Source of the DNA: Candidatus Shapirobacteria bacterium
GTDB lineage: Bacteria > Patescibacteriota > Microgenomatia > UBA12405
NCBI GenBank assembly: GCA_041658125.1
Contig: JBBAAS010000001.1
Span: forward strand, 15,917 to 79,916
DNA: 64,000 bases
Direction of reading: 5' to 3'
In this document: positions 1 to 64,000 of the stretch, one piece after another
Layout: each line of letters opens with the position of its first letter
Position numbering within the stretch: the first letter of the stretch is position 1
Made by a program: the position numbers and the translations under genes
The notes under the pieces: generated by a model
The model's database searches: none
Told to the model about the DNA's origin: nothing
What the model saw: only the letters and a program-made list of their open reading frames with translations

Positions 1-1042
1 TTAGCATAAAGTTATTTTCAGAAAAGCGGGAAGCATTTTGAACGCAAGTGTCGGAGTCGAACTTGAAGTGATGGAATTTGTTGAGGGTTTTTATTAGAGA
101 GAACGTTGTCTGGTGGTTAAAAAAAAGGCCGGTTTTTTGATCGATAACCGTCTCGGTGATACCACCACGCCGGTAGGCAATAACCGGACGACCACAAGCC
201 TGAACTTCGAGGGGAGTGAGGCCAAAGTCCTCTTTTTGGGGACAGATAAGAGCTTGGCAATTTTGATAAAGAGCAATGAGAGTACTATCGGAAATCAGAC
301 CTAAAAATTGAATGTTTTTAAATTGAGAATATTTATTTTTTAAATACCTTTCTGTTCGACCGGTACCGACAATTTTTAAGATTAAATTGAGCTTAATACA
401 GGACTTAATAGCTATTTCTACTTTTTTATAAGGAACAAGGCGGGAAACCGTCAGAAAATATTTGTCAGATAGCCGATTACTAGAAGACGGTTTAAACCGG
501 TCGAGATTGATGCCGGGGTAAATAATTGTTGAAGGACGATGGTAATTTTTTTGAATGCGGGCTTGGGTAGTAAGGCAATTGGTAGTATAGAAATCCGGGC
601 GCTTCGAATAGATCCGGTCTATTTTTTGATATTTTTTGAGAATTGGTTTTAGAATTGACGGGGGTTTTTGGTAAAGATGACGGTTGGGGGTGTGAAGATG
701 ACAAATAAACATCGTGTTGGGAAGAGTTAAAAGACAATGGCCGACAGTGGAGGTGGTGGAAATAACAATATCATATTGAGAGAAATCGAATTGTTCTAAG
801 GCAAGGGGATATATTGGAGTATAGAAAACCGGATTAGACCGGTGAAAAGGTAATTTTTGAATGAACGAGGAAATGACGGTGGTTGTTGGGGGTAGCCAAT
901 TTGTTTTGGAAGGGTCATGGAAAAGAGTGAAGACAGGAGCCTTCGGATAAATTTTTAGAAGATTAAGAAGAACTTTTTCAGCTCCACCCCATTGATTCAA
1001 CCAGTCGTAAAAAATAGCGATTTTAGGTGAGGAGTTTTTCAT
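1..1042 (-). CDS. Glycosyltransferase family 4 (GT-B), partial. The C-terminus lies beyond the window start.
   Basis: Manual minus-strand translation from the ATG at 1040-1042 (frame 2 mod 3) reads MKNSSPKIAIFYDWLNQWGGAEKVLL ... VSRLVPYKKVEIAIKS ... EDFGLTPLEVQACGRPVIAYRRGGITETVIDQKTGLFF with no stop down to position 2. The E-x-F-G...E-A-x-A-x-G-x-P-V-I-A motif is classic GT4. It is absent from the ORF track because no in-window stop exists. Track ORFs 94..276, 113..304 and 492..737 are other-frame artefacts. Confidence 0.75.
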   Translation of the reverse strand, partial: MKNSSPKIAIFYDWLNQWGGAEKVLLNLLKIYPKAPVFTLFHDPSKTNWLPPTTTVISSFIQKLPFHRSNPVFYTPIYPLALEQFDFSQYDIVISTTSTVGHCLLTLPNTMFICHLHTPNRHLYQKPPSILKPILKKYQKIDRIYSKRPDFYTTNCLTTQARIQKNYHRPSTIIYPGINLDRFKPSSSNRLSDKYFLTVSRLVPYKKVEIAIKSCIKLNLILKIVGTGRTERYLKNKYSQFKNIQFLGLISDSTLIALYQNCQALICPQKEDFGLTPLEVQACGRPVIAYRRGGITETVIDQKTGLFFNHQTTFSLIKTLNKFHHFKFDSDTCVQNASRFSENNFML

Positions 1043-2147
1043 AAACAGCCATGGTTTTTTGGGCGGTTTTAGTCCAGGAATATTTGGCAACCTGAAGTTG
1101 GCCAAGCTTAATTAACTTTTGACGGAGAGTATCTGAAGCTTGGAGTTTTTTGATTTGGTCAACAAGAGCCATTGGTTTAAAAGGATCAAAATAAAGAACG
1201 GATTGACCGTAGACTTCCGGTAGGCAACTTGCATTACTGGAAATTACCGGACAATTTAGGGCCATAGCTTCAAGACCGGTAAGACTAAAGCCTTCCATCA
1301 AAGACGGGTGAACCAAGGCCAGAGCGTGAGAATAAACCTGACTAAATTCGGCGTCGGTTAGATAGCCTAAAAATTCGACTTGAGATTGTAGGTTGAGGGA
1401 TTTGATTTGCGACTGAAGTTTGTCGGTAAAGAAATTGCGGGCGGAGATAATTTTTAATTTGATATCGGGAAGAAATTTGAGGGCTTGAAGAAGGACAATA
1501 AGGTTTTTGTGAGGGTAGAGATTGCCGGTATAAACAAGATAATTTTCAATTTTTAATTTTCCACCAGAGACGGACTTCGCTTGGTGATGAAGAAACTTTG
1601 GATCGACGGCTTCTTGGGTAACGGTGATTTGAGTGGGTTTTAGATTGAAATCAGTAGCTAATTTTTTTTGCCAATAAACAGTTGGGACAATTAGCGGGTT
1701 AGTTTTGATAACATGGTCTGTTAACAATCGATAAAGCCAATATTTGGGCCAATATAAAAATGGATTTCTGGTAGTAGTCTTCGGGCCATGAAAATAATGC
1801 TTGATGAGATCGTGGATGGTAACTACCGATTTACCGGAATATAAAAAGGGCTTATTGAAATGGGTAAAATGAACTAAATCCGGATGGAGTTGATTGAGAA
1901 GTGAAGGAAACTTGATTTGTTCTAAAAGAGAATAATGGGGAATGTCGGTAAAAACGTATTGAAATTTATTGCCCAAGTCGGCTTGAATGTCGGATCGAAG
2001 ATCGTTATAGGTGACGACAGTGAATCGATATTTAGAAAATTGGGGAAGATCGGAGAGAGCGATTAAAAGATTTTTAGTATAACGGCCGATACCGGTGTGT
2101 TTGGGACCATAGAGACGAGCATCGATAACAATATTTTTTAGAGGCAT
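1023..2147 (-). CDS. Glycosyltransferase family 4 (GT-B)
   Basis: 374 aa. N-terminal IVIDARLYGPKHTGIGRYTKNL, C-terminal VHPSLMEGFSLTGLEAMALNCPVISSNASCLPEV. Overlaps neighbouring genes by a few bp. Confidence 0.85.
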   Translation of the reverse strand: MPLKNIVIDARLYGPKHTGIGRYTKNLLIALSDLPQFSKYRFTVVTYNDLRSDIQADLGNKFQYVFTDIPHYSLLEQIKFPSLLNQLHPDLVHFTHFNKPFLYSGKSVVTIHDLIKHYFHGPKTTTRNPFLYWPKYWLYRLLTDHVIKTNPLIVPTVYWQKKLATDFNLKPTQITVTQEAVDPKFLHHQAKSVSGGKLKIENYLVYTGNLYPHKNLIVLLQALKFLPDIKLKIISARNFFTDKLQSQIKSLNLQSQVEFLGYLTDAEFSQVYSHALALVHPSLMEGFSLTGLEAMALNCPVISSNASCLPEVYGQSVLYFDPFKPMALVDQIKKLQASDTLRQKLIKLGQLQVAKYSWTKTAQKTMAVYEKLLT

Positions 2148-3052
2148 TTAGCTTTAAAAATACGTAATAATTCTAACAGTTTTATCCCGGATAAAACTAT
2201 AAAGCGAACCGGAGGAGAATATTTATTCATTAAGTTTTCCTGATAAAAAATACGCATGGCTTCGGTTGAAGCCAAAGCAATACGGAGTCGGGTTTGAGGA
2301 GAAGCGGTAGAAATATTTTGAGTTTCTTTTATAATGCCTGAAGAAATTCCCTGATAATGGGTAACTTGAGTAAAAGGATAGAAATAAAAGGAATAACCCT
2401 TTTGACGAAGTTTGTAGCAAAGATCAAGATCCTCACCGTAGTAAAAATATTTTTCATTCCACCAGTTGATTGAATCCCCTACCGAGCGTTTGATCATCAG
2501 AAAGGCTCCGGAGCAAGCATTGATTTTTTGGATTTTGGAATAGTCTAAATATTCCATGAAATAAGCCCGGCTGGAGATGCCGGTGAAATGAAGCATGGCG
2601 GTCAGAGGAGTGGGAAAATCGCGGTGACATTCGGGCTGGAGCTTACCGGTAAGAGCAAACTTGAGATAACAAGTGGCGGCGTCGACTTTTGGATTTTCTT
2701 GAAAAAACGTCAGCATTTTGGAAAAGGTTTGGGGTTCGACGGTGGTGTCGGGATTGAGAAAGAGGACAAATTTAGACGATGGGGAAAGGATGGAAAGGGC
2801 ACGATTGTTGCCAGCAGCGAAACCCAGATTTGTATTTAGTATTAAGTATTTAGTGTTTAGTAGAGAAACTTTTTTGGCTAAAGAGATGCTTTGGTCGGAG
2901 GAGGCATTGTCAATGACGATAATTTCATACTTTTTAGAATCTAGATCTGAAAGTCTAATGCTTTGGAGACATTTTTGAAGATAGTCACCGGTATTAAAAT
3001 TGAGAATAACTACAGAGAGAACGGGGTTAATGCTTTTGGGTGATTTGATCAT
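2138..3052 (-). CDS. Glycosyltransferase family 2 (GT-A)
   Basis: 304 aa. LSVVILNFNTGDYLQKCLQSI ... EIIVIDNASSDQS (DxD/DNAS region). Confidence 0.85.
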   Translation of the reverse strand: MIKSPKSINPVLSVVILNFNTGDYLQKCLQSIRLSDLDSKKYEIIVIDNASSDQSISLAKKVSLLNTKYLILNTNLGFAAGNNRALSILSPSSKFVLFLNPDTTVEPQTFSKMLTFFQENPKVDAATCYLKFALTGKLQPECHRDFPTPLTAMLHFTGISSRAYFMEYLDYSKIQKINACSGAFLMIKRSVGDSINWWNEKYFYYGEDLDLCYKLRQKGYSFYFYPFTQVTHYQGISSGIIKETQNISTASPQTRLRIALASTEAMRIFYQENLMNKYSPPVRFIVLSGIKLLELLRIFKAKCL

Positions 3053-4253
3053 ATATTTGGTTTAGGCCGTCGACACATTTATCAAAAGAATACTTATCTT
3101 TCATCAGTTTTTTGGCATTTTGACCGATAGACTCCCGGTATTTTTTATCATTGATGACTTTGAAGACGTGGCTAAGAATGTCTTTTGAAGGACAAACAAT
3201 GGCGTGTTTTTCATTTTCGATTTCGATATTGCCCATGCCACCTTCGGGATTGGTAATTACCGGTAGGCCAAAAGTCATACCTTCCAAAAATTTGTTGCGG
3301 GTGCCACCACCACTGCCCATGGGGGCCAAAAGTAACCAGCAGTATTCGTAGAAATACTGTGGATCGTGTGATCCGCCTTCGGCATCAGCCTCGGTGACAA
3401 TGATATCTTTTGAGGAATATTTGCCATAGAGATCCGGAGCATGGCGGCCGACAATGTAAAGACGGGCTTTGGGATAGGTTTTTTTAATAGATGGCCAAAA
3501 ATTTTTCAGAACCAGATCGGCCGATTCCTGATTTTGCATCCATTTCATATTGGAGACACCAAAAAGAATGGTGGGATCAGGTGATTTTTCGGTTTTTAGC
3601 GGAAGCTTAAAATATTCCGGATCAACTCCATCCTGAAAAACGTGAATATCAGGCCGGCCGGTAATTTTGGAAACATATCTTTGGTCTTCAGAGCTAAACA
3701 TGAAAACAGTATGGGTGTTTTTCCAATAATGAGTTTCCCAGTACTTTAGCTTGAGGACATCGATCCAAAGAAGAGGTTTAAGGAGGCGGGACCAGCCGAA
3801 AAGTGACTGAACGAAATGTTGATAAATGGCGTATTCGATGGTGACATCAACCATGACAATGGGAATTTTGGTTTTTGGAATACTCGGCATGGGATAAATA
3901 CAGTCACAGTGGATAAGGTCAAAATGGTGATGTCGGAGTTCATAGCGAATAGCTTTTTTAAGGTCGTCACTGATGTATTTAACTAACAAAAACGGATAGG
4001 GACTAAGCCCGGTGGAAAGAATTTTTCGGGGATCCCAGGTTTTTCCCCGATGAACAACGACAACCTTTTGGCAATATTGGCTAACTTCGGGTAAGCCTTC
4101 TTCGTCAGGAGAAATGCAGATAAGATGGATATCGTTTTTGGGTGAGAGGTATTTAATAGAGTAAAAAGAATGTCTTTGACCGCCGGATTGGGAAAGTCGG
4201 GGGATGTAAGGCGTAATCATTAGAATTTTTCGTTTAGTTTTGATTGGGTTCAT
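3027..4253 (-). CDS. Glycosyltransferase family 4 (GT-B)
   Basis: 408 aa. ILMITPYIPRLSQSGGQRHSF N-terminus and a GT-B C-terminal half (LLLAPMGSGGGTRNKFLEGMTFGLPVITNPEG). Confidence 0.8.
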   Translation of the reverse strand: MNPIKTKRKILMITPYIPRLSQSGGQRHSFYSIKYLSPKNDIHLICISPDEEGLPEVSQYCQKVVVVHRGKTWDPRKILSTGLSPYPFLLVKYISDDLKKAIRYELRHHHFDLIHCDCIYPMPSIPKTKIPIVMVDVTIEYAIYQHFVQSLFGWSRLLKPLLWIDVLKLKYWETHYWKNTHTVFMFSSEDQRYVSKITGRPDIHVFQDGVDPEYFKLPLKTEKSPDPTILFGVSNMKWMQNQESADLVLKNFWPSIKKTYPKARLYIVGRHAPDLYGKYSSKDIIVTEADAEGGSHDPQYFYEYCWLLLAPMGSGGGTRNKFLEGMTFGLPVITNPEGGMGNIEIENEKHAIVCPSKDILSHVFKVINDKKYRESIGQNAKKLMKDKYSFDKCVDGLNQIYDQITQKH

Positions 4254-5661
4254 GGAGATAAAGTATTATAAATTTATCGGAACGAAAGATGGTAGGATAT
4301 TTTGAGATTAACTCGTTGGTATAACCATTGTAAGTGGTAGAGACATAATAAATGGGATAATTTTTGTAGAGAGAAAAGAATTTGGGAAAATCATATATTT
4401 CGATCGGGAAACCGGAACGGTTAGTCTGATAAAGAAAGGCGGTATCGCCATTGTAGGGAGCAACCACAAGAGAGTTTTTGGGAATTAACTGGTCAACCAT
4501 TTTTCCGGCTTCCATAATAACCGGGTTATTGATTTTGTAATATTCCTGAACTTGGAACCAAGAGTAAAAAAGAGCGGCGGCAAAGACAGAAAAAGTAACC
4601 AAAAGAGCGATTAGTTTTTGATCGAAAACAAACTGATAGAGGTAATAAAGGCCAAAACCGATAATTAAAGATAAAAGAGGGGTAATTAAAAATTGATAAT
4701 AGTCATGTTGAATGTTGCCACGGGCAATGATGGAAAAATAAAGAAGAATGCCGGCAGAGGCTAATAGACAAAAAAGTTGGGAGTGATTTTTTTTGTAGGC
4801 AAAGCCAAGAAGTAAGGGAATAACGCCATAAATTCCAAGAATTAATTTGCCGATCCGTTCGAAAAATAACCAACGAAACCAGGCCGGACGAAAACGAAGG
4901 CCACCTTCGTTAAACAGCCAATTGCTGGCGGGGATGCCTTCGGGAAATTGACTAATCCATTGGCGCCAGAGGTAAAAGGGTAAAAGCGAAATCAGGGCGA
5001 AAAAAAAGAGGGAGAGGAGAGTTTTGGGCTTAAAAAGGTTAAGCCGAAGAGAGTAGAAAAAAAGTAAAGGGAAAATAATTATGCCGGTAAAAGGCTTAGT
5101 AAGAATGGCGAGGGCTAAAGAAATGCCGGATAGTAGCCGGGATTTGGGAAAAAGGTACAGAGTAAGCATCATAAAAAGAACAGCGGTGGGTTCGGGAAGA
5201 ATGGTTCGGGAATAATAGATTGAAAATGGCAGGAAAAGAAAAGTAGTGGTGGCTAAAAATGAGGGCCAAAAGTTTTTGGTGATTTGAAGTCCGATAAGAA
5301 AAATAAGAAAGCCAGTGATAAGAGAGAAAAAGATGGAAATTAGACGGGAAGCAACTTCGACGGTTAATGAGGGGAATAAAGGAGAAACGGCTTTATAGAA
5401 AACAACAGAAACGGCATTGTAAATGGGAAATTCGACGAAACGATAACCGTGGGGATTGTCCTTGCCTGATTGAAGATTACTTAGGTCGTGGTAGGTGGGA
5501 CGGAGAAGATCAAAGCTTCTTAGAAAATTTCTGGTGACCGAAGCAGTGTCGGCTTGACGAAAGGAATGCCAATCAGCGATAGGGTTGTTGATTTTATAAA
5601 GCCGGACAGTAAGACCAGTGGCAAAAACAAGAATTAAGAGTATTTTTTTGATGACGGTCAT
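4234..5661 (-). CDS. GT-C fold membrane glycosyltransferase, PMT_2/ArnT-like (GT39/GT83-like)
   Basis: 475 aa, >10 predicted TM helices. First loop motif ADWHSFRQADTASVTRNF is typical of ArnT/PMT-like GT-C proteins. C-terminal soluble domain present. Confidence 0.65.
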   Translation of the reverse strand: MTVIKKILLILVFATGLTVRLYKINNPIADWHSFRQADTASVTRNFLRSFDLLRPTYHDLSNLQSGKDNPHGYRFVEFPIYNAVSVVFYKAVSPLFPSLTVEVASRLISIFFSLITGFLIFLIGLQITKNFWPSFLATTTFLFLPFSIYYSRTILPEPTAVLFMMLTLYLFPKSRLLSGISLALAILTKPFTGIIIFPLLFFYSLRLNLFKPKTLLSLFFFALISLLPFYLWRQWISQFPEGIPASNWLFNEGGLRFRPAWFRWLFFERIGKLILGIYGVIPLLLGFAYKKNHSQLFCLLASAGILLYFSIIARGNIQHDYYQFLITPLLSLIIGFGLYYLYQFVFDQKLIALLVTFSVFAAALFYSWFQVQEYYKINNPVIMEAGKMVDQLIPKNSLVVAPYNGDTAFLYQTNRSGFPIEIYDFPKFFSLYKNYPIYYVSTTYNGYTNELISKYPTIFRSDKFIILYLHEPNQN

Positions 5662-7082
5662 TTTCGTTTTTGGTTGAGAGCAATGGTTTGATAGTAAATG
5701 CCCATCATAATCCAGAAAAGATAAGCAGTTTTTGAAGCTTCAAAAACGTCAATAAAGACGGCATTGGTTAAAGTAACTAAGAGTCCGCCAAAGAGGGTTA
5801 TCTGGATAATATCCAGAAACCCCAGTTTTTTCCGGAAAACTAAGGGGATGGTTTTTCGGATAAAGTAGAAAATGATAGAAAAGAAAGTAATAAAGCCAAG
5901 AAGACCACTTTCGCCTAAGGTACGGAGATAGTCGTTATCGGTAGCCAAAGTGATTGAACCAAGACCGGAGCCAATGAGGGGGTTTCTTTTGAAAGCAGTA
6001 ACAGCTCGGGGCCATTCAGCATTGAAGCGGATTTCACCAGATCGGGCGACTCCGACGTCAGCGTCAACGGGAGGAAATTCTTCGATGGTTTTGTAGACCA
6101 TGACGGTGGGGACGAAAGTTGCTCCCGGTTTGGGTTTAATAGGTGAGCCGGTGATGACGGCAATTGGCGGAAGAGTAGAAATGGGAGTAATGGTAGGGAT
6201 AACAGTTGGCTTAGCCGGAAACTTGAGAAAAGCCAGACTCTTTTGAAGACCGGGAACGGTGGCCAGAAGCCGTTGATTGAGATCCTTTGACATAAAAAGA
6301 GAGACAATCATGACTATGGAAACCGGAAGAATCCAAAGATATTTCTTAACTAAGAAAAGAGTAAGAACCATGCCGCCCCAGAAAGCGAAAGTAGAAATTC
6401 GCGAGGCGGTGAGGGTTAAAATGTAAAAGGCTAATAACCAAAAGAGAAGGTTGATGGTTTTGAGAAAAAAGTTTTTTTGAATAATGGCGACAACGCCAAT
6501 GATAATCAAGACAGCGCTTAAAAAAGCAGCCAAATCGTAATGGCCGGCGAAGCTGGAACTGATGCGGGTCCAGTCACTCATTATTAAAAGTTGGCCCTTA
6601 GCAAATTCGGAATTCATGGTGGAAACTATCGGCCAGCCTAAAAATTTTTGGCCAAGACCATAGAGGGAAACTAGAATGGTGGCGATGATGGCGGTGATGT
6701 AAGTAATTTTTAAATCAGCAAGATTTTTAATGGTATCAGCGGCAATAAAAAATAGTGACATATATTCAAATCGGCGCAAAAGATTAAGAAGAAGGAATTT
6801 TGGAGCAGTGGTTTGGTAGATTAGGATGGCAACTAAGGTACTGGCAGAAATAGCGAAAAAATAGGCTAAAAACAATTTAGTAATTTTATGTTTAAAAATC
6901 GGAAAACCGTGAGTTAACTGATAAATGCCGTAAACGATGATGGAAAATAAAACCAGATAATCATCAACCCTGACGGAAACAAAAGTTCCGGCTACCGATG
7001 ATAAAGGAAATTTGGGATAGAGAGGAATGCCGATGATGAGAGCTAAAAGGATTGGCCTTAAAATTTTGAAATTTTTGAACAT
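5658..7082 (-). CDS. O-antigen ligase/polymerase-like (Wzy_C family) membrane protein with a Pro/Thr-rich insertion
   Basis: 474 aa polytopic. LTLTASRISTFAFWGGM and RSGEIRFNAEWPRAVTAFKRNPLIGSGLGS resemble the Wzy_C signature. A low-complexity PTVIPTITPISTLPPIAVITGSPIKPKPGATFVPT segment falls in the large periplasmic loop. Confidence 0.6.
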   Translation of the reverse strand: MFKNFKILRPILLALIIGIPLYPKFPLSSVAGTFVSVRVDDYLVLFSIIVYGIYQLTHGFPIFKHKITKLFLAYFFAISASTLVAILIYQTTAPKFLLLNLLRRFEYMSLFFIAADTIKNLADLKITYITAIIATILVSLYGLGQKFLGWPIVSTMNSEFAKGQLLIMSDWTRISSSFAGHYDLAAFLSAVLIIIGVVAIIQKNFFLKTINLLFWLLAFYILTLTASRISTFAFWGGMVLTLFLVKKYLWILPVSIVMIVSLFMSKDLNQRLLATVPGLQKSLAFLKFPAKPTVIPTITPISTLPPIAVITGSPIKPKPGATFVPTVMVYKTIEEFPPVDADVGVARSGEIRFNAEWPRAVTAFKRNPLIGSGLGSITLATDNDYLRTLGESGLLGFITFFSIIFYFIRKTIPLVFRKKLGFLDIIQITLFGGLLVTLTNAVFIDVFEASKTAYLFWIMMGIYYQTIALNQKRK

Positions 7083-8041
7083 GCTTCTTGGTAGAAACCG
7101 GAAAATTTTGAGTTTCCAGTTAATTTATAAAACAAAAGTCGGAGATAAGCGTTGAGATATAAGAGTTTTTGAATGAGCTTAAGATGGTGGGGGTGATGCT
7201 TTTGGGTGAAATGAAGCACGCCGAGATATTCGTTGACCAAGGGATCAGCTTGGGAAACGGCTGAAGCCCGACCAAGGTGAATTATTTGGGGGCCGATAAG
7301 GTACCAATGCTCTAGTTCCGGATACTTTTGCTTAATGCGATAACAAAGTTCATATTCTTCACCATACATAAAATAGTTTTCGTCAAAGCCGTTAACGGAG
7401 TCAAGAATCGGACGGCGGATAAGAAGATAAGCACCGGTAAGCCAGTCTTGGCGATGGTCTTTGAGATAGAAATTACTGTGGGTGTAAAAATCGGGGGTGT
7501 GGGGATGGAAGGGCTTGACCAAGTAATTGAAAAAAGGCAGATCATCAAGACCAATAGACCAAGTAAAAACATTGGACAAATTGGGGAAAAATCCACCGGA
7601 GGCCTGAACCAAACGGTTGGGATTTAAAAGTTGAGCGGTACACATAGAGGCTTTGGGATTGGAGGCAAGCCAAGTGAGGGTTTGACTGATGGCCGAATGA
7701 AGGATTATGGTGTCGGAGTTTAAAAGTAAAACGTAATTACCACAGGCAACTTTAATGCCCTGATTGTTGGCTTTAGAAAAACCGACATTTTTATTGTTTT
7801 GAATAATTTTGTAATTGTTTTTAGAGATTTTTTTCTGTTGGAAAAAATGATTGATATCGGCTACCGAAGTATCGGAGGAAGCGTTGTCGATAATGATTAT
7901 TTCGGTAGATACTTTTGAAGAGCTATCGCCGGTGTCGGAAAAATGAAGGCCTTTATCTAAAAGAATTGAATGCAGGCAATCAAGAATAACCTTGGAAGTG
8001 TTAAAAGAAAGAGTGATAATGGATAAGGTAGGGTTAGTCAT
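7058..8041 (-). CDS. Glycosyltransferase family 2 (GT-A)
   Basis: 327 aa. LSIITLSFNTSKVILDCLHSI ... IIIIDNASSDTS. Confidence 0.85.
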   Translation of the reverse strand: MTNPTLSIITLSFNTSKVILDCLHSILLDKGLHFSDTGDSSSKVSTEIIIIDNASSDTSVADINHFFQQKKISKNNYKIIQNNKNVGFSKANNQGIKVACGNYVLLLNSDTIILHSAISQTLTWLASNPKASMCTAQLLNPNRLVQASGGFFPNLSNVFTWSIGLDDLPFFNYLVKPFHPHTPDFYTHSNFYLKDHRQDWLTGAYLLIRRPILDSVNGFDENYFMYGEEYELCYRIKQKYPELEHWYLIGPQIIHLGRASAVSQADPLVNEYLGVLHFTQKHHPHHLKLIQKLLYLNAYLRLLFYKLTGNSKFSGFYQEACSKISKF

Positions 8042-8573
8042 GGCGACGGAAAAAAGTTAAAAGAGTTTTTAGGGCAAAGATAACAGTAATTTCTGTCAGA
8101 AAAAAGGAGAGTAAGCGATTGGGGATGGTGGTGGGAAAGCGACGGATGGTGACTTTGGTTTGATAATCCTGGTTGTGGTAAATAATTTTATTGGCAATTC
8201 TTTTTTCCGGTTTGGTAAAAACGTCTTTTTCCCAATCAAAACCATTAATGTAAAGGGCTTCTTTGAATGGCAAGTTCAGCTCTTCAAAATAGTAACTGGG
8301 AATAGTATCGATGATAATTTCCCGGGCTTTTTCCGGCGGGTGGTTGAGGCGGATTCTAAATGGACTTTGGTAGTATTTAAGGTAAAAATTCATCACTTCG
8401 GATCGGGATAAGTTTGTAAAATAGCCCGAGACGTTTTTAATTTGAACCGTATCGCCGGGAAGATCGGATTTGGTACTGTTGATTAGGTCGGGAACAATGG
8501 GAGTGGGCCAGAGTAGGTAGACCAGGGCGAGGAGGTTAAAAACAACCAAAAAAATTTTTAGTGGTTTAGGCAT
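8034..8573 (-). CDS. Hypothetical membrane-anchored protein
   Basis: 179 aa. N-terminal TM helix (IFLVVFNLLALVYLLW) and a C-terminal hydrophobic segment. No recognisable family. Confidence 0.4.
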   Translation of the reverse strand: MPKPLKIFLVVFNLLALVYLLWPTPIVPDLINSTKSDLPGDTVQIKNVSGYFTNLSRSEVMNFYLKYYQSPFRIRLNHPPEKAREIIIDTIPSYYFEELNLPFKEALYINGFDWEKDVFTKPEKRIANKIIYHNQDYQTKVTIRRFPTTIPNRLLSFFLTEITVIFALKTLLTFFRRHD

Positions 8574-8582
8574 GAGAGCAAA

Positions 8583-9176
8583 TTATTGAAATAACATAGG
8601 TCGGCCAAGGACATAAGCAGGATTTTTGAGTTGTCGGTCAGAGATTTTTTTAGCGGGAACGCCTCCCCAAACTTCAAAATCGGGGATATCTTTGGTAACC
8701 ACAGCGCCGGCGGCGACGACCGCTCCCCTACCGATAGTGACTCCGGGAAGAATAATGGCTCGGGGGCCGATAAAAACATAGTCTTTGATAATTACCGGAC
8801 CAAAGGAATTGCCAAAATCAGGAGAATTAATATTGTGCTCATCGTTGTAAATCAAAACTTGGCTGGCGATATTGACATGGCTGCCAATTTCCAAGGGAGA
8901 GCGGCCGTCCAAAAAACAATGGTCACCGATAATGGAATCATGGCCGATTGTTAAGTTTTTTGGATTAAAAAAATTAGCCCACATATGAATAGTAGAGTTA
9001 AAAGGTATTTTAATGCCCGAGATAAGGTAAAAAATCTTTCTGATGGTATGGATGGGAATATAGCCTACCCAACGTAGGATCATTAGCCAAAGTTCTAAAA
9101 AGATAGTGTCAATACGGTTAGAAACTTTGTAAAGAATATTATCTGAAGTTAATGTTTGACCGTTTTTATCCTTCAT
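8583..9176 (-). CDS. Hexapeptide-repeat (LbH) sugar O-acetyltransferase, WcaF/NodL-like
   Basis: 197 aa. Tandem hexapeptide repeats [15 protein letters not shown] ... [41 protein letters not shown]. Confidence 0.75.
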
Positions 9177-9188
9177 ATAAAGATTATA

Positions 9189-10292
9189 TCAACCGAAATC
9201 ATTAAAAACTTTGATGACTGACAAAGCAGTGTTTTCCCAGGTATATTTTTGGGCGTTTTTAAGCCCGGTTTCTGATAGTTTTTGGCGAATTGAAGCTGAT
9301 TGGATTTTAACTAAAGCGTCGGTTAACTCTGATTGTGTTAAAGGATCGATTAAAATGGCCGATTGTTTGAGAATTTCCTGAAGGGGTGGAATATTGCTGG
9401 CGATAACCGGAGTGCCGATTTTTTGAGCTTCGATGGCGGGAATACCAAAACCTTCATATAGGCTGGGAAGAAGGAGGCAAGTGGCATTTTTTAATAAAAT
9501 CCATTTTTCAGTTTCACTGATAAAGTCGGTAAAAATAATGGAATCTTGAAGTTTAAGCGAAGTAATGAGCTGAAAAATGCTGTCAAAAAGCCAGCCTTTT
9601 TTACCGGCGATAACTAAGGGAATAGATTCTTTGGTAGATTGTCGGAATTGGGAATAAGCCTGAATGAGGAAAGGAAGATTTTTGTTGGGCTTAAGGGTGC
9701 CAAGATAAAGAAAAAAGTTTGAATTTTTGATGCCAAATTTTAAAAGAGTGGCAGTAGAAGTTGAGGATGAAATGACAGGTGGGTTGTCGACGCCATTGTA
9801 GGCGACACTAATATTCTCCGGATCAAGATGATAGATTTTTTGGAGTTCGGATTTGGTAAATTCGGAAACAGCGATGACGCGGGAAGCCTTTTTCAGAGAA
9901 CTTTGGGTCCAGTGGGTTAATTGGTAAAAATCTTTTTTAGTAAACTGCTTTGGAGACTGAAGATAACCAAGATCATGGATGGTAGGAATAGTGGGGCAAG
10001 GAGAAAATGATGGAGAATAATGGCTAAGTGAGAAAAAAAGAGAAGGCTTAGGACCAAAAAAAAGATGTAAAGGCAGGGCAAAACGGGTCCAAAACTTTTC
10101 CGGGCCAAAAACCTGATATTGCCAGTTTGGGGATGGAGTTGGAAGGTCAGGAAGAGGAGATTTTTTTAGATAGATAGTATAGTGGTTTTTGGAGTCAAGG
10201 CGATTTAGATTAACAAGCAAGTGGTAAGCGTACTGGTTGACGCCGACCCGGTTTTTAACATTGGCTTCGTTACCGTCAATTCCGATGAGCAT
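9189..10292 (-). CDS. Glycosyltransferase family 4 (GT-B)
   Basis: The track ORF runs to 10427. The likely true start is the internal Met (MLIGIDGNEANVKNRVGVNQY) at ~10292. The 45-aa N-terminal extension overlaps the upstream gene. C-terminal LLLPSLYEGFGIPAIEAQKIGTPVIASN. Confidence 0.8.
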   Translation of the reverse strand: MLIGIDGNEANVKNRVGVNQYAYHLLVNLNRLDSKNHYTIYLKKSPLPDLPTPSPNWQYQVFGPEKFWTRFALPLHLFFGPKPSLFFSLSHYSPSFSPCPTIPTIHDLGYLQSPKQFTKKDFYQLTHWTQSSLKKASRVIAVSEFTKSELQKIYHLDPENISVAYNGVDNPPVISSSTSTATLLKFGIKNSNFFLYLGTLKPNKNLPFLIQAYSQFRQSTKESIPLVIAGKKGWLFDSIFQLITSLKLQDSIIFTDFISETEKWILLKNATCLLLPSLYEGFGIPAIEAQKIGTPVIASNIPPLQEILKQSAILIDPLTQSELTDALVKIQSASIRQKLSETGLKNAQKYTWENTALSVIKVFNDFG

Positions 10293-11436
10293 AGGTATTT
10301 TCGTAAACTTTAAGAGTTTGTTCTGCAGTAATAATCCAGGAATATTTTTTGGCTTGGAGCAGTTCTTTTTGAGAAAGCGCTTGGCGAAAAGACGAAGATT
10401 TGTATATTTTTTCAATAGCACCGGCAATTTCCTGAGGGTTATTTGGGTTGACTAAAATGGCCGAATTACCGACAATTTCAGGCATCGAGGAACAGTTACT
10501 GGTGATAATCGGAAGGCCAAGCTTCATCGCTTTGACCAGGGGTAAGCCAAAACCTTCGTAAAGTGACGGATAAGCTAAACAAACTGCCCCGGCGTTGAGG
10601 GTAACCATATCTTTTTCCGGGATAAAGCCAAGGATTTTGACCGAATGGTTTTGAGGGGGAACATCTTTGCCCCAGCCATATTTTCCGGCGATGGCCAAAA
10701 GATATTTGGAGGTAGGGTATTTTTGTTTAAAAAGAAGGAAGCCTTCAATAAGCCGGGTAAGGTTTTTACGCGGTTCGCGGGTACCTTGGGCCAAAATATA
10801 TTTATCCAAATCGTAAATTTTTTTAATGTGATTAATTTTTGACTGACGGACAGAAAGGGGTAGTCGGTGAAATTTTTCATATTTATCTTCGGCGGCTTCA
10901 TAAATAACAGTTATTTTTTGATCGGAAATGGCAGGGAAAAGTTTTTTAAAATCGGATTTAGTATTTTGAGAGATACAGATGAAGTGGAAACAATGTTTTA
11001 GGGATTGAGACATTTTTAAAAGATGGGTGCGAATTATTTTGGGACTCGACCACTTCGGATAAAGAAAAGGGACTAAGTCGTGAATAGTAGTGACTGTTTT
11101 AGCATGAATTGTCGGCGGTTGAGTCCAATCAGAAGCATGGAAAACGTCGCATTTGCCGATAAAAAATTCGATAGGAACGATGTGAAGCCGGTTCCATAGC
11201 CAATGAAGAAAAGTGAGGGGAAGACGGTAATGATAGATTTTGACATGAGGATACTTTCCCAGAAGTTTAATTTCCGATGGTAGGGGTAATCGAAGAGAGG
11301 AAAAAAAGAGTTTGTAGGTATTGGTTTTGTCGAGCTTAACCAGGTTTCTGGCCAGATTAAGAGTGTAATTACTAACTCCGGTGCCGTAAGGGATGGAAGA
11401 GACGTCAATGCCGATAATCATGGTTAATTTTAACAA
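10276..11436 (-). CDS. Glycosyltransferase family 4 (GT-B)
   Basis: 386 aa. MIIGIDVSSIPYGTGVSNYTLNLARNL ... CLAYPSLYEGFGLPLVKAMKLGLPIITSN. Adjacent paralog of 9189..10292. The start may be the second Met (~11421). Confidence 0.8.
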   Translation of the reverse strand: MLKLTMIIGIDVSSIPYGTGVSNYTLNLARNLVKLDKTNTYKLFFSSLRLPLPSEIKLLGKYPHVKIYHYRLPLTFLHWLWNRLHIVPIEFFIGKCDVFHASDWTQPPTIHAKTVTTIHDLVPFLYPKWSSPKIIRTHLLKMSQSLKHCFHFICISQNTKSDFKKLFPAISDQKITVIYEAAEDKYEKFHRLPLSVRQSKINHIKKIYDLDKYILAQGTREPRKNLTRLIEGFLLFKQKYPTSKYLLAIAGKYGWGKDVPPQNHSVKILGFIPEKDMVTLNAGAVCLAYPSLYEGFGLPLVKAMKLGLPIITSNCSSMPEIVGNSAILVNPNNPQEIAGAIEKIYKSSSFRQALSQKELLQAKKYSWIITAEQTLKVYENTYAHRN

Positions 11437-12374
11437 GTTTTAGGGGTTTTTCGCTTACGCAACATTTTGGGGAGAAGTTTAAAGGTTTGATAGTAGGTAG
11501 AAAAAAAAGTGCCGGGAAGTTGACCAATCGGAGTGGCTTTGATTAGGCCGGATAAATTGCGAAGGCGCTCTTCGGTGAGGGAAAAGAAATTTTGGCAAAA
11601 TTCTTTTTTTGAATAGTTTTTAGCGATTAACCAAATCCAGTTTTTAACATCCATCCGTTGGCGGAAATTGCCCATTTTGTTACTGGTAGCGCCGCCAAGA
11701 TGGTAGGAAATTGCCTTCGGAATATAGAGAGTTTTGAAATGATGTTTTTGCAGGCGCAAAGACAAGTCGACGTCTTCTTCGTAGGCGAAGAAATCGGGAT
11801 CGAAGTTGCCTATTTTTAAAACAGTATCGCGATGGTAAACAGCAATGGCGGCAGAAGTGCCCCAAATGATTTTTGGTTTGAGATTTTGGATAGATGACCT
11901 GTCAAACGTTATATTATTGCTGATATTTTGACATTTGCCGCGATAGTCAAACTTTAAACCCTGGCTTTCAAATTTTGAGCCGTCGTGGTTGAGAATGGTG
12001 CCGCAATAAACACTAGCAGTAGGGTGTTGAGCCATATTTTTGACAATGAGAGGAAACCAGTCGGGCTTTAAGGTAATGTCGTTATTGACGATAACCGTCC
12101 ACTCGTATTTTGATTTTTCGATACCTTCGGCGAAGGCCGGAGCAACGCCGGTATTTTCCTGATGGAGGATAATTTTTGTTTCCAGGTTTTCTGTAGGCTG
12201 AACAAGTTCTTGAAAAATGTCAAGACTGTCATCGGTTGAACCATTGTCAATAAGAATAATTTGAAATTTGGAATTTTTGATTTTAGAGATGGAGGCCAAA
12301 AGAGAAGGTAAACATTTTTGAAGATATTGACTGCCGTTTAGGTTGGGAATAGCCAGGGAAAAATTGGGGGTCAT
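11430..12374 (-). CDS. Glycosyltransferase family 2 (GT-A)
   Basis: 314 aa. FSLAIPNLNGSQYLQKCLPSL ... QIILIDNGSTDDS. Confidence 0.8.
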   Translation of the reverse strand: MTPNFSLAIPNLNGSQYLQKCLPSLLASISKIKNSKFQIILIDNGSTDDSLDIFQELVQPTENLETKIILHQENTGVAPAFAEGIEKSKYEWTVIVNNDITLKPDWFPLIVKNMAQHPTASVYCGTILNHDGSKFESQGLKFDYRGKCQNISNNITFDRSSIQNLKPKIIWGTSAAIAVYHRDTVLKIGNFDPDFFAYEEDVDLSLRLQKHHFKTLYIPKAISYHLGGATSNKMGNFRQRMDVKNWIWLIAKNYSKKEFCQNFFSLTEERLRNLSGLIKATPIGQLPGTFFSTYYQTFKLLPKMLRKRKTPKTC

Positions 12375-12829
12375 AAACTTTTGGGTAAAGTGACAATATC
12401 GCCGACTTGAAGCTTAATATTAGCGGCAGTATTGGCATTTAGCTCGATAACGTACTTCGCCGGAGTGGAATTTTTATAGTTTTTTAATTGAGTGATTGGG
12501 GTATTAGGTTGCGGACTTGCAGTTTGGATAGAGACAACTTGGCCTTGAGAGTTGAGCCAAATTAAATCCAAAGGGATAAGAGTATCTTTCATCCAAAAAG
12601 GGAGAATTGATTCACCAGAAAAGACGAAAATCATGCCGCAATTTTGGCAAAGAGAAGAGCGACCGGATAAGCCCTGGGTTCTTTGAGAGATAGTTTTGGC
12701 GATTTCCAAATCAAATTTTTGACCGTTAAAATTAACGGAAGTGTGAGTGGGGTTTTCGGTTAAAAAAAATAACCGACAGAATAGAAATATTAGAATTAGT
12801 GTCAGGGCGAAAAGCCAAATTTTTAGCAT
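12371..12829 (-). CDS. DUF192 (COG1430) family secreted protein
   Basis: 152 aa. N-terminal signal/TM, then GLSGRS ... MIFVF ... FWMKDTLIPLDLIWLNSQGQVV, characteristic of DUF192. Confidence 0.55.
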   Translation of the reverse strand: MLKIWLFALTLILIFLFCRLFFLTENPTHTSVNFNGQKFDLEIAKTISQRTQGLSGRSSLCQNCGMIFVFSGESILPFWMKDTLIPLDLIWLNSQGQVVSIQTASPQPNTPITQLKNYKNSTPAKYVIELNANTAANIKLQVGDIVTLPKSL

Positions 12830-12871
12830 AAGTTATCCCCTATTCTATCTTATTTAGGATATGATAAAAGC

Positions 12872-13795
12872 GTGAAAGTGATAAAAAATATTTTGGCGTC
12901 AAAAATTTTTAGATTAGTTTTATCGGGAAGTTTATTGTATCTGGCTTTCAGAAAGGTTGATATTTTGATGCTTTTAAGAGAATTGGCAAAAGTTGATTGG
13001 TGGTTTTTGGTGATTCAAATGATTTTATTTATAGTGTTGATGATTTTGGGGGCATGGCGTTGGGCAAGACTAGTTTTAAAAAAAATTAGTTTTTGGGATT
13101 TGGTAAATTTTTTGAAGTCGGCATACTTGGGTGTTTTTTATGGAATTTTTTTATCAACACCGACGGCGGGAGATGTGCTTAAGTGGACGATTTTAGAGAA
13201 AAAATATCCCAACTTGACCAAGACAAAACTCTTAGGGTCAGTAGCAATAGACAAGATGGTTGGTTTTTTTACTTTTATCGGATTGGCACTGACAGCGTCT
13301 TTGGTTGGATGGTTGGTAGGCTTGAATTTTCCAAATTATCTAAGGCTAATGTTTGGAGGCTTGTTTTTTGGAGTAATGGTTTTTTATGGATTGGCAATGA
13401 GGTTACCGATAGACCTGTGGTTAGGGAAAAACAAATGGTTGGACAAGATAATAGAGGTGGCAAAGATGTTTAGAGAGGTTGAGGGAAAAAGGTTAGTCGG
13501 ATGCTTATTGATTTCGATAATTTGCGAACTTATTTGGATAGGGCAGATATATTTGAGCAGTGTATATTTCGGGGCAAATTTTGGACTGATAAGAGCATTC
13601 GCCTATCTTCCGGCAATTTATTTGATACTGGTTTTGCCGATATCGGTAGCCGGTTTTGGCGCCAGAGAACACCTTTATCTTTTATTTTTTGGCGGCTTGG
13701 CCAGCGAGGAAAAAATATTGCTGGTATCGACGTTTACAGGACTGGTGGGAATTGTTAATGCTCTGATGGGCGGGTTGGTTTTGATGTTAAAATAA
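12872..13795 (+). CDS. UPF0104/LPG_synthase_TM-like membrane protein (flippase-like; often partners GT2 enzymes)
   Basis: 307 aa, ~8 TM. LLYLAFRKVDILMLLRELAKVDWWFLVIQMILFIVLMILGAWRWARLV matches the lysyl-PG-synthase TM-region architecture. Confidence 0.55.
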   Translation: MKVIKNILASKIFRLVLSGSLLYLAFRKVDILMLLRELAKVDWWFLVIQMILFIVLMILGAWRWARLVLKKISFWDLVNFLKSAYLGVFYGIFLSTPTAGDVLKWTILEKKYPNLTKTKLLGSVAIDKMVGFFTFIGLALTASLVGWLVGLNFPNYLRLMFGGLFFGVMVFYGLAMRLPIDLWLGKNKWLDKIIEVAKMFREVEGKRLVGCLLISIICELIWIGQIYLSSVYFGANFGLIRAFAYLPAIYLILVLPISVAGFGAREHLYLLFFGGLASEEKILLVSTFTGLVGIVNALMGGLVLMLK

Positions 13796-13799
13796 ATTT

Positions 13800-14804
13800 A
13801 TGATTTTAGTAACAGGGGGAGCGGGTTATATCGGATCGCATGCGGTGAAGTTGCTGTTAGATCAGGGATATGAAGTAGCCGTAATAGATAACTTATTCAG
13901 AGGCTATAGACAAGCCATAGAAACTCTACAAAATAAGTACGGCAAAGAAAAACTAGTTTTTTATGAGGTTGATTTGTTGGATAAAAAGACACTGGATGAA
14001 GCCATGGCCAAAATTAAGCCGGAAGGGGTAATGCATTTTGCGGCTTTTTGTTTAGTAAATGAATCAATAGAAAATCCGGAGATTTATTTTGAAAATAATG
14101 TTTTTGGCAGTTTGAATTTGTTGGAGACAATGAAAAAACATGAAATAAAAAATTTGGTATTTTCTTCAACCTGTGCAGTTTACGGGGAAAGCAAATATTT
14201 ACCGATGGATGAAAAACATCCACTTTCTCCAATTAATCCTTACGGTGAATCAAAACTAATGGTGGAAAAAATAATTAGTTGGTTTGAAAAGGTCTATGGT
14301 TTAAGGTCAATTATTTTTAGATATTTTAATGTATCCGGGGCAAGCGATGATGGAATGATCGGAGACTCTAAAAAACCGTCCCAACTTTTAATCCAAAATG
14401 TGGTGAGGGGAGCGTTGGGAATAGAGCCTTTTAAGCTGACTTGTCCCAAGGTGGAAACGGCTGACGGGACACCAATCCGCGATTATGTTGATGTTGGAGA
14501 TTTAGTAAGAGCTCATGTGGCGGCGATGGATTATTTAAAAAATGGTGGCGGAAGTGAGGTTATTAATTTGGGGACGGGGAAAGGAAGTTCGGTGTTGGAG
14601 ATTGTGGAGATGGTCAAAAAAATTACCGGTAAAAGTTTTTTAGTAGAACCGGGTGAAGCCCGAAAGGGCGAATGGGCGGAAGTTTATGCGGATATTAGTA
14701 AGGCAAAAAGAATATTGGATTGGGAACCAAAACGAACAATTAAAGACAGCGTTGAGACATTGGTTAAGTGGTATACGAATCATCCACAGGGATGGGAATA
14801 TTAA
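13800..14804 (+). CDS. galE: UDP-glucose 4-epimerase (NAD-dependent epimerase/SDR, GalE-like)
   Basis: 334 aa. MILVTGGAGYIGSH Rossmann motif, catalytic NPYGESK (YxxxK), STCAVYG. Sequence resembles GalE throughout. Confidence 0.85.
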   Translation: MILVTGGAGYIGSHAVKLLLDQGYEVAVIDNLFRGYRQAIETLQNKYGKEKLVFYEVDLLDKKTLDEAMAKIKPEGVMHFAAFCLVNESIENPEIYFENNVFGSLNLLETMKKHEIKNLVFSSTCAVYGESKYLPMDEKHPLSPINPYGESKLMVEKIISWFEKVYGLRSIIFRYFNVSGASDDGMIGDSKKPSQLLIQNVVRGALGIEPFKLTCPKVETADGTPIRDYVDVGDLVRAHVAAMDYLKNGGGSEVINLGTGKGSSVLEIVEMVKKITGKSFLVEPGEARKGEWAEVYADISKAKRILDWEPKRTIKDSVETLVKWYTNHPQGWEY

Positions 14805-15886
14805 GGCTCTTACTGGCATTGTCGGTAGTTGCAGTTCATAGCCAGTCGATATTGGGGATAAATTTGGTGGGAGGGCAGACGGCAGTTCAGGTGTTTTATA
14901 TGATTTCCGGCTTTTATATGGCTTTAGTATTGATGGAAAAATATGGATTTAGCAAAGGGTCCTACAAATTGTTTTTAGGGAACAGATTTTTAAAATTATA
15001 TCCGATTTATTGGATCAATTTATTGATAGTTTTATTGATTTCGATTGGCGGATTGGTAATAGTGAAAAATGGTTACCACTTCACTTGGTATATCGAGTAT
15101 GTCAGTAAAATGAAATTGGGAACCCTGCTTTTTTTTGTGGTTACCAATTTGGTAATTTTTGGGCAGGATTTGGTGATGTTTTTGCAATTGGATAAACTTG
15201 GCAACTTAATACCGGCGGTAAATTTTCGGCTGACCGATCCCCCACTATATCGATTTTTGTTTGTCGAACAGGCGTGGACAATTGCTTTGGAAATGACGTT
15301 TTATCTGTTAGCGCCATTTTTAGTTAAGCAAAAGACGAAGTGGCTAATGCTTTTGATCGGTTTAAGTTTTGGTTTGAGAATAATTTTGTATAAAATTGGA
15401 TTTAATAATGATCCGTGGAAGTATCGGTTCTTTCCATTGGAATTGGGAATGTTTTTGGTGGGAGTAATGGGGTACCGGATTTATGGGCGATTAAAAAACA
15501 GAACAATACCCGAGTGGTTTTTGAGAGTGGTTTATGGGGTGGTAATATTGGCGACTTTTATTTATCCGCTAATCCAAAGAGACGGGTCAAAAATGTGGGG
15601 GTATTATTTATTGGTAGTTATTTCTTTACCGTTTATTTTCAGGTTATTTAAAAATAATAAAATAGACCGATTTATCGGAGAGTTGTCATATCCGGTGTAT
15701 TTGTGCCATTTTTGGGTGGCGTTTGTGATTATGGATTTGATAAAAATTAGAAATTGGAGCACCGGAATTTTAGTGGCTTTGGGATCAATCGGAGTGTCAC
15801 TTTTGATAGTTAAACTGGTAGTTGAACCGATAGATAAAATCAGGCAAAAACGAGTGGCGGGATCAGGGAATGGTTTTGCGAATTAG
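14768..15886 (+). CDS. Acyltransferase_3 family membrane O-acyltransferase (OafA/WecH-like)
   Basis: 372 aa polytopic. LRLLLALSVVAVHSQ ... FYMISGFYM. The start may be the internal MGILR (~14792). Overlaps the galE 3' end. Confidence 0.65.
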   Translation: MVYESSTGMGILRLLLALSVVAVHSQSILGINLVGGQTAVQVFYMISGFYMALVLMEKYGFSKGSYKLFLGNRFLKLYPIYWINLLIVLLISIGGLVIVKNGYHFTWYIEYVSKMKLGTLLFFVVTNLVIFGQDLVMFLQLDKLGNLIPAVNFRLTDPPLYRFLFVEQAWTIALEMTFYLLAPFLVKQKTKWLMLLIGLSFGLRIILYKIGFNNDPWKYRFFPLELGMFLVGVMGYRIYGRLKNRTIPEWFLRVVYGVVILATFIYPLIQRDGSKMWGYYLLVVISLPFIFRLFKNNKIDRFIGELSYPVYLCHFWVAFVIMDLIKIRNWSTGILVALGSIGVSLLIVKLVVEPIDKIRQKRVAGSGNGFAN

Positions 15887-17278
15887 AACCAGATAAAAAT
15901 TGTTCTGACAGGGAAAGGTTCTGACGGTTTGATGCGAGCCCAAAAGACTTAATTCATAGTAGTTGGTATTTTGATCAAAGGTACTTTGGTCAACGACAAC
16001 GGTCATGTACTCCGCTTGGCCATTTTGAGTTTCGATATCTTTAATATTACAACCGGCTTTTTTGAGGAGAAAACGATGTTCGGGTCCGTTATGAAACGGG
16101 TGGAGGCTTGATTGAACGGAGACGAAAGTTGGTTCCTTAAATGAGTCGCAGTAGTTTCTGAAACATTGTTCCATTTGGGTGGTAGTGCGGGAGGCGGTCG
16201 TAAAATATTGCTTTAGCCTGGTTGGTTGTAGATAATTTAAACTAAAAAATACAAGGCTTAGAACGGTAACAAGAGGCCGAAGACCGGCAATAATCACGAA
16301 AAGTAGTGAGGTAAAGGCGAAAATATAATGGGCTTGAATAGTGATTGGGGTAACAAAGGCCAGTATGGTGATACCTAAATACAGAAAAGAGGCGACGAAT
16401 TGTAAATTTTTCCTTTTTTGTCTATTTTTATAGAGTAAAAAAAGACAGAGTAAAATGCTGGCGATAAAGAGGGAAATATTCAGTGTTTGATTGGAGAAAG
16501 AGAAAACGTATTGTGACAGATTATTCAGACGATCGACGAAAGCCAAGTCTTTTTGAGGAGGTGAGTTTTTGGTCAAGAGAGCGGTGGTAAGAAAAAAGCG
16601 ATGACGAAGTTCAAAAAAAATCGTTGGTAGATTAATTAAGGCCAGAGCGCCAAAGAGTGATAAGGCTATCGCTTTAAAATTGGAACGAGAAAATAAAAGC
16701 CAATATAAGGCAAAAATAATTAGAAGTGGGGCGACGGAATAAGAAATGGAGATGGCGGTGGCAATACCGGCAGAAAAAAGGATAGTTTTTGGGATCGAGA
16801 ATTTTTTTAATAAAAGATAAAAAGAAATAATGGAGATAATCAAGAATGGGGTGACAAATGATGGATTCCAAACGTAACGACCTTGAATAATGTATTGGGG
16901 ATGAATGGAGATGAAGAAAAAAGCGATCAATAAAACCTTGGTTAAAGGCTTATCTTTTCTTAGTAAATAAAGACCTAAGAGAAAAGAAAAAAGATAGATA
17001 AAAGCGAGAGTATAAACCAAAGAAATCGGGTTACCTTTAGAAAGGAGAAAGCCGGGGTAAAGTAGATAAAAATAAATAGCAGATTGGTTAAAGGGGAGAG
17101 CGCTAGTTTGGGGGCCGAGGAGTGGTGGTTTGCCTGTTTCTTGCCAAGTTTGTAGTACCATCATGTCCCGACCCATATCGTTGAAAAAGAAAAAAGAGTC
17201 GTTAATATTGTAGAAGCGGAGGAAAAGGAACAAAAATATTACGCCGATAATCGGTAATAAACGAAGGATTTTAGACAT
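15863..17278 (-). CDS. Polytopic membrane protein with C-terminal soluble domain, possible GT-C-like glycosyltransferase
   Basis: 471 aa. ~10 TM helices followed by a ~110-aa hydrophilic, Cys-containing C-terminal domain. The start codon shares one nucleotide with the stop of the AbiEii gene (TAATG). Confidence 0.4.
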   Translation of the reverse strand: MSKILRLLPIIGVIFLFLFLRFYNINDSFFFFNDMGRDMMVLQTWQETGKPPLLGPQTSALPFNQSAIYFYLLYPGFLLSKGNPISLVYTLAFIYLFSFLLGLYLLRKDKPLTKVLLIAFFFISIHPQYIIQGRYVWNPSFVTPFLIISIISFYLLLKKFSIPKTILFSAGIATAISISYSVAPLLIIFALYWLLFSRSNFKAIALSLFGALALINLPTIFFELRHRFFLTTALLTKNSPPQKDLAFVDRLNNLSQYVFSFSNQTLNISLFIASILLCLFLLYKNRQKRKNLQFVASFLYLGITILAFVTPITIQAHYIFAFTSLLFVIIAGLRPLVTVLSLVFFSLNYLQPTRLKQYFTTASRTTTQMEQCFRNYCDSFKEPTFVSVQSSLHPFHNGPEHRFLLKKAGCNIKDIETQNGQAEYMTVVVDQSTFDQNTNYYELSLLGSHQTVRTFPCQNNFYLVLIRKTIP

Positions 17279-18012
17279 TAGGTTAGCCTGGCAATTTCAT
17301 TATCTAAAAACATAAGAGTTTCCTCTTTTAGGGTTTTTCTGATTTTGTTATAAGTTTCAAACGGTAAAAGAGTATTTAAGTCCTGATCAATTAGGGTTTG
17401 AGTAATTTTTTCGTTTATAAAATGACGAAGGTAAACAAGATATCTTTTAACCGATAGTCCGGTTCTTTCAATTATTACGGCTTCACTGTATTTCAAATTT
17501 TTTAGAAAGAAGTAATGAATATCGTAGATATCCCGGCCGGCAATCGATTCTCTACGATCATACCGATCTTTGACGGCTACCATTTTGTTGGCAAAAATGC
17601 TTTTCTGGTCTTGACAGTTGACGGTACGGTTAATTTCCGGCAAAAATACCGGAGAATATCGGTTGGATTTGACGATAACATTAAGAGCGTCAATTTTTAA
17701 AGTGTTTCTTTGATTTGGGGAGTTAGGATATTTCAAAAAAAACTCTAAAGCTTTTTGGCTTTCCTGATATAAAATAAATCCAAGTTTGTCAAAAACTTTA
17801 TGAAACTCCGCTCTTAACTCTTTTTCATTTACCCCAGTCTTAAGGTCAAAATCAAGATCAACTGAAAACCGATCAAGAATGCCCATCATTGAGGCGCAGG
17901 TACCGCCCTTGAAATATAAAGAGTTTGATAAGGTAGAGTTATCGATGATTTCGGTTAGAGTGCGAAGTAGGTGAGCTTTATGAATGGTGTCGGTAGGTCT
18001 TAGGGTGATCAT
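17278..18012 (-). CDS. abiEii: AbiEii/DUF1814 nucleotidyltransferase toxin (type IV toxin-antitoxin)
   Basis: 244 aa. YFKGGTCASMMGILDRFSVDLDFD matches the AbiEii (DUF1814) GGTAL...RFSEDLDF core. Sits immediately downstream of, and overlapping (ATGA), an AbiEi-like gene. Confidence 0.65.
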   Translation of the reverse strand: MITLRPTDTIHKAHLLRTLTEIIDNSTLSNSLYFKGGTCASMMGILDRFSVDLDFDLKTGVNEKELRAEFHKVFDKLGFILYQESQKALEFFLKYPNSPNQRNTLKIDALNVIVKSNRYSPVFLPEINRTVNCQDQKSIFANKMVAVKDRYDRRESIAGRDIYDIHYFFLKNLKYSEAVIIERTGLSVKRYLVYLRHFINEKITQTLIDQDLNTLLPFETYNKIRKTLKEETLMFLDNEIARLT

Positions 18013-18551
18013 AAATAGCCAAGTTGTTGTTGATAATTCTTAACTAAAGTCCAGTCAATAACATTGTCGGCGTCAAAATGATAATTTTTTTGAAAATATA
18101 ACATATCGGCAATTGCCCGCTCGGTATTGGCCAAGAAAACACCTCTGTCGTTTTGAGTTATGCCAAGAGAATTGTTTAAACATTGAGGTTTTAACTGTCT
18201 GACTAAATAGGCATGGTCGTTAATGTTAAAGTTGGCGGGAGTACTGGAAATAAAAGTTATTTTTGCAGGCGATTGGTTAATAATCCCCTCTTTTGCTAAA
18301 ACCGATTCGGTACTTAAATAGCTAAAGTGATTTATGGCCCTAAAGCCTATTTCTACCGGATCCAGTTGACTTAACGGAATGGTGCTATAGAGTCCCTTTT
18401 GAACACTGATCAGTATCTCTTTTTTGATCAGTCGAGCAATGGTTTTATAGAGTGTGTTTTGATTCGAAATATTCCAGAGAACTTTTAAGTCTGAAGTGTG
18501 GAATAATTTTTGTGGTTGTTGGATTAATATACCGATTTTGTCTACAGTCAT
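18009..18551 (-). CDS. abiEi: AbiEi-family antitoxin/transcriptional regulator
   Basis: 180 aa. LISVQKGLYS ... SYLSTESVLAKEGII resembles the AbiEi N-terminal domain (rGvY ... sYiSleSAL). 4-bp overlap with the toxin gene. Confidence 0.6.
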   Translation of the reverse strand: MTVDKIGILIQQPQKLFHTSDLKVLWNISNQNTLYKTIARLIKKEILISVQKGLYSTIPLSQLDPVEIGFRAINHFSYLSTESVLAKEGIINQSPAKITFISSTPANFNINDHAYLVRQLKPQCLNNSLGITQNDRGVFLANTERAIADMLYFQKNYHFDADNVIDWTLVKNYQQQLGYL

Positions 18552-18590
18552 AGTTGTGTTATCTGGTACTAATATGTACAGGATAACATA

Positions 18591-18627
18591 ACTATTATGC
18601 TTGTCAAGAGGTCTTTCTATTATGCTT
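18591..18627. promoter_or_regulatory. Candidate operator: two copies of CTATTATGCTTG (direct repeat, 25-bp spacing) in the divergent abiEi / dehydrogenase promoter region
   Basis: Exact 12-mer at 18591-18602 and 18616-18627, directly upstream of the minus-strand abiEi start (18551). AbiEi antitoxins are known to autoregulate by binding paired repeats. Confidence 0.3.
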
Positions 18628-18703
18628 GAAATAGAAGAGAGTTGTTAACGCGGTAGAAACGAAGGAAAAGGGAAAGCAAACTAATGATAGAATTTGGAGA
18701 TTT

Positions 18704-19984
18704 ATGATAATTTTGAAAAAGGTAGCAGTAATTGGATTAGGATATGTAGGATTGCCGACGTTGGTGGCTATTCATAAAACCGGTAAATACCAAGTAGTGG
18801 GTTTTGATATTGATAAAAAAAAGATAAAGAATATGAAAAATGGGATATCCCCGATTGAAGATGAGAATGTTGTTAAGGCGATAAGGAAAAAATCTCTTTT
18901 GGTTACAGATGATGAAAACGATTTGCGTGATAGCGATGTTTTCTTAATATGTGTGCCGACGCCGGTTTTTTCAGACTATTCCCCTGATTACGGTCCGGTG
19001 GAATCAGCGACAAAAGTTTGTGCGAAATACTTAAAGAAAGGTTGTCACTTTGTTTTGGAATCAACGGTAAATCCGGGGACTTGTGAAGAGATAGTAAAGC
19101 CAATTTTAGAGAGTGTAAGTGGTTTGACGGCGGGGAAAGATTTTAATGTTGCCCATTGTCCCGAAAGAATAAATCCCGGCGACAAAAAGTGGAATATATA
19201 TAACATTAACCGAAACATAGGGTCTATTAATAGCGAATGGAATGGAATTATCGCTGATTTTTATAGAAGTTTTGTCACTGATGCCAAAATTAACGAAGTG
19301 AGTTGTTTGAAAGTAGCAGAGTCGACAAAAATTGTGGAAAATACTTTTAGGGATATTAACATTGCTTATGTTAATGAATTGGCACAATCGTTTGACGCGA
19401 TGGACATTGATTTGCATGAGACTTTAATGGCGGCCTCAAACAAACCCTTTGCTTTTATGGTTCATTGGCCGGGTTGTGGAGTCGGTGGACATTGTATTGC
19501 GGTGGATCCTTATTACTTGATAAAGAGGGCGGGGTTAGCCGGTTTTAATCATCGGTTTTTAAAGATTGCTCGGGAGATTAATAATAGTATGCCGGAGTAT
19601 GCGGTGAACAAATTGATGCTGGGATTAAATGAAATGGGATTATCGGTTAAGGGAACAAAAATTACTCTTTTGGGATTAAGTTATAAGGCAAACGTTGGTG
19701 ACTTAAGGGAAAGTCCGGCGTTGGAAATTGAAAAATGTTTACGGAAGCTTGGGGCCGATTTAATTGTTTATGATCCGTATGTCGATAATGGGATAAAAAA
19801 TTTAAGAGAAGCAATAAAAGATTCAAAAGCAATCGTATTGGCAACTGCACACAAAATATTTGTTGAAGAGTTGTTGGATAAATTAAAAAATAGTAAGGTA
19901 AGATTAATTATTGATGGAAGAAACTGTTTAGACAGCGGTAAAATTAAAAAATTAAAAATAATTTATAAAGGAATTGGAAGATGA
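18704..19984 (+). CDS. Nucleotide-sugar dehydrogenase (UDP-glucose/GDP-mannose dehydrogenase family; WecC/WbpA/Ugd-like)
   Basis: 426 aa. VAVIGLGYVGLPTLVAI NAD-binding motif, ICVPTP, catalytic-Cys region GCGVGGHCIAVDPYYL. Confidence 0.85.
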   Translation: MIILKKVAVIGLGYVGLPTLVAIHKTGKYQVVGFDIDKKKIKNMKNGISPIEDENVVKAIRKKSLLVTDDENDLRDSDVFLICVPTPVFSDYSPDYGPVESATKVCAKYLKKGCHFVLESTVNPGTCEEIVKPILESVSGLTAGKDFNVAHCPERINPGDKKWNIYNINRNIGSINSEWNGIIADFYRSFVTDAKINEVSCLKVAESTKIVENTFRDINIAYVNELAQSFDAMDIDLHETLMAASNKPFAFMVHWPGCGVGGHCIAVDPYYLIKRAGLAGFNHRFLKIAREINNSMPEYAVNKLMLGLNEMGLSVKGTKITLLGLSYKANVGDLRESPALEIEKCLRKLGADLIVYDPYVDNGIKNLREAIKDSKAIVLATAHKIFVEELLDKLKNSKVRLIIDGRNCLDSGKIKKLKIIYKGIGR

Positions 19985-20025
19985 AAAAATTAGTGGTTAT
20001 GATTCCGGCTTATAACGAGCGATGA
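19981..20025 (+). pseudogene. Truncated N-terminus of a DPM1-like GT2 gene (14 codons then stop)
   Basis: atgaaaaaattagtggttatgattccggcttataacgagcgaTGA encodes MKKLVVMIPAYNER*. The ATG overlaps the dehydrogenase stop (ATGA). The motif matches the N-terminus of the intact GT2 at 26059 (LILIPAYNEE). It is cut off 10 bp before a convergent low-GC gene. Confidence 0.55.
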
Positions 20026-20034
20026 CGAGTAGCA

Positions 20035-21306
20035 TCAATAGCTTTTACTAACTATAAAAACATAATTAGTTGTAGCTGAACCGCCAATATTTAACATCAT
20101 GGAATTATTGGTATTTTTGACTTGGTAACTACCTGCAGTATTTGTAATTTGTTTATGTAAATCTAGCAACATTCTGACTCCGGTAGCTCCGACTGGATGG
20201 CCACATCCGATTAGTCCTCCGCTAGGATTAATTGGATTTTTACCATTAAATTTAATTGAGCCGTTTTCAACGGCCTCATACTCCTTGCCGGGTTTGGTTA
20301 TACCAAAAGCAGAGATAGCGGCATATTCGCTGGAAGTGAAACAATCATGAGTCTCATATAAATCAATGTCATTTTCTTTAAGGTTGGACCGTTTTAGAGC
20401 ATCCAAGACAGTTTGTCTTGTCCAGGGTAATACAAAAGCTTGATCTTGTGATTCTTTTATTTTTTCGGAAAATTGGACAGGGGCAACCCGATGTCCCCAA
20501 CCGATTATTTCAGAAAAATTTTTATTGGTTAAGTTTCTTTTGGTTTTGTAATTTTGTAAATATTTTTTAGAGGATAAAATTACAACTGCAGCGCCATCAG
20601 TAACTTGAGAACAGTCGGCAACGGCAAGTTTACCGCCGACCAACATATTATTTTTAGTATTGCGATTATTGGCATGTTCTTTATTCATGAACCAACTTCT
20701 TGTTTGAGCATTTGGATTATTTTTAGCATTACTGTAATTAATTGCTGAAATCTCGGCTAAACAATCCAAATATTTTTTTTCATCTAAGGAATATTTTTTT
20801 ATGTAAATATCAGCTAATTGACCAAAAAGTTTTGGAAAGGGAAAAGAAATACCTTTAGCCTCTTTATCGTAGTAAGCGGCGGTTCCTAAATAATCTCCAC
20901 AGAGGGCTGAATTGACAGTTTTCATTAATTCAATACCCAAAACTATAGCGACATCGTAATCCCCTGCCCTTATCTTTGAAGAAGCGGAATCGATGGCGAC
21001 TGAACCAGAGGCACAAGCGGCTTCATATCTGGCACTGGGGATGCCATAAAAAGAAGGATTAATTTCGGTAAAAAAAGCACCTAAATGGCCTTGGTTGAAG
21101 TATTGTTCACCATCGAAGTTACCAACAAAGAGACCAATTTTATTTTGTTTATTGAGGGAGAAAATTTCTTTATAGTCCAAGTTGGTATTTAGAAGAGTAT
21201 CTTCAACCACTTCCCGCATCATTGCTAAAAAAGTTTTGCCTTCTTTAACCCAATTTCTTTGAAAGTCTGTTTGAGAACCACCAATTATATAGACGGGGTT
21301 TTTCAT
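20035..21306 (-). CDS. Thiolase (acetyl-CoA C-acetyltransferase, SCP-x/archaeal-type thiolase superfamily)
   Basis: 423 aa. Nucleophile-Cys region [17 protein letters not shown]-terminal [17 protein letters not shown]. Confidence 0.75.
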
Positions 21307-21307
21307 A

Positions 21308-22603
21308 TTAGTTTGCTTTTATATAATTGCGAAAATCTAATTCGTTTTGTAGAGTATAAAATTTTGTTTTTTCAGAGTGTTGTGCGATTTCTTCTGGAAC
21401 TGATAGTTTATATTGTTTAATTAATTTAATTGCTTCTTTTTTGCCGCCTATTAGGTCAATTAAAGCACATGGCGGCAACCAGTTAAATCCATAAGCCATT
21501 ACCCTATCAAGATCCTCTTTATTTTTTACAACCGGTCTTATTAAAGATAGGGAATAACTAATATATCGGGCGAAAAAATATTTAATAATTTCTGATTCAA
21601 AAGTTTTAGTTTTTAACAGTAGTTCAAAAGCTTTGTTGTATTCTCCATTTGAGATTTTTTCTTTAACTTGATCGATAAATTCAATATTAAATTTTGGAAT
21701 TGGTTCATATATTTTTTTATTGATATTAAAAACTAATCTTTGATCACCTTCTTTTTTATAAAAACCTTGCCCACATTTATCACCTAAAGAATTATTTGAA
21801 ATTAAATATTCAACAAATTCAGGCATTTTATATGATTCATGGGCATAGTCGTTGGTTAGATTATAAATATTATTTACGATTGCTTTATGAACATCGAGGC
21901 CGACAAGATCAATGGTAGCGATTGGCGGTAAGCTTCGACCGGTAAACCCCCCTAATAATTTGTCCATAAGAGCAATTCCTCCTTCTTTTTGGTATTTTTG
22001 GGCAAACTGAAGGGTTTCATTAAGTAGCTGGAATCCGATTCTATTGCCAGCAAATCCTGGAGTGTCGTTAACAATAACAACTTTACGGTGTAAAGTTGTT
22101 TGTAAATAATCGAATAGTTCTTTTTGAATTTCGGGATCAGAATTCGGCCCGGCAATTAATTCACAAAGGATCATTTTGTATGGTGGGTTATAGAAATGGG
22201 TGCCGAAATAATGTCTTTGTTGGGTGGGAGTGAAACATTTTGATAATTCGGTAATGGAAAGACCGGAAGAAACGGTAGAGATAATGGTATTGTTTTTGGT
22301 TAATAAAGATATCTTGTGGTTTATTTGTTTTTTGAGTTCTAGATCTTCGGACGTAAGTTCGAAAACCCAATCACTTTCAGACAGACATTCTTTTAGATCA
22401 TCGTAAGTTTTAGGAATAAGTTGATCTTTAATAACATCAGATTTGATGGAGTCAACGGCGATATCAATTCCCTCTTGAGCTTTTTCTAAAGAACGGGCGA
22501 TCATAAATATTTTGGCATTGCCGAAACCAGCGATAATACCAGCGCAATGAGAGCCCATAGCACCGTTGGCGCCGAGAATAGTGACGGTTTTAATCAGAAT
22601 CAT
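21308..22603 (-). CDS. 3-hydroxyacyl-CoA dehydrogenase (NAD-binding 3HCDH family)
   Basis: 431 aa. [23 protein letters not shown]-terminal Rossmann fold and a 3HCDH-like middle region. Immediately upstream of the thiolase with a 1-bp gap. Confidence 0.7.
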
Positions 22604-22610
22604 TTGATTT

Positions 22611-23429
22611 TTATATTTTGGGAAAATGGTAATACTGTTTGAAAGAAGTGGTAGGAAAATCTTTGAGAATAGTTTTCAGTTTATTCAATGTTCTATTGAT
22701 ATTGTAATAGTGAATAAAATATTCTTTGGGTGGTAATTTTATTCTTGGCTGGAGAAGATCAATTTCCCGGGGATGAATATAAAAGATTACCGGTTGTTTT
22801 TGTTGATTTATTTTATGGGTAAAATATTTTATAAAGATAGAAGGGAAACAACGCAAATAAAAACCACCAGAAAATGGAATCCTTTTACGGAAGATTTGAT
22901 AGGTAGAAGGAGGAATTTCTAATATGCCCCCGATAGTACTTTGAAATTGGTCGGCATGATTATCTCCGTAAAGAAAAGTTTTAAAAGGGAAGATACTAGA
23001 TGAATATTTGAAACCATAATTTTTTAAAGTTTGCCAAAACCAGGGAGTTCGATTCTGATCAACGGACCATGCTGGAGCACGATAGCCAATTATTTTTTGG
23101 TGAGTTAAGTTCTCAAGAATATCTTTTGATTCTTTTACATCGTTTTCAAATTGTTTTTGGCTCATGTTGTAAATAAAGTTATGATGGAGTGTGTGACAAG
23201 CAATTTCATGTCCCTGTTTAAAAATTTCTTTGATTAGCTGTGGGTGTTTTTGGGCAATCTCACCGACGACAAAAAAGGTACCAAAATTATTGCTTTGTTT
23301 AAGCAATTTTAATATTTTTTCAGTTGGATCTAAAATTCTGAAGTCGTTGGTTTTTATGGATCGCCCTTCTGGTGAGGAATGATACCAGTCCTCTAGATCT
23401 ACAGAAAAGATATTTGTATACTGCTTCAT
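22611..23429 (-). CDS. Polysaccharide deacetylase (CE4), PEP-CTERM-locus-type
   Basis: 272 aa. IFSVDLEDWYHS N-terminus, HEIACHTLHH metal-binding His motif. Confidence 0.7.
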   Translation of the reverse strand: MKQYTNIFSVDLEDWYHSSPEGRSIKTNDFRILDPTEKILKLLKQSNNFGTFFVVGEIAQKHPQLIKEIFKQGHEIACHTLHHNFIYNMSQKQFENDVKESKDILENLTHQKIIGYRAPAWSVDQNRTPWFWQTLKNYGFKYSSSIFPFKTFLYGDNHADQFQSTIGGILEIPPSTYQIFRKRIPFSGGFYLRCFPSIFIKYFTHKINQQKQPVIFYIHPREIDLLQPRIKLPPKEYFIHYYNINRTLNKLKTILKDFPTTSFKQYYHFPKI

Positions 23430-23490
23430 TGAGCTTTAGATAGGTATGTGATAAATTATTTCAAGCATTTTTAAGCTTTATTGATGGAAT

Positions 23491-24567
23491 ATGATAACAA
23501 ATAATAAATTTTCGTGGTGTGTTGGCGATTACCAGAGAAAGTATAAAAAAAGTATATTGGGACTATTTAAAAAGGAATATCCAGAATCAGTACTTTGGAA
23601 AGATGAATTTTTTGAGTGGCAACATTTTAAAAATCCGGCTGGAGAATCAATAATTAAACTGGCGATAAATACCAAAGAAGAAGTGGTGGGTTTTTATTGT
23701 GTTTTATTGCAGGATTATTTTATCAACAGAAAACTGTTTCACGGATCAATTTCTTTGAGTACGTTGGTTCGAGAGGATTATAGGGGTATGGGTATTTTTA
23801 CAATATTAGCTCAGGAATGTTACAAAGAGTGTTTTAAAAGAGGTGTCAAGTTTACTTTAGGTTTTCCGAATCAAAATTCATACCCCGGTTTTATTAGAAA
23901 ATTGGGGTTCTTAAATTTGGGTGAATTACCGCTTCTCATAAAACCTTATAGATTGAGTAATTTGGTAGCAGAGAAGCTAAATAGTGGGGTGATGGGGATG
24001 ATGGTGCGGCCAATTGATTTTCTAATAAATTTATTTAATAAAGATAGTTGCTGTGGATTGAGTGAGGATATGACCGATTCATTTCATGATTTGTTTTGGA
24101 GAAAGGCAAGAAAAAAATACCAGATAGTAGCAAATCGGGATGCAAGATTTATTGATTGGAGAACAAAATGGCCAGAAAGAAAATATAAATATTTTTGTGT
24201 CAAAAAAAATAACAAGATTGAAGGATACATAATACTTGGATTATTGGGAACAAAGAATGTAAAAAACGGTTTAATTGTGGATTTTGTGGTTAATGATTCA
24301 TCTGACGCCCAAAGTATTGGAAATGATCTACTGAAGGAAACTAATCATTACTGGAAAATGGAAAATGTTGATCAAGCAGGTTGTTTAATATCGAAAAATT
24401 CCTTTGAATTTAAGTTGTTGAGGAAAAACGGTTATTTTATTTGCCCAAATTTTTTAAAACCTCAACCAATGGTGGCTGTCTTTAAATGGCACGGAAATGA
24501 TTGTCCCTTAGAAGTGTCTGATCTTCAAAAATGGTATATTACCACGATTGATTATGATGTGGCGTAA
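23491..24567 (+). CDS. FemAB-related / BioF2-like (Acetyltransf_6) GNAT-fold acyltransferase
   Basis: 358 aa. Region VVGFYCVLLQDY ... LVREDYRGMGIFTILAQE ... KFTLGFPNQNSYPGF resembles FemAB-like N-acyltransferases found in exopolysaccharide loci. Confidence 0.55.
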   Translation: MITNNKFSWCVGDYQRKYKKSILGLFKKEYPESVLWKDEFFEWQHFKNPAGESIIKLAINTKEEVVGFYCVLLQDYFINRKLFHGSISLSTLVREDYRGMGIFTILAQECYKECFKRGVKFTLGFPNQNSYPGFIRKLGFLNLGELPLLIKPYRLSNLVAEKLNSGVMGMMVRPIDFLINLFNKDSCCGLSEDMTDSFHDLFWRKARKKYQIVANRDARFIDWRTKWPERKYKYFCVKKNNKIEGYIILGLLGTKNVKNGLIVDFVVNDSSDAQSIGNDLLKETNHYWKMENVDQAGCLISKNSFEFKLLRKNGYFICPNFLKPQPMVAVFKWHGNDCPLEVSDLQKWYITTIDYDVA

Positions 24568-24584
24568 AAAGTAAAAACAAAAAT

Positions 24585-26057
24585 ATGAAAGTGCTTTTAG
24601 TTACACCCCCATTTTATAGAATTCTGGGGATTTACAATCGGTATTTTCCATTAGGAATTACTCAATTGGGTACTGTTTTAAAAGATAAAGGATATAAAGT
24701 AGCAGTTTATGATGCTGATTATTATTCTGATCCGGACACGATTGATTATTCGCGTATCTCAGATAAGTTTCCCACTTATTTAAAATCTTTTAAAGAAAAG
24801 AACCAAATTTGGAGTGAAGTAATTGAAAACATAAAAAAATGGAAACCAGACGTAGTCGGAATATCCGCTTATACCACTTTTGCTGCTTCGGCTTTTCATT
24901 TAGCAAAATTAGTAAAGGAAAATATTGAAAACTGCAAGGTGATAATGGGTGGACCACATGCGACTGTCAGAGCTGAGGAAATTTTAGAAATTTGTCCTGA
25001 GGTAGATTATGTGGTCAGGGGTGAGGCAGAAGAGACAATGATTGAACTAATGAACCATGTTACTGGAAGGAAAAATGACGTAGAGAGTATTTCGGGAGTG
25101 TCTTTTAGAAAAGGGAAAAAGATTGTCTCGAATGGAGACAGATTGCAACCTAAAAATCTAGATAATTACCCTATGTTGAATAGATCTTTATTGATGAATA
25201 AAAATAAGTTATCATCGGAAGATATGGGTTTAATTATGACTAGCAGAGGTTGTCCGTATAGGTGTACATATTGTGCTTCAACAAAAGGAATTAGATATCG
25301 ATCGATAGGTAGTGTTATGGAGGAAGTCGAGGCTGTTTTTGAGAAATATGGGACGAGACAATTTACTTTTAAAGACGACTCTTTTACTGTAGACAGAAGC
25401 CGAGTGGTTGATTTGTGTAACCGTTTAATACAATGGAAGGTTAAAATAAATTGGGAATGTAACACGAGAGTTAATTTGGTAGATGAAGAACTACTGCGCT
25501 TGATGAAGAAGGCTGGGTGTAATTTTGTTAAAGTGGGAGTCGAGACTGGATCAGCTAGGGTACTTAAAATGATGAATAAGGGAATTAGTTTGGATCAGGT
25601 AAGGTCAGCATCAAAATTGTTTAGAAAGGTTGGATTACACTGGACTGGGTATTTTATGATGGGAGTGGTGGGGGAAACAGAGAAGGATATTCAGAAAACT
25701 GTGGATTTTATGCACGAAATAAAGCCAAACTTGGGTGTTATCGCGGTTTACGAGGCTTTTCCGGGAACTGTAATGTTTGAGGAAGGTTTAAAAAAAAGGT
25801 TGTATAGAGAAAATATGAGCTTGGAAGATTTTTATTCCATGGCTCCAGATAGTTATTATAAGGTTGATCCGAGAGTACAAAATGAAAAAATAACCCCGAA
25901 GAGATTTGAAATTATAAAAAAAGAAGTTAATAAAGAATTTCATCAACAAAACATGATGGTAGGAAATGTGATGGCGATGGCCAGGTCTAAAATAAGAGTT
26001 TATTACAGGGATCCAAAGATATTTTTTGATGATGTAAAAAAGATGTTAAGCTATTGA
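24585..26057 (+). CDS. Cobalamin-binding (class B) radical SAM enzyme
   Basis: 490 aa. N-terminal B12-binding-like Rossmann domain (KVLLVTPPFYRI ... GYKVAVYDAD), radical SAM cluster motif SRGCPYRCTYCAS (CX3CX2C). Confidence 0.8.
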   Translation: MKVLLVTPPFYRILGIYNRYFPLGITQLGTVLKDKGYKVAVYDADYYSDPDTIDYSRISDKFPTYLKSFKEKNQIWSEVIENIKKWKPDVVGISAYTTFAASAFHLAKLVKENIENCKVIMGGPHATVRAEEILEICPEVDYVVRGEAEETMIELMNHVTGRKNDVESISGVSFRKGKKIVSNGDRLQPKNLDNYPMLNRSLLMNKNKLSSEDMGLIMTSRGCPYRCTYCASTKGIRYRSIGSVMEEVEAVFEKYGTRQFTFKDDSFTVDRSRVVDLCNRLIQWKVKINWECNTRVNLVDEELLRLMKKAGCNFVKVGVETGSARVLKMMNKGISLDQVRSASKLFRKVGLHWTGYFMMGVVGETEKDIQKTVDFMHEIKPNLGVIAVYEAFPGTVMFEEGLKKRLYRENMSLEDFYSMAPDSYYKVDPRVQNEKITPKRFEIIKKEVNKEFHQQNMMVGNVMAMARSKIRVYYRDPKIFFDDVKKMLSY

Positions 26058-26058
26058 T

Positions 26059-26790
26059 ATGATTTTTAGAAAAGTTTTGATCTTGATACCGGCGTACAAT
26101 GAAGAGGCAAATATTGCGACTACTATAGCGAATATAAAAAAATTTACGAAAGGGAAAGGCTGGGATATTTTAGTTGTAGATGATGGGTCAAAAGATAAAA
26201 CATATTTAAAAGCAAAAAAGTGTGAGGTTATTGTAGTTCGCCATCCTTTTAATATGGGGTATGGGGTAGCAATACAAACCGGTTATAAGTTTGCTATTGA
26301 TGGAGGATATGACATACTGGTTCAAATTGATGCAGATGGTCAGCATGATCCCAAATATATTCCTAAGATGATCAATACATTACGAAGGGAGAAATTGGAT
26401 GTGGTCATTGGATCAAGATTTCGAAAAAAAACTGATTATCATGCGCCTTTTATGAGAAGATTGGGGATGATACTGTTTAGTTTGATTGTCAGTGCTGTAA
26501 CTCGTAGAAAAGTTACTGATTCGACGTCCGGCTATCAGGTTATTGATAAAAAAGTGTTGAATTTCTTGTCATCTGATTCTTTTCCTTGTGATTATCCGGA
26601 CGCTGACCTGTTAATTATGTTATATTTTGCCGGATTTAAAGTGGATGAAATACCCATGAAAATGTATGAAAATAAAACAGGAAAATCAATGCATGGTAGT
26701 CTCATCAAAAATTTCTATTATGTAATGAAAATGTCTTTATCGATTTTAACGATTGTTCTTAGAAAAGTTACAGGTTTACCAAGTTTTTAA
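26059..26790 (+). CDS. Glycosyltransferase family 2, DPM1/GtrB/ArnC-like polyprenyl-phosphate sugar synthase
   Basis: 243 aa. VLILIPAYNEEANIATTIANI ... DILVVDDGSKDKT ... VQIDADGQHDP (DxD), small soluble GT-A typical of Dpm1/GtrB. Confidence 0.8.
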   Translation: MIFRKVLILIPAYNEEANIATTIANIKKFTKGKGWDILVVDDGSKDKTYLKAKKCEVIVVRHPFNMGYGVAIQTGYKFAIDGGYDILVQIDADGQHDPKYIPKMINTLRREKLDVVIGSRFRKKTDYHAPFMRRLGMILFSLIVSAVTRRKVTDSTSGYQVIDKKVLNFLSSDSFPCDYPDADLLIMLYFAGFKVDEIPMKMYENKTGKSMHGSLIKNFYYVMKMSLSILTIVLRKVTGLPSF

Positions 26791-26792
26791 AT

Positions 26793-27143
26793 ATGCCACT
26801 GGTACAAAAACTATTTTTCTATATTGTAGCCATGTTTTTATTGATGTTAATACTTAACTTAGTGAGAAAGCGAAAGTTGAGAGAAAATTATAGCTTATTG
26901 TGGATTTTCATATCTTTGGTGTTGATATTAATAGTTTTACTTTATCCTTGGTTGGTAAAATTTTCTAACTTATTTTTGGCTAATCCGACATCAATGATAA
27001 TGTTTTGTGGTATGGTAGCTTTATTATTATTAATATTACAGTTATGTTTAATGAATTCAGTTCAGGCGACACAGATAAAAAATTTAGTGCAAAAAATTAC
27101 TCTTTTAGAAGAAAAGGTTAAAAATGTATCTAAGAAAAAGTGA
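26793..27143 (+). CDS. Small 2-3 TM membrane protein (DUF2304-like; GtrA-position partner of DPM1-like GT2)
   Basis: 116 aa. Hydrophobic helices, conserved-looking LNLVRKRKLRENYSLLWI, C-terminal coiled coil. Starts 3 bp after the GT2 stop. Confidence 0.5.
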   Translation: MPLVQKLFFYIVAMFLLMLILNLVRKRKLRENYSLLWIFISLVLILIVLLYPWLVKFSNLFLANPTSMIMFCGMVALLLLILQLCLMNSVQATQIKNLVQKITLLEEKVKNVSKKK

Positions 27144-27191
27144 TTTGATTTATTTATAGACTTTAATGGTTTATATTGGTTAAATATAAGA

Positions 27192-28637
27192 ATGGATAAT
27201 AAAAATAATAATAGAGTTTATTTACTTTATCCTCCTATTTCAAAGAAAGAAAGATACTCGTCGGATTTGGGTAGTGCGGGAGGAGAACAAATTCCCTTGG
27301 GAATTTTTTGTTTGGCTGCTTATTTAAGAGAAAAAGGGTATGAAATGGCGGTTACTGATGGAGAGTCTGAAAAATTAACGACAAAACAAATAACAAGACA
27401 AATTAAAAAATTTGATCCATTTGTAGTTGGAATAAGTTCGACTACGGTTGCTTTTCACAGGGCGTTGGAAATGGCGAAATTAATAAAGAAAAAGTTTCCT
27501 AAAGTAATAATTTTAATTGGGGGTCCTCACGTAACATCAAATTATAAGGATGCTTTATCATTTGGTGTATTTGATTATGGTGTTTTAAGGGAAGGTGAAA
27601 TCACAACAGTTGAATTGTTAAAGACCATAAAGGGCAAGGGTAAAATTGAAGAAGTAAAAGGAATAGCTTATAAAAAAGATGGAAAAGTTATTGTTAATGA
27701 ACCCAGAGAGTACATTAAAAACTTAGATGAATTGCCGTTTCCCGCATATGATTTGATTGAGGATATAAATTTATATACACCTGATTTGTCAAATTATATG
27801 TCAACGCCGGTGGTTAATATTATGACAAGTCGCGGTTGTCCGAATCAGTGTACTTTTTGTGATAGAGCTGTATTTGGTCAGTTTTATAGAGAAATGTCGG
27901 CAGAAAGAGTAGTAGAATTAATAAAATATTTAGTGGAAAGATATAAAGTTCGAGAGATCGATTTTGTTGATGATACTTTCTTGATTAATAAATTACGATT
28001 TAAAAAAATCTTTCGATTACTAAAGGAAGAAGGAATTAAATTTTACTGGACATGTACAAGTAGAGTTAACGTTGTCGATTACGAGATTTTGAAATTGGCT
28101 AAAGAAACCGGTTGTTGGCACATTGCTTTTGGAATTGAGTCGGGTGACGAGGGTATTTTGAAACTGATTAAAAAGAATATTACTATGGAACAAGTGAGAA
28201 AGGCGTTGGGATGGTGTAAAGAACTTGGGATTAAGAGTAAGGGTTACTTTATTGTAGGCCATCCAGGCGATACTTTGGAAACAATAAATAAAACAATTAA
28301 ATTGGCTTATAACTTGCCTTTAGATGATATATTAGTAACCATAAATACGCCAATTCCGGGGTCACCCCAATATTATTTTATTAAGGAATATGGGGATTTT
28401 GATGAGTCTGATTGGTCTAAATTCAATTGTTGGAGGCCGGTGTTTATTCCTAAGGGATTAACGAAAGAAATACTTTTGAAAAAACAAAGGGAAATGTATC
28501 GAAAGTTTTATGTAAGGCCAAGAATTATATGGCGATATTTAAGGGGTACCTTGGGTCGAGGTGGGATGAAGAGGTTAAAATCATTAATGGGAGCGGCTAA
28601 ATATCTGATGTCTAAACCGAACCTGGAGGGTTTATAA
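27192..28637 (+). CDS. Cobalamin-binding (class B) radical SAM enzyme
   Basis: 481 aa. B12-binding-like N-domain (GYEMAVTDGE ... VVGISSTT ... ILIGGPH), cluster motif SRGCPNQCTFCD. Confidence 0.8.
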   Translation: MDNKNNNRVYLLYPPISKKERYSSDLGSAGGEQIPLGIFCLAAYLREKGYEMAVTDGESEKLTTKQITRQIKKFDPFVVGISSTTVAFHRALEMAKLIKKKFPKVIILIGGPHVTSNYKDALSFGVFDYGVLREGEITTVELLKTIKGKGKIEEVKGIAYKKDGKVIVNEPREYIKNLDELPFPAYDLIEDINLYTPDLSNYMSTPVVNIMTSRGCPNQCTFCDRAVFGQFYREMSAERVVELIKYLVERYKVREIDFVDDTFLINKLRFKKIFRLLKEEGIKFYWTCTSRVNVVDYEILKLAKETGCWHIAFGIESGDEGILKLIKKNITMEQVRKALGWCKELGIKSKGYFIVGHPGDTLETINKTIKLAYNLPLDDILVTINTPIPGSPQYYFIKEYGDFDESDWSKFNCWRPVFIPKGLTKEILLKKQREMYRKFYVRPRIIWRYLRGTLGRGGMKRLKSLMGAAKYLMSKPNLEGL

Positions 28638-28649
28638 CCGTAAGTTTAT

Positions 28650-30554
28650 ATGAATTTAGGTATTTATTTAGTTCCAATTGTATTTTTTTTGAAGCTTGGT
28701 TTAGTTGCGTTGGTATTTAGCCTTCCTTTAATTATTGATAGATTAAAGAAAAATCTTTCCGTAGACTTAATCTTAGTTTATTTATTTGGTCAAGCAAATT
28801 TAATATTATCGATTTTTATATACAATAGTATTAATTATTTTTGGGATATCAGAAAAATAAGCATTGTTGTTTTTTCTATTGTAGTTTTGGTTGTGGAGTC
28901 AATACTTGTGTTTATTCTTAATAAGAAAGAGTATCTTGCCGAGAAAAAAAGGTTTGTTTTTGGAGATAATTGGAAGTGGTTTATCATCATTTTTATGATA
29001 GTTACAATTTTTTATGGATGGATAAATTCTTTATATTTTGACCGGCAAGAGAATAAAATATTTAATCCAGGGTATGGGATAAACCATGATTATATTGTTG
29101 TTTTGGGAACGTCAAAGGCGTTTTTTAAATATACTAAGGATAGTAGCCTTTTGATAAGGGATTTGTATTATCATTGTTATGAAGCGGGTTATCCGTGTGG
29201 CGGAACACATATAAGTGCTTATTTCTCAGATTTATTTAAAACAGATGTTTACCTTGTTTACCAACGGATTCTAACTTGGTTGTCTGTGTCGACAATATTT
29301 GTGATTAATTATTTTCTTGTGAAATTTTTTCGGAAGGGAAATTTACTTTCCAATATAGTATTAATTTTGGTCTCAGTTGCCAGCGTATTTAATTTTTTGT
29401 CAATGAGTTTCATAGATGCATCAGTTTTTGGTTCCACTGCAGTAATACCCTTTTTATTTTTATCCATATTTCTGACATTACAGTATATTAAAGAAAAGAA
29501 AAATATATACCTATTGCTAATTTTTATAGTTTTGGTAGACATGGTTTATATTTATACCTATTTTGGTGGTATTTATTATTTATTATTTTTGGCGACGGCT
29601 CTCATAATTTATCGGAGAAAATTTTGGGAAGGCTGGAAAATGGTGAAAATAATTGCTTTACTTTTAATAGCATTTATTTTACCTCTAAATCTGCTTCCAG
29701 CAATAAAATTTTTAACAAAACAAGTTGAGTCTCCAGTGAAGGAGGTAAGCTTGTTTAAAGGGATGAATGGTAATATGGCCGGTTTTAATAATCCGATGAC
29801 TGCTTTTTCAATATGGACATCAAACGCAGATTATAGGTTCTATGAAGCAAATTATTATAATACATGGTTGTTTTTTACATTAATGGCACCGATTATCTTT
29901 TTTTTGTTGGTCTCAGAAAAAGATAAAATTATGCTTAATAAAGAAATATTAGTGATCGCATTACCTTTTGCGATAATGATTGGAGTTGGTTTTTGGATAA
30001 CCAAGTCTTCTTATCAAAGTGGGAAGGCTTTACATTGGTGGTCTGATATCTGGCCTTTAATTTTTTATTTATTGCTTTATAAATCACTTTTAGATAAAAG
30101 GATTGTAATAAGATTATTAGTATTTTCATACTGTTTGATATTTTTTTACTACTCTTTTAAGAGTGCTGTTTTTGCTAGTTCATATTTTGGTAAACCGATT
30201 GTGAAGAGTAATTATGAACTTATGAATTTGGAGCCTGAATTATGTAAAGATGACAGTAAACTTTTATTTTTAGGTAGAGATGAGATGTCTAAATATTTTT
30301 TAGATACCTGTAAAAACATAACTTTTTATTATGACAGGTTTGATAATAATGCCGCTTTCTGGGAGATTATAGCATTAAATAAACTTATTAGTTTGGATCA
30401 GAAATGTGAAAATAATAGTTTGAGTTTAACGAAGATTGATTATAGTAGTTATAATGAAGTGTTAGTTGATAAGTGTTTTAAATTTAATAATCCATCGTAT
30501 GTAATTGAAAAAGAATATGAAAACTACAACTTATGGAAACTTAAAAGCTTATGA
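28650..30554 (+). CDS. Large polytopic membrane protein, possible GT-C-type transferase (GtrC position)
   Basis: 634 aa. >12 predicted TM helices plus a C-terminal soluble domain. No family motif recognised by eye. Confidence 0.35.
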   Translation: MNLGIYLVPIVFFLKLGLVALVFSLPLIIDRLKKNLSVDLILVYLFGQANLILSIFIYNSINYFWDIRKISIVVFSIVVLVVESILVFILNKKEYLAEKKRFVFGDNWKWFIIIFMIVTIFYGWINSLYFDRQENKIFNPGYGINHDYIVVLGTSKAFFKYTKDSSLLIRDLYYHCYEAGYPCGGTHISAYFSDLFKTDVYLVYQRILTWLSVSTIFVINYFLVKFFRKGNLLSNIVLILVSVASVFNFLSMSFIDASVFGSTAVIPFLFLSIFLTLQYIKEKKNIYLLLIFIVLVDMVYIYTYFGGIYYLLFLATALIIYRRKFWEGWKMVKIIALLLIAFILPLNLLPAIKFLTKQVESPVKEVSLFKGMNGNMAGFNNPMTAFSIWTSNADYRFYEANYYNTWLFFTLMAPIIFFLLVSEKDKIMLNKEILVIALPFAIMIGVGFWITKSSYQSGKALHWWSDIWPLIFYLLLYKSLLDKRIVIRLLVFSYCLIFFYYSFKSAVFASSYFGKPIVKSNYELMNLEPELCKDDSKLLFLGRDEMSKYFLDTCKNITFYYDRFDNNAAFWEIIALNKLISLDQKCENNSLSLTKIDYSSYNEVLVDKCFKFNNPSYVIEKEYENYNLWKLKSL

Positions 30555-31354
30555 TTTCAATACCATTTCTTTCTAAGAAAGCCAGTATTCCTTTTCCCCC
30601 TTTGGGTATGAGGGAGCTAGTTGGACCAATCAATACCAGCGATTTTGATAACCCTGAAGGGAAATTAATCTACCCTTATTTTAAAGCGAAAGATTATAAA
30701 AAAGTTTTTGATTTTGGGTGTGGTTGCGGGCGGTTGGCTAGGCAATTACTTATGCAAGAGCCTGTTCCTAATAAATATACGGGAATTGATCTCCATCTAG
30801 GGATGATCAATTGGTGTATCACTAACTTGTCACCCTGTAATAAAAATTTTAAATTTATCCATTACGATGTTTATTATAAAGCCTTTAACCCTACCGGCTC
30901 ATCAAAATTGTTACCTTTTCCGGTTGAACACAATCAATATACTCTAGCTCTTGCGCACTCTGTTTTTACTCATCTGATTGAAAAGGAAGTCGACTTTTAT
31001 TTAACAGAAATTACTAATGTCTTATGTGACCATGGGGTCTTTTTTGCCAGTTGGTTTCTTTTTGAAAAAAAATATTTTCCGATGATGCAGGAATTTCAAA
31101 ATTCTCTTTATATTAACCTAGATGATCCTACTAACGCTGTTATTTATGACAAAAATTGGCTTTTAGATATCTATTCTAAACACGGTTTATCTATCGAGAT
31201 TATTAAACCTCCCGGTGCTCGAGGTTTCCAATGGGTTGTTGTTGCCCGTAAGATTAATAGAAAACACCAGACGATTTTCCCTCAAGACGATGCCCCTATC
31301 GGTATAGTCCGAGCGTCATTACTTAAAAAAGAACCCTACAAAATTGGTTTATAG
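30551..31354 (+). CDS. Class I SAM-dependent methyltransferase
   Basis: 267 aa. Motif I VFDFGCGCGRLARQLL. 4-bp overlap with the upstream gene. Confidence 0.7.
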   Translation: MISIPFLSKKASIPFPPLGMRELVGPINTSDFDNPEGKLIYPYFKAKDYKKVFDFGCGCGRLARQLLMQEPVPNKYTGIDLHLGMINWCITNLSPCNKNFKFIHYDVYYKAFNPTGSSKLLPFPVEHNQYTLALAHSVFTHLIEKEVDFYLTEITNVLCDHGVFFASWFLFEKKYFPMMQEFQNSLYINLDDPTNAVIYDKNWLLDIYSKHGLSIEIIKPPGARGFQWVVVARKINRKHQTIFPQDDAPIGIVRASLLKKEPYKIGL

Positions 31355-31390
31355 AGAATATTTTTATCGGTTCCTTAATAAATCCATTTA

Positions 31391-34120
31391 TCAGAAAAGT
31401 TTGTTGATAATATCAAGCCGTTGTTTGATAAGGTTGCCAATTCTTTCTGGGGAGAAATAAGCAGTAACTTCTTCTTTACTTCGTTTGAGAATAGTATTTA
31501 GTTCGGGAGTAGGAAGGTGATAAATTTTATCCATTAGGAAAGAAGCGTGATCTACGTCCGGATCAGCCCAGGTGGTTCCAGCGGGATATGGTCCAATGTC
31601 TTTAGTGAGTATGTATGGAACATGATTAACAAGAAATGTATTTGAATTAGTTTCAAAATCGGTATTACCACTAAAATTAGTAACAATAACAGGTTTACCC
31701 ATCATGTGGGCGTTGATTAAAGGAATTCCCAATCCTTCGGCTCGATGTAAACTGATATAACAATCACAACTTTTCATAAGTGAAATCATTTCTTTTGAGG
31801 AGATATAACTGTCAATTAAGTGAATTTGACTATTATCACCAATTTCATTTTTAATTTTGTTAAATATTTCGCTGGTCGCCAACTTCGTTGTTTTAATTAG
31901 TAATTGGGTGTGTTTATTATTTACGGAAAATTGTTTGAAAGCTTTAATAAGAGCAAAAGGATTTTTTCTTTGCCAAAACGAAGCGGAGTCAAAAATGTTT
32001 AAAAAAATAAAGTCCTGGGGGGAAGTTTTTATTTTATATTTGGCAAAGTCGAATCTGGGGATAGTTGAAGTTAACGGAAGGGTAAATGAAGGTGGTATAC
32101 AGATAACCGGTTTAGGAGATTTTAGACTTATGGCTTTTTGGACGTATGACGTGGCTGTCCAGATTTCATTTACTGGTTCAAAGTTGGGAGAGTAAAGGTC
32201 GGGAAAGATATCTGATTCCCAGTACCAATAGCCTATATTGTATTTAAATTTAATATATTTAGTATGGAGTTGATTCTCGACAACGGATTTTATTTGATCA
32301 GCATTTACACAAATAAGATTTATGGGATGGTTTGATTTGTTGGTAAATTGGTTTTTTAAAGTCTTATTATCTCTTCTAAGCCATGGTTGTTCAATATTAT
32401 TGAGATTTATGGGTATTTGGGACGATTCAAGAGCTTTTATGATGCCTCTGGCTGATTCCCCTACTCCGCTTTCGGTATCTAAATAACCTGAAATGTTACA
32501 ACCAAGATTGCTGACCAGAGGAAATTGTTTTGAAGGCTTGTTGTTTTTGTAAAGTGAACGAAAAATTTTAGTTTTGGAGAGATACTTATCTAAATAAAGA
32601 AACTTAAGAGAAAGAGTAGCTAAGTATAAATAGTAAGGTAGTATAGGGTTAAATAATAATTTACCGTGCTTGTAGTAAAATTCTTGACTTTTAAAAAGTC
32701 TGATGAGTAATAGATTACGAGAAGCATTGTAATTATTTAAATCTTTTAGGTTTTTATTATAACCGTTGGTATCGGGATTGCGATGGAGAATAATTTTGTA
32801 ACTATTAACAACAAAGTCCGAATTGTTTTTATTCCTTTTATCGGCTTCAAGGGCAAAAATAGTTTGGATGGTCGGGATGGGAATATTTTTATTAAAAAAA
32901 GTCTTAAGCGGACCATTATGAAGTTTATTTTGGTTGTTAATAAAATTCTCCGGTGTATTATAAATTGATTTACCATAACTTAGCGACCAATTTATATAGG
33001 AGTTTAGAAGTTGAAGATTATAAGGTTGTTCCAAAGGGAACTCTTTATGGATTTCGCTAATGGATTCATTTAATAATAAAAAGTAATTGAGTACTTTTGT
33101 ATTATCGGGAACAAGGACAATTTTGGAAAGGCAAGCAAAAAATGAATTTTTTGATTTCGTATCAAAAAGGCTAGAAAATTTATCGTTCCCTGTTGAAATA
33201 ATATGGCGATAAATATCTTTTATTTGAGAGGTAATTTCGACACCATTATCAAAACATTGATAGGGGTAATGGTAGTTTTTTATTTCCGGATGAAGATTAT
33301 TATAGTATGTAATTTGTTTGGCATAGTCCTGGAAAAGTTTATTATAAGGGCCAATATTATCCAAAGTAAAACGGTCTTGGTGTTTAGATAAAATACTTTT
33401 TTCGGGAACAAAACCGCTGAAGTGAAAGAAATAAATATCATTCGGTGAAATTGTTCTGATATATTCATGAAGGTTCCAATAGGCAGTGTCGTATCCTTTA
33501 TCCCTCAAAATATAAGTGTTAAGGAAACTTGGAGCAAAATCCATCCATTTTTGGTCGGTAAACATAAAATTATCGATATCGGAATAGGCATAGTTTTTTA
33601 GTTTATCGGCCCACCACTTTAGGAAAGTAGAAACACTAGTAGAGTTTCTAAAAGCGGCAAATCCGAGATTGTAATAGCCACAACCCATGAAGTCCCATTC
33701 ATTTGGTCTTTTTTTGTCGTTAGTAGGTTTTGTTCGATGGGGAATAATTACACATTCATGATTGTCTAGCTCTTCTAAAATTTTATCGATCTTCTTATAG
33801 AAGCAAATATCCGGATCAATGTATAAAACTTTTTGAGCATCATATTTTTTAAACAACCAACTAAATATGAAGGGTTTAACCGCAGTGGCTAGTTCCATGA
33901 GGCTATATTTAAAACACAGTTCTTTGAAATCACTTATGTTGTCGACTTTAGAGATTGGTACAGCTTGATAATTAGGTGATGTTATACAGTCGTCATCAAT
34001 AAAAAAAACTAAAAATTTGTGATCCGGATGGTATTTTTTATAGCTTTTTGCCAATATTTCGGCTTGAGGATAATAATTCCTGGCGATGATGGTAAAAGCT
34101 AATATTTTTGATTTGTTCAT
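31391..34120 (-). CDS. Multidomain glycosyltransferase: N-terminal GT-A-like nucleotide-diphospho-sugar transferase, central DUF4214-like motif, C-terminal GT4 (GT-B)
   Basis: 909 aa. N-terminal FTIIARNYYPQAEILAKSYKKYHPDHKFLVFFIDDD. Central YKIILHRNPDTNGYNKNL ... LFKSQEF (DUF4214-like). C-terminal ISLHRAEGLGIPLINAHMMGKPVIVTNFSGNTDF (GT4). Confidence 0.6.
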   Translation of the reverse strand: MNKSKILAFTIIARNYYPQAEILAKSYKKYHPDHKFLVFFIDDDCITSPNYQAVPISKVDNISDFKELCFKYSLMELATAVKPFIFSWLFKKYDAQKVLYIDPDICFYKKIDKILEELDNHECVIIPHRTKPTNDKKRPNEWDFMGCGYYNLGFAAFRNSTSVSTFLKWWADKLKNYAYSDIDNFMFTDQKWMDFAPSFLNTYILRDKGYDTAYWNLHEYIRTISPNDIYFFHFSGFVPEKSILSKHQDRFTLDNIGPYNKLFQDYAKQITYYNNLHPEIKNYHYPYQCFDNGVEITSQIKDIYRHIISTGNDKFSSLFDTKSKNSFFACLSKIVLVPDNTKVLNYFLLLNESISEIHKEFPLEQPYNLQLLNSYINWSLSYGKSIYNTPENFINNQNKLHNGPLKTFFNKNIPIPTIQTIFALEADKRNKNNSDFVVNSYKIILHRNPDTNGYNKNLKDLNNYNASRNLLLIRLFKSQEFYYKHGKLLFNPILPYYLYLATLSLKFLYLDKYLSKTKIFRSLYKNNKPSKQFPLVSNLGCNISGYLDTESGVGESARGIIKALESSQIPINLNNIEQPWLRRDNKTLKNQFTNKSNHPINLICVNADQIKSVVENQLHTKYIKFKYNIGYWYWESDIFPDLYSPNFEPVNEIWTATSYVQKAISLKSPKPVICIPPSFTLPLTSTIPRFDFAKYKIKTSPQDFIFLNIFDSASFWQRKNPFALIKAFKQFSVNNKHTQLLIKTTKLATSEIFNKIKNEIGDNSQIHLIDSYISSKEMISLMKSCDCYISLHRAEGLGIPLINAHMMGKPVIVTNFSGNTDFETNSNTFLVNHVPYILTKDIGPYPAGTTWADPDVDHASFLMDKIYHLPTPELNTILKRSKEEVTAYFSPERIGNLIKQRLDIINKLF

Positions 34121-35139
34121 TTTTTATTTTTCACTTCTTCGTTTATGAGAGGAGTTGAAATAATTGGGATGGGTAAAGGGTTTTTGCTTATTAATTCGGA
34201 ATGTGCTTGGGAAAGTATATGGAATTCTTTTTGAGTCTTTTTAAGTTCATTTTCAATTAAAGAGTATTGACCGGAAAAAGTTTGATGTAGCTGTTTTTCT
34301 TTTTTTTGAAATTCTAAAGACAGTTGATGATATTGGTCGGAAAATGTCTGATGTAGCTGTTTTTCTTTTTTTTGAAATTCTAAAAATTGTTGATGGTATT
34401 GATAGAGTATGAAGTTATCGCAAACATTGGCTGGTTTATCAAGATACTTTTTAAGACTTTTATATTTAATGTCTAGGTAAAATAGATTAAGACCATCATC
34501 AAGAACTTTAAGATAGTTGTTTCTTGACATAAGTAAATGGCATTTTTGTGGGTGGTTTGTTTCTATTATAATTACTTTTGGCCTGTATTTTAGCCAATTG
34601 TTACTTTTTAATACTTGTTCTTCCAAACCTTCAACATCAACTTTTAAAAAGTCAATTACCTTTGGGAGTGTTAAATGGTCTAAAATATTTTCCAAAGTAT
34701 CGATTTTTACTTTGATATTTTTAAATTTGACTCCATGGGATTTGTGTTTTAAATATAATTGATGCGAAAATGTTGACCACTCTTTTACTGTCAGACAATT
34801 GTAGAAGATTGAAGTTTTTGGTTTTTGACCAATTCCTATATTTAAATTAATATCGTCTTTTCGGACATTGTTAAGTTTTTGAAAAAAAACGGGATTGGGT
34901 TCGATATTAATTCCTTTCCAACCTCTCTGGTGAAAGAGGTGGGTGACTGAATTAATTACTGGATCAGCAGCTCCGATATCGATAAAAAAACCGGAACTGT
35001 TTTGGAAAAAAGCCCGATTGAGAACTATATCTTCGCCATTTTGAGCGTAAGAAATTATCTGTTTTGTTGATCGATTAAAATTATGAAGGTATTCATCATC
35101 TTGATTTTTATTTATATTACGGGGATATTTTGAAGACAT
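34117..35139 (-). CDS. FkbM-family (Methyltransf_21) methyltransferase with repeated coiled-coil C-terminal tail
   Basis: 340 aa. YAQNGEDIVLNRAFF ... FIDIGAADPVINSVTHLF ... GINIEPNPVFF. C-terminal tandem repeat LEFQKKEKQLHQTFS x2. Confidence 0.7.
   Translation of the reverse strand: MSSKYPRNINKNQDDEYLHNFNRSTKQIISYAQNGEDIVLNRAFFQNSSGFFIDIGAADPVINSVTHLFHQRGWKGINIEPNPVFFQKLNNVRKDDINLNIGIGQKPKTSIFYNCLTVKEWSTFSHQLYLKHKSHGVKFKNIKVKIDTLENILDHLTLPKVIDFLKVDVEGLEEQVLKSNNWLKYRPKVIIIETNHPQKCHLLMSRNNYLKVLDDGLNLFYLDIKYKSLKKYLDKPANVCDNFILYQYHQQFLEFQKKEKQLHQTFSDQYHQLSLEFQKKEKQLHQTFSGQYSLIENELKKTQKEFHILSQAHSELISKNPLPIPIISTPLINEEVKNKK
34267..34398. repeat. In-frame ~66-bp tandem duplication (2 units) inside the FkbM methyltransferase gene
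   Basis: TGATGTAGCTGTTTTTCTTTTTTTTGAAATTCTAAA occurs at 34283-34318 and again at 34349-34384, with similar flanks. Encodes two 22-aa repeats. Confidence 0.8.
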
Positions 35140-35143
35140 AAAA

Positions 35144-36349
35144 TTATTTTATTAAAAGATTTAATTGAGAAGAAAACGTATCATAATTGATGGAACTGAA
35201 GATAGTATACTGTTTGAGTATGTTTTTTACAAAGAATTTTTTAAATAGATGTTGATCAATTTGTTTGTCAAACGAAGGGATAGTGGGTGAAAGGTCATAA
35301 AATGCGGAGGATTGGTTGACAATGATGGGGGTACCGTAGTAAATTGCTTCAAAGTTAACGATTCCCAAACTTTCTTCAATTGAAGGGTTAATAAAGATAT
35401 CGATTTGGGAATAAATTTTGGCTTTATCGGATTCGGGGAAATTATAAATAATTTTTAGTTTGTTGGATTTTAAATAGGATTCGAAGTATTTTTCAATTTC
35501 GGACGAACTGCTGGTTTTGGCGCCAGCAAAAAGAACTTGGTAGCCGGCATCGAGAAGATCTTTAAAGATATAAAGATTTTTTCTCGGGCAAATTTGGCCG
35601 ACATAACCGATAATGGGTTTAGAAAAATTATATTTTCTTTTGGTGTTTATTTTGGCTTGTTTTTGTACTTGGTTAATGGTAAACGGACAATAGGTATTGA
35701 TTATAGTTTTTGACTCTATTATTTGATAATTTTTTATAATTTGTTGTTTTTCGAAATTTGTCAGAAAAATAATTTTGGAGGCATAGTCAAAAGCTTTTTG
35801 AAAAAAGGGAGAGTGATTGTAGTAAGAAACGTTGTGATAGGCAGGCAGAACAATGAGAGGTTTTTGATATTTTTTGGCAAAAACGTAGGCGTCGTAGATG
35901 GACTTGGTAGGCATACCAAAACCCATGATGATGTCTGATTTTTTGATAATGTCGATATCTTGTGGGGTATATTGAAGTATCGGGCCGAAAAAGAATGGAG
36001 AGAAAATACCGAACTTGGTGACAAAACGGTGAAGAAATTTGTTAGCAAACCTTTGGGTTTGACGGTGAAGCGAAAGACGATGGATGTGTGAGAGCTTTAG
36101 CGCGTTGGGGCCGGAGCGCGTTTCGGTGTTGGAGTCAATATAGTTGGAGAAAGTTTTGTAGCTATCCAAAGTTAAACCTTGGCCGGTGAAAACATGAACG
36201 GTAAATTTTTGATCAAGAATTTTTTTGATTTCACCGACGAGATATTCGACACCGCCTTTGGCCGGGGGAAAACAATGGACAAAAATGGAGATAACGGGCT
36301 TAGGGGTGGTCATTAAGATATTGCTGACAGATTTCTTTTGACGGGCCAA
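35144..36349 (-). CDS. Glycosyltransferase family 4 (GT-B)
   Basis: 401 aa. C-terminal FINPSIEESLGIVNFEAIYYGTPIIVNQSS. The start may be the internal Met (MTTPKPVISIF, ~36313), reducing overlap with the upstream ABC ATPase gene. Confidence 0.75.
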   Translation of the reverse strand: MARQKKSVSNILMTTPKPVISIFVHCFPPAKGGVEYLVGEIKKILDQKFTVHVFTGQGLTLDSYKTFSNYIDSNTETRSGPNALKLSHIHRLSLHRQTQRFANKFLHRFVTKFGIFSPFFFGPILQYTPQDIDIIKKSDIIMGFGMPTKSIYDAYVFAKKYQKPLIVLPAYHNVSYYNHSPFFQKAFDYASKIIFLTNFEKQQIIKNYQIIESKTIINTYCPFTINQVQKQAKINTKRKYNFSKPIIGYVGQICPRKNLYIFKDLLDAGYQVLFAGAKTSSSSEIEKYFESYLKSNKLKIIYNFPESDKAKIYSQIDIFINPSIEESLGIVNFEAIYYGTPIIVNQSSAFYDLSPTIPSFDKQIDQHLFKKFFVKNILKQYTIFSSINYDTFSSQLNLLIK

Positions 36350-37031
36350 AATTAATTAAGTTTGAATGTTTCAGATAAATAGCCCTAGGGCAGAATAACT
36401 CAACTTGGGGCATGGAGTGGGAAACAAAAAGAATAGTGACGCCAGATTTTTTAAATTCTTCCATTTTGGTAAAACATTTGGCTTGAAATTCGGTGTCGCC
36501 GACGGCCAGGATTTCGTCAACAATAAGAATTTCCGGATCGACGTGGACAGCGATGCTAAAAGCCAAACGCATATACATGCCGGAAGAGTAATGCTTGATA
36601 GGCTGATCGATAAACTCCTGTAATTCGGAAAAATCGACAATACTTTTAAAATATTGTTCAATTTGTTTACGTTTTAAGCCTAATATGGCGCCATTGAGAA
36701 AAATATTCTCCCGGCCGGTGAGTTCGGGGTGCATGCCGGCGCCAAGTTCAATGAGGGGGGATACTTTACCGCTGACAGTGACTTTGCCTTTGGTGGGTGA
36801 CATAACGCCGGCAATAAGCTTAAGAATAGTAGATTTGCCGGAACCATTGGGGCCGATGATACCGATAGTCTCTCCCCTATCGATGGTGAAGTTAATGTCG
36901 TTAAGAGCGGTGAATTTTTGACGGGTTTGCTCGCCGCGAATCAGAGCCGGGATAAATTCCTTGAAGGTTTTTTGACTTTGAAGGTCAAAATCTTTGGTGA
37001 CATGGGAAAATTTAATAATAGGTTCGTTCAT
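36300..37031 (-). CDS. wzt: ABC transporter ATP-binding protein, Wzt/TagH/KpsT-like (no C-terminal carbohydrate-binding domain)
   Basis: 243 aa. Walker A GIIGPNGSGKSTILKLIAG, signature YSSGMYMRLAF, Walker B ILIVDEILAVGD. Confidence 0.85.
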   Translation of the reverse strand: MNEPIIKFSHVTKDFDLQSQKTFKEFIPALIRGEQTRQKFTALNDINFTIDRGETIGIIGPNGSGKSTILKLIAGVMSPTKGKVTVSGKVSPLIELGAGMHPELTGRENIFLNGAILGLKRKQIEQYFKSIVDFSELQEFIDQPIKHYSSGMYMRLAFSIAVHVDPEILIVDEILAVGDTEFQAKCFTKMEEFKKSGVTILFVSHSMPQVELFCPRAIYLKHSNLINFGPSKEICQQYLNDHP

Positions 37032-37033
37032 AG

Positions 37034-37834
37034 TTAAATGTTGTCGGCGAAGATTTTTTCGCGGGATTTAAAATAGGCAAGACCGACTAAAAGGGTGGCA
37101 AAAGAAAGTAGAAGGGCAATCAGAAGGCTACTATATTTAGGCTCCCCTCCCCCGAGGATAACTTGACGGTAGGCGTTGACAATAACGGCGATGGGATTTA
37201 GCTGAAATAATATACGAAAACGGTCGGGGACAATGTCAGCGGGATAGATAATGGGCGTAAGATACATCCAGAGCGTCAGGATTAGCCCCAGGAGATATTG
37301 AATGTCGCGGTAGAGGAGATTGGCGGCGGCGAAGAACAGAGAAAGGCCGAGAGTAAAAATTTGTTGAATAAAAAAGATGGGAATAACCCAAAGAATATTA
37401 AGGGTAATGGGGATTTGATAAATGATCAGATAGACAATGAGGATAGAGGTGGCAAAGAAAAAATCGATTATTTTGGCGATAATAGTGGAGATTACCAAAA
37501 TGGTGCGGGGAAAATAAATTTTGGTAATAAGAGACGACGAGCCAACAAGCGAATTGCAGGCGGAACCAAGCGAATTGCTAAAAAGAGTCCAAGGCAAAAG
37601 AGCGGTGAAAAGAAAAATGGAATATGGAATATTGGAAGCAGAATTGGTGGGGATACGGAGAATCAGGGAAAAGGCAAAACTCATAACTAACATTTGGGCA
37701 AGTGGACTAAGAATAACCCAAAAATAGCCTAAAATTGATTGTTTGTAGCGGGCCTTGATCTCACGACTGGTCATTTGCCAAAGGAGTTCCCGATGGGCAA
37801 TGATGGCTTTGATTTCTGAAATAAGCAGGAGCAT
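37034..37834 (-). CDS. wzm: ABC-2 type polysaccharide export permease, Wzm/TagG-like
   Basis: 266 aa, 6 TM. N-terminal AHRELLWQMTSREIKARYKQSILGYFWVILSP, typical of Wzm. Confidence 0.8.
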   Translation of the reverse strand: MLLLISEIKAIIAHRELLWQMTSREIKARYKQSILGYFWVILSPLAQMLVMSFAFSLILRIPTNSASNIPYSIFLFTALLPWTLFSNSLGSACNSLVGSSSLITKIYFPRTILVISTIIAKIIDFFFATSILIVYLIIYQIPITLNILWVIPIFFIQQIFTLGLSLFFAAANLLYRDIQYLLGLILTLWMYLTPIIYPADIVPDRFRILFQLNPIAVIVNAYRQVILGGGEPKYSSLLIALLLSFATLLVGLAYFKSREKIFADNI

Positions 37835-37867
37835 AAGTGATTATATACTGATTATCTTTTTGCTAAA

Positions 37868-39583
37868 ATGATGAATATGTCACAGAAGAAAAACAAACGA
37901 TTAAGAAATCAGGTAATTGAAGTAACAAGCCAATTGAGTAAAGTTACTTTTGGCGTCAGAGATATTTTAAAAGGAAATTGGAAGTTTTTGGTTTTAGTTT
38001 GTTTGGGGATAATAGCGGTTTATTTGAATTCTTTGAAAGGTGATTTTGTATCAGATGATTATGCTTCGATTACTCAAAATCCAAATATCTACGACACAAT
38101 GCATTACTTGAAGTCAATGAGTCTTCCGGGGATGGTGACTCATATTATTGCTAAGTTATTTGGAATTGGAAGTTCTTTGCCTTATCACGCGGCTAGCTTA
38201 GTTTTGTATTTGGCAATTTGTGTTTTAGCTTTTATTTTTATGGTAACAGTGGCAGGAAAACAAATTGCCAGGATTAGCGCCGTACTGTTTGCCTTTCATC
38301 CGATACACGTAGAAGCGGTTTCTTGGATATCCGGCAGACCATATTTATTGACAACCTTTTTGGTGTTAATATGCTTAATTTCGATGATTCTGTATATGGG
38401 TGGACGAAAGAGAAAGAAATATTTGTATGTAGTTTTTATTAGTATGGTTTTAAACTTTATTAATGATCCGTTCAGGGGTTTTGCTTTGTATCTCTTGGTA
38501 ATGTTAATATTTTTCAGCTTCGGGGATAAGTTTTTTCCAGGAATTAAATTAGGGAGATTTTTTTTATATTTTATGGTTGTTTTGATAGTGACGTTTGCGA
38601 TAGTGTGGCCACTCGCCAAAACCAGGATTTCAGTGGTTAATGGGGGATATAACGCAAGTGAAAGTGTTTTTTATCAGCCGTGGTTTCAATATCCGACAGC
38701 GATAACAAAATATTTGCAGTTGTTATTTATTCCGGTAGATTTGACCCTGTATCACACTTTATTTATTTTGCCCTTGTGGCTTAATTGGGCGGTGATTATT
38801 TTGTATTTGGGATCATTAGTTTATTTTTGGTTTAAAAATAAACTGGTCTTTTTTGCTTTGGCTTTTGTCTTTGTAGCTTCTTCACCCTCGATGTTACCGG
38901 TTAAAGTAAGCTGGTTAGTAGCGGAAAGATATGTGTTTTTTGGATCGGTAGGATTTTGCTTATTGTTAGGAATAGTAATAAACAATATTTTTGTGAAAAA
39001 TAAGTGGGTGGGGATATCGATTTTAGGATTGGTGGCTGGGATATATTTTTTTAGAACATATTTTAGAAACGTGGATTGGCAAACTAATCACAAGTTATGG
39101 GTGAGTACCTGTCAGGTGTCTCCTAATAGTCACAATGCCTGGAATAATATCGGAGATGATTATGACAAATTGGGACAATATGATAATGCCATAAAAGGGT
39201 TTACACAGTCAACGGTAGTAAAGCCAAATTATGCTGATGCTTATCATAATCGGGCAAATATATTTTTTAAAACAGGAAGATTGGACTTGGCTAGAGATAG
39301 TTATAATACGGCTTTGGGTTATTCTTCGGGGTTGTTTCAGACTTATATGAGCTTGATACAGATAGACTTAATGGAAAAAAGGGCTGATTTGGCGATACAG
39401 GATAGTCAAAAGTTATTGAATTTGCAACCGAATAATCCGCAAGCGTGGTATGTGACCGGAGTGGTTTTTGCCAATGTGGGAGATAGGGAAAATGCTAAAA
39501 TGGCGTTTAAAAATGCTTTGACAATTATGCCTGGGTTTACTCAAGCACAACAAGCGTTAATACAACTGTTGGGAGGAAGTTAA
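37868..39583 (+). CDS. GT-C-like membrane protein with C-terminal TPR repeats (TMTC/PMT_2-like)
   Basis: 571 aa. ~10 TM. First loop LKGDFVSDDYASITQNPNI (DD-Y acidic motif seen in TMTC/PMT-type GT-C proteins). C-terminal ~150 aa with 3-4 TPR motifs (AWNNIGDDYDKLGQYDNAIKGF ... ADAYHNRANIFFKTGRLDLARDSY ...). Confidence 0.6.
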   Translation: MMNMSQKKNKRLRNQVIEVTSQLSKVTFGVRDILKGNWKFLVLVCLGIIAVYLNSLKGDFVSDDYASITQNPNIYDTMHYLKSMSLPGMVTHIIAKLFGIGSSLPYHAASLVLYLAICVLAFIFMVTVAGKQIARISAVLFAFHPIHVEAVSWISGRPYLLTTFLVLICLISMILYMGGRKRKKYLYVVFISMVLNFINDPFRGFALYLLVMLIFFSFGDKFFPGIKLGRFFLYFMVVLIVTFAIVWPLAKTRISVVNGGYNASESVFYQPWFQYPTAITKYLQLLFIPVDLTLYHTLFILPLWLNWAVIILYLGSLVYFWFKNKLVFFALAFVFVASSPSMLPVKVSWLVAERYVFFGSVGFCLLLGIVINNIFVKNKWVGISILGLVAGIYFFRTYFRNVDWQTNHKLWVSTCQVSPNSHNAWNNIGDDYDKLGQYDNAIKGFTQSTVVKPNYADAYHNRANIFFKTGRLDLARDSYNTALGYSSGLFQTYMSLIQIDLMEKRADLAIQDSQKLLNLQPNNPQAWYVTGVVFANVGDRENAKMAFKNALTIMPGFTQAQQALIQLLGGS

Positions 39584-40326
39584 TGAAATTTAATTATGAG
39601 AATAAGCAATATTTGGAAATGTTGAGAAATATTGACTATAAATTTTATTCAAAATATATAACCTATGTTAAAAAATACTTGAAGAATAAAAAAGGAAATT
39701 TTTTGGATATTGGTTGTGGAAATGGAAACGCTTTGGTTCCTTTAGCAAAAAATGGTTACAAAAATACGTATGGAGTTGAGATATCAAGGTTACTCTCTAT
39801 TTCGGCCCAAAAAAGAGGCTTGAAAAATATTTTTTTGTATGATGGAAAAAGATTGCCTTTTGACAACAATTGTTTTGATGTGGTTGGATCTTTTGGGGTG
39901 CTGGAACATGCTGAAAACCCGACAGAATTTCTTAAAGAACATGTAAGAACTGTAAAAAGAGGAGGCTATATAGTGGTAACATGCCCAAATTTTTTAACGG
40001 TATTTTTTAGATTAGAACATCCACGGGCGGATAAATTGTTTAAAAGGCTTAGAAATATTCCAAAAATTGTAAAGAAACTATTTAGCAACGAAATTTCTTT
40101 TGAAAAGGTCAATCCAATAATTAGGAAAAAATTTCAAGCTGATGATGATGTGATAACAATATCGAACTTAATAGACGTGGAAAGATTTTTTGAAAGAAAC
40201 AATTGTAGAATTATTAATTCAAATGGATTTATGTTTCGAAATAACAAGTTTTTGAGGGTGATTGGATCAATACCGTTTTTAAGATATTTTTGGCCTTCGT
40301 GTTTTTTAGTAGCTCAAAAAAGATAA
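39583..40326 (+). CDS. Class I SAM-dependent methyltransferase
   Basis: 247 aa. Motif I NFLDIGCGNGNALVPLAKNG, motif II FDVVGSFGVLEH. Confidence 0.75.
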   Translation: MKFNYENKQYLEMLRNIDYKFYSKYITYVKKYLKNKKGNFLDIGCGNGNALVPLAKNGYKNTYGVEISRLLSISAQKRGLKNIFLYDGKRLPFDNNCFDVVGSFGVLEHAENPTEFLKEHVRTVKRGGYIVVTCPNFLTVFFRLEHPRADKLFKRLRNIPKIVKKLFSNEISFEKVNPIIRKKFQADDDVITISNLIDVERFFERNNCRIINSNGFMFRNNKFLRVIGSIPFLRYFWPSCFLVAQKR

Positions 40327-40333
40327 AAGCGGG

Positions 40334-41497
40334 TTATATATTCGAATAGTACTGAATAAGATTTTTAATCAGATAGTTCATCGATAGCTTTTTCTTGGCC
40401 AAAATTACTTTTTTAGTGAGAAGCGCTTGTTGTTTGGGATTATAAAGCATTTTAACGGTTTTTTGAGCTAACTTTTTTAAATCTTTATCGATAATGGCGC
40501 AGTGGTAAGGCTTGACGATATTTGAGCCTTCTGAATCGTTATCGTTAACGATGACAATTTTTTCGGCATTGAGGTAGGCGCTAATTCTCATGGGGCAGCC
40601 GGCTTTTTCGGGGCGTCCATCGCCGGAAAGAAAGATACAGGCGTCAACGGCGGAGAAATAGACAGAGAGTTGTTGGTCGTTTTGATAACCCTGGGGACTG
40701 ATGTCAATAATATTTTTAAAGATGACGGGATCAATTTCACCATTTAAATGTTCGTTTTCATAAATCTTTTTGGGGTTGAAGTTGGAAATTAATTTAATAG
40801 ACTTATCGATTTGATAGATATACTCAAAAGTCTTAAGAAAATTGTAAGTACGGCTATGACCAGCAAAAGTTGTACCAATGGCGAAAAGGTATTTGGTATT
40901 TGGCTCAAGGCCAAGTTGTTGACGACAACCTGTTTTGTCTAATTGATCGTAGTGATTAACACTGATGCCATTAATTATTTTAATAACATTGGTAGCACCA
41001 CGTTTTTCAGCCAAATCTGCAAGAAGTGTGCTACAAACACAGTAATTTTTGAGGTATTTTGGGAAAAAGTGTTCGCAAAAATGAATGTAGGCGGTGACGA
41101 GAGGGTGAACGATAAACGCTTCTTCGCAGAGGTCATCCCAATCCATAACAACTTTTTTGCCAAATAGTTTTAAAAATAAAGCCGGAATATTGGATTCAAA
41201 TTGAGAAGGCATGGCGGTGTGAATAATATCGTATGGCTTGGTTAGTCCGAAGATTAAGGCAATAATACCTCTCAAAATTCGACCATTAATGTAAAAGTTT
41301 AGACTGATTCGCGGGAGTTCATAAAGCGTAAAGTATTGATTGATTTTCTTTTTGCTGATCCAAGGAAAAAACTTTTTATCGGAAGTCACCAATAAGTCGA
41401 TGTTAACCCGGTGTGCTGACAGGGCCGTACAGATATTCATGGCCCGATGGTAACCGCCAAAGTGAATAAAACAGGGTTCGACAAAAAGGACTTTCAT
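40334..41497 (-). CDS. Putative GT-B-fold glycosyltransferase-like protein
   Basis: 387 aa. N-terminal MKVLFVEPCFIHFGGYHRAMN with a Rossmann-like layout. Weaker C-terminal similarity to GT1/GT4. The family call is tentative. Confidence 0.4.
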   Translation of the reverse strand: MKVLFVEPCFIHFGGYHRAMNICTALSAHRVNIDLLVTSDKKFFPWISKKKINQYFTLYELPRISLNFYINGRILRGIIALIFGLTKPYDIIHTAMPSQFESNIPALFLKLFGKKVVMDWDDLCEEAFIVHPLVTAYIHFCEHFFPKYLKNYCVCSTLLADLAEKRGATNVIKIINGISVNHYDQLDKTGCRQQLGLEPNTKYLFAIGTTFAGHSRTYNFLKTFEYIYQIDKSIKLISNFNPKKIYENEHLNGEIDPVIFKNIIDISPQGYQNDQQLSVYFSAVDACIFLSGDGRPEKAGCPMRISAYLNAEKIVIVNDNDSEGSNIVKPYHCAIIDKDLKKLAQKTVKMLYNPKQQALLTKKVILAKKKLSMNYLIKNLIQYYSNI

Positions 41498-43060
41498 TTA
41501 TTTAATAATTTGATATTTTTTAGCGGCCTGGAGACGATGAGTTTTTAGCTCGCCGAATTTTAACTGGGAAAAAAACATGGTGAGCAAGTTTTTGGTAATT
41601 CTAAGTAAGTAAAAGAAATCTTCGCGGTTGTGAATTTTTCTGATAATGGCCAAGGGATGAGTTAGCGGCCAAAGTAATCGGTTAATCATTAATTTTTTAT
41701 CGGCGATATTTCTTAGAGAATGAAGTTCTGCGGCAGAGAAATATTTGTTGCCGGCACCAACATATCCGGAAAAAAGCTCGCCAATGTGGTTTTTAGAAAG
41801 TTGAGAGGGGTGAATGATATTTTCCTGAAGCATGATTTTAGTAACGTCAGTTTGAGGAAAGGGGATAAGAAGAATAAAGACAACAAAATCAGAATAAGAC
41901 TGAATGGCATATTTAAAAGTGGTCTTAATTTGATTTTTAGTTTCATAAGGAAAGCCGATGATGTAGGTGGAAAAAATCCAAAGACCAATATCTGAAGCAG
42001 TTTTGATAATCTCTTTGACTTTTTTAAGGTCGAGGTTTTTACGGATAAATTTTTGTGTTTCAGGGTGACCACTTTCAATACCAAAAGTGAGGCGATAACA
42101 ACCACTTTTTTTCATTTTTTCTAAAAGTGGCCGATCCAAGGTCCAAATAGCGATGCCATTAGGCGTGGTCCACTTGATATCGATTTTCTTAGCAATAAGA
42201 AGATCGCAAATTTTTTCCAGACGTTCCCTGCTAACTGAAATATTATCGTCCAAAAAATGAATTTCCCGAACGCCATAACGATCGATTACGGATTGAATTT
42301 CTTCAACGATCCTTTCGGCACTATAAGGTCGCCAAATTCGTCCCCAGATGCCGGGAACGGCACAATAAATACAATTACCCGGACAACCCCGACTGGTGAT
42401 GATTTCAGTTGATGGTGTTCGATAAGCATAGGATGAGGCATCGCGAGAAGTATTGAGGTAAATGTCCATCGGAAGTAGATGACGAGCCGGAGGAGGTAGT
42501 TGATTTAAGTCGGAAATATGGGGTCGGTTAGGATTAAGAATGAAATTTCCTTTTGAATCACGAGTGGCAGTGCCGGCAATATTAAAAACATTTTGGTGTT
42601 CAGATAGCTTTTGAGCAATTTCGAGCATGGTTTCTTCCCCTTCTCCGATAACAACAAGATCGACAGATTTTTGGGAAAGGACGACCTTGGGAAGAATGGA
42701 AGCATGGGAACCGCCAAGAATAGTTAGGATTTTTGGGTTGACCTTTTTAGCCAGCTTAGTGATTTCGTAAGCATCGGTAGCAAAGGCGGTGAACATTGAG
42801 GAAACACCAATTATGTCCGGTTGATAATACTTAATTTTTTGAACAATTTGGTTAGGAGTAAGGCCAACACGGATAGCGTGATGGGCTTTGATAATAGTGT
42901 TAAGACCTTCGGCGAGGACATCGATAATGGCGACAGAATAACCATGAACTTCAAGATAGGCGGCAACACTGGCTAGACCCAATGGGGGAACGCATCCGGG
43001 GGTAGTAGTGTCCCTTTGGCGAATGGTCATGGCAGGGCAAAAGAAAAGAATTTTTAACAT
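41498..43060 (-). CDS. Cobalamin-binding (class B) radical SAM enzyme
   Basis: 520 aa. B12-binding-like N-domain (GYSVAIIDVL ... IIGVSSMF ... TILGGSHAS), cluster motif SRGCPGNCIYCAV. Confidence 0.8.
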   Translation of the reverse strand: MLKILFFCPAMTIRQRDTTTPGCVPPLGLASVAAYLEVHGYSVAIIDVLAEGLNTIIKAHHAIRVGLTPNQIVQKIKYYQPDIIGVSSMFTAFATDAYEITKLAKKVNPKILTILGGSHASILPKVVLSQKSVDLVVIGEGEETMLEIAQKLSEHQNVFNIAGTATRDSKGNFILNPNRPHISDLNQLPPPARHLLPMDIYLNTSRDASSYAYRTPSTEIITSRGCPGNCIYCAVPGIWGRIWRPYSAERIVEEIQSVIDRYGVREIHFLDDNISVSRERLEKICDLLIAKKIDIKWTTPNGIAIWTLDRPLLEKMKKSGCYRLTFGIESGHPETQKFIRKNLDLKKVKEIIKTASDIGLWIFSTYIIGFPYETKNQIKTTFKYAIQSYSDFVVFILLIPFPQTDVTKIMLQENIIHPSQLSKNHIGELFSGYVGAGNKYFSAAELHSLRNIADKKLMINRLLWPLTHPLAIIRKIHNREDFFYLLRITKNLLTMFFSQLKFGELKTHRLQAAKKYQIIK

Positions 43061-43061
43061 T

Positions 43062-44522
43062 TTATTGCCTTGATTTGGCGGTTAATTTTTGGAAAATTTT
43101 AACAAGTAACTGACTACGGCTAATAAGAGAATGACTAATATCGGAAATTGGTTTAATTCTGGTGATAAGATAGAAAAAATATCCAAGATTACGGCCAAAC
43201 CTAAATTGAAAAAGTTTTTTTTCATAGAGGTTAAAGCCGATCTTCATAATATCATGTCGCTGAGTTTTGGTGAATTTGGTAGTTTCAAAAATAGGAGTGT
43301 TGTCCCGATAGGAAATGTTTTGAAGATAAGTTTTAGAAGGAACTAAAAACTTGGCATTTTTAATGGCCCAATCATAGACCGAGGTGCCTGGATAAGGAAC
43401 TAAATTGTAGAAATTAACGAAATTAGTGGGAAGGCTTTGAGCAAAGATTAAAGTTTCTTTGGCATCGGCATAAGATTCGTCCTGGTGGCCGATAATAAAA
43501 TTGACGGCATTTTTGATGCCGGCCGTGTTGGTCCAATCAATAGTTTTGCGGACCTGATCAAGTCGAATATTTTTACCGATAGTATCGATAACTTTTTGGC
43601 TGCCGGATTCGCAGCCGTAAGCGATAAAAAAACAACCGGCCTGTTTGAGTTTAAAAAGAAGTTCTCGGTCAACCCGGTCGACCCGAATACCATTGTAGAG
43701 CTGAAATTTAATTTTGAGATGGTGGTTGATGATCAGATCACAGATATCTTTGGCTCGTTTTAGATCAAGGGTGAAGCAGTCATCGTTGATATCAAAAGTG
43801 TGATAACCCTTTTTGTGCCAATATTTTATTTCTTTAAAAACATTGTCGGCGCTACGGGGTCGAAAACATTGTCCCATCGATAGACGGACGGAACAGTAAT
43901 TGCAGCCATAGGGACAACCGCGGGAAGTGATAATGGGAATAGTGTTTTCCCTAAAACAACCGTATCGTGAAAGGTCAAAAACATCAAAATCGGGAAACGG
44001 AAGCTGATCCAGATCAATAAGATATTTGTTTTTAGGATTGAGAACGATCTGGTTTTTATTTTTCCAGATTAGACCGGGGACTTGAGAATAATCAGGTTTT
44101 TTTTGGATAAATTCTTTTAAGAATTTAAAAAAGGTGTCTTCGGCTTCACCAATAATGGCAAAATTTACCCCGGTGGATTGAATGATTTGTTCACGAACAG
44201 CAGAAACATGGGGTCCTCCAGCAATAATAGGGATGGAAGTGTACTTTTGAATATTTTTGACTAGTTTATCCATAAAAACCGAGGCATAGCTAAAACCGGT
44301 TACCCCAATAATATCCGGCTTAAAATTGTCGATAAGGTAATAAAGCTTTTGGTGATTGGTTTCAACGCCTTCGTCAAATACTCTTACCTGATACCCCTTA
44401 GATACGAGAAACGATGAAAGATAGGCAATACCGACGTGAGGATAGAGAGGAGGAGCAACATTGTTGCCGTACATTGATTTAACCTTGGGAATAGCAAAGA
44501 GTATTTTTTGGCTATTTTTCAT
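43062..44522 (-). CDS. Cobalamin-binding (class B) radical SAM enzyme
   Basis: 486 aa. GYQVRVFDEG ... IIGVTGFS ... IIAGGPHVS, cluster motif SRGCPYGCNYCSV. Tandem with 41498..43060 (1-bp gap). Confidence 0.8.
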   Translation of the reverse strand: MKNSQKILFAIPKVKSMYGNNVAPPLYPHVGIAYLSSFLVSKGYQVRVFDEGVETNHQKLYYLIDNFKPDIIGVTGFSYASVFMDKLVKNIQKYTSIPIIAGGPHVSAVREQIIQSTGVNFAIIGEAEDTFFKFLKEFIQKKPDYSQVPGLIWKNKNQIVLNPKNKYLIDLDQLPFPDFDVFDLSRYGCFRENTIPIITSRGCPYGCNYCSVRLSMGQCFRPRSADNVFKEIKYWHKKGYHTFDINDDCFTLDLKRAKDICDLIINHHLKIKFQLYNGIRVDRVDRELLFKLKQAGCFFIAYGCESGSQKVIDTIGKNIRLDQVRKTIDWTNTAGIKNAVNFIIGHQDESYADAKETLIFAQSLPTNFVNFYNLVPYPGTSVYDWAIKNAKFLVPSKTYLQNISYRDNTPIFETTKFTKTQRHDIMKIGFNLYEKKLFQFRFGRNLGYFFYLITRIKPISDISHSLISRSQLLVKIFQKLTAKSRQ

Positions 44523-45537
44523 TAAAAGATGGTTTTAGAAATATAGACTTTCTAATTTTAGCAATTAGATTTTCATGAACAAAAATATATGGGAATATTT
44601 CCTTGTCAGAACAAACTCTTTGTTGTTGGATGTGTTTTCTTTTAAGCTTAGTTGATTTGAGTGACGACAGGTTCCAGAGTATTCCTTTTATAATTAGAAA
44701 AGACTCGTTAAATTTACCAGTGATAAAAAGATAAAGAGAAAAGAAGAAATAAATAGTAATTTGTCTTGGTAAGATCTTCAAGAGATTGGTTGTTTCCAGG
44801 TTTTTTATTAAGGAGAGGATGTAATTTTTAGTACCATGAAATCGAAGATTGTAAGTGGCAAAGTTTTTATTTAACAGTTTAAAACTACCGGAAAACCCAT
44901 GATAAACAATTGATTTTGGACAAAAAAAGGTTTGATAGCCTGAAAGCCAGGCTCGCCAGCAAAGATCAGTTTCTTCCATATAAATAAAATAGTCCGGATC
45001 AAAACCGCCGATTTGATCAAATACCTTTTTGCGGATAAACATGCCGGCTGATTTGGCGGCAAAGATGGGAACTTCTTTGTCGTGTTGGCCGTGATCGAAA
45101 TCGCCGTAGGTGGCCCGATGAGAGAGGAGACCGAATTGATTTAGATAGTCTCCGGCATAATCGAAATACCGGGGATGATTGATGAGAAGCAGTTTAGACT
45201 GAAGACAGCCGATTTTTGGATTTTTAGTAAAAAGGGAGTTGGCGGCAATTAACCAATTTTTATCAACCTTAGTATCGTTGTCAAGAAAAGCTAAATAGCG
45301 ACCGGAAGCTATTTTAGCGCCTTGATTGCGGGCATAAGAAGGACCGAAGTTATCGGTGAGGGTAATAATTTTTATCTGAGGATATTTTTTTTGAATAATT
45401 GATGAAGTATTGTCAGTGGAAGCATTATCAACGACGATAATTTCGTAGTTCCGGGTTTTAATTTTTAAGATTGACTGAAGACAGGCTTCAAGTACTTTCC
45501 GACCGTTATAGTTGACGATGATGATTGATACCTCCAT
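44512..45537 (-). CDS. Glycosyltransferase family 2 (GT-A)
   Basis: 341 aa. VSIIIVNYNGRKVLEACLQSI ... EIIVVDNASTDNT. Confidence 0.85.
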   Translation of the reverse strand: MEVSIIIVNYNGRKVLEACLQSILKIKTRNYEIIVVDNASTDNTSSIIQKKYPQIKIITLTDNFGPSYARNQGAKIASGRYLAFLDNDTKVDKNWLIAANSLFTKNPKIGCLQSKLLLINHPRYFDYAGDYLNQFGLLSHRATYGDFDHGQHDKEVPIFAAKSAGMFIRKKVFDQIGGFDPDYFIYMEETDLCWRAWLSGYQTFFCPKSIVYHGFSGSFKLLNKNFATYNLRFHGTKNYILSLIKNLETTNLLKILPRQITIYFFFSLYLFITGKFNESFLIIKGILWNLSSLKSTKLKRKHIQQQRVCSDKEIFPYIFVHENLIAKIRKSIFLKPSFNEK

Positions 45538-45539
45538 GG

Positions 45540-46328
45540 TTATTTTTTTGTTAAGATAAGGTGGTAACGAGTGGCAAATCTTTCGTCTTTGTCAATGGTA
45601 TCAATTAATAAACCGCTTATATTAGTTATAAAAAAGATAATAGGACAAGTAACTAGTAATAAGATTTTAACGGGAACAGCTCCTTCAGTAATTTTCCTAA
45701 TTATATATTGGTTAATGATTGTTGCCAGTGACGTACCAAAAAATGATTTGACAACAATAGAGTTAACTCGAAAGTTGTTTTTATTTGCTAATTTTGTTAA
45801 ACATGATTTGGTATATCTGAAGTAATCATAACCGGTATCACCACCATGATCACGATAGATAAACGGTACGGAAATAAGGCATACGCCTCCTTTTTTTAGA
45901 ACACGTCCGGCCTCACTAAAAAATTTATTAGGGTCACTGATATGCTCCAGAACTTCAAAGGCACAGTACGTATCAAAAGTTTTATCTTTGTAAGGAAGAT
46001 TAAGAGCATTACAAACCCTGTCGACACTGTTTGTAGTTTTCGACTTTCCGTAAAGGTAGCTGGTGATTAATCCCAAGGCGCCTGATTTTTTATTATGATG
46101 TTCAAAGATCGTCTTCCAGGAAGAATAATCGGTTGAAATATATGAATGAATATTCTTTCCATATTGTTTTAACACCCGTTCTTTGGTTGAACCATTACCA
46201 CAACCGGTTTCGATTACTTTTCCTTTAAACTTTTTATATAATATTTCATTGGCGAAATCAGCATTTCTAAATTCTAACCAGTGAGGATAAAACGGTGTCC
46301 CTGTTAGTAAAAATCTGATTATATTCAT
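45540..46328 (-). CDS. Class I SAM-dependent methyltransferase
   Basis: 262 aa. Motif I KVIETGCGNGSTKERV, later FDTYCAFEVLEHI. Confidence 0.7.
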   Translation of the reverse strand: MNIIRFLLTGTPFYPHWLEFRNADFANEILYKKFKGKVIETGCGNGSTKERVLKQYGKNIHSYISTDYSSWKTIFEHHNKKSGALGLITSYLYGKSKTTNSVDRVCNALNLPYKDKTFDTYCAFEVLEHISDPNKFFSEAGRVLKKGGVCLISVPFIYRDHGGDTGYDYFRYTKSCLTKLANKNNFRVNSIVVKSFFGTSLATIINQYIIRKITEGAVPVKILLLVTCPIIFFITNISGLLIDTIDKDERFATRYHLILTKK

Positions 46329-46369
46329 AAATATGCTTTGGGTAAGTTAAAGAGTGTTAATAACAGAAG

Positions 46370-47539
46370 TTAATCAAAAACGGGGTTAAGCGAGCAGCAC
46401 CTAAAACAAGCAGGAATCAATCGATTTTTTTTGATGTATTTTTGAAATTTTTGGGTTTTTTGACTATGCCAAATGTGGTCTAGGGTATTTTTTTGAATGT
46501 TGCCAAGAATGTAGCCATGACACATTTCAACGTCACCGTTACCACGAAGATAGATTTGGTTGAACGGTGAAGTGCACTTAGAGTGAATTGAAGGAAATTT
46601 GCCGGTATAAAAACTATCAATATCGGTGGTGTTTGGAAAACTTACGCGCAAACGGGTGTGTGAAGCAGCTAGTTTTTGTTTGATAGTATCAAGTTTCTGA
46701 GAGATTAATTGTCTTTGGAAACCATCAAAATAAATTTTATTTGAGCCGTTGTCTTCTCCCCAAACATCAGAGCCAAAGTTTTTGGTTTGACTCAACTTTT
46801 CCTGTTGTTTTTTTATAGAATTATAATAATAGAAGTGATGGCTAATGGACCATTGGTCAACCCCAAGACTTTGAGCGATATTAAAGATTTGATCAAAGTT
46901 TTCAAGATTAGCCTTAGAGATGACGGTGGCAAGACGGATATTAGGGAGGATATTTTTTCCTCTTAATTTGACAATTTTTTCAATACCTTTAAGAATTTGA
47001 GTAAATGAGTTTTTGACTAAACCGCGCTCATATTGAGTTGGTTCGTCGGGACCATCGAGAGAAATAGCTAAAAAATCCAGACCAGAGTCTATTAATTCGG
47101 GAGCTATTTTTTCAAGCAGAAGACCATTGGTAACCAAACCTTTGGTCATTTTTTGGCGGGTAAGATGGTTGATGATTTTGATAATTTCCGGATGTAAAAG
47201 CGGTTCGCCGCCGGCCAGAGAAATAGATGGCGAATATGGGGCTATTTGATCGAAGAACGGAGCCAATTTTGAATACGGCATTTCAGTTAGATTTCTTAAG
47301 CGGGATTGTGCAACGTGGCACATGGGACAGTTAAAGTTACACTTTTCCGTGATAAAGCAGTTAATAAATCGAGGGTACGGTGTTGGTTTATAGCGATTGA
47401 AAGAATCCTGAAATTCATGCCAAGCAGTTTTGGGATATTTGTAGGCGAGGATAAATTTTTTGTGAAAATCGATATTAATCACGGTTGTAAGAGTTAATAA
47501 TAACTTTGGCATTTTTATCACTGAAGTGTTCGATAGCAA
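46370..47539 (-). CDS. Radical SAM enzyme with C-terminal SPASM/twitch-like Cys-rich domain
   Basis: 389 aa. ITEKCNFNCPMCHV (CX3CX2C). C-terminal CTSPFNQIYLRGNGDVEMCHGY ... IPACFRCCS auxiliary-cluster-like cysteines. Confidence 0.7.
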   Translation of the reverse strand: MLSNTSVIKMPKLLLTLTTVINIDFHKKFILAYKYPKTAWHEFQDSFNRYKPTPYPRFINCFITEKCNFNCPMCHVAQSRLRNLTEMPYSKLAPFFDQIAPYSPSISLAGGEPLLHPEIIKIINHLTRQKMTKGLVTNGLLLEKIAPELIDSGLDFLAISLDGPDEPTQYERGLVKNSFTQILKGIEKIVKLRGKNILPNIRLATVISKANLENFDQIFNIAQSLGVDQWSISHHFYYYNSIKKQQEKLSQTKNFGSDVWGEDNGSNKIYFDGFQRQLISQKLDTIKQKLAASHTRLRVSFPNTTDIDSFYTGKFPSIHSKCTSPFNQIYLRGNGDVEMCHGYILGNIQKNTLDHIWHSQKTQKFQKYIKKNRLIPACFRCCSLNPVFD

Positions 47540-48638
47540 AGGCTTTAGTTGTTTTGGACATGGTTTTTATTTGATTTGGATGATTGATAAGCCATTTGAT
47601 CGTTTTTTGAAGATTTTTGACCGTAGGATTAAGTGAGATGCCGATCTTGTCATTATACATTTCGGTGACAGAACCTTTGTTGCCAGTAATTACCGGTCGA
47701 CCGCAACTTAAACCTTCGATAATTTGGTTGGGGAAGGCTTCTTCGACCAGATTGGGAAGAATGACAAAATCGGAGGCGGCGAGGTAATTAATGATTTGAG
47801 GATGGTTTAGCCGACCAAGAATTTTAAAATTAGAAACAGAAAGCGATTGGGTGATTAATGTTTTGGCGTCGGGTCCGTCTCCAGCCAGAAGAAAGAGAAC
47901 GTTTTGGGGGAGTTTTTGGGCTACCTTTAACAGATTAAAAATGCCTTTGGTTTTAACAAAGCGACCAAAATAAAAAAAAACCAGTGATTTTTGAGGAATA
48001 TTTAAAAGACGACGAGCAGTGGTTTTATTTTTGGGAACGAACTCTTTTTGATTAATCCAATAACGAAAAACTTTGATTTTTGAAGCCGGTAAGCCGATTG
48101 AGATAAGTTCTTTTTTGGATTGATGACTGACTGCCAGGATGGTGTCAAAACCGGAAAATGTCCATTTAAAAATTTTGGTGTAAATTGAATTTGGATTAAG
48201 CCGATGATAGATAAAGTGAGTACTGACCACGGAAGTTTTTTGGGGGAGAAAAAGTTTAATAATTCGGGTAATAAAGGCGGCGGCAAAGCCATGAGCGTGA
48301 ATGACATCAAACTTATTTTGTTGTTTTAAGCAGTAGGAGAGACTGTTGAAAAAAAGTCCGGGGACTATGTATAAAAATTGAAATAATGGATAGGGAGTGG
48401 TTTTATCAAAAAGCCCAAGACCATACCACCAGTAGCGGTGGATGGTGAGATTGGGATGGTTTTCGTGTTTAAGATAATTAACGACAATTGATAGAGGTTT
48501 GTAGGTTAAAACAGTGGTCGGAAAATTATGAGATGACAAAAAATCGGTAAGTTTATTAAGGTGGGTTTCAACTCCGCCGATATTAGGAAAAAAGAAAGGG
48601 GTGATAATAAGGATGCGGGGCTTATTTGGTTTTAACAC
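47475..48638 (-). CDS. Glycosyltransferase family 4 (GT-B)
   Basis: 387 aa. ILIITPFFFPNIGGVETHLNKL ... VILPNLVEEAFPNQIIEGLSCGRPVITGNKG. Confidence 0.8.
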   Translation of the reverse strand: MLKPNKPRILIITPFFFPNIGGVETHLNKLTDFLSSHNFPTTVLTYKPLSIVVNYLKHENHPNLTIHRYWWYGLGLFDKTTPYPLFQFLYIVPGLFFNSLSYCLKQQNKFDVIHAHGFAAAFITRIIKLFLPQKTSVVSTHFIYHRLNPNSIYTKIFKWTFSGFDTILAVSHQSKKELISIGLPASKIKVFRYWINQKEFVPKNKTTARRLLNIPQKSLVFFYFGRFVKTKGIFNLLKVAQKLPQNVLFLLAGDGPDAKTLITQSLSVSNFKILGRLNHPQIINYLAASDFVILPNLVEEAFPNQIIEGLSCGRPVITGNKGSVTEMYNDKIGISLNPTVKNLQKTIKWLINHPNQIKTMSKTTKAFAIEHFSDKNAKVIINSYNRD

Positions 48639-49305
48639 GAAAACTTTTTAAGATATAAATAAATTGAAAAGCTAAAAGATTTTGAAAAATGGGAAATCGG
48701 TGTCCAAGACCAGTAGGAATAGTTTTAATAACGGAGAAGCCGGTCGATTGAAAAAGTTTAATGCCTGTTTTTAGGGTAAAAAAACGTAAATGATCCGGAC
48801 TAAGAATACCAAATTGATAATCAAAAGAACCAAAAAGAAGCTTTAGCCGAATTTCTAAACGGGCGATATTGGGCAAGGAAACTATTACCATGCCGTTTGG
48901 TTTAAGATATTTGTGAATATCAAGTAAGACCTTGTCGGGGGCTGGTAGGTGTTCAAGAATGTCGGATAAAACAATATAATCATATCGATGATGGGGAATA
49001 TTAAGATGAGGATGATAAAGATCCCGAATATATGTATGACGGTAGTGTTTTTGGGCAATTTTTATTAATTTTGGATTGATATCAATACCATCGACGATAA
49101 CTTTTTTTCTTAGGAGTTGTTTGCCTAAAAGTCCAGTATTGCAACCAACATCGAGAACTTCTGAATTATTAGAAATTAAGTTGTAGATAAGACTATGGGG
49201 GCTATGAGGCGATGTATTGAAAGGAATAGGGCCGTCTTTTTGAAAAATTTTCATATTATTGTTGCCAGTGCGATCGGTCAATGATGTTTTTTTGGCCGAT
49301 AACAT
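48622..49305 (-). CDS. Class I SAM-dependent methyltransferase
   Basis: 227 aa. Motif I EVLDVGCNTGLLGKQLL, YDYIVLSDILEHL. Confidence 0.75.
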   Translation of the reverse strand: MLSAKKTSLTDRTGNNNMKIFQKDGPIPFNTSPHSPHSLIYNLISNNSEVLDVGCNTGLLGKQLLRKKVIVDGIDINPKLIKIAQKHYRHTYIRDLYHPHLNIPHHRYDYIVLSDILEHLPAPDKVLLDIHKYLKPNGMVIVSLPNIARLEIRLKLLFGSFDYQFGILSPDHLRFFTLKTGIKLFQSTGFSVIKTIPTGLGHRFPIFQNLLAFQFIYILKSFRVKTK

Positions 49306-50266
49306 TTTTTAATGTAGCGGAAAAATAGACAAAAAAACTAATTAAACAGGCAAGCGGATGAAAAAACCAGGCAAAATCGGGTTTTTTTAGATAACCACGG
49401 AATGAGTCAAAAATGGGAGGAATAAGAGTGATGGTGTAAAGACTAAATTTAACGGTGGCAGAGCGATTGTTTTTTTGCCAATTGAATTGTCTAATGTTTT
49501 GAAATTGATAAAAGTCGACTATACGGCGTTTTTGTTTACGAATAAACTTTTTGATCGATGATTCGCAAAAGGTATGAATAATACCGACTTTAACTTTGGC
49601 AAAATAGAGAGGTTGATGAGTTTGATGAATGACAGAAGTAATAATATCGATATCAAAAAAATAATCACCCTTAAAATAATTTTTAAGAAAATCGTGGCGA
49701 AAAATGGCACCATTAGCACCAATTGTAGGAAGCAGTTCGTTTGGATTAAGTTTGATTTTAAGATAATTAGGAAAGTCTTGAGTTTCAATTTTTAAACCGG
49801 TCCACTTGCCGGACAGATAACTATATCGATCGTAAATACCGGAGATGTAAGCGTAAGGATCATTGGCACCGATCAGAGCAGAATATCTTTCAGTAAAGCC
49901 AGCATCGCGACGATAAGTAAAACTGATCGGTTCACTACCAATAATTTGAGGGTCTTTTTGAAGAGGCAAAAGCATTTTTTTAAGCCAATTTTTTGAAGGT
50001 AAAAGATTATCAGAGTCAAGGAAAACGAGATATTTGCCTTTGGCATGGCGAATGCCAACGGCCTTGCCGGCTTCTCCGGTTTTTAGCGGGTTTTTAAAAA
50101 TTTTGGCCTTGAAGTTTTTAGCGACAATTAGAGTGTTGTCGGTAGAACCACCGTCGGCAATAATAATTTCGTAATCTTTAATGGTTTGAAGAGAAATTGA
50201 TTGAAGACAATCTTTTAGGACTTTTCCGGCATTGAGGGTGGGAGTGATGAAACTAACTAAAATCAT
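49256..50266 (-). CDS. Glycosyltransferase family 2 (GT-A)
   Basis: 336 aa. ILVSFITPTLNAGKVLKDCLQSI ... EIIIADGGSTDNT. Confidence 0.85.
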   Translation of the reverse strand: MILVSFITPTLNAGKVLKDCLQSISLQTIKDYEIIIADGGSTDNTLIVAKNFKAKIFKNPLKTGEAGKAVGIRHAKGKYLVFLDSDNLLPSKNWLKKMLLPLQKDPQIIGSEPISFTYRRDAGFTERYSALIGANDPYAYISGIYDRYSYLSGKWTGLKIETQDFPNYLKIKLNPNELLPTIGANGAIFRHDFLKNYFKGDYFFDIDIITSVIHQTHQPLYFAKVKVGIIHTFCESSIKKFIRKQKRRIVDFYQFQNIRQFNWQKNNRSATVKFSLYTITLIPPIFDSFRGYLKKPDFAWFFHPLACLISFFVYFSATLKNVIGQKNIIDRSHWQQ

Positions 50267-51722
50267 TTAATTTTTTAAAAAATTTAATAGTGTACCGGAA
50301 AAGATGCTGAACGTCCTCAAAAGATCGGATGTGAATTATTTGGTTAAAAAGAAACTTGGGAGTAATGATGCCGTTAAAAAGTTGCTGAATGAGTTTTTTT
50401 TGATTGGTGGAAGAAAGCCGGGATTTTATAACCGGTTGGCTCATGTCATATTTGTCCCAGTCAGTTGTTTTTAACAGTTTGTTCCGGCGACAATAGTTAA
50501 AAAGCGGAGTGCCCGGGTAAGGAATAACGATGGTGGCTTGAATACTGTCAGCAAGACCACGGCGGAAAAAGTTTTTAACAACTTCAAAAGTTTGATAGGT
50601 ATCATTTTGAGTTTCCCAGGGATAGCCAATCATGGCGGTTAAGTGGGGGAAAAGGTTAGCTTTTTTAGCCATAGTTAGGTCCTGAAGAGCGTTGCCAACC
50701 CGATTATTTTTATTGATTTTGTCGAGAGTTTTTTGGTTGGCGGATTCAAAACCATATAGAAGCATTCGAAAGCCGGCTTGAGCCATTAGCTGGTATTGTG
50801 ATTGATTAAGAACGCCGAAACGCATATTGCAACTGATGGTAACTTTTTGGTGGAGTTTTTTTTGAATAATCAGGTGGCAAAAGTTTTCAAGCCACTCCCC
50901 TACCGGAAAAGTGCCGGAGTCATCAAAAATTTCTTTGACCTTAAAGTTGTTGACTAAATTTTCGATTTCGGCAACGGCGCGGTTAGGAGAGAAGCAACGG
51001 TATTGTTTGCCCGGATAAAGGGTGGTCCAGGAGCAAAAAGTACATTGACCCCACCAACAGTCGCGGGAGAACATGGTATAAGCTCCGGGAGTATATTTAA
51101 AATTGCTGTTACGGACAGAATATAAATGCCATTTGGTTAACTGGCGATCGATTAGGGGAAGTGGGTCCAGAGAATGATGTTTTAAGGAAAAACGACCAGA
51201 ATTGGTAATGATATTGTTTTTTTTGAAATAAAAACCTGGTTCTAGTTTTTTGCCATGGGTTAGATGGCGGCAGAGGTTCAGAAGCATAAAGTCGTAGTCG
51301 CCGCCGGTTATAACGAAATCCACAGGACATTTTTTTAATGACTCTGTGGGGAGAGCGGTAACATGATCACCCATAAGAACGATCACAGCTTGGGGTAAAA
51401 GTTTTTTAATTTCGGTAATAAGATGCCAATGTTTTTTGATGACCGGGGTTTTGGTTTCAATGGCAATGAGTGATGGGTTGTTTTCTAACAAGCGTGATAA
51501 CCATGCCGAATAATTTAATTTTTCGGCGATAGCGTCATCCCAAAAAACGGTGTAACCATTTTGAGATAACAAAGTAGCGGCAGAAGCAGGAATAACAGGG
51601 TAAATAATGTTGTCGGTATGAGTCCATTGAAACTGACGATTTTGAGATAGAAACGGAGACCCTTTAGCCGAGGATAAGGGTGGATAGGAAATAGAGACAC
51701 TGAAGTTTTTAGCCGCCGACAT
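50253..51722 (-). CDS. Cobalamin-binding-domain radical SAM enzyme with non-canonical CX4CX2C cluster motif
   Basis: 489 aa. N-terminal Rossmann-like domain (GYTVFWDDA ... IAIETKTP ... VLMGDH). Cluster motif SRDCWWGQCTFCSW at ~51033-51059. Confidence 0.7.
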   Translation of the reverse strand: MSAAKNFSVSISYPPLSSAKGSPFLSQNRQFQWTHTDNIIYPVIPASAATLLSQNGYTVFWDDAIAEKLNYSAWLSRLLENNPSLIAIETKTPVIKKHWHLITEIKKLLPQAVIVLMGDHVTALPTESLKKCPVDFVITGGDYDFMLLNLCRHLTHGKKLEPGFYFKKNNIITNSGRFSLKHHSLDPLPLIDRQLTKWHLYSVRNSNFKYTPGAYTMFSRDCWWGQCTFCSWTTLYPGKQYRCFSPNRAVAEIENLVNNFKVKEIFDDSGTFPVGEWLENFCHLIIQKKLHQKVTISCNMRFGVLNQSQYQLMAQAGFRMLLYGFESANQKTLDKINKNNRVGNALQDLTMAKKANLFPHLTAMIGYPWETQNDTYQTFEVVKNFFRRGLADSIQATIVIPYPGTPLFNYCRRNKLLKTTDWDKYDMSQPVIKSRLSSTNQKKLIQQLFNGIITPKFLFNQIIHIRSFEDVQHLFRYTIKFFKKLNDFS

Positions 51723-52695
51723 AGTTACCTGTCATTTTATCAGTTTGGTGGGGTTTAAAGATGAGGTTGGGTTTAAAGAAGCCAATTGGAAACAAAAGAC
51801 CATAATAAAGATGAGTTAAAGGGATTGTAATAATTGCCAAAAAAGAGGGAAATAATTGATTTTGTGTTATTAAAAATTTTATAAAAGTTAATATAAGTAA
51901 AATTAAATACAGAAATATGGGTAATAAAATGAGTAAGTTGTGATAACCAAGAAGCGTGGCAAAAGTTAAAAAAACAGAATAAAAGAAAAACACACTGGGA
52001 ATAAGATAACCAAAACGAAAGCTGGTTTGAGGGAAAATTTTGGCGAATTGACCACGGTGAAGGGCATAGCGACTGATTTGTTGGAGGTGAGGTAAAATAA
52101 CTGCCCGGCGATGGTGGTAAACGACAACAGAAGGGTGGTAAAGTATTTTTTTCTTTAACTTTTGGGTAAGATCAAGACAAAGGATGGTGTCTTCTCCGGG
52201 CCAATAATTAGTTTTGAAGCCTTTTATCTTAAAAAAATCATTTTTTTTGACAATGAGATTGACGGACGGATAGTCGTCAACGAAACGAGCTGCCCCGATA
52301 CTGTTGCGGTAAGCTCCGGCTCCCCCACTACCTAGCCAAGAAGACCAGACCAGACCGGAAGCTTTTTGATATGGAGTATCGGTTGGGGGGATTAAGCAAG
52401 GACCGCAAACGGCGGCAATATTGGAATCTAATAGAAGTAATTCGGCGTTTTTTAACCAATTTGCATCGGGATAAGAGTCATCGTCTAAAAATGCAAGATA
52501 TTTTCCTTTGGCTAGCTTGACTCCGAGATTTCTTTTGACAGCCGGATTGGGAGTTTTGGAGATTTTATCGGTGATTACCAGGACCTCAAACTTATTTTCG
52601 GTTTGACTTTCAAGATGTCGGAGAGTTTCCGTTAAATAGACAGTCGGCTGACGAACAGGAATAATGATGGAAAAAAGAATTTTTTTAGCCGACAT
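51709..52695 (-). CDS. Glycosyltransferase family 2 (GT-A) with C-terminal TM segment
   Basis: 328 aa. LFSIIIPVRQPTVYLTETLRHL ... EVLVITD ... LAFLDDDSYPDANWL. Confidence 0.7.
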   Translation of the reverse strand: MSAKKILFSIIIPVRQPTVYLTETLRHLESQTENKFEVLVITDKISKTPNPAVKRNLGVKLAKGKYLAFLDDDSYPDANWLKNAELLLLDSNIAAVCGPCLIPPTDTPYQKASGLVWSSWLGSGGAGAYRNSIGAARFVDDYPSVNLIVKKNDFFKIKGFKTNYWPGEDTILCLDLTQKLKKKILYHPSVVVYHHRRAVILPHLQQISRYALHRGQFAKIFPQTSFRFGYLIPSVFFFYSVFLTFATLLGYHNLLILLPIFLYLILLILTFIKFLITQNQLFPSFLAIITIPLTHLYYGLLFPIGFFKPNLIFKPHQTDKMTGNYVGG

Positions 52696-53488
52696 TGACC
52701 CTCATATCCAGATCTTTATCGTAGACCCATTTACGTTTGTTTTTGTCGTCGTAATATTTTTTAATACGAAGACGATAGAAGACGGATAGAGCATCAACTA
52801 ATGCCCTATAAATGACTTTGAAACCGACAGCATGAGTAAAACCGGTGTGGTCGTAGTTGAGTTTTATGGGGGCCTCGTAAATTCTTTTAAAACCAAGATA
52901 GTTAGAGACTGATAAGATTTCAAGGTCAAAAGCATAATTTTTGACCAAAAGACGGGGAAGAACTTTTATCAGAACCTGGCGCTTAAATATTTTTAAGCCG
53001 GCTTGAGTGTCACGGACATTGATTCCAAGAAGATATTTGGCGACAATTTGAGCACAAAAACTGATAATTTGACGGTGAAAAGGATAATTAACGATAGAGG
53101 CCGGATGACGTTTACTGGCGACAATAATATCGGCGTTGTACCACTCCATGTGCTCCAAAACCATAGAAATGGCATTGGGGTCTATTTCCATGCCGGAGTC
53201 AATAAAAGCAACGTAGTCGCCTTTGGTGTGGGCCATGCCATAACGAACGGCGTAACCCTTCCCGTGGTTGAGATGATAGCCAATAATTTTTGTTTTAGGA
53301 ATTTTGGCTTTCTTTAAAAATTGGTATGATTTGTCGACACTGATGCCATCGATAACGCAAATTATTTCGTAACCGTAACGGATTTGTTGAAGAGTATTTT
53401 GAATGTTTTTAATATCGGCAACGATTGTTTGTTCCTGTTTATAAACAGGAACAATGACGGAAAGAAAATGGGGTTCAGAGCTAGACAT
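52685..53488 (-). CDS. Glycosyltransferase family 2 (GT-A), DPM1-like soluble type
   Basis: 267 aa. LSVIVPVYKQEQTIVADIKNI ... EIICVIDGISVDKS ... VAFIDSGMEIDP. Confidence 0.8.
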   Translation of the reverse strand: MSSSEPHFLSVIVPVYKQEQTIVADIKNIQNTLQQIRYGYEIICVIDGISVDKSYQFLKKAKIPKTKIIGYHLNHGKGYAVRYGMAHTKGDYVAFIDSGMEIDPNAISMVLEHMEWYNADIIVASKRHPASIVNYPFHRQIISFCAQIVAKYLLGINVRDTQAGLKIFKRQVLIKVLPRLLVKNYAFDLEILSVSNYLGFKRIYEAPIKLNYDHTGFTHAVGFKVIYRALVDALSVFYRLRIKKYYDDKNKRKWVYDKDLDMRVNVG

Positions 53489-54566
53489 TGAAAAGAGCTA
53501 ATTTGTAAACAGCAAGAGTTTGAAGTGCAGTTTTTTGCCAATCAAAAAATTTGGCTCTTTTTAGTCCTAAAGAACGATATTTTTCCAAAAGATTTTTGTC
53601 AGACCAAAGCTTTTTTAAAGATAATTTAAGATCAGCAATAGAATGTGGGTCAAACATCACACCGTTTTGGTCCATAATTTCGTCAAGACAACTTTCTTGG
53701 CCGTAAACTACCGGACAGCCGGTTTTCATAGCTTCGACCAGAGGTAGACCAAAACCTTCGGCAAAGGACGGTTGACAATAAATAGTGGCTAAGTTATAAA
53801 TGCCGACAAGTTCTTGAGTAGAAACAAAACCGGTGAGAATAATAGAATCTGGACGTAAAGAGGCTTGTTTTTGTAACCAAATTAAATCGTGATTCCACGG
53901 GTGAGAAATAATCTCTTTTTGATTAGCGGCAGAACCAGCTATAGCCAATGGAAATTTTAAGTCAAGGCAGGCGCTTACTAGAGTGGGTAAATTTTTATTC
54001 CAGTTAACATCACCCACATATAAGATAAATTTGTCGGGAAGATGGTAACGATTTTTGAGACTAAGTAGATCTTTTTGATTATTAAGTGGTTTGAAATCGG
54101 CGTTGGATGATAAATAGGTTACATAAATTTTGTCCGTTGGATAACCAGTAAGATTGTTGATAATAAATTTTGAACAATGACTATCGGTAATAAGATATTT
54201 GGCTTTATTCAGCCGGTATTTTTGAATCAGCCACTTGATTTCACCTTTTATGCCAACCGGATAGTGGGATTTAAATTGTCGGGGAATGAGATCGTGGACG
54301 GTGACTATAAAAGGAGTTTTTGAACGATAAGGTAAGGTTAAAAAAAATGGATCGAAATAGGGGTAGTGGATTAATTGATAATTGTTTGGATTAAAATGAT
54401 TGGTGATTAGGTCAATTTGCCAATTTAAATATTCGGGATTAGTTTTGGTCTCGTGTTGAAGAGCGTCGACCAAGTGCCTGGTGTAGTAACCGACACCACG
54501 AGTGGAATTTTGATCAGACAGGGGCGAAACATCAATGGCGATTTTAACTTTTTTGAATAGAACCAT
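53481..54566 (-). CDS. Glycosyltransferase family 4 (GT-B)
   Basis: 361 aa. KIAIDVSPLSDQNSTRGVGYYTRHLVDAL ... IYCQPSFAEGFGLPLVEAMKTGCPVVYGQES. Confidence 0.8.
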   Translation of the reverse strand: MVLFKKVKIAIDVSPLSDQNSTRGVGYYTRHLVDALQHETKTNPEYLNWQIDLITNHFNPNNYQLIHYPYFDPFFLTLPYRSKTPFIVTVHDLIPRQFKSHYPVGIKGEIKWLIQKYRLNKAKYLITDSHCSKFIINNLTGYPTDKIYVTYLSSNADFKPLNNQKDLLSLKNRYHLPDKFILYVGDVNWNKNLPTLVSACLDLKFPLAIAGSAANQKEIISHPWNHDLIWLQKQASLRPDSIILTGFVSTQELVGIYNLATIYCQPSFAEGFGLPLVEAMKTGCPVVYGQESCLDEIMDQNGVMFDPHSIADLKLSLKKLWSDKNLLEKYRSLGLKRAKFFDWQKTALQTLAVYKLALFNV

Positions 54567-55323
54567 AATATTTTATGTAGGCAGAACGATGACTAATGGC
54601 TGAATAATAGGCAAAAACAAATCCAGAAAAACCATCGACAAAACCGAGATGTCGAAGATATATACTAAAAAAAGTAGAGAATGGTAGCCATAAGAAGAAT
54701 TTAAAAAAACTAACAAAGTTAATTGGGGTGTGTTTTTCCTGCAGATCATCGGCCATAAGTGAGGTGTAGCGGTTGTTGCGAGTAAGGTAACGTTCAAAGT
54801 TTAAATCGGCATAATGGAGAAGATGGCCTGAAAGTTGGCCGATTTTGCCATCGACAACGGCTTGTTCGTGAACAGACTGACAGGGGAGATAAGCTTGGCC
54901 ATTTTTATAAAAACGGATGGTTGGGTCGGGATATTGGCCTCCTTTGGTTAAAAATCGATTGAGAAAAAAGTTTTTACGACGAATCCAAAAACCATTTTCT
55001 GAAACGGACTCCGGTTTTGTTTGAAGTATGGTTAAAATTTCTTTTTGAAGATCGTTGTCGACAACCTCATCGGCATCAAGCTGAAGAATCCAATCACTTT
55101 GGCAATTTTTAATGGCCAGCTCCTTGTTGTGATGAAACATCGGCTGATTGGGAGCAGAGATAATTTTAGTTTTTTTATATTTTTTGGCAAGATTAACTGT
55201 TTGGTCTTGGGATTGACCGTCAACGATGACAATTTCATCGACCCAGTCGACAACAGCATCGAGACTTTTTTTGATATTAGCTTCTTCGTTATAAGTGGCT
55301 ATGGCTATTGAGATAGTGGTCAT
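54544..55323 (-). CDS. Glycosyltransferase family 2 (GT-A)
   Basis: 259 aa. ISIAIATYNEEANIKKSLDAVVDWVDEIVIVDGQSQDQT ... LQLDADEVV. Confidence 0.85.
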   Translation of the reverse strand: MTTISIAIATYNEEANIKKSLDAVVDWVDEIVIVDGQSQDQTVNLAKKYKKTKIISAPNQPMFHHNKELAIKNCQSDWILQLDADEVVDNDLQKEILTILQTKPESVSENGFWIRRKNFFLNRFLTKGGQYPDPTIRFYKNGQAYLPCQSVHEQAVVDGKIGQLSGHLLHYADLNFERYLTRNNRYTSLMADDLQEKHTPINFVSFFKFFLWLPFSTFFSIYLRHLGFVDGFSGFVFAYYSAISHRSAYIKYYGSIQKS

Positions 55324-56954
55324 TTTGTATATATTCTAAAGCTTTCAGCGGTAGAAGGGAAATCGGATGAATCAATAACTAACGAGTTTGGAGGAATTAC
55401 ATCAGGAATATGGAAAGTAATATTATCAATTTGGTTGACTGTTGAAAAACCAAATTTGTCGGGAGGAGTTAATTTAATTTGGGACTGAATAAGTTTTGGT
55501 GGATATTTGGAGAAGAATAAATATAAGATATATGGTTGGTCATACTTATCAGTCAGGAAAATGTTTTGATATTTGCTTTTGCTGGTATTAATAAAAGGTA
55601 TAATTTCTGAAAATCCCCTATTCCAGGCAAAAGAGTATCTTGAAGGAGAGTGAACAAAATAGGCATCCAGATAAAAAAGGAAACTAAAAATGTACAACGG
55701 AATTATAAGATAGATTAATTTAGGAATTAAGGTAATTGAGTAATAAAGGCCGAAGGCAATAAAGATAGATAAGGGAATAACTAAGGGAAGTGAGCGGAGA
55801 GCTGATGGCGCTTGGAAGGTTAAGGAGGAAGCGAGGGGGGCGATAAAAAGTAAAGAAAACAAGAGTGGTTTGAGATGAGGATACTTTGATTTTAAGACGA
55901 AAATAATTCCCAAAAGTAAAAATGGTAGTTCGAATAAATAAAATTGACCCATACCGGGTGTTTTGGACCGGGGAACGTCGTCACCTTTTAAAAACAAGAA
56001 ATTGTAGTCAAAATGAGAGAAATATTTTTGGGCCCATGAAATGGTATAAAGAACTCTTTTGTTGTGAATTAGCCGGTTTATTAGTAGGGTGTTGCCATGT
56101 TGATTTAAGAGCTCTTCGGCGCGGGCGATGGGTCCGTAATCGGCGGTTAAACCAATGCCACCAAAACGGGTAGCTCCACCATTATTAATAAAAGAAGTTA
56201 AGACAGGAATAGTTAGAGCGATAGTAAGGAAGAGCGCTAGAAGGGAAGATTTAAAAGAATTTAGAAATATTTTAAAATTAAAGATAATTAAAATTAAAAA
56301 TAATACCGGAATTATGATTCGGGCAGAATGGTAGATGTAGAGTGAGGCGACCAGAGGTAAAGGGAAGAGAAATAGAAAATAAAGTTTACGATTTATGATG
56401 AAAGAATAAAACCAATAAAGGCCGAGGACAATAAAAAATAAGGCAGAACAAGATTCCCAGGCTCCACGGGAGAAGTGAATGTGCCAAGGAGAGAGAGAAA
56501 GTGCGATAGCGCTATAGAGCGATAGTGCGATAGACGAAGAAAGTAATAGAACAAATTTATATAAAACCAAAATGGTTAAAATTGAAAAAATTAAATTTGG
56601 AAGACGGATAGCTAGCGGAGTTAGGCCAAAAGTAGCGATGAAAGGCAGAGATAAATAAACGTAGCCGCCGGGTTTGTAATCACCAAAAGATTTGAAGTGA
56701 AGCGGCCAACTAGCACCATGTTCGTCTTTGCCAGTTTGTAAAAGTGAATAGGCGTTATAGCCAAGGGCGGCTTCGTCGGGATTAAGAGATGGGAGAGAGT
56801 TGACGTGGTAAAAGCGAATCAGGGTAGCTAAAAGAAGGATGAAAAAAATTAATTTTGATTTAATTAGTTTGGTAACCATAGAAGGTAGTAGTGTTATTAA
56901 CAGGTGAGAGTGGGGTGAGAAGGGATAGATCAATCCCTTGCCGGATGGCATCAT
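55320..56954 (-). CDS. PMT_2/ArnT-like GT-C membrane glycosyltransferase (GT39/GT83-like), paralog 1 of 3
   Basis: 544 aa. LNPDEAALGYNAYSLLQTGKDEHGASWPLHFKSFGDYKPGGYVYLSLPF is the ArnT/PMT first-loop signature. The start is probably the internal MVTKLIK (~56879). Confidence 0.75.
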   Translation of the reverse strand: MMPSGKGLIYPFSPHSHLLITLLPSMVTKLIKSKLIFFILLLATLIRFYHVNSLPSLNPDEAALGYNAYSLLQTGKDEHGASWPLHFKSFGDYKPGGYVYLSLPFIATFGLTPLAIRLPNLIFSILTILVLYKFVLLLSSSIALSLYSAIALSLSPWHIHFSRGAWESCSALFFIVLGLYWFYSFIINRKLYFLFLFPLPLVASLYIYHSARIIIPVLFLILIIFNFKIFLNSFKSSLLALFLTIALTIPVLTSFINNGGATRFGGIGLTADYGPIARAEELLNQHGNTLLINRLIHNKRVLYTISWAQKYFSHFDYNFLFLKGDDVPRSKTPGMGQFYLFELPFLLLGIIFVLKSKYPHLKPLLFSLLFIAPLASSLTFQAPSALRSLPLVIPLSIFIAFGLYYSITLIPKLIYLIIPLYIFSFLFYLDAYFVHSPSRYSFAWNRGFSEIIPFINTSKSKYQNIFLTDKYDQPYILYLFFSKYPPKLIQSQIKLTPPDKFGFSTVNQIDNITFHIPDVIPPNSLVIDSSDFPSTAESFRIYTK

Positions 56955-58428
56955 CGTAGGAAAAAATCATTAGTTGATGAGGTTTTAATTTGGCACCATT
57001 AAAGTTGGGGGATTCAAAATGAATATTGTCGATTTGAGTGACTTTACCGGTATCCAAACCGTTAACTACTAAATTGGCTTGAGACTGATATTTGGCTGGG
57101 TCGTATTGAGAGAAAAAGAGATAAAAAATATAAGGTTGGCCGTAAAAATCTGAAAAATAAATATCAGTTTTATCTTTAGAATTGGCTAATAAATAATTTG
57201 TGGCTTGCTGATATCCATAAAGGTGTTCGGGTGGTTTATTTTTAACAAAATGATTGAGATATAGATCAGAATAATAAATAAAGCTAAGTATATAAACAAA
57301 AAATATAAATATCTTTAATTTAGATGATGTAATTAGTTTTAAACCTGAAGCGATAAAGAAAATTAAAGGAATAGAAAGTGACATATCACGAACCGGTTGA
57401 ATTGAATCGCGGGTGAGAGCGGATGCTAAGGGGGCGGTTAACAGCCAAAAAAGAAAAAAACAAGTTAAGGGCGTAAGCCGTGATGACAGCTTTTTAAACA
57501 AACCCAAATACAAAAAAATTAATGATGGGTAGAGTATAACGCCGATGTATGGGGTAGAATGTCGAGCTACCTGCCAGTCACCTTCGAAAACCAGAAATCT
57601 TGGAGAAAAATTATTAAAATATCGCTCCCAAAAACCACGAAGAAAAAAGAATACCTGATTATGAAAAACGAGGTAGTCCGATCGGCTAGATTCAGCGACT
57701 ATTTGATTAACTTCGGTTTGATTTTGAGAATACGACCAGAGGCTAAAAACCTGAAGGCGGTTACTATCGTTTTGAGTTAGTAAACCAACGATTACCGGAA
57801 GGGCAATGATAAACAATGGAAGGGAAAATTTTAAGAAAAAGTTTTTTAGTGAGGGACGAAAAATAATTAGTAAGGCAAGAATTATTAAAGGGGACATAAT
57901 TTTGCCGCCTTGATAGGTGAAGAGGGTTAAACCAAAAACAAGGGATGACCAAAAATATTTTTGACGGACAAAAAAATAGGAAGCCAAAATTAATTCAAAG
58001 GTAAGAATATTAGTTTCCCAGGCACCCCGGGAAAAGAGAATATTAAATGGATTAAATGCTAAAAGAAGAGCCGAAATTAGCGCTAATTTTTTAGATCCAG
58101 GGGAAATGGCGGTGATTAACAAAAATAGAAATAAAGGGGTAAGAGAGCCAATGATGATCGATGGAAGCCTAACGGCCAGAGGGGTGAGGCCGAGATCGGC
58201 CACAAAAGGAATGGTAAGGTAAATATAAAACCCGGGTTTATAGTCACCAAACGATTTAAAAATAAAGGGCAATCTAACTCCATATTCATCTTTACCGGTT
58301 TTAATAATAGAATAAGCATTGTAACCAATTGAGGCTTCGTCCCAAAGTAGTGGGACGTAATTCGTTTGGTAGATTCGGACAATAAAAGCCAAAAGGGTAA
58401 TGATAATTAGCCAGTATTTACTAGTCAT
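56860..58428 (-). CDS. PMT_2/ArnT-like GT-C membrane glycosyltransferase, paralog 2 of 3
   Basis: 522 aa. LWDEASIGYNAYSIIKTGKDEYGVRLPFIFKSFGDYKPGFYIYLTIPF. Confidence 0.75.
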   Translation of the reverse strand: MTSKYWLIIITLLAFIVRIYQTNYVPLLWDEASIGYNAYSIIKTGKDEYGVRLPFIFKSFGDYKPGFYIYLTIPFVADLGLTPLAVRLPSIIIGSLTPLFLFLLITAISPGSKKLALISALLLAFNPFNILFSRGAWETNILTFELILASYFFVRQKYFWSSLVFGLTLFTYQGGKIMSPLIILALLIIFRPSLKNFFLKFSLPLFIIALPVIVGLLTQNDSNRLQVFSLWSYSQNQTEVNQIVAESSRSDYLVFHNQVFFFLRGFWERYFNNFSPRFLVFEGDWQVARHSTPYIGVILYPSLIFLYLGLFKKLSSRLTPLTCFFLFWLLTAPLASALTRDSIQPVRDMSLSIPLIFFIASGLKLITSSKLKIFIFFVYILSFIYYSDLYLNHFVKNKPPEHLYGYQQATNYLLANSKDKTDIYFSDFYGQPYIFYLFFSQYDPAKYQSQANLVVNGLDTGKVTQIDNIHFESPNFNGAKLKPHQLMIFSYDDAIRQGIDLSLLTPLSPVNNTTTFYGYQTN

Positions 58429-60010
58429 AGGAGATTATCTCAAAAGCAGGGGTATTATCCAAAAAATTAACGGTATGAAGAATTTTGGAATTTGGTTTAG
58501 GATAGTTGCCATGACTGGTGATGAGAAGGGTATTTTTGGAAGGAGTAAGGGACTTAATGTCCCAATCATTAACAAATTTAAATTTATCGAAAGCATCAAC
58601 CCAGTACCAGTCGGCGTGAAAATCCCATTTTAGGTTAGTATCAGTCAGATATTTTTGAGGAGACCAGGGCCAATAGAAAAGAACAAATTCATGAGGTTCA
58701 CCATATTTTTTGGTAAAGATGATTTGCTTATAGTTAGGATAAAGCGGTTTAACAAACTCGATAGCCTGTTGATAACCGTACTGCCAAGTTTGAGACATGG
58801 ATGTGTTGTATTGAAGATATGTTTTTGAATAAAAAAGAAGCTGAAAAAGAGAGATTAATAAAACTAAAATTAAGACTATTTTGGAGCGGAGGAAACTTAG
58901 ACCGAGGACTATAAAAATGATATAAAAAGGAACAGCACTGGTGGCCCGAATTGAAGGAAAATCACCCATGGTTAGAGCTGAGGGTAAAAGACAAATTAAA
59001 AACATTACCAGTAAATAGCGATATTTTTTAAAAGCAACAAATAGGCCAAGATAAAAAAACGGTAAAAATATAGAAAAGATCAATCCGGTTGAAGGTGGAT
59101 TAAACTGGTAATTTTGGGAACCACGGAAAAAGATGGGTAAGGGATTTAGAAGGTCAAGATAATTTACAGTAAATTGCTGGCTAAAATAGGTAATTTTATT
59201 ATTAACAAGACGGTTTAAAAATTGGGGGCCGGAAAATAGTCGGCGATTTTCATTGATGAGATTGATTGAATTGGGGTTGATGATGCCCACCCAACGATTT
59301 CGGGCTTGAGATTCAGGAGAGAATAAATTGAGGACATTGGGAATGGCGAGAAGAAGAAAGACAATGAGTGATAGAATAACTATTCGGGAATCGATTTTTT
59401 TAATATTTTTTTGGTAAAACCAAAACAAAAATGGTGGTAGAATAGGAACTATTATCCGGGTGTTGTGATAAGCATATAGTGAGATTCCAAAAGATAGTAA
59501 GGCTAAAATGAGTAGAAAATGTTTTTTAAAAGAACTGAGAAATAACCATAAACCAAGCATTAAAAAAAATAGAGATAGGTTTGATTGAAAAACTGCTCGG
59601 GAAGGAAAAACTAACCAAGGGGAAATGGCAAATAAAAACATGGATAAAAGGTTAAAAATAGAGTTTGAGAAGAGTATTTGGACTAAGAAATAGGCCACTA
59701 TTACAGTCAGGGTACCAATAATAGCGTGAGGTAGGCGGATAGCAAACGCATTGAGGCCAAAGACATTAATAAAGGGGATGGTTAGATATAAGTTGGCGGC
59801 AGTCGGATAATCACCGTAGGCTCGGAAGTTAAATAACGGATACGAGACACCCCATTGATCTTTACCAGTTTGGAAAATGGAATAGGCGTTGTAACCATGG
59901 GAAACTTCATCCCAATTTAGAGATGAGGGAATTGAACCGAGTTCTGTAAAACGAAGAAAAACAGCTAGAAATAGTATTAGCCAAAAAAATAATTTAGTGT
60001 TTTTTTTCAC
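58421..60010 (-). CDS. PMT_2/ArnT-like GT-C membrane glycosyltransferase, paralog 3 of 3
   Basis: 529 aa. LNWDEVSHGYNAYSIFQTGKDQWGVSYPLFNFRAYGDYPTAANLYLTIPF. Confidence 0.75.
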   Translation of the reverse strand: MKKNTKLFFWLILFLAVFLRFTELGSIPSSLNWDEVSHGYNAYSIFQTGKDQWGVSYPLFNFRAYGDYPTAANLYLTIPFINVFGLNAFAIRLPHAIIGTLTVIVAYFLVQILFSNSIFNLLSMFLFAISPWLVFPSRAVFQSNLSLFFLMLGLWLFLSSFKKHFLLILALLSFGISLYAYHNTRIIVPILPPFLFWFYQKNIKKIDSRIVILSLIVFLLLAIPNVLNLFSPESQARNRWVGIINPNSINLINENRRLFSGPQFLNRLVNNKITYFSQQFTVNYLDLLNPLPIFFRGSQNYQFNPPSTGLIFSIFLPFFYLGLFVAFKKYRYLLVMFLICLLPSALTMGDFPSIRATSAVPFYIIFIVLGLSFLRSKIVLILVLLISLFQLLFYSKTYLQYNTSMSQTWQYGYQQAIEFVKPLYPNYKQIIFTKKYGEPHEFVLFYWPWSPQKYLTDTNLKWDFHADWYWVDAFDKFKFVNDWDIKSLTPSKNTLLITSHGNYPKPNSKILHTVNFLDNTPAFEIISYD

Positions 60011-61616
60011 GAAAGATACTTAATAATATAAATATTATAAAAGAAACGGTGGAAATTGTATTGGCGATAAAGCGAAGCGGGGTATTTTCGAAACTAAGAT
60101 AAAAAGAATGAGTACCGGAAGAGAGATTAAGAGTAATTAGACCGAGATCGTGATCTACGACATAAGGGGACGGAATATTGTCAACCTTTAGGGAAAAATT
60201 GGGAAAATAGACTACTGGCAAGTTAATAAAAGCGTTATCGGAGGAGACAATAATTTTGCCGGTGGCGGAATGGCTGTTTTTAGAAAAGCTGACGATTTGG
60301 GCTGTACCGGCGATAACTTCGGGACCTTTGGCAAAATAATTGGGAAAGTTTTTACTAAAGACTGGCCAATAATCTTTAAGACCGGCATCGCTTTGGGCGA
60401 TGACATTGGCAGGAGATAATTTCTGTTGATCGGTTAAATAGGGAAACCAAATGTCTTCTTTGAAAAAAGAGAAATTTAATAAAAGCACTAGAAATAGTAA
60501 CGACAGAACGGTCAAATAACGGTATTTTTTGAAAAATTTAATTTGCAACAAAAACCCAGAGATAAGGGCAAATGAAAAAACAGCCGGGGCTAGAAAGCGC
60601 CAAGGGAATTGGTAAAAAGGTAATAATGAAATATGCTGCCAAATAAAGGTTGATTTGTTGTGGGTGAGAAATAAACTAAAAAGACCAACAAAGAAAAAAG
60701 TAATTATTAAGTATTTGTTTTTAATTTTAGTTTTGTAATTGAGAATTAGATAGAAAATAATAATTAATGGAATGAACCATTGAAGATAACCCAGTTGAAA
60801 AGACATATCATCAATCGGCCCCCAAAGAGAGGCACCAAAACCCCAATCGTTGTGGTTGATAAACAACTGTTTTAGGGTGACAAAGTGAATAATGTAGTAA
60901 AAATAACCCTGAGTCATGGTGGCAACTGTGGTAAATTGTTTTTCAAAAAAAGCCGGAAGTACAAAGAAGACCGACAAAAGAAATCCGAGGAATGAGTATT
61001 TTATAAATGAAATAATTTTGGAGCGAAAAAATATCAAATGAGTTAAGATTAAAAGAGGTGCAACATAAAGAAGGGTTAAGTTGTGGGATAAGGCGAGGAA
61101 GGCAAGAAATAAGGCATAAAGTAAGTATTTTTTCTTGATGGAAAAATAAAATACAAAAGGTAATAAAGCTAGACCGAGATTTTCAGCTAAAGCACCACGA
61201 ACATAGCTGTTGATAGCTTGATAGGGTGCCAAAGAAAATAGAATTGCAGAAACTAGTCCCCCGCCAGGACCAAAAAAAAGCGATGATAATAAAAATATAC
61301 CAACAGGACGGATAAATGACGTGAGTATGAAAACTAGTTTGATACTATCAATATAGGGAAAGCCGGCAAAATGAAAGATTTCTCCGATTGCGTATGGAAG
61401 TGGAGAATAAAAATTGAATAAAGGATAACCGTAGCCAAATCCTCCATCAGGGACATAACGGCAAGGGATTTGACCATCATGAACACAAATGTCTAATTGT
61501 TGCAGACGAAAAACATGCATATCGTCTTGCATGGAAAAATAACCCGGTCTAAACAATCGGTAGCTACCGATTAAACCAAGAGCAAAAATAATAAAAAGTA
61601 TAAATTTTTTATTCAT
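59994..61616 (-). CDS. Polytopic membrane protein, putative GT-C-like (YfhO/ArnT-like) glycosyltransferase
   Basis: 540 aa. N-terminal TM, then an acidic loop YFSMQDDMHVFRLQQLDICVHDGQIPCRYVPDGGFGYGYPLFNFYSPLPY, followed by ~11 TM helices and a C-terminal soluble domain. Confidence 0.45.
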   Translation of the reverse strand: MNKKFILFIIFALGLIGSYRLFRPGYFSMQDDMHVFRLQQLDICVHDGQIPCRYVPDGGFGYGYPLFNFYSPLPYAIGEIFHFAGFPYIDSIKLVFILTSFIRPVGIFLLSSLFFGPGGGLVSAILFSLAPYQAINSYVRGALAENLGLALLPFVFYFSIKKKYLLYALFLAFLALSHNLTLLYVAPLLILTHLIFFRSKIISFIKYSFLGFLLSVFFVLPAFFEKQFTTVATMTQGYFYYIIHFVTLKQLFINHNDWGFGASLWGPIDDMSFQLGYLQWFIPLIIIFYLILNYKTKIKNKYLIITFFFVGLFSLFLTHNKSTFIWQHISLLPFYQFPWRFLAPAVFSFALISGFLLQIKFFKKYRYLTVLSLLFLVLLLNFSFFKEDIWFPYLTDQQKLSPANVIAQSDAGLKDYWPVFSKNFPNYFAKGPEVIAGTAQIVSFSKNSHSATGKIIVSSDNAFINLPVVYFPNFSLKVDNIPSPYVVDHDLGLITLNLSSGTHSFYLSFENTPLRFIANTISTVSFIIFILLSIFREKKH

Positions 61617-61667
61617 TAAGTTTAAGAAGATAGATTAGTTTAATATAAACTTAATTGTAGGTATAAA

Positions 61668-62249
61668 TCACAAAAATAAAAATAAAGTAAATAGTAAAAG
61701 TAGATAAGTCGTTTTATAAATAAAGGATATTTGAGTAAGTTGAGAAGTTAAACGATGAAAATTGAACTTCAGACGATTAGCAAAGCCTGATTGGTAATAA
61801 GTTGAATTAAAGACAGGTTGACCGTGATTGTCGGTCAATAAATATAGAGAGTTTGGATCGGGATTGTCGGTACTTATATTTATCTGGACGATTCCTTCGT
61901 TTTTAGTGGGTAGCGGTTTATATTTCAAAACTAAATTTGAAGGGTCGCCAATATTAGATCCAGAAAAAGATAAAACTTTTTCATCAGTACCAGAGGAAAT
62001 TTTAAAATGAATTAAATTGTTATTTAAAATTTGGGGATTTTTAAGAGTGAAAGTAAGGGAGTTTAAATTGGTATTAGTAGTAGTGACTTCAAAATTATAA
62101 GTATGACCGATATCTAAGGAATTAAAAAATGTTGGGTTTGATTGATTGGAAATTGAGTGACGGGAGGTAATAAATAAGGTAGGTAAAAGAATTAATAGTA
62201 AAAACCCCAAAAGGATAAAACTAATGGCGATTATTTTTTTCATGGGCAA
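61668..62249 (-). CDS. Hypothetical secreted/membrane-anchored protein
   Basis: 193 aa. N-terminal signal-anchor (IIAISFILLGFLLLILLPTLF), Asn/Thr/Ser-rich beta-rich middle, C-terminal hydrophobic tail. Confidence 0.35.
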   Translation of the reverse strand: MPMKKIIAISFILLGFLLLILLPTLFITSRHSISNQSNPTFFNSLDIGHTYNFEVTTTNTNLNSLTFTLKNPQILNNNLIHFKISSGTDEKVLSFSGSNIGDPSNLVLKYKPLPTKNEGIVQINISTDNPDPNSLYLLTDNHGQPVFNSTYYQSGFANRLKFNFHRLTSQLTQISFIYKTTYLLLLFTLFLFL

Positions 62250-63471
62250 AAAAGATAATAAAGGACGTTAAAAATGTTAGATATTGAAAAATTATTTGAA
62301 ATTTTAGCGGATCCTGCATGAGACGGTAGCGAATAAGATTGTAGGGAGAAGTGACTTTGACAAATAAAGGATCGATGGGGATTAAATGTCCCCAGGTTAA
62401 ATAATTGTCATCGATAAGCAATACTCTTAGTAATAGCGGCAAAAACAGAAGATGACCCAGTAGCAACTTTTTGGGGGATGAGGCAAAGGCGAGCAGGTAA
62501 AAAGGGTAAAACCAAAGTAGCCACTGGGAATGAAAATTTACCAGGCAGACAAATAATAAGAAAATAAAAGTAATGTTTTTAAATATTGTTGAAGGTGAAT
62601 ATCTCCATGAATAAAGAAAATATAAGATGTAAATAATGGGGAAAACAGGTATAGAGAATAATTTAAACTCAATAATTTTTTGAGTTAGACCGGAACCAAT
62701 AAAAGACCGAATGAATGAAGAGTCGTTGATAAATGGTAAGACGCTAAATAGCAGAGGTATAAGAGAAATAAATGAGTATTTGATAAGTTTGGAAAAATTT
62801 GATCGGGTAGAAATAAGAAAGAAAGGTAAAAGTAGCAGGGAATAAAATTTTAAGGCAATTGATAGTCCAAAAATGAAAAACGATAAAGAAGGACGTTGAC
62901 GTTTTAAAAGATAAAAGGCTAAAAAAGTAAAGAAAACCGGAAGAATATCAAAATTTTGTAAAACATATATTAAGTAAAAAACTAAAGGGTTAAATAGCCA
63001 GAGTAGGTAATAATTTTTTTTGGGATAAAGACGGTAAATAAGTAAGCCTATTAGTGTATCTAAAAATAAATAGGGAAGTTTCAGGAGAAATAAAAATACT
63101 GGTAAATTGGCATAATTATTTTGATGATCACTCCAATCATTGATCCATGTTGAAAAATTTGGCGGAGCAATTTTTTGGACGATAGCGGAATATGTGCCGA
63201 AAGTAAAATAGGTTAAAGGTAAATAATTAAAAGTATCTTGGTATGGGAGATTTGTTTTATTTTGGTCAATATATTGATAAATATTGGTTACACCACGGGA
63301 TAAATATTGAAAATGAAAATATTGGCTTTTAATATCAGGATGATAGAACCAGGGTAATAAGAGTAGTTTGATAATCAAGGACAAGACGAAGAGTTGTTTA
63401 GCGGTTTTGGTCACGGAAAAGATGAATTTTTGATAAAAAGCGATACCACTTTTGGCCAGACCATATGACAA
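62221..63471 (-). CDS. Polytopic membrane protein, possible GT-C/DUF2029-like glycosyltransferase
   Basis: 416 aa, ~10 TM. No firm motif. Weak resemblance to GT87/PIG-M-like integral-membrane mannosyltransferases. Confidence 0.35.
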   Translation of the reverse strand: MSYGLAKSGIAFYQKFIFSVTKTAKQLFVLSLIIKLLLLPWFYHPDIKSQYFHFQYLSRGVTNIYQYIDQNKTNLPYQDTFNYLPLTYFTFGTYSAIVQKIAPPNFSTWINDWSDHQNNYANLPVFLFLLKLPYLFLDTLIGLLIYRLYPKKNYYLLWLFNPLVFYLIYVLQNFDILPVFFTFLAFYLLKRQRPSLSFFIFGLSIALKFYSLLLLPFFLISTRSNFSKLIKYSFISLIPLLFSVLPFINDSSFIRSFIGSGLTQKIIEFKLFSIPVFPIIYILYFLYSWRYSPSTIFKNITFIFLLFVCLVNFHSQWLLWFYPFYLLAFASSPKKLLLGHLLFLPLLLRVLLIDDNYLTWGHLIPIDPLFVKVTSPYNLIRYRLMQDPLKFQIIFQYLTFLTSFIIFFAHEKNNRH

Positions 63472-64000
63472 AATTAATTAAATAATGGATAAAAACTCCA
63501 TGATATTTGATACTTCCAGAGACTAGCTTTTTATAACTAGCGTTAATCCCGGTTAACTGTTTGGCGCTGGCACCGTGTTGATGAATAATTTGACAATCAG
63601 GAAAATAAAATATATTTAAGCCAAGGGCGCGGATCCGGCGACATAAATCCATATCTTCAAAATAAAAAGGATAATGTTCATTCCAGCCGAAAAGTTTTTG
63701 AAAAAGAGTTTTTTTGATTAAAACGGCACCGCCGGAAATTGACCAAACGGAAATAGGTTCTTTGGTAATGGGGCTGTATTTTAAGTAGGTGGGTTTTCTT
63801 AACCAAAATTGTTTAAAAGCGTTTAAGGGTGTTTGGGGTGGAAAAACTGAACCTTGAGGTGTTAAATCAGTATTTAATAACTTGGGTCCAACTAAGCCAC
63901 ATTTTGGAGTTTCTAATAAAAACTTAAGCATTTGGAGTAATTTATTGTCGACTAATTCCATATCCGAATTAAGAAAAAGAAAAACATGGCTAGTAGCTTG
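63398..64000 (-). CDS. Glycosyltransferase family 2 (GT-A), partial. The N-terminus lies beyond the window end.
   Basis: The ORF is open to the window edge (... QATSHVFLFLNSDMELVDNK ...). LFLNSD and the later YFEDMDLCRRIRALG are GT2 hallmarks. Confidence 0.7.
   Translation of the reverse strand, partial: QATSHVFLFLNSDMELVDNKLLQMLKFLLETPKCGLVGPKLLNTDLTPQGSVFPPQTPLNAFKQFWLRKPTYLKYSPITKEPISVWSISGGAVLIKKTLFQKLFGWNEHYPFYFEDMDLCRRIRALGLNIFYFPDCQIIHQHGASAKQLTGINASYKKLVSGSIKYHGVFIHYLINFVIWSGQKWYRFLSKIHLFRDQNR

What the first reader, a model, noticed from the sequence alone, without database searches (positions are those of the whole stretch)
24585..31354. Gtr-like three-component lipid-linked glycosylation module interrupted by two B12-radical SAM genes and followed by a SAM methyltransferase
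Seven co-directional genes with 1-50 bp spacers: B12-rSAM (24585), DPM1/GtrB-like GT2 (26059), 116-aa small membrane protein in the GtrA position (26793), B12-rSAM (27192), 634-aa polytopic membrane protein in the GtrC position (28650), class I SAM methyltransferase (30551). In canonical Gtr/Arn systems a DPM1-like GT2 loads a sugar onto polyprenyl phosphate. A small membrane protein assists flipping, and a GT-C transferase moves the sugar onto a surface glycan or protein. Embedding two cobalamin-dependent radical SAM enzymes (typically C-methyltransferases or other radical tailoring enzymes) inside that cassette suggests the lipid-linked sugar is radically modified before transfer. This may be unusual, but I cannot judge novelty without a database.
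Basis: partly seen in the sequence, partly recalled or inferred. Interest (0 to 1): 0.8.

Follow-up and report, generated by a model that had tools for sequence, protein, structure and literature searches.

The report
Lipid-linked sugar decoration operon with radical enzymes
A tight operon in an uncultivated Patescibacteria genome combines the well-known three-part machinery that decorates surface glycans from a lipid-linked sugar with a previously unclassified membrane transferase family and two vitamin-B12 radical enzymes of unknown chemistry, so it probably makes an unusual surface sugar.

Summary
Six co-directional genes lie at 24585-31354, or seven counting the GNAT gene at 23491, with gaps of -4 to 48 bp.

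Operon order is conserved in five diverged Patescibacteria genomes as rSAM-A, GT2, DUF2304, a variable cassette, then the GT-C. The second rSAM is one of three forms of that cassette.

The first rSAM belongs to a widespread uncharacterised family (about 50% identity across phyla). In most loci it sits next to ordinary chain-building GT2 genes, so it is not specific to lipid-linked sugars.

Verdict: this is a GacI/GacJ/GacL-type side-chain glycosylation module in an ABC-transporter-dependent glycan locus, with a new GT-C family and radical tailoring enzymes. What the rSAMs act on is unresolved. It is a new variant of a known kind and of moderate interest.

The parts
23491..24567 (+). 358-aa protein with two GNAT domains. 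It is the first gene of the co-directional block and a probable N-acyltransferase for an amino sugar.
   Evidence: Pfam Acetyltransf_1 at residues 28-140 and a second GNAT at 224-294. It lies directly upstream of rSAM-A in L003, L004, L007 and L091.
24585..26057 (+). rSAM-A, a B12-binding radical SAM enzyme from a widespread, uncharacterised family that partners GT2 genes.
   Evidence: PF02310 plus PF04055. All NCBIfam matches are far below their cut-offs; the best is BchE at 189 bits against 481. There are 2311 homologues at E<=1e-30, about 50% identical across Omnitrophota, Planctomycetota, Bacteroidales and CPR bacteria. A GT2 gene lies immediately downstream in 34 of 50 usable non-redundant loci.
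26059..26790 (+). GacI/PpgS-like GT2, a polyprenyl-phosphate sugar synthase. The sugar it transfers is unknown.
   Evidence: Best NCBIfam match is PpgS at 123.8 bits (cut-off 370), followed by dolichyl-P hexose transferase and AglJ. The closest solved proteins are Pyrococcus DPMS (7.6e-20), GtrB and ArnC. The DAD and DDG motifs are visible in the sequence.
26793..27143 (+). DUF2304 (GacJ/Rv3632-like) small membrane protein with three TM helices, the presumed activating partner of the GT2.
   Evidence: PF10066 at 68.5 bits against a cut-off of 25.5. The function of GacJ and Rv3632 is taken from bioRxiv 10.1101/180810. It directly follows the GT2 in L003, L004, L006, L007, L010 and L171.
27192..28637 (+). 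rSAM-B, a second B12-binding radical SAM enzyme that occupies the variable tailoring slot.
   Evidence: PF02310 plus PF04055. The best NCBIfam match is HpnJ at 244.9 bits over nearly the full length, but the cut-off is 577.6. It is 32% identical to rSAM-A. It is present only in the window and L003, where the two copies are 85% identical.
28650..30554 (+). 634-aa polytopic membrane protein, a member of a new and rare GT-C glycosyltransferase family with a Cys-containing C-terminal domain.
30551..31354 (+). Class I SAM methyltransferase whose start overlaps the GT-C stop by 4 bp. This downstream tailoring gene varies between loci.
   Evidence: Methyltransf_25/11/12 matches at 32-34 bits. In other loci the position holds PAPS reductase plus APS kinase (L006), or is followed directly by convergent AlgX/MBOAT genes.
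20035..23429 (-). Divergent gene set: thiolase, 3-hydroxyacyl-CoA dehydrogenase and a polysaccharide deacetylase with DUF3473. It is a likely supply of 3-hydroxybutyryl-CoA plus de-N-acetylation of the amino sugar.
   Evidence: Precomputed Pfam hits. The set is conserved next to the module in L003, L007 and L091 and in part in L004. It is absent from L006.
36300..37834 (-). Wzt/Wzm-type ABC-2 exporter, which would deliver the acceptor glycan to the outer face of the membrane.
   Evidence: PF00005 ABC_tran and PF01061 ABC2_membrane. The same pair lies at the end of the homologous loci L003 and L004.

Best explanation
The operon is a three-component extracytoplasmic glycosylation module of the GacI/GacJ/GacL type (PpgS/Rv3632 in mycobacteria). 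It sits inside a 64-kb glycan locus that depends on an ABC transporter, in a Patescibacteria genome close to Ca. Shapirobacteria.

Proposed sequence of events:
1. In the cytoplasm, the GT2 (26059) transfers a sugar, probably an amino sugar, from a nucleotide donor to polyprenyl phosphate. The DUF2304 partner (26793) assists it.
2. The lipid-linked sugar is flipped by an unidentified factor.
3. The 634-aa protein (28650), founder of a new GT-C family, transfers the sugar onto the glycan exported by Wzm/Wzt.
4. The two B12 radical SAM enzymes, the GNAT, the deacetylase with its 3-hydroxybutyryl-CoA genes and the methyltransferase set the identity of the transferred sugar. rSAM-A is the fixed partner of the GT2. 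rSAM-B fills a swappable slot between DUF2304 and the GT-C.

What is shown: gene order and its conservation, the family and fold assignments, and the distribution of rSAM-A. What is inferred: every catalytic step, the acceptor, and where the rSAMs act.

My best guess is that rSAM-A modifies the sugar before or independently of loading onto polyprenyl phosphate, for example at the nucleotide-sugar stage, and that the adjacent GT2 is the transferase specific for that modified sugar. The most likely chemistry is C-methylation. I put about 45% on a nucleotide-sugar substrate, about 35% on the lipid-linked sugar and about 20% on the finished chain.
For: The ORFs are tightly spaced. The GT2 matches PpgS, DPMS, GtrB and ArnC. 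DUF2304 scores above its gathering threshold, and GacJ and Rv3632 are documented activators of GacI and PpgS.

The order rSAM-A, GT2, DUF2304, cassette, GT-C is conserved in L003, L004, L006 and L007. A 24%-identical homologue of the GT-C again follows a GT2 and a DUF2304 gene (L171). The ABC-2 exporter lies in the same locus, as in the GAC pathway.

rSAM-A orthologues mostly neighbour chain-type GT2 genes plus a GT4 and a Bac_transf priming transferase. None of 80 loci anchored on other B12-rSAM paralogues carries a GacI-like/DUF2304 pair, against 14 of 73 loci for rSAM-A.
Against: No biochemical data exist for any of these proteins, and the organism is uncultivated. The GT2 falls far below the PpgS equivalog cut-off, so the sugar is unknown. 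No Wzx-like or GtrA-like flippase was found among the window proteins scanned.

The acceptor could be a polysaccharide, an S-layer protein or a lipid; this is not determined. The stage at which the rSAMs act is inferred from co-occurrence only. The tight 1-bp coupling of rSAM-A to the GacI-like gene in all close relatives would fit a lipid-linked substrate equally well.
Confidence: 0.7

Rival explanations
1. This is the first reader's idea: the radical SAM enzymes act on the polyprenyl-phosphate-linked sugar at the cytoplasmic membrane face. After the GT2 loads the sugar, rSAM-A and/or rSAM-B C-methylate it or rearrange it before flipping and GT-C transfer. The deacetylase and GNAT would work on the same lipid-linked intermediate.
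For: rSAM-A lies 1-4 bp upstream of the GacI-like GT2 in the five MP634-family loci examined and in the near-identical contig L091. In L093, L112 and L120 a different B12-rSAM subfamily also sits directly upstream of a GacI-like/DUF2304 pair. The variable cassette lies between the donor synthase and the GT-C. There are precedents: HpnI (a GT), HpnK (a deacetylase) and HpnJ (an rSAM) act on a lipid-linked glucosamine, and calditol synthase is another case. rSAM-B's best family match is HpnJ. ArnD and the PpgS pathway deacylate lipid-linked sugars (my own knowledge).
Against: Most rSAM-A orthologues, about 50% identical, occur without any GacI-like GT2 and sit next to ordinary chain GT2 genes (26 of 50 usable loci). 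Their substrate therefore cannot be only a polyprenyl-phosphate monosaccharide. rSAM-B scores less than half the HpnJ cut-off. No direct evidence exists.
Confidence: 0.3
2. The rSAM genes are functionally unrelated to the three-component module. They tailor the main glycan chain on undecaprenyl diphosphate, like the other three B12-rSAMs of the locus, and lie in the operon only because the whole region is one glycan locus.
For: The window has five B12-rSAMs and one SPASM rSAM, scattered among GT2, GT4 and methyltransferase genes. Elsewhere rSAM-A lies between a GT4, a chain-type GT2 and the priming transferase. A distant homologue of the module (L171) has no rSAM.
Against: The rSAM-A to GacI-like adjacency persists across homologues whose GT-C is only 44-63% identical, even though the surrounding genes change. 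rSAM-A loci are enriched for GacI-like/DUF2304 pairs compared with other B12-rSAM paralogues: 14 of 73 against 0 of 80, p = 1.5e-5, not de-duplicated.
Confidence: 0.2
3. The 634-aa protein is not a glycosyltransferase. It is instead a polymerase or ligase of the Wzy/WaaL type, a flippase, or a non-catalytic scaffold that merely looks like a GT-C.
For: It has no sequence-family match. TM-scores to solved GT-C enzymes are only 0.41-0.46. GPI transamidase subunits with a GT-C-like fold (PIG-U, GAB1) are non-glycosyltransferase members and appear among the matches.
Confidence: 0.1

Closest known systems
GacI / GacJ / GacL (with GacK) side-chain GlcNAc attachment to the group A carbohydrate of Streptococcus pyogenes (Rush et al., bioRxiv 10.1101/180810)
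   Same: A short GT2 makes a sugar-phosphate-polyprenol. A roughly 113-aa DUF2304 protein with three TM helices is encoded immediately downstream. A GT-C fold transferase adds the sugar outside the membrane to a glycan exported by an ABC transporter. All four elements are present here.
   Different: The GT-C here belongs to a sequence family with no Pfam model and only 38 representatives. No Wzx-like GacK was found. Two B12 radical SAM genes, a GNAT and a methyltransferase lie inside the operon. The host is a Patescibacteria genome, not a member of the Lactobacillales.
PpgS (Rv3631) / Rv3632 / GT-C pathway for the galactosamine substituent of mycobacterial arabinogalactan
   Same: This is the best NCBIfam match of the GT2. 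Rv3632 is a DUF2304 protein that stimulates PpgS. From my own knowledge, the lipid-linked GalNAc is de-N-acetylated before transfer; that parallels the conserved polysaccharide deacetylase next to this module.
   Different: The score of 123.8 bits is far below the equivalog cut-off of 370, so the sugar is not assigned. No radical SAM enzymes are known in the mycobacterial pathway.
Gtr (GtrA/GtrB/GtrC) O-antigen glucosylation and Arn (ArnC/ArnD/ArnE-F/ArnT) lipid A modification
   Different: The small protein is DUF2304, not GtrA (PF04138) or ArnE/F. At 243 aa the GT2 is about 80-100 residues shorter than the solved GtrB and ArnC chains of 322-363 aa, consistent with it lacking their C-terminal TM helices.
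HpnI / HpnK / HpnJ hopanoid cyclitol ether pathway
   Same: A GT adds GlcNAc to a lipid, a deacetylase removes the acetyl group, and a B12-type radical SAM enzyme is proposed to rearrange the lipid-linked amino sugar. HpnJ is the best NCBIfam match of rSAM-B, at 244.9 bits over nearly the full length.
   Different: The score is below half of the HpnJ cut-off of 577.6. No hopanoid genes are present. From my own knowledge, the deacetylase here (Polysacc_deac_1/DUF3473) belongs to a different family from HpnK. The resemblance is a lead for the chemistry, not evidence of membership.

Membership tests
Three-component transmembrane glycosylation system, GacI/GacJ/GacL (PpgS/Rv3632) type | A GT2 of the polyprenyl-phosphate glycosyltransferase class (DPM1/GtrB/ArnC/GacI-like) | tested here: met
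   The best NCBIfam matches are PpgS, dolichyl-P hexose transferase and AglJ. The closest PDB sequences are DPMS 5mlz (7.6e-20), GtrB and ArnC.
Three-component transmembrane glycosylation system, GacI/GacJ/GacL (PpgS/Rv3632) type | A DUF2304 small membrane protein encoded directly downstream of the GT2 | tested here: met
   PF10066 at 68.5 bits against 25.5. The gap to the GT2 is 2 bp. The pairing is conserved in L003, L004, L006, L007, L010 and L171.
Three-component transmembrane glycosylation system, GacI/GacJ/GacL (PpgS/Rv3632) type | A GT-C fold transferase genetically linked to the donor synthase | tested here: met
Three-component transmembrane glycosylation system, GacI/GacJ/GacL (PpgS/Rv3632) type | A dedicated flippase (Wzx-like GacK or GtrA-like) | tested here: not met
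   No Polysacc_synt/Wzx or GtrA family hit appeared among the window proteins scanned. ORFs under 100 aa were not scanned. A protein with an LPG_synthase_TM domain at 12872-13795 is a possible candidate that I did not test.
Three-component transmembrane glycosylation system, GacI/GacJ/GacL (PpgS/Rv3632) type | Formation of a sugar-phosphate-polyprenol and its transfer to a glycan outside the membrane | not testable with these tools
   This needs membrane assays.
Gtr system (GtrA/GtrB/GtrC) | A GtrA-family (PF04138) small membrane protein | tested here: not met
   The only Pfam match of the 116-aa protein is DUF2304.
PpgS equivalog (NF058614) | A score above the curated cut-off of 370 bits | tested here: not met
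   The score is 123.8 bits.
HpnJ equivalog (TIGR03471) | A score above the curated cut-off of 577.6 bits | tested here: not met
   rSAM-B scores 244.9 bits and rSAM-A 181.4 bits.
Class B (cobalamin-binding) radical SAM enzymes | An N-terminal B12-binding domain plus a radical SAM core with CxxxCxxC | tested here: met
   PF02310 plus PF04055 in both proteins. The motifs CPYRCTYC and CPNQCTFC are visible in the sequences. Cobalamin use and methyl transfer themselves were not tested.
Named GT-C sequence families (PMT, PMT_2, GT87 and others) | A match to a Pfam or NCBIfam model | tested here: not met
   No hits for the query or for nine of ten distant relatives at E<=0.1; one distant member gave only a sub-threshold DUF6541 match. 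hhalign to the window's own PMT_2-like protein gives only 54% probability.

The most novel reading that the evidence does not exclude
The slot between the GacJ-like gene and the GT-C is a hot spot for enzymes that remodel the sugar while it is carried on polyprenyl phosphate. In this locus, a B12 radical SAM enzyme would perform C-methylation or an HpnJ-like carbocycle-forming rearrangement on a lipid-linked (de-N-acetylated, re-acylated) amino sugar. rSAM-B is the closest to HpnJ; rSAM-A may also take part. This would create a donor type not yet described for GT-C enzymes. It would also reveal the function of a large B12-rSAM family that is found next to GT2 genes in the glycan loci of many anaerobic phyla.
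Probability: 0.25. Interest if true: 0.8.

Novelty: new variant of a known kind. Interest (0 to 1): 0.55.

Why it matters
Three things would matter if this holds.

- **A new GT-C family.** The 634-aa protein adds a sequence-orphan family to the GT-C superfamily. It has 38 representatives in 1.84 billion proteins. It also shows that ultra-small Patescibacteria use the GacI/GacJ/GT-C logic to decorate their surface.
- **An uncharacterised radical enzyme family.** The first rSAM belongs to a well-conserved family of B12 radical SAM enzymes spanning several phyla. These enzymes are almost always encoded next to a GT2 in glycan loci, and I found no published function for them. That points to unrecognised radical chemistry in bacterial surface glycans, such as C-methylated or rearranged sugars. 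The compact operon offers a defined set of genes for testing this in vitro.
- **A cobalamin demand on the host.** The locus holds five different B12-dependent enzymes. From my own knowledge, this lineage is not known to make cobalamin. A dependence on host-supplied cofactor for surface glycan synthesis is therefore implied.

Tried and rejected
- **Rfam.** A scan of the window found nothing.
- **Promoters and terminators.** The scan gave no signal above shuffled sequence, so it neither supports nor contradicts a single transcript.
- **PDB sequence search.** A profile of the 634-aa family against PDB sequences gave only chance-level hits. Fold comparison was needed.
- **First structure model.** The six-sequence alignment gave a weak model (pLDDT 59.8). 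I rebuilt it from a 20-sequence alignment.
- **Genome collection scan.** The scan with the rSAM-A profile used generic radical-SAM motifs and returned almost only 25-37% identical paralogues. I used those loci as a background set and repeated the search in metagenomes with a C-terminal sub-alignment specific to rSAM-A.
- **Third protein search.** The word-indexed search with the 20-sequence profile added only one fragment.
- **afdb50 library.** It was not available.
- **Literature.** Searches for B12 radical SAM enzymes in polysaccharide, O-antigen, polyprenyl or Patescibacteria contexts found nothing relevant.
- **rSAM-B and the Bacteroidales rSAM.** I rejected orthology between rSAM-B and the second rSAM of the Bacteroidales locus L009. 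Their 30% identity is no higher than between paralogues.
- **The 711-735-aa proteins.** I rejected membership of the MP634 family for the membrane proteins that follow DUF2304 in L112 and L120. The family HMM finds no hit and there is no Pfam match. Their fold was not tested.

Full report
**Observation**

The genes are 24585-26057 (490 aa), 26059-26790 (243 aa), 26793-27143 (116 aa), 27192-28637 (481 aa), 28650-30554 (634 aa) and 30551-31354 (267 aa), all on the + strand. The gaps between them are 1, 2, 48, 12 and -4 bp. That is six genes. The 'seventh' is a 358-aa double-GNAT gene at 23491-24567, 17 bp upstream of the stated start.

The block is bounded by a divergent gene at 22611-23429 (-) and a convergent 909-aa GT4 at 31391-34120 (-). 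Promoter-like and terminator-like motifs inside it are no more frequent than in shuffled sequence. No Rfam family matches anywhere in the window.

**Family assignments**

- Both large soluble proteins carry PF02310 (B12-binding) and PF04055 (Radical_SAM). Their NCBIfam matches are spread over many class B rSAM families and are all far below the cut-offs. rSAM-A scores 189 bits to BchE, 187 to ApyD and 181 to HpnJ. rSAM-B scores 245 bits to HpnJ against a cut-off of 578. The two are only 32% identical to each other.
- The closest solved relatives of both rSAMs are AprD4, 9ccb, TokK, OxsB and CysS.
- The 243-aa GT2 best matches PpgS, the polyprenyl-phospho-GalNAc synthase, at 124 bits against a cut-off of 370. 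Next come dolichyl-phosphate hexose transferase, AglJ, PgfS and ArnC. Its closest solved relatives are Pyrococcus dolichol-phosphate mannose synthase, GtrB and ArnC.
- The 116-aa protein is a clear DUF2304 member, at 68.5 bits against a cut-off of 25.5.
- The 634-aa protein matches nothing in Pfam or NCBIfam.
- The last gene is a weak class I methyltransferase match.

**Context**

The whole 64-kb window is one glycan locus. It contains:
- about twenty GT2/GT4 genes;
- a Wzm/Wzt ABC-2 exporter at 37034-37834 and 36300-37031;
- a Wzy_C protein;
- several PMT-like GT-C genes;
- FkbM and class I methyltransferases;
- three further B12-rSAMs (41498, 43062, 50253) and a SPASM rSAM (46370);
- a UDP-sugar dehydrogenase;
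- a divergent set of thiolase, 3-hydroxyacyl-CoA dehydrogenase and polysaccharide deacetylase/DUF3473.

The sequence is a metagenome contig, ENA ERZ27247322. The closest homologues of its proteins come from Patescibacteria and Ca. Shapirobacteria MAGs. TGA serves as a stop codon in the operon.

**The 634-aa protein is a GT-C**

The family is tiny. There are five homologues in the 5.8-billion-protein index and 38 among 1.84 billion representatives in an exhaustive profile search. None of the ten distant members tested reaches a Pfam gathering cut-off.

Invariant residues across the 20 sequences include P140, Y142, N145 and D147 (the motif PGYxINHD), G374-N375, W389 and S453/Y455/K459. The motif lies in an 86-residue loop that follows a strongly basic loop, so it is predicted to face outward. 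A profile-profile comparison with the window's own PMT_2-like protein aligns INHD147 with that protein's loop-1 'WDE' (54% probability). D147 is therefore the candidate catalytic Asp; this is an inference. The C-terminal stretch of about 110 residues forms a separate alpha/beta domain whose Cys residues are conserved among the close homologues, with C586 invariant across all 20 sequences.

**Conservation of the operon**

I examined the loci encoding the four closest full-length homologues.

| Locus | Gene order |
|---|---|
| L003 | GNAT, rSAM-A, GT2, DUF2304, rSAM-B, GT-C |
| L004, L007 | GNAT, rSAM-A, GT2, DUF2304, fused epimerase/GFO-oxidoreductase, 189-aa protein, methyltransferase, GT-C |
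| L006 | methyltransferase, rSAM-A, GT2, DUF2304, GT-C, then PAPS reductase and APS kinase |

(the DUF2304 gene of L003 was found by my own ORF scan.)

A 24%-identical family member (L171) lies in GT2, DUF2304, two methyltransferases, GT4, GT-C, with no rSAM. The stable frame is therefore GT2, DUF2304, a variable cassette, then the GT-C. rSAM-A is a fixed upstream addition in the close relatives, and rSAM-B is one cassette variant. rSAM-B is 85% identical between the window and L003, while rSAM-A and the GT-C are 63% identical. This suggests the cassette moved recently.

**What rSAM-A is**

It belongs to a large and well-conserved family. There are 2311 proteins at E<=1e-30, and the listed ones are 47-60% identical over the full length. 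They come from Omnitrophota, Planctomycetota, Bacteroidales, Schekmanbacteria, Parcubacteria and others.

I collected 80 metagenome loci with a sub-alignment specific to the family and clustered the neighbouring genes.
- Among 55 non-redundant loci, the gene immediately downstream is a GT2 in 34 of the 50 with enough sequence.
- Of those 34, 26 are an ordinary chain-type GT2 (best NCBIfam matches HpsN, WcaE and rhamnosyltransferase), 5 are the GacI-like GT2 and 3 are a third GT2 type.
- A GT4 upstream and a Bac_transf priming transferase downstream are common.
- A GacI-like/DUF2304 pair lies within 5 kb in 9 of 55 loci.
- None of 80 loci anchored on other B12-rSAM paralogues has such a pair. 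Fisher's test gives p = 1.5e-5 on counts that were not de-duplicated.
- In L093, L112 and L120 a different rSAM subfamily sits directly upstream of the GacI-like/DUF2304 pair. In L112 and L120 that pair is followed by a 711-735-aa polytopic protein unrelated in sequence to the 634-aa family.

**Interpretation**

The closest characterised system is GacI/GacJ/GacL of Streptococcus pyogenes. GacI makes GlcNAc-phosphate-undecaprenol. [quoted passage not shown] GacL, a GT-C, transfers the GlcNAc to polyrhamnose that is proposed to be exported by an ABC transporter. Rv3632 likewise stimulates PpgS.

Every structural element of that scheme except a dedicated flippase is present here. I therefore read the operon as a side-chain or terminal decoration module for the glycan exported by Wzm/Wzt.

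The conserved thiolase, 3-hydroxyacyl-CoA dehydrogenase, deacetylase and double GNAT suggest that the sugar is an amino sugar, de-N-acetylated and then re-acylated, possibly with 3-hydroxybutyrate. This is an inference.

**Where the radical enzymes act is not settled**

For a lipid-linked substrate:
- the tight coupling of rSAM-A to the GacI-like gene;
- the recurrence of other rSAM subfamilies in the same position;
- the cassette's location between donor synthase and GT-C;
- the precedent of HpnI/HpnK/HpnJ, where a radical SAM enzyme is proposed to rearrange a lipid-linked glucosamine.

Against it as the sole substrate: most rSAM-A orthologues have no polyprenyl-phosphate sugar synthase nearby and pair with chain-type GT2 genes instead. 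That pattern fits better an enzyme that makes a modified activated sugar, with whichever GT2 uses that sugar encoded next to it.

I commit to this second reading at about 45%. I put the lipid-linked reading at about 35% and action on the finished chain at about 20%. C-methylation is the most likely chemistry, by analogy with class B rSAM enzymes in general.

**Novelty**

The three-component logic is known. Three things are new:
- the GT-C sequence family;
- the presence of this system in Patescibacteria;
- the stable linkage to an uncharacterised, widespread B12-rSAM family, for which I found no literature.

I rate it a new variant of a known kind, with an interest of 0.55.

Noticed in passing
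window 55320-63471 (- strand): Five tandem genes for polytopic membrane proteins of 544, 522, 529, 540 and 416 aa. Two match PMT/PMT_2, one weakly matches GT87 and two match nothing. Another PMT-like gene lies at 4234-5661. This looks like an array of GT-C paralogues, implying many separate extracytoplasmic glycosylation steps in a very small genome.
   Followed up: partly
window 41498-43060, 43062-44522, 50253-51722 and 46370-47539 (- strand): Three more B12-binding radical SAM genes and one SPASM radical SAM gene, each next to GT2 or methyltransferase genes. All five B12-rSAMs in the window are only 24-33% identical to one another, so they represent five different subfamilies in one glycan locus.
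   Followed up: partly
window 20035-24567: Thiolase, 3-hydroxyacyl-CoA dehydrogenase, a polysaccharide deacetylase with DUF3473 and a double-GNAT protein are conserved next to the module in L003, L007 and L091 and in part in L004. This suggests a local supply of 3-hydroxybutyryl-CoA for N-acylation of a de-acetylated amino sugar.
   Followed up: partly
window 17278-18551 (- strand): An AbiEii-type nucleotidyltransferase toxin gene (244 aa) with an overlapping 180-aa upstream partner that matches no family. This toxin-antitoxin-like pair sits in the middle of the glycan locus.
   Followed up: no
window 1-64000: GC skew is strongly positive (+0.1 to +0.35 in nearly every 2-kb bin) over the whole window, whichever strand the genes are on. 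GC content is 31-41%.
   Followed up: no
window 27192-28637 compared with L003 8541-9983: rSAM-B is 85% identical between the two genomes, whereas the flanking rSAM-A and GT-C are about 63% identical. This suggests a recent exchange of the cassette.
   Followed up: partly
L112 8777-10912 and L120 6386-8593: In loci outside the Patescibacteria group, the GacI-like/DUF2304 pair is preceded by yet another B12-rSAM subfamily and followed by a 711-735-aa polytopic protein. That protein has no Pfam match and no sequence similarity to the 634-aa family. It may be another unclassified GT-C in the same position.
   Followed up: partly
window 31391-34120 (- strand): A 909-aa protein with an N-terminal region resembling a nucleotide-diphospho-sugar transferase, a DUF4214 domain and a C-terminal GT4 domain. 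It lies downstream of the module on the opposite strand in every related locus: directly convergent in the window, and beyond the AlgX/MBOAT pair in L003, L004, L006 and L007.
   Followed up: no
window 12872-13795 (+ strand): A 307-aa protein with an LPG_synthase_TM domain (PF03706). From my own knowledge, this family includes the flippase part of MprF, so it is a possible candidate for the missing flippase. It lies about 11 kb from the module.
   Followed up: no

Follow-up and report, generated by a model that had tools for sequence, protein, structure and literature searches.

A conserved glycosyltransferase and two class B-type radical SAM enzymes as a possible sugar-tailoring module in a Candidatus Shapirobacteria glycan operon

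What might two radical SAM (rSAM) enzymes, encoded side by side, be doing in a locus that appears devoted to building and exporting a cell-surface glycan? The question is raised by a 64,000-nucleotide stretch of DNA from Candidatus Shapirobacteria (Patescibacteria/CPR), here called the window, in which ~20 glycosyltransferase genes surround a pair of rSAM genes, A and B, and the glycosyltransferase gene just upstream of them:

41498..43060, minus strand: rSAM A, 520 aa; architecture like that of B, except that the helical C-terminal domain is longer
43062..44522, minus strand: rSAM B, 486 aa; N-terminal B12-binding-type Rossmann domain, radical SAM TIM barrel and basic helical C-tail
44512..45537, minus strand: GT2 glycosyltransferase, the upstream partner (Pfam Glycos_transf_2, 104 bits); its 3' end and the start of B share 11 nt

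The sequence-only reading had described A and B as a head-to-tail pair with a 1-bp gap and SRGCPxxCxYC cluster motifs, and this is borne out by the ORF coordinates, by the junction sequence (TAA-A-ATG, with the single base 43061 between the two frames) and by Pfam. The CX3CX2C cysteines lie in SRGCPGNCIYC in A (C226/C230/C233, invariant in 25 homologues) and in SRGCPYGCNYC in B (C203/C207/C210, invariant in 31 homologues), and both proteins exceed the gathering cut-offs for B12-binding (PF02310; A 85.3 bits, B 56.8 bits) and Radical_SAM (PF04055; 93.7 and 64.0 bits). Cluster motif, profile score and a partial TIM-barrel fold place both in the radical SAM superfamily (PF04055). The cluster and SAM motifs of both are intact, and we read the two proteins as catalytically intact class B-type enzymes, a reading to which we would give about an even chance. 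Kyte-Doolittle hydropathy indicates no transmembrane segment in either protein, and both C-tails are basic and amphipathic, compatible with a membrane-peripheral position.

Are A and B simply copies of one another? Their shared architecture and orientation, 1 nt apart, would suit a recent tandem duplication, the two copies being redundant or in the course of diverging, and an A-B adjacency that is accidental, and the chance probability of finding two of five such genes adjacent among 56 ORFs is indeed ~0.32. However, A and B are only 28.7% identical, which is no higher than their identity to the other B12-type rSAMs of the window (A is closer to D, described below, at 32.8%), they belong to separate orthogroups that each have members in other phyla, and the B-to-A order is kept at 56-63% identity in other genomes. 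A recent tandem duplication is contradicted by these identities, orthogroups and gene order, and we accord it next to no probability; the term 'paralogs' that had been applied to the pair holds at the superfamily level but not in the sense of a duplicated pair. As far as their sequences tell, A and B are two ancient, separately diverged orthogroups. What gives the adjacency its significance is its conservation in other genomes rather than the window alone.

Eleven related Patescibacteria loci carry an A orthologue at 60% identity or more; in 10 of them B precedes A at a spacing of -4 to +5 nt, and with near-identical loci removed B is still directly upstream of A in 7 of 8. The B-A order is identical in a Chloroflexi locus (L014), and one further locus (L013) reads GT2-B-MT-A. 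An orthologue of the GT2 sits directly upstream of B in L005, L006, L007, L011, L013, L014 and L024, and B-like genes are preceded by a GT2 also in a Methanolobus locus (L039) and in the fusion locus L042. The arrangement is the norm in the related Shapirobacteria and Woesebacteria loci and no oddity of one genome. GT2-B-A is a conserved module of the operon, and we propose that its genes are translationally coupled. The number of B12-type rSAM genes per locus ranges from 3 to 7.

The remaining genes of the locus that bear on the question are:

22611..23429: polysaccharide deacetylase gene
24585..26057, plus strand: rSAM C, 490 aa, accessory B12-type, in the low-GC part of the locus, followed by a GT2 gene (PF02310 74.5 bits, PF04055 90.3 bits)
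27192..28637, plus strand: rSAM D, 481 aa, accessory B12-type (PF02310 80.3 bits, PF04055 109.4 bits)
36300..37834, minus strand: ABC-2 type exporter pair, Wzm/Wzt- or TagG/TagH-like; permease 37034-37834 (ABC2_membrane, PF01061) and ATPase 36300-37031 (ABC_tran, PF00005)
37868..39583, plus strand: polytopic membrane protein with C-terminal TPR repeats (Pfam TPR families), GT-C-like, divergent beside the exporter
40334..41497, minus strand: putative GT-B glycosyltransferase, 387 aa, 0-nt gap downstream of A
45540..46328, minus strand: class I SAM methyltransferase (Pfam Methyltransf_11/23) with a hydrophobic C-terminal segment (Kyte-Doolittle 19-residue mean 2.3 at residue 216)
46370..47539, minus strand: rSAM/SPASM enzyme, conserved operon core (Pfam Radical_SAM 73.7 bits, SPASM 44 bits); orthologues 53-64% identical
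47475..48638, minus strand: GT4 glycosyltransferase, conserved block (Pfam Glycos_transf_1 and Glyco_transf_4; synteny)
48622..49305, minus strand: class I SAM methyltransferase (Pfam)
49256..50266, minus strand: GT2 glycosyltransferase, conserved block (Pfam); orthologues 58-62% identical
50253..51722, minus strand: rSAM E, 489 aa, divergent B12-type, between two GT2 genes (Pfam Radical_SAM 39.6 bits)
51709..52695, minus strand: GT2-like membrane glycosyltransferase upstream of E (Pfam; Kyte-Doolittle 19-residue mean 3.09 at residue 254)

Pfam scans support the initial picture of a glycan locus rich in rSAM enzymes and methyltransferases with an ABC-2 exporter, and its counts of four class I methyltransferases (30551, 39583, 45540 and 48622) and one FkbM methyltransferase (34117) are correct. 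Of the five cobalamin-type rSAM genes that it listed, four are solid and the one at 50253 is doubtful, since E, at 22.9 bits, does not attain the 32.1 cut-off of PF02310 and its cluster motif is of the CX4CX2C form (CWWGQCTFC; CWWGKCTFC in its L006 counterpart). Around A and B, the run of GT2, methyltransferase and rSAM/SPASM genes stands as described, whereas the label 'GT-B-like' for 40334-41497 is weakly supported: no Pfam family matched the gene, and an NCBIfam model for an LPS GlcNAc transferase gave 19.5 bits. Orthologues of this gene at 50-54% identity occur in L006, L007, L011, L012 and L024, that of L006 with a weak Glyco_transf_4 match. Among the syntenic loci, conservation is highest for the ABC-2 pair (69-78% identity), and 37868-39583 is kept in all related loci (50-57%), while C has no orthologue among them. 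The rSAM/SPASM protein attains no NCBIfam cut-off; its true start probably lies 9 codons inside the ORF, as in the 380-aa product of public gene calls. In related loci the position of 48622-49305 is occupied by a SPASM rSAM or two epimerases, and exactly where the window has the methyltransferase 45540-46328, the loci compared (L003, L008, L014) have a further B12-type rSAM, orthogroup F, an exchange that we noted as favouring a link to methylation.

Turning to the proteins themselves, AF2 models of A and B (pTM 0.84 and 0.87) each contain a five-stranded Rossmann domain followed by the barrel, so that the proposed cobalamin-type N-terminal fold is present in both predicted structures. Sequence searches with the N-domains only matched solely true cobalamin binders (TokK, 1y80, OxsB, MgmA, TsrM, CysS and 4Q37) and never the N-domain of AprD4. 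The SxL...GG portion of the classical B12 motif is retained (S87-x-M89 and G116-G117 in A), the absence of DxHxxG is consistent with a base-off binding mode, and the invariant residues gather in the loops after all five beta-strands. We infer that A and B use cobalamin, which in enzymes of this architecture is bound base-off about 11 A from the cluster, although AprD4 makes clear that the fold alone is insufficient for this. Two positions past the third cluster Cys both proteins have an invariant Val (A V235, B V212), and MgmA also has Val there. In low-identity alignments this position falls on W215 of TokK, the hydrophobic residue between corrin and cluster, and the lower-axial W76 of TokK, below the corrin, falls on the invariant T91 of A, which adjoins the invariant M89 and F90. 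CPR bacteria are generally poor in cofactor biosynthesis, and no cobalamin riboswitch or transporter was found within the 64-kb window; both observations, together with T91 at the place of W76, were counted against our main reading.

Curated family models do not name a function, as no NCBIfam cut-off is attained by A (best 233 of 575 bits) or B (best 160 of 750). The best match of A is the Sden_1168 P-methyltransferase (NF038361; 232.8 bits against 575, with 129.8 for B), residues 4-396 of A aligning to positions 65-460 of the Sden_1168/PhpK model, and ApyD (NF050148, cut-off 750) is best for B (160 bits) and second for A (164 bits). Lower scores were obtained with HpnJ (TIGR03471, cut-off 577.6; A 154, B 125 bits), BchE (TIGR02026, cut-off 481; A 145, B 127) and the AprD4 family (NF033070, cut-off 500; A 93.8, B 81.5). 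C scores best with BchE (189.5 bits), and D and E with HpnJ (244.9 and 140 bits); the best scores of all five proteins are below half of the cut-offs, too low to place them with BchE and HpnJ or apart from them. Membership of A or B in the AprD4, Sden_1168, BchE, HpnJ or ApyD families was rejected on these equivalog cut-offs. For the P-methyltransferase family the gene context also speaks against membership, since a Pfam scan of the window ORFs that are 150 aa or longer showed no PEP mutase or other phosphonate gene.

Genomic context bears on the substrate. Homologues of A and B are found within glycan loci of Methanolobus, Methanoperedens and an Actinobacteria MAG, and all contexts examined, in six phyla, are glycosyltransferase-rich, so that the suggested link between these rSAM clades and glycosyltransferases extends across phyla. 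Fusions to class I methyltransferase domains occur in three B-like proteins (53-59% identity) and in two A-like ones (P0336, 34% identity; P0348), and one A-like protein (37% identity) is fused to a DegT/DnrJ/EryC1 sugar aminotransferase. We counted these fusions for methylation and sugar chemistry, and the DegT fusion fits a keto-sugar-forming chemistry at least equally.

That A and B act on a sugar rather than another substrate appears quite probable. A peptide or protein (as for RiPP-like ApyD, or as methyl-coenzyme M reductase is for MgmA), or else a polyprenyl or lipid carrier, as in HpnR-, HpnJ- or ladderane-type chemistry, would be in keeping with the rank of ApyD among the NCBIfam matches, with MgmA among the closest structures and with scores of 120-154 bits for HpnJ and the lipid-type models. 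All of these scores are, however, far below their cut-offs, the genes of the block overlap or abut with no space for a precursor-peptide gene, and both the glycosyltransferase-rich surroundings and the fusion partners (a sugar aminotransferase and small-molecule-type methyltransferases) speak for carbohydrate; a non-carbohydrate substrate seems improbable.

It could then be imagined, and to us the idea stands at about even strength, that A, B and the GT2 constitute a tailoring module in a cell-surface glycan operon of Candidatus Shapirobacteria. The GT2 (44512-45537) would add a sugar to a growing chain at the cytoplasmic face of the membrane. This chain is probably polyprenyl-phosphate-linked, but the lipid-linked stage is pure conjecture: no priming phosphoglycosyltransferase (PF00953, PF02397) was found among the scanned window ORFs, although the genome may encode one outside the window. 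B, and then A, would cleave SAM reductively to a 5'-deoxyadenosyl radical that would abstract hydrogen from an unactivated sugar carbon, to which methylcobalamin would most probably transfer a methyl group (C-methylation). The same sugar residues would receive O- or N-methyl groups from class I methyltransferases encoded in the locus, and the ABC-2 transporter (36300-37834) would export the glycan.

The same chemistry might instead be carried out on nucleotide-activated sugars before glycosyl transfer, rather than on a lipid-linked or polymeric glycan. The fusion of an A-like rSAM to DegT, a family known to act on NDP-keto-sugars, would fit this order of events, as would the lack of transmembrane segments in A and B and the NDP-sugar epimerase/dehydratase and nucleotidyltransferase genes that adjoin A-/B-like genes in L006, L039, L040 and L042. 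Yet the genes interleaved with the rSAM genes, in the window as in its nearest relatives, encode glycosyltransferases and not NDP-sugar enzymes, the most constant partner is a specific GT2 immediately upstream, and the basic amphipathic C-tails would allow a place at the membrane periphery. It is also generally known that GenK, GenD1 and MoeK5 act on glycosides rather than NDP-sugars, and we find modification before transfer doubtful.

As to what A and B would do to a glycan-bound sugar, methyl transfer is the likeliest chemistry, if an unproven one to which we would assign a little less than an even chance. According to a 2026 review, C-methyltransferases prevail among the class B enzymes characterised so far and are present in every characterised group, and it lists GenK, GenD1/GntE, Fms7 and MoeK5 as sugar-directed. 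The same review finds non-methylating class B members not separable from methylases by sequence or structure; because, in addition, no family cut-off is attained and AprD4 is among the closest structures, methylation cannot be inferred for A and B. The original proposal of radical sugar tailoring is thus supported by the rSAM-rich glycan context across phyla, but its methylation part does not follow.

A non-methylating radical sugar chemistry of A, of B or of both, with a Rossmann domain that holds no cobalamin or a cobalamin that is not a methyl carrier, is in our estimate less likely than not, and one form of it is a serious rival: an AprD4-like 1,2-diol dehydration or oxidation to a keto- or deoxy-sugar, which partner enzymes would reduce, transaminate or methylate. 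An HpnJ/OxsB-like rearrangement may be another. AprD4 falls within the similarity network of class B enzymes despite binding no cobalamin; aminotransferases of the kind fused to an A-like protein require a keto-sugar; any methylation could really be the work of the class I methyltransferase that often accompanies B; the highest scores of C, D and E are those with HpnJ or BchE; and an enzyme that can do without cobalamin would be well matched to a CPR host. Against this, the AprD4 model scores are a small part of its cut-off and the similarity is confined to the barrel, whereas the N-domains match authentic cobalamin binders only; strongly conserved polar residues at the edges of the Rossmann loops suggest a bound ligand; and the E-to-A block of the window contains neither an AprD3-like reductase nor a DegT gene.

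It is tempting to extend the proposed module to a surface-glycan 'assembly line', in which GT2s are each paired with a dedicated class B-type rSAM (E, F, B, A) plus the SPASM enzyme, in Shapirobacteria, Woesebacteria and, sporadically, anaerobes as far apart as Chloroflexi and methanogens, although we regard this as tentative and somewhat short of even odds. If true, the polymer core would carry several radical-installed changes (sugars that are C-methylated, deoxygenated or rearranged), a cell-envelope polysaccharide would for the first time be known as a class B rSAM substrate, the sugar-directed members known so far being all from antibiotic pathways, and scavenged corrinoid would be obligatory for envelope biogenesis in genome-reduced CPR bacteria. 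More than 80,000 class B radical SAM sequences exist, according to the review, most groups having no known function. What is newly defined here are two orthogroups, A and B, whose members are uncharacterised and belong to operons for cell-surface glycans in CPR, Chloroflexi and archaea, and their conserved GT2 partner provides a concrete substrate hypothesis. A related Shapirobacteria genome consists largely of one 735-kb contig; that the organism nevertheless gives over at least 64 kb, and six FeS/SAM enzymes, to this one locus argues that the glycan chemistry is important for a symbiotic lifestyle. A need of A and B for cobalamin would reveal a hidden vitamin dependency in CPR bacteria, and cobalamin independence a larger AprD4-like branch.

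How do A and B compare with known systems? With TokK, CysS, MgmA/QCMT and TsrM they share the order of B12-type Rossmann domain and then rSAM barrel, the CX3CX2C motif, the lack of DxHxxG and, as far as low-identity alignments can place it, a hydrophobic residue two positions past the third cluster Cys. With the sugar-directed enzymes GenK, GenD1/GntE, Fms7 and MoeK5 they share a sugar-tailoring context that includes class I methyltransferases, as in gentamicin garosamine formation. They differ from the solved class B members in being merely 14-22% identical to them and in attaining no family cut-off, and from the class in general in coming from an operon that serves a cell-surface glycan and includes an ABC-2 exporter rather than from a natural-product cluster, with 3-7 such enzymes per locus and a cobalamin and methyl role that is predicted from sequence. 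In both structure and sequence comparisons, A and B find their best or joint-best neighbour in AprD4 (PDB 6FD2), the radical SAM 1,2-diol dehydratase of apramycin biosynthesis, which has the same two-domain layout and acts on a glycoside. However, its sequence match covers the barrel only, it binds no cobalamin whereas the N-domains of A and B resemble those of true cobalamin binders, and no AprD3-type reductase adjoins A or B.

Hopanoid cyclitol-ether synthesis by HpnI, HpnJ and HpnK combines a GT2, a B12-type rSAM and a deacetylase. The likeness lies in the pairing of a GT2 with a B12-type rSAM that remodels a freshly attached sugar, in the best scores of D and E on HpnJ and in the deacetylase genes of the window and L014; here, however, the HpnJ scores are 125-245 bits against 577.6, hopanoid genes are absent, and the acceptor would be a glycan made by ~20 glycosyltransferases. 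Finally, the ABC-2 permease/ATPase pair amid GT2 and GT4 glycosyltransferases and methyltransferases recalls the Wzm/Wzt or TagG/TagH pathways. The Wzt of this locus differs in being 243 aa long, without a carbohydrate-binding extension, and the window differs in that no priming transferase was identified among the ORFs scanned, in a CPR host with many GT-C/PMT-like genes and in having five B12-type and one SPASM rSAM genes.

The two genes considered here, A and B, lie in reverse orientation directly after a gene for a GT2 glycosyltransferase, and both encode radical SAM proteins of the B12-binding type:

44512-45537, reverse strand: GT2 glycosyltransferase
43062-44522, reverse strand: B, 486 aa; B12-binding domain (PF02310) 56.8 bits, Radical_SAM domain (PF04055) 64.0 bits
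41498-43060, reverse strand: A, 520 aa; PF02310 85.3 bits, PF04055 93.7 bits

All four domain scores exceed the Pfam gathering thresholds. As the sequence-only reading had proposed, both open reading frames are real and stand head to tail with a gap of 1 nt (the B/A junction reads TAA-A-ATG), and each protein carries the cluster motif SRGCPxxCxYC. The stop of the GT2 gene overlaps the start of B by 11 nt and the stop of A leads directly into the gene at 40334-41497, so that the spacing of the four genes is as tight as translational coupling would lead one to expect. That last neighbour had been called GT-B-like: its adjacency to A holds, its GT-B nature finds almost no profile support, and a PDB sequence search gave no firmer assignment. 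Chance alone would make two of five B12-type radical SAM genes neighbours among 56 ORFs in about one case in three, and the proximity of A and B in the window therefore proves nothing by itself.

Nor does the pair look like a recent duplication. A and B share 28.7% identity and are no closer to each other than either is to C or D, two further B12-type genes in the window at 24585 and 27192 (A-D 32.8%, C-D 31.7%), and E at 50253 stands farthest off, at 24-28%. A neighbour-joining tree of 41 B12-type radical SAM proteins, taken from the window and from 12 related loci, places A, B and E in three separate orthogroups with members in other genomes; C and D have no orthologues in those 12 loci. The low identity and the separate orthogroups rule out recent tandem duplication; the earlier description of A and B as paralogs thus stands at the level of the superfamily, where they are ancient paralogues. 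Several multi-module proteins recovered by the searches carry two to five Radical_SAM segments: P0293, P0332 and P0363 are two-module versions of about 1000 aa, and P0257, P0291 and P0262 (2096-2331 aa) are giant single chains of several B12-binding/radical SAM modules, P0257 having five Radical_SAM matches, three B12-binding matches and an N-terminal SPASM module. Considered as possible A-B fusions, they provide no Rosetta-stone evidence for this pair, since identity between their modules and any paralogue in the window is only 23-31%.

The case for a conserved module comes from other genomes. Loci with relatives of A, including flanks of 10 kb, were collected from public contigs and GTDB representative genomes, and their ORFs were matched to the proteins of the window. 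Of 11 loci whose A orthologue is at least 60% identical, 10 have a B orthologue (56-63%) directly upstream of it, at a distance of -4 to +5 nt; once near-identical loci are removed, the count is 7 of 8. The shared block begins GT2 - E - GT2 - a variable stretch - GT4 - a SPASM gene and/or a B12-type radical SAM gene of the orthogroup we call F - GT2, continues with B - A - an extra B12-type gene in some - the GT-B-like gene, and ends with a TPR membrane protein, in some cases a CofD-family gene, and an ABC-2 permease and ATPase. It is common to loci titled Woesebacteria, Shapirobacteria and 'Patescibacteria group' as well as to three titled 'uncultured Gammaproteobacteria' (L008, L009, L012), and the number of radical SAM genes in related loci reaches six or seven of the B12 type and two or three of the SPASM type. 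The arrangement is no oddity of this genome: it is the general rule among related loci of Shapirobacteria and Woesebacteria. The records of L008, L009, L012, L013 and L017 are titled 'uncultured Gammaproteobacteria' or 'Pseudomonadales', several of them GTDB representative MAGs with a Patescibacteria-type locus at ~62-63% identity to A, and these titles are probably placeholder or mistaken taxonomy labels. The CofD-family gene lies between the TPR membrane protein and the permease in L003, L004, L006 and L007, and is missing from this position in the window, which has instead an extra class I methyltransferase gene at 39583-40326.

Farther away, a Chloroflexi MAG (L014) repeats the order GT2-B-A (B 49%, A 43%), and the distant locus L013 reads GT2 - B - class I methyltransferase - A - methyltransferase. 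An A-like gene without B adjoins a similar GT2 with a 4-nt overlap in L015; the Bathyarchaeota locus L016 has, about 4 kb upstream of its main A-like gene, a second one that directly adjoins such a GT2; and L017, also A-like without B, has a weak GT2 match (24%) downstream. The archaeal and actinobacterial homologues are located in glycan loci as well: in Methanolobus the order is GT2 - B-like - class I methyltransferase, in Methanoperedens it is epimerase - A-like - methyltransferase, close to DegT, GT2/GT4 and PMT_2 genes, and an Actinobacteria MAG surrounds its homologue with GT4, methyltransferase and B12-type radical SAM genes. Recurrence in Patescibacteria, Chloroflexi, archaea and Actinobacteria makes the association of these clades with glycosyltransferases robust and old.

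A and B have the architecture of class B radical SAM enzymes and match the definition of no subfamily; in NCBIfam none of the five proteins A-E reaches any curated cut-off.

Best NCBIfam match of each protein (score vs cut-off, bits)
A: Sden_1168 P-methyltransferase, 233 vs 575
B: ApyD, 160 vs 750
C: BchE, 190 vs 481
D: HpnJ, 245 vs 578
E: HpnJ, 140 vs 578

Two specific roles that these matches might suggest can be set aside. P-methylation, from the best match of A, scores 40% of its cut-off, and the lack of phosphonate genes in the window argues against it; a RiPP role, from the ApyD matches, is opposed by the lack of space for a precursor peptide gene, and the contexts are glycan loci without exception. 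The favoured reading is that A and B work like the tailoring enzymes of class B.

Whether they use cobalamin is a question that the fold alone leaves unsettled. The AF2 models, which are confident (A: pLDDT 80.5, pTM 0.84; B: pLDDT 88.3, pTM 0.87), both predict a Rossmann domain of five strands, a partial TIM barrel and a C-terminal domain made of helices. The cobalamin-type fold is thus present in both proteins, and the earlier proposal of B12-type N-domains escapes its first refuting condition, a lack of such a fold on structure prediction. The nearest solved structures by sequence are AprD4 (6FD2), 9CCB, TokK, CysS, OxsB and TsrM, 9CCB being MgmA/QCMT, a cobalamin-dependent glutamine C-methyltransferase according to the literature. 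Compared with solved structures, A gave 25.4 for TsrM, 25.1 for AprD4, 23.6 for CysS, 23.0 for MgmA and 20.9 for TokK, and B gave 32.8 for AprD4, 31.0 for TsrM, 29.9 for MgmA and 29.7 for CysS, a comparison that did not separate cobalamin-dependent from cobalamin-independent relatives. AprD4 has the same layout and is reported to bind no cobalamin, which is why the fold does not decide cofactor use.

The N-domains are more informative. Searched alone against the PDB, that of A matched only true cobalamin binders (TokK, the Moorella corrinoid protein 1y80, OxsB, MgmA), as did that of B (TokK, 4Q37, TsrM, CysS), and the AprD4 matches of A and B never reach into the AprD4 N-domain. Of the classical B12 motif, A has kept SxL...GG (S87-x-M89, G116-G117); DxHxxG is missing, as it is from the class B enzymes already known, whose cofactor is bound base-off. 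Loops after the strands of a Rossmann domain are the seat of its bound ligand. It is the loops following each of the five strands that contain the invariant N-domain residues of both families, in A for instance D47/E51/G52, M89-F90-T91, G116-G117-x-H119 and G139-E140-G141-E142. Two residues past the third cluster Cys, where TokK places W215 between corrin and cluster, A, B and MgmA have an invariant Val. Against a cobalamin site, A has T91 at the place that aligns with the lower-axial Trp of TokK. On balance, these observations favour a functional cofactor site without proving one.

What the enzymes act on is suggested by fusions and by exchange of position. In three B-family proteins (53-59% identical to B) the chain ends in a class I methyltransferase domain, and as these domains are of different kinds the fusions would seem to have arisen independently; in L042 a B-like/methyltransferase fusion directly follows a GT2. 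A profile search of 1.84 billion representatives returned 16,480 relatives at E 1e-30 or better, and the top 150 include two A-like proteins with a fused class I methyltransferase, P0336 (34% to A) and P0348, and one, P0352 (37% to A), with a fused DegT/DnrJ/EryC1 sugar aminotransferase. Between the SPASM gene and the GT2, L003, L008 and L014 place the F radical SAM gene; the window has a class I methyltransferase gene (45540-46328) in exactly this slot. These observations speak for sugars as substrates and for a close link in function to methylation, and we consider it quite likely that A and B act on a sugar or glycan. Methyl transfer as their chemistry is more tentative, at a little under an even chance. 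The fusions and slots are also compatible with a radical SAM enzyme that makes a keto- or deoxy-sugar for partner enzymes to aminate or methylate, and a non-methylating, AprD4-, HpnJ- or OxsB-like chemistry, though less likely, deserves serious consideration.

If sugars are indeed the substrate, the GT2 at 44512-45537 would add a sugar to the growing glycan at the cytoplasmic face, and B and then A would act on the added residue by 5'-deoxyadenosyl-radical hydrogen abstraction, with C-methylation via methylcobalamin the likeliest outcome. Action on NDP-sugars in place of the lipid-linked glycan seems rather improbable, an estimate that concerns the stage and so overlaps those for the chemistry. 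Class I methyltransferases would add O- or N-methyl groups, and the finished chain would exit by the ABC-2 exporter (permease/ATPase pair, 36300-37834), to be handled outside the cell probably by the many GT-C/PMT-like proteins. Neither A nor B has a transmembrane segment by which to be anchored; their C-terminal tails are basic and amphipathic, which leaves membrane association speculative. Several nearby GT2 and methyltransferase proteins have hydrophobic C-termini.

The wider locus has about 20 glycosyltransferases distributed over all 64 kb, a SPASM radical SAM gene at 46370 and, as previously counted, four class I and one FkbM methyltransferase. The count of five cobalamin-type radical SAM proteins holds for A-D and is doubtful for E (50253-51722, reverse strand), in which PF02310 reaches 22.9 bits, under the cut-off of 32.1, and the cluster motif is a non-canonical CX4CX2C (CWWGQCTFC; CWWGKCTFC in the L006 orthologue). 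The E gene lies between two GT2 genes as part of the conserved core. Scans of the window found no cobalamin riboswitch (Rfam) and no tRNA. Likely extracytoplasmic glycosyltransferases are unusually many for one locus: a tandem run of large membrane-protein genes occupies 55320-63471 (reverse strand), with PMT/PMT_2 matches in 56860 and 58421, a weak GT87 match in 62221 and no Pfam family for 55320 and 59994, and another PMT-like gene (4234-5661) adjoins a Wzy_C-like gene (5658-7082). Between a GT2 gene (26059-26790) and D, a 116-aa ORF (26793-27143, forward strand) with two hydrophobic segments and no NCBIfam match resembles the small membrane partners common beside polyprenol-phosphate GT2 enzymes.

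The segment at ~20000-36000, with C, D, the FkbM methyltransferase, a family-less 634-aa protein and a 909-aa GT4/DUF4214 protein, has 31-34% GC vs 36-41% in the conserved block, and this part of the locus appears to vary between strains and may have been acquired; two more assemblies of the same strain (L001, L002) end at ~40.3 kb and ~41.4 kb. Adjoining C, genes for a thiolase, a 3-hydroxyacyl-CoA dehydrogenase, a polysaccharide deacetylase/DUF3473 protein and a GNAT protein (20035-24567) suggest acyl (e.g. hydroxybutyryl-type) decoration of an amino sugar. In mid-locus, an AbiEii-type nucleotidyltransferase toxin gene (17278-18012, reverse strand) and the family-less 180-aa gene upstream of it (both within 17278-18551, reverse strand) are possibly a type IV toxin-antitoxin pair. 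The forward strand is G-rich throughout 1-64000 (GC skew +0.17 to +0.36) independently of gene direction, third-codon-position skew being about +0.4 to +0.5 in forward-strand genes and -0.4 to -0.6 in reverse-strand genes, a pattern of strong mutational strand bias; most genes lie on the C-rich strand, and the thiolase gene (20035-21306) is exceptional with a skew of about 0.

That A and B belong to this superfamily is in itself unsurprising. Their setting yields a substrate hypothesis that is sharp and can be tested, and it poses the question whether CPR (Patescibacteria) bacteria depend on corrinoids; in the open-access literature we found no account of class B radical SAM enzymes in cell-surface polysaccharide operons or CPR glycan loci. 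GenK, GenD1/GntE, Fms7 and MoeK5 are enzymes of antibiotic pathways. They are the sugar-directed class B enzymes named in a review of the class; beside them, A and B stand as uncharacterised orthogroups that have a GT2 as conserved partner in the assembly of an envelope glycan, with several to a locus.

Follow-up and report, generated by a model that had tools for sequence, protein, structure and literature searches.

A twitch-type radical SAM enzyme encoded beside a GT4 glycosyltransferase in Shapirobacteria is a probable tailoring enzyme of an envelope-glycan sugar

Introduction

What would a radical SAM (rSAM) enzyme act upon, when its gene is found among glycosyltransferase genes of an uncultured CPR bacterium? 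This question is raised by a locus on the reverse strand of a stretch of 64,000 nucleotides from a Candidatus Shapirobacteria bacterium, which is referred to here as the window. An earlier reading of the letters alone, hereafter the original prediction, proposed that the encoded protein tailors a sugar rather than maturing a peptide. Most of the twitch rSAM enzymes known to tailor carbohydrates belong to pathways for aminoglycoside and nucleoside antibiotics. BtrN (PDB 4M7T), the 2-deoxy-scyllo-inosamine dehydrogenase of the butirosin pathway, is the founding twitch rSAM enzyme; BlsE (PDB 7VOB), the cytosylglucuronate decarboxylase of blasticidin S, uses a sugar nucleoside as substrate; and DesII (PDB 8HZV), a TDP-4-amino-4,6-dideoxyglucose deaminase/dehydrogenase, applies rSAM chemistry to a nucleotide-sugar. 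Our searches of the literature on CPR/Patescibacteria rSAM glycan clusters and on twitch sugar epimerases returned nothing on the present cluster. Here, we argue that the gene probably encodes a two-cluster rSAM enzyme that tailors an envelope-glycan sugar, as part of a module with the coupled GT4 gene upstream, in Shapirobacteria and related CPR.

Gene boundaries and radical SAM core

The rSAM reading frame of the original prediction, 46370..47539 on the reverse strand (-), is real, as the ORF is intact and matches both Pfam Radical_SAM and SPASM. Its start at TTG 47539 (389 aa) was placed too far upstream. Two further start codons are available, namely, ATG 47512, which gives 380 aa as in NCBI MFA4827216.1, and GTG 47482, which gives 370 aa and is probably the true start for three reasons. 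First, 370 aa matches the length of the homologues. Second, the xTGATTAAT junction, with its overlap of 8 nt onto the GT4 stop codon, is also present in the orthologous locus L086. Third, residues 1-11 of the longer AF2 model have pLDDT values below 50; the AF2 model of the protein has a pLDDT of 91. Thus, the gene of this twitch-type enzyme probably spans 46370..47482 (-). Residue numbers refer throughout to the 380-aa form from ATG 47512.

Membership of the radical SAM superfamily is indicated by the invariant residues C58/C62/C65, in a CX3CX2C arrangement, and G101-G102-E103-P104-L105. Pfam Radical_SAM (PF04055) matches residues 63-219 of the 389-aa ORF, or 54-210 in the numbering used here, with an E-value of 2.6e-20 and 73.7 bits (cut-off 29.5), and Pfam Fer4_12 matches as well. 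The partial TIM-barrel core, at 46838..47374 (-) (approximately residues 47-225), is indicated by Pfam, by invariant alignment columns (GGEPL at 101-105, N129, S151-L152-D153 and R163) and by the AF2 model, in which strands and helices alternate across it. The CNFNCPMC motif that had been noted at the outset was confirmed at 47341..47318: it reads C58-N-F-N-C62-P-M64-C65 (47318..47341, (-)) and would hold the SAM-cleaving [4Fe-4S] cluster. Invariant in our first alignment, this motif is kept in 118 of 121 aligned sequences, a set made up of the query together with 120 homologues, whose identity falls as low as 26%. When five C-terminal cysteines are added to these three, each of the eight is retained in 116-121 of the 121 sequences, far beyond chance. 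Met64 stands where an aromatic residue is usual; the same is true of BlsE, which carries a CxxxCxMC motif (PMC3715490).

The C-terminal domain

The original prediction had also described a C-terminal cysteine cluster as typical of SPASM/twitch domains, and had proposed a SPASM profile as the means of telling the two apart. Pfam SPASM (PF13186) does match, at 322-381 of the ORF (E = 2.7e-11, 44 bits), but the cysteine pattern is that of a twitch domain and not of SPASM. The SPASM motif has seven cysteines, CX9-15GX4C-gap-CX2CX5CX3C-gap-C, and two auxiliary clusters (PMC6231123), and none of the 121 aligned sequences contains it; the Pfam model still matches because it covers the half that is common to twitch. 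Within 46373..46615 (-), residues 300-380, we find C313 (codon 46574-46576), C331 in CHGY (46520-46522), C369 (46406-46408), C372 (46397-46399) and C373 (46394-46396). These are laid out as C313-X12-G326-X4-C331, a beta-hairpin, a helix and C369-F-R371-C372-C373, and the resulting pattern, CX12GX4C-X37-CX2CC, is kept in 116-121 of the 121 sequences, among which the alignment shows no other conserved C-terminal cysteine. In the AF2 model, hairpin strands E319-322 and E327-329 and a helix at 351-363 lie between the twitch cysteines. Alignment and model thus agree on the order that defines a twitch domain, namely, a cysteine before the hairpin, GX4C after it, and CX2C after the helix.

The best match of the C-terminal profile is the twitch domain of BtrN (E = 1.7e-6), and the residues that we take to be the four auxiliary-cluster ligands of BtrN align with C313, C331, C369 and C372. 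Judged by its sequence, the domain is a twitch (4+1 cysteines) and not a full SPASM domain, and it is predicted to carry one auxiliary [4Fe-4S] cluster. As a weaker clue, the invariant R371 (in CFRCC) and R163 would suit a phosphate or a carboxylate on the substrate.

Family and structural comparisons

None of the curated cut-offs of the 65 NCBIfam families that the rSAM protein matched was attained. The top partial matches, W_rSAM_matur (112 bits), viperin_w_prok (85), AhbD (82, full length) and MoaA (77), would point to a cofactor or metalloenzyme maturase, or to a nucleotide-modifying enzyme (W-cofactor maturase, MoaA, AhbD/NirJ, viperin-like), found in a glycan island by chance. We regard such a role as highly improbable: every score is 2- to 6-fold under its curated cut-off, there are no tungsten, molybdenum or haem genes nearby, viperin lacks an auxiliary cluster, and the pairing with GT4 across loci (10 of 12) would be unexpected for a housekeeping maturase.

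Among solved structures, BlsE is the best sequence match (E = 1.3e-26), followed by DesII, BtrN, MoaA and viperin, amid generic SPASM enzymes. BlsE is also a top structural match (TM 0.61/0.69, rmsd 4.2 Å), and the unusual CxxxCxMC motif is common to both proteins. Its sequence match is restricted to the core, residues 42-217, and the score against the BlsE family TIGR04466 is 67.2 bits, far from the cut-off of 400; moreover, an auxiliary cluster is not reported for BlsE in PMC3715490, whereas the family studied here has five invariant C-terminal cysteines. DesII is among the top structural matches (TM 0.54-0.58, E of about 1e-13 to 1e-14; sequence profile 1e-11), with a match to the core only, since it is an enzyme of about 480-510 aa with a different C-terminal region.

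BtrN, which acts on a carbohydrate-type small molecule, combines a CX3CX2C cluster with a C-terminal twitch domain, GX4C element included, as does the rSAM protein, and its auxiliary cluster has been proposed as electron acceptor (PMC6231123). The significant match between the two is confined to the last ~70 residues, and the generic core scores 56.9 bits in two stretches only. With about 250-270 aa, BtrN lacks the N-terminal two-helix extension, the helical insert of about 75 residues (226-300) and the fifth invariant cysteine (CX2CC) of the rSAM protein, and its context is an aminoglycoside antibiotic cluster rather than an envelope-glycan cluster. Two sugar-enzyme types had been named in the original prediction, of which that of BtrN is resembled in the twitch domain. 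The other, the AprD4-type diol dehydratase, joins an N-terminal B12-binding-like domain to an rSAM core and is of another architecture: in the rSAM protein Pfam finds no B12-binding domain, and the NCBIfam model of AprD4 (NF033070), which scores 81-94 bits against the B12-type neighbours, is outside the 25 best of its 65 NCBIfam matches.

Genomic context and orthologous loci

The flanks agree by Pfam with the earlier description, namely, a class I methyltransferase and a GT2 gene downstream, and a GT4 gene upstream. The stop codon of the GT4 gene (47475..48638, (-); Glycos_transf_1 1.6e-24, Glyco_transf_4 1.1e-17) overlaps the rSAM start by 8 nt, and the two genes appear to be translationally coupled, with GT4 directly upstream. 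The best partial NCBIfam match of this GT4 is TuaC, at 100 bits against a cut-off of 550. The downstream methyltransferase has a hydrophobic C-terminus (45540..46328, (-); Methyltransf_11 2.6e-14), and a second class I methyltransferase (48622..49305, (-); Methyltransf_23 1.1e-19) also belongs to what we describe as a variable cassette.

This cassette is embedded between two conserved cores. The downstream core, 41498..45537 (-), consists by Pfam of a GT2 gene (44512..45537, (-)) and two B12-binding rSAM genes (43062-44522 and 41498-43060, both (-)), none of which attains an NCBIfam cut-off, and is 60-63% identical to the syntenic genes in loci L001, L003 and L006. The upstream core, 49256..55323 (-), has six genes assigned by Pfam, which in order of transcription are GT2 (54544), GT4 (53481), GT2 (52685), GT2 (51709), B12-rSAM (50253) and GT2 (49256); the order is identical in L001, L003, L006 and L007, with 54-74% identity. 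Further out, at 55320..61616 (-), four genes in tandem encode large membrane proteins (520-545 aa), and two of these proteins match Pfam PMT_2/PMT: that at 58421-60010 above the gathering cut-offs (PMT_2 8.6e-9, PMT 1.1e-6), and that at 56860-58428 below (PMT_2 2.5e-4, 21.8 vs 26.1 bits). PMT_2/PMT proteins are GT-C-type, polyprenyl-phosphate-sugar-dependent transferases, and PMT-like genes are syntenic at the cluster flanks in L001, L003 and L007. At the distal end of the cluster, the protein encoded at 40334..41497 (-) has no Pfam or NCBIfam match in the window, and is regarded as a divergent GT4-like protein from its synteny, with copies of 44-50% identity in L001 and L006, and from PF13439, which many of its 81 homologues bear. 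A UDP-glucose dehydrogenase gene is found at 18704-19984 of the window.

Twelve orthologous loci, from Shapirobacteria, Woesebacteria and Aureabacteria, were compared. In all 12 the rSAM orthologue lies within the variable cassette of the conserved glycan cluster, and in 10 it is directly preceded by a GT4 gene, with an overlap of 0-8 nt. A B12-rSAM gene adjoins the orthologue in 10 of the 12, but not in the window, where the methyltransferase at 45540..46328 takes the slot of the 463-467-aa B12-rSAM of most loci; likewise, the methyltransferase at 48622..49305 takes the slot that a 336-339-aa rSAM/SPASM gene has in 8 of the 12. In L001 and L090 the cassette holds nucleotide-sugar SDR enzymes. 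Relatives at 31-39% identity also have PMT_2, GT2, GT4, Wzx-like flippase and SDR genes nearby, and natural fusions join family members to GT2, Glyco_tran_28_C (GT28) and B12-rSAM domains.

The superfamily branch comprises about 6,300 clusters (6,311) at 50% identity, and the searches made found no characterised member. Its distant relatives (24-30% identity; by GTDB, Acidobacteriota, Scalindua, Bacteroidota and Paenibacillus) are found in other contexts, often beside B12-rSAM genes; that of Paenibacillus, for instance, lies beside an AMP-binding enzyme, a carrier protein, an SDR, two rSAM/SPASM genes and an ABC transporter. Because their contexts differ, these relatives were not used for inferring function; they also indicate that the enzymes of the 6,311-cluster superfamily do not all act on one class of substrate.

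A rival reading is a lipid substrate, in which case the rSAM enzyme would modify the polyprenyl carrier or else the chain of a membrane lipid or glycolipid, and the B12-rSAM neighbours would be lipid methylases or cyclases. HpnH, GDGT-MAS/Tes and other lipid-modifying rSAM enzymes perform comparable chemistry. The protein partially matches HpnH, at 63 bits, and GDGT-MAS, at 62 bits in the core only. For the neighbouring B12-rSAMs the best matches are HpnJ, a 'lipid biosynthesis B12-binding/rSAM' family and BchE-type models, and thiolase, 3-hydroxyacyl-CoA dehydrogenase and LPG_synthase_TM genes are present in the window. However, all of these model matches are far under the family cut-offs, and the lipid genes are more than 23 kb distant. 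The coupling partner is a GT4 and not a lipid enzyme, it is nucleotide-sugar SDR enzymes that are swapped into the cassette, and GT2 and GT28 are among the fusion partners. Thus, a lipid substrate seems unlikely to us.

Peptide and sulfatase partners

The top Foldseek match is the RiPP enzyme SuiB, and fold alone therefore cannot separate substrate classes. A RiPP or protein maturase (SkfB, SuiB or anSME-like) could have a peptide or protein substrate whose gene lies elsewhere, such as a glycosylated surface protein targeted by the PMT-like enzymes. This would fit an overall fold nearest to SuiB, SkfB and CteB, the presence of the sactisynthase SkfB among twitch enzymes, the protein O-glycosylation that PMT-like GT-C enzymes suggest, and a weak match of the GT4s to TIGR04157, 'glyco_rSAM_CFB' (44 bits vs 400). 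With SPASM enzymes (anSME, PqqE, SuiB, CteB) the protein has in common the overall fold and the first half of their motif, CX9-15GX4C ... CX2C; unlike them, the family lacks the two-cluster seven-cysteine motif, a peptide-recognition domain, a precursor gene and a sulfatase.

The original prediction had seen no precursor-peptide-like ORF nearby, and indeed there is no room for one, given the gap of 41 nt to the next gene downstream and the overlap of 8 nt upstream. The ORFs of at least 20 aa within 200 bp are all contained in neighbouring genes, in a different frame, and the 12 homologous loci are packed as tightly, which leaves no possible adjacent small ORF in them either. Neither of the two hallmarks of RiPP rSAM maturases, an adjacent precursor gene and an RRE/PqqD-like domain, is found, as Pfam has no RRE/PqqD match in the protein. 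The scanned genes of the window and the neighbouring genes in orthologous loci yielded no sulfatase, and anSMEcpe is matched at 56 bits in the core only; with the seven-cysteine motif also absent, identity as an anSME was rejected. An adjacent precursor gene in homologous loci, or a best hit to anSME with a sulfatase nearby, had been named beforehand as grounds for abandoning a sugar role, and neither was encountered. Since, in addition, sugar enzymes are the closest sequence matches among solved structures, we consider a peptide or protein maturase decidedly improbable. The anSME, RiPP maturase, cofactor maturase and viperin-like roles were thus rejected or down-weighted on cut-offs and context.

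Discussion

The substrate is most likely a sugar and not a peptide, because the gene is paired with a glycosyltransferase inside a cell-surface sugar-building cluster. This role, which the original prediction had put forward, is inferred from context and is supported by synteny, by the GT4 gene in 10 of 12 loci, by the GT2 and GT28 fusions, and by the BlsE, BtrN and DesII matches. The chemistry would be a dehydrogenation, an epimerisation or a decarboxylation, and any choice among these is speculative.

We envisage an envelope glycan built by the conserved cluster of GT-C, GT2, GT4 and B12-rSAM genes. The CX3CX2C cluster would reductively cleave SAM to a 5'-deoxyadenosyl radical, and this radical would remove a hydrogen from one of the carbons in the sugar handled by GT4. 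At that stage the sugar might still be on its nucleotide- or lipid-linked donor, or might already have been transferred, and the auxiliary cluster would help to resolve the substrate radical. Our preferred outcome is a BtrN-type oxidation to a keto-sugar, in which the electron would exit via the twitch cluster. The keto-sugar might then be processed by variable neighbours, namely, the class I methyltransferases in the window, SDR reductases/epimerases in L001, and B12-rSAM in most loci.

Alternatively, the enzyme might epimerise the sugar, with the invariant extra cysteine, C373, as hydrogen-atom donor, as in NeoN/HygY. These enzymes of aminoglycoside pathways are twitch rSAM sugar epimerases with a cysteine donor, and the non-ligand C373 is a candidate counterpart by functional analogy only. 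A passage of PMC10991966 citing other work gives Cys249 of NeoN as the hydrogen-atom donor in the inversion of a sugar stereocentre. Another option would be a BlsE-like decarboxylation of a uronic acid. The clues to a decarboxylase acting on a GlcA residue, namely, the UDP-glucose dehydrogenase gene at 18704-19984, the TuaC-like match of GT4 and the common CxxxCxMC motif, are all weak, and for this reason it is kept as a minor alternative only.

Beyond the preferred oxidation, it is tempting to speculate that GT4 and the twitch rSAM enzyme form the constant heart of a 'glycosylate, then radical-modify' module, for a CPR-specific glycan or glycolipid with radical-installed modifications undescribed in bacterial envelope polysaccharides, although we hold this broader idea to be rather doubtful. 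In most relatives such a module would also include a second rSAM/SPASM enzyme and a B12-rSAM, within a conserved cluster that adds another three B12-rSAM enzymes and several GT-C transferases. Candidate modifications would be C-methyl-branched, epimerised, decarboxylated or C-C-linked sugars, and the swappable cassette could give rise to strain-level surface diversity, as O-antigen loci do.

The protein represents a known enzyme type in a variant that has yet to be characterised, its architecture is not unexpected for the superfamily, and no long-standing question is resolved by it. What it adds is a conserved, uncharacterised orthologue group tied to a glycosyltransferase in an envelope-glycan cluster of uncultured CPR bacteria (Shapirobacteria, Woesebacteria), and a small protein of 370 aa that is a concrete target for enzymology. 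If our reading is correct, radical chemistry would help to shape the surface glycans of these episymbiotic, genome-reduced bacteria, and the cassette that varies around the GT4-rSAM pair would diversify their surface.

The radical SAM gene and its start codon

The original prediction placed a radical SAM gene at 46370..47539 (-), where the window does hold an intact reading frame; its translation from TTG 47539 (389 aa) is matched in Pfam by Radical_SAM (residues 63-219, E 2.6e-20, 73.7 bits), by SPASM (PF13186, residues 322-381, E 2.7e-11) and by Fer4_12. That start, however, appears to lie too far upstream. Homologues are 368-375 aa long and begin with MINxD, opposite V11 of the longer form in the alignment; the preceding GT4 gene ends in N-R-D-stop and overlaps the sequence GTG-ATT-AAT of the radical SAM gene by 8 nt, as it also does at the equivalent junction of the homologous locus L086, ATGATTAAT; and the AF2 model of the 380-aa form (ATG 47512) has a pLDDT <50 over residues 1-11. 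Because of these homologue lengths, the conserved junction and the poorly modelled N-terminus, GTG 47482 is probably the true start, giving a protein of 370 aa. Residues are numbered here from ATG 47512, and the Pfam ranges, counted from TTG 47539, are nine higher. The identical protein is deposited in NCBI as MFA4827216.1, 'radical SAM protein [Candidatus Shapirobacteria bacterium]', on a 108-kb contig. Pfam also bears out the flanks first proposed, namely, a class-I methyltransferase (45540..46328) and a GT2 (44512..45537) downstream, and a GT4 (47475..48638) directly upstream.

A predicted twitch domain with one extra cysteine

Invariant residues were called from an alignment of 24 sequences, reaching down to 26% identity. 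These are C58, C62 and C65 of the CX3CX2C motif, in which M64 is at least 90% conserved; G101-G102-E103-P104-L105, N129, S151-L152-D153, R163 and Y302 in the core; and C313, C331, G337, C369, R371, C372 and C373 toward the C-terminus. In a MAFFT alignment of the protein with its 120 best homologues (121 sequences), the sole conserved cysteine columns are its eight cysteines (116-121 of 121) and the lineage-specific C52, which yields the C-terminal pattern CX12GX4C-X37-CX2CC.

SPASM domains follow CX9-15GX4C-gap-CX2CX5CX3C-gap-C and hold two clusters, the twitch domain being a shortened form with one (PMC6231123; PMC9012708). A full SPASM domain was ruled out, as only the pattern CX12GX4C-X37-CX2CC occurs across the 121 sequences. 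When a profile built on the C-terminal 91 residues was run against the whole PDB, the best match was the twitch domain of BtrN (E 1.7e-6), followed by SkfB and anSME at only about 0.01. In this alignment C313, C331, C369 and C372 stand opposite Cys169, Cys187, Cys232 and Cys235 of BtrN, which we take to be the ligands of its auxiliary cluster, and C373 stands opposite N236. A published paper, which does not name the residues, describes the BtrN auxiliary cluster as fully ligated by four cysteines. In the AF2 model (pLDDT 91, pTM 0.90) the C-terminal cysteines flank a beta-hairpin (319-322, 327-329) and a helix (351-363), the canonical twitch layout. Together, cysteine pattern, BtrN match and modelled layout define a twitch domain plus one extra invariant cysteine, and in silico the protein is a predicted two-cluster twitch radical SAM enzyme. 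Thus, the SPASM/twitch cysteine cluster of the original prediction holds in its conserved cysteines and its Pfam SPASM match, but it is a twitch and not a full SPASM domain.

A swappable cassette in a conserved glycan cluster

All 64 kb of the window form a glycan island: GT2 or GT4 genes number at least ten, a Wzy_C-like protein is matched below the Pfam cut-off, and there are genes for UDP-glucose dehydrogenase, an SDR and an acyltransferase. It includes five B12-binding radical SAM (B12-rSAM) genes (24585-26057, 27192-28637, 41498-43060, 43062-44522 and 50253-51722), none of which reaches an NCBIfam cut-off; their best partial matches are to a Sden_1168 P-methyltransferase (233 bits vs 575), to ApyD, HpnJ and BchE, and to a family named 'lipid biosynthesis B12/rSAM'. 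Four large paralogous membrane proteins (520-545 aa each) are encoded in tandem at 55320-61616, two with PMT/PMT_2 matches (GT-C fold; one below cut-off); this array suggests several transfer reactions outside the membrane that depend on polyprenyl-phosphate sugars, and an extra PMT-like gene lies at 4234-5661. At the cluster end, a 387-aa protein (40334-41497, minus strand) lacks Pfam or NCBIfam matches and is syntenic in L001 and L006 (44-50% identity); many of its only 81 homologues among 5.8 billion proteins carry PF13439, which marks it as a divergent, lineage-restricted GT4-like protein.

Also inside the island are genes for a thiolase and a 3-hydroxyacyl-CoA dehydrogenase, LPG_synthase_TM and Acyl_transf_3 (20035-22603, 12872-15886), with a possible link to lipid or acyl decoration. 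The two strands differ very strongly in composition (GC skew +0.26 across the window), and the sign of the skew does not depend on which way the genes run: at third codon positions it is -0.455 in the minus-strand radical SAM gene and +0.465 in gene 24585-26057 on the plus strand. The C-rich strand carries most of the genes. In the 20001-22000 bin the skew falls to 0.003, and its mean across the thiolase/3-hydroxyacyl-CoA dehydrogenase block (20035-23429) is 0.095.

Homologues number 1,282; about 80 of these, from Shapirobacteria, Patescibacteria and Aureabacteria, are orthologues (at least 45% identity). We compared 12 orthologous loci (at least 47% identity): the window, L001, L003, L005, L006, L007, L086, L087 and L090-L093. 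Those long enough have a common core (52-74% identity, gene order unchanged), clearest in L001, L003 and L006: PMT-like, GT2, GT4, GT2, GT2, B12-rSAM, GT2, a variable cassette and, beyond it, GT2, B12-rSAM, B12-rSAM, sometimes a GT4-like gene, and TPR. Three of the five B12-rSAM genes of the window belong to this core, kept across loci of the candidate phyla radiation (CPR).

The radical SAM gene lies within the variable cassette in every one of the 12 loci. The GT4 is directly upstream of it in ten, and two to three genes off in L006 and L090; a B12-rSAM of 463-467 aa adjoins it in ten, being missing from the window and L001; and in eight, not including the window, the GT4 follows an rSAM/SPASM gene of 336-339 aa (L003 7855-8874, L005 7690-8706, L086 3850-4869, L087 3818-4831; also L091-L093). 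The usual module is therefore three radical enzymes plus a GT4, and the cassettes of the window and L001 are reduced or replaced: class-I methyltransferases fill the slots of the B12-rSAM and rSAM/SPASM genes in the window, and SDR epimerase/dehydratase genes fill them in L001 and partly in L090. On this in silico evidence, we call the GT4 pairing obligatory and place the gene in an exchangeable tailoring cassette within a conserved cluster for an envelope glycan.

Peptide maturation, solved relatives and curated families

The absence of a nearby precursor-peptide gene, claimed originally, was confirmed. The radical SAM gene shares 8 nt with the GT4 gene and ends 41 nt before the methyltransferase gene, every open reading frame of at least 20 aa within 200 bp is contained, in a different frame, within one of the adjacent genes, and the homologous loci are equally tightly packed (gaps from -8 to +8 nt). 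Pfam detects no PqqD/RRE domain in the protein, and sulfatases are absent from the window genes scanned and from the neighbours in homologous loci. Maturation of a RiPP or protein is thus quite improbable, although fold alone cannot tell sugar substrates from peptide ones, given the mixture of enzymes that Foldseek retrieves from the PDB: SuiB, BlsE (TM 0.61/0.69, rmsd 4.2 A), DesII, SkfB, MoaA, viperin, PqqE and anSME. The whole-protein profile, run against the PDB, retrieves BlsE first (1.3e-26, radical SAM core only), and then SkfB, MoaA, PqqE, CteB, GDGT-MAS, BtrN, anSME, DesII and viperin.

No NCBIfam model reaches its own cut-off on the protein, the best partial matches being W_rSAM_matur (112 bits vs 380), viperin_w_prok (85/180) and AhbD (82/500), with MoaA and BlsE (67/400) also among them. 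AprD4, a likeness drawn originally, is an enzyme of the B12-domain type; its model matches the neighbouring B12-rSAM proteins (81-94 bits) and is missing from the 25 best NCBIfam matches of the protein itself, and that likeness does not carry over. BlsE and this family share an unusual CxxxCxMC, with Met replacing the usual aromatic residue (BlsE: PMC3715490). The protein lies outside every curated family, without a characterised close relative, and our literature searches found no description of its cluster. The kind of enzyme, a carbohydrate-tailoring twitch radical SAM enzyme, is already known; distinctive are its CX2CC motif, N-terminal two-helix extension, 75-residue helical insert and hard-wired GT4 pairing inside a radical-enzyme-rich CPR glycan cluster.

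Proposed role and the wider family

Relatives at 31-39% identity also occur in glycan contexts, beside PMT_2, GT2 and methyltransferase genes (L004, L088) or a Wzx-like flippase, GT4 genes and an SDR (L089). An exhaustive profile search gave 6,311 representatives (50%-identity clusters) at E <= 1e-30. Its top matches include natural fusions in metagenomic proteins, some >1,000 aa: P0144 joins a GT2 to two rSAM/SPASM domains; P0203 combines rSAM/SPASM with another radical SAM domain and with Glyco_tran_28_C, the C-terminal domain of GT28; and P0191 and P0214 join a B12-rSAM to this family. Such fusions are an independent link between the family and both glycosyltransferases and B12-rSAM partners.

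Glycan-cluster synteny, GT4 pairing and glycosyltransferase fusions, together with the lack of precursor peptide and sulfatase, support the sugar-tailoring role first proposed. Modification of a lipid or carrier, to which weak HpnH and GDGT-MAS matches and HpnJ-like neighbours point, is unlikely in view of how the gene is coupled to the GT4, of the cassettes that carry SDR genes and of the same fusions; maturation of a cofactor or nucleotide is very improbable. The substrate would be the sugar handled by the paired GT4, whether nucleotide-linked, lipid-linked or already transferred, and invariant R163 and R371, the latter inside CFRCC, would suit a phosphate or carboxylate group.

As to the reaction, we speculatively favour dehydrogenation of the BtrN type, in which a carbinol carbon would be oxidised to a ketone and the electron would leave via the twitch cluster. 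The resulting keto-sugar could be used by each alternative neighbour in the cassette: class-I methyltransferases might perform enolate C-methylation or O-methylation, SDR reductases could complete a net epimerisation, and the B12-rSAM may be a further user. Less favoured are epimerisation, with C373 donating the hydrogen atom, for which NeoN Cys249 offers a comparison (PMC10991966), and BlsE-style decarboxylation of a uronic acid.

A 25%-identical relative accompanies a second rSAM/SPASM gene in Paenibacillus silagei DSM 101953 (L032, 4880-16887) and at seven other Paenibacillus loci, where the pair adjoins genes for an AMP-binding enzyme, a carrier protein, an SDR epimerase and an ABC transporter. 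Although this context is unlike that of the Shapirobacteria gene, cultivable Paenibacillus species may offer a practical way to study the wider family.
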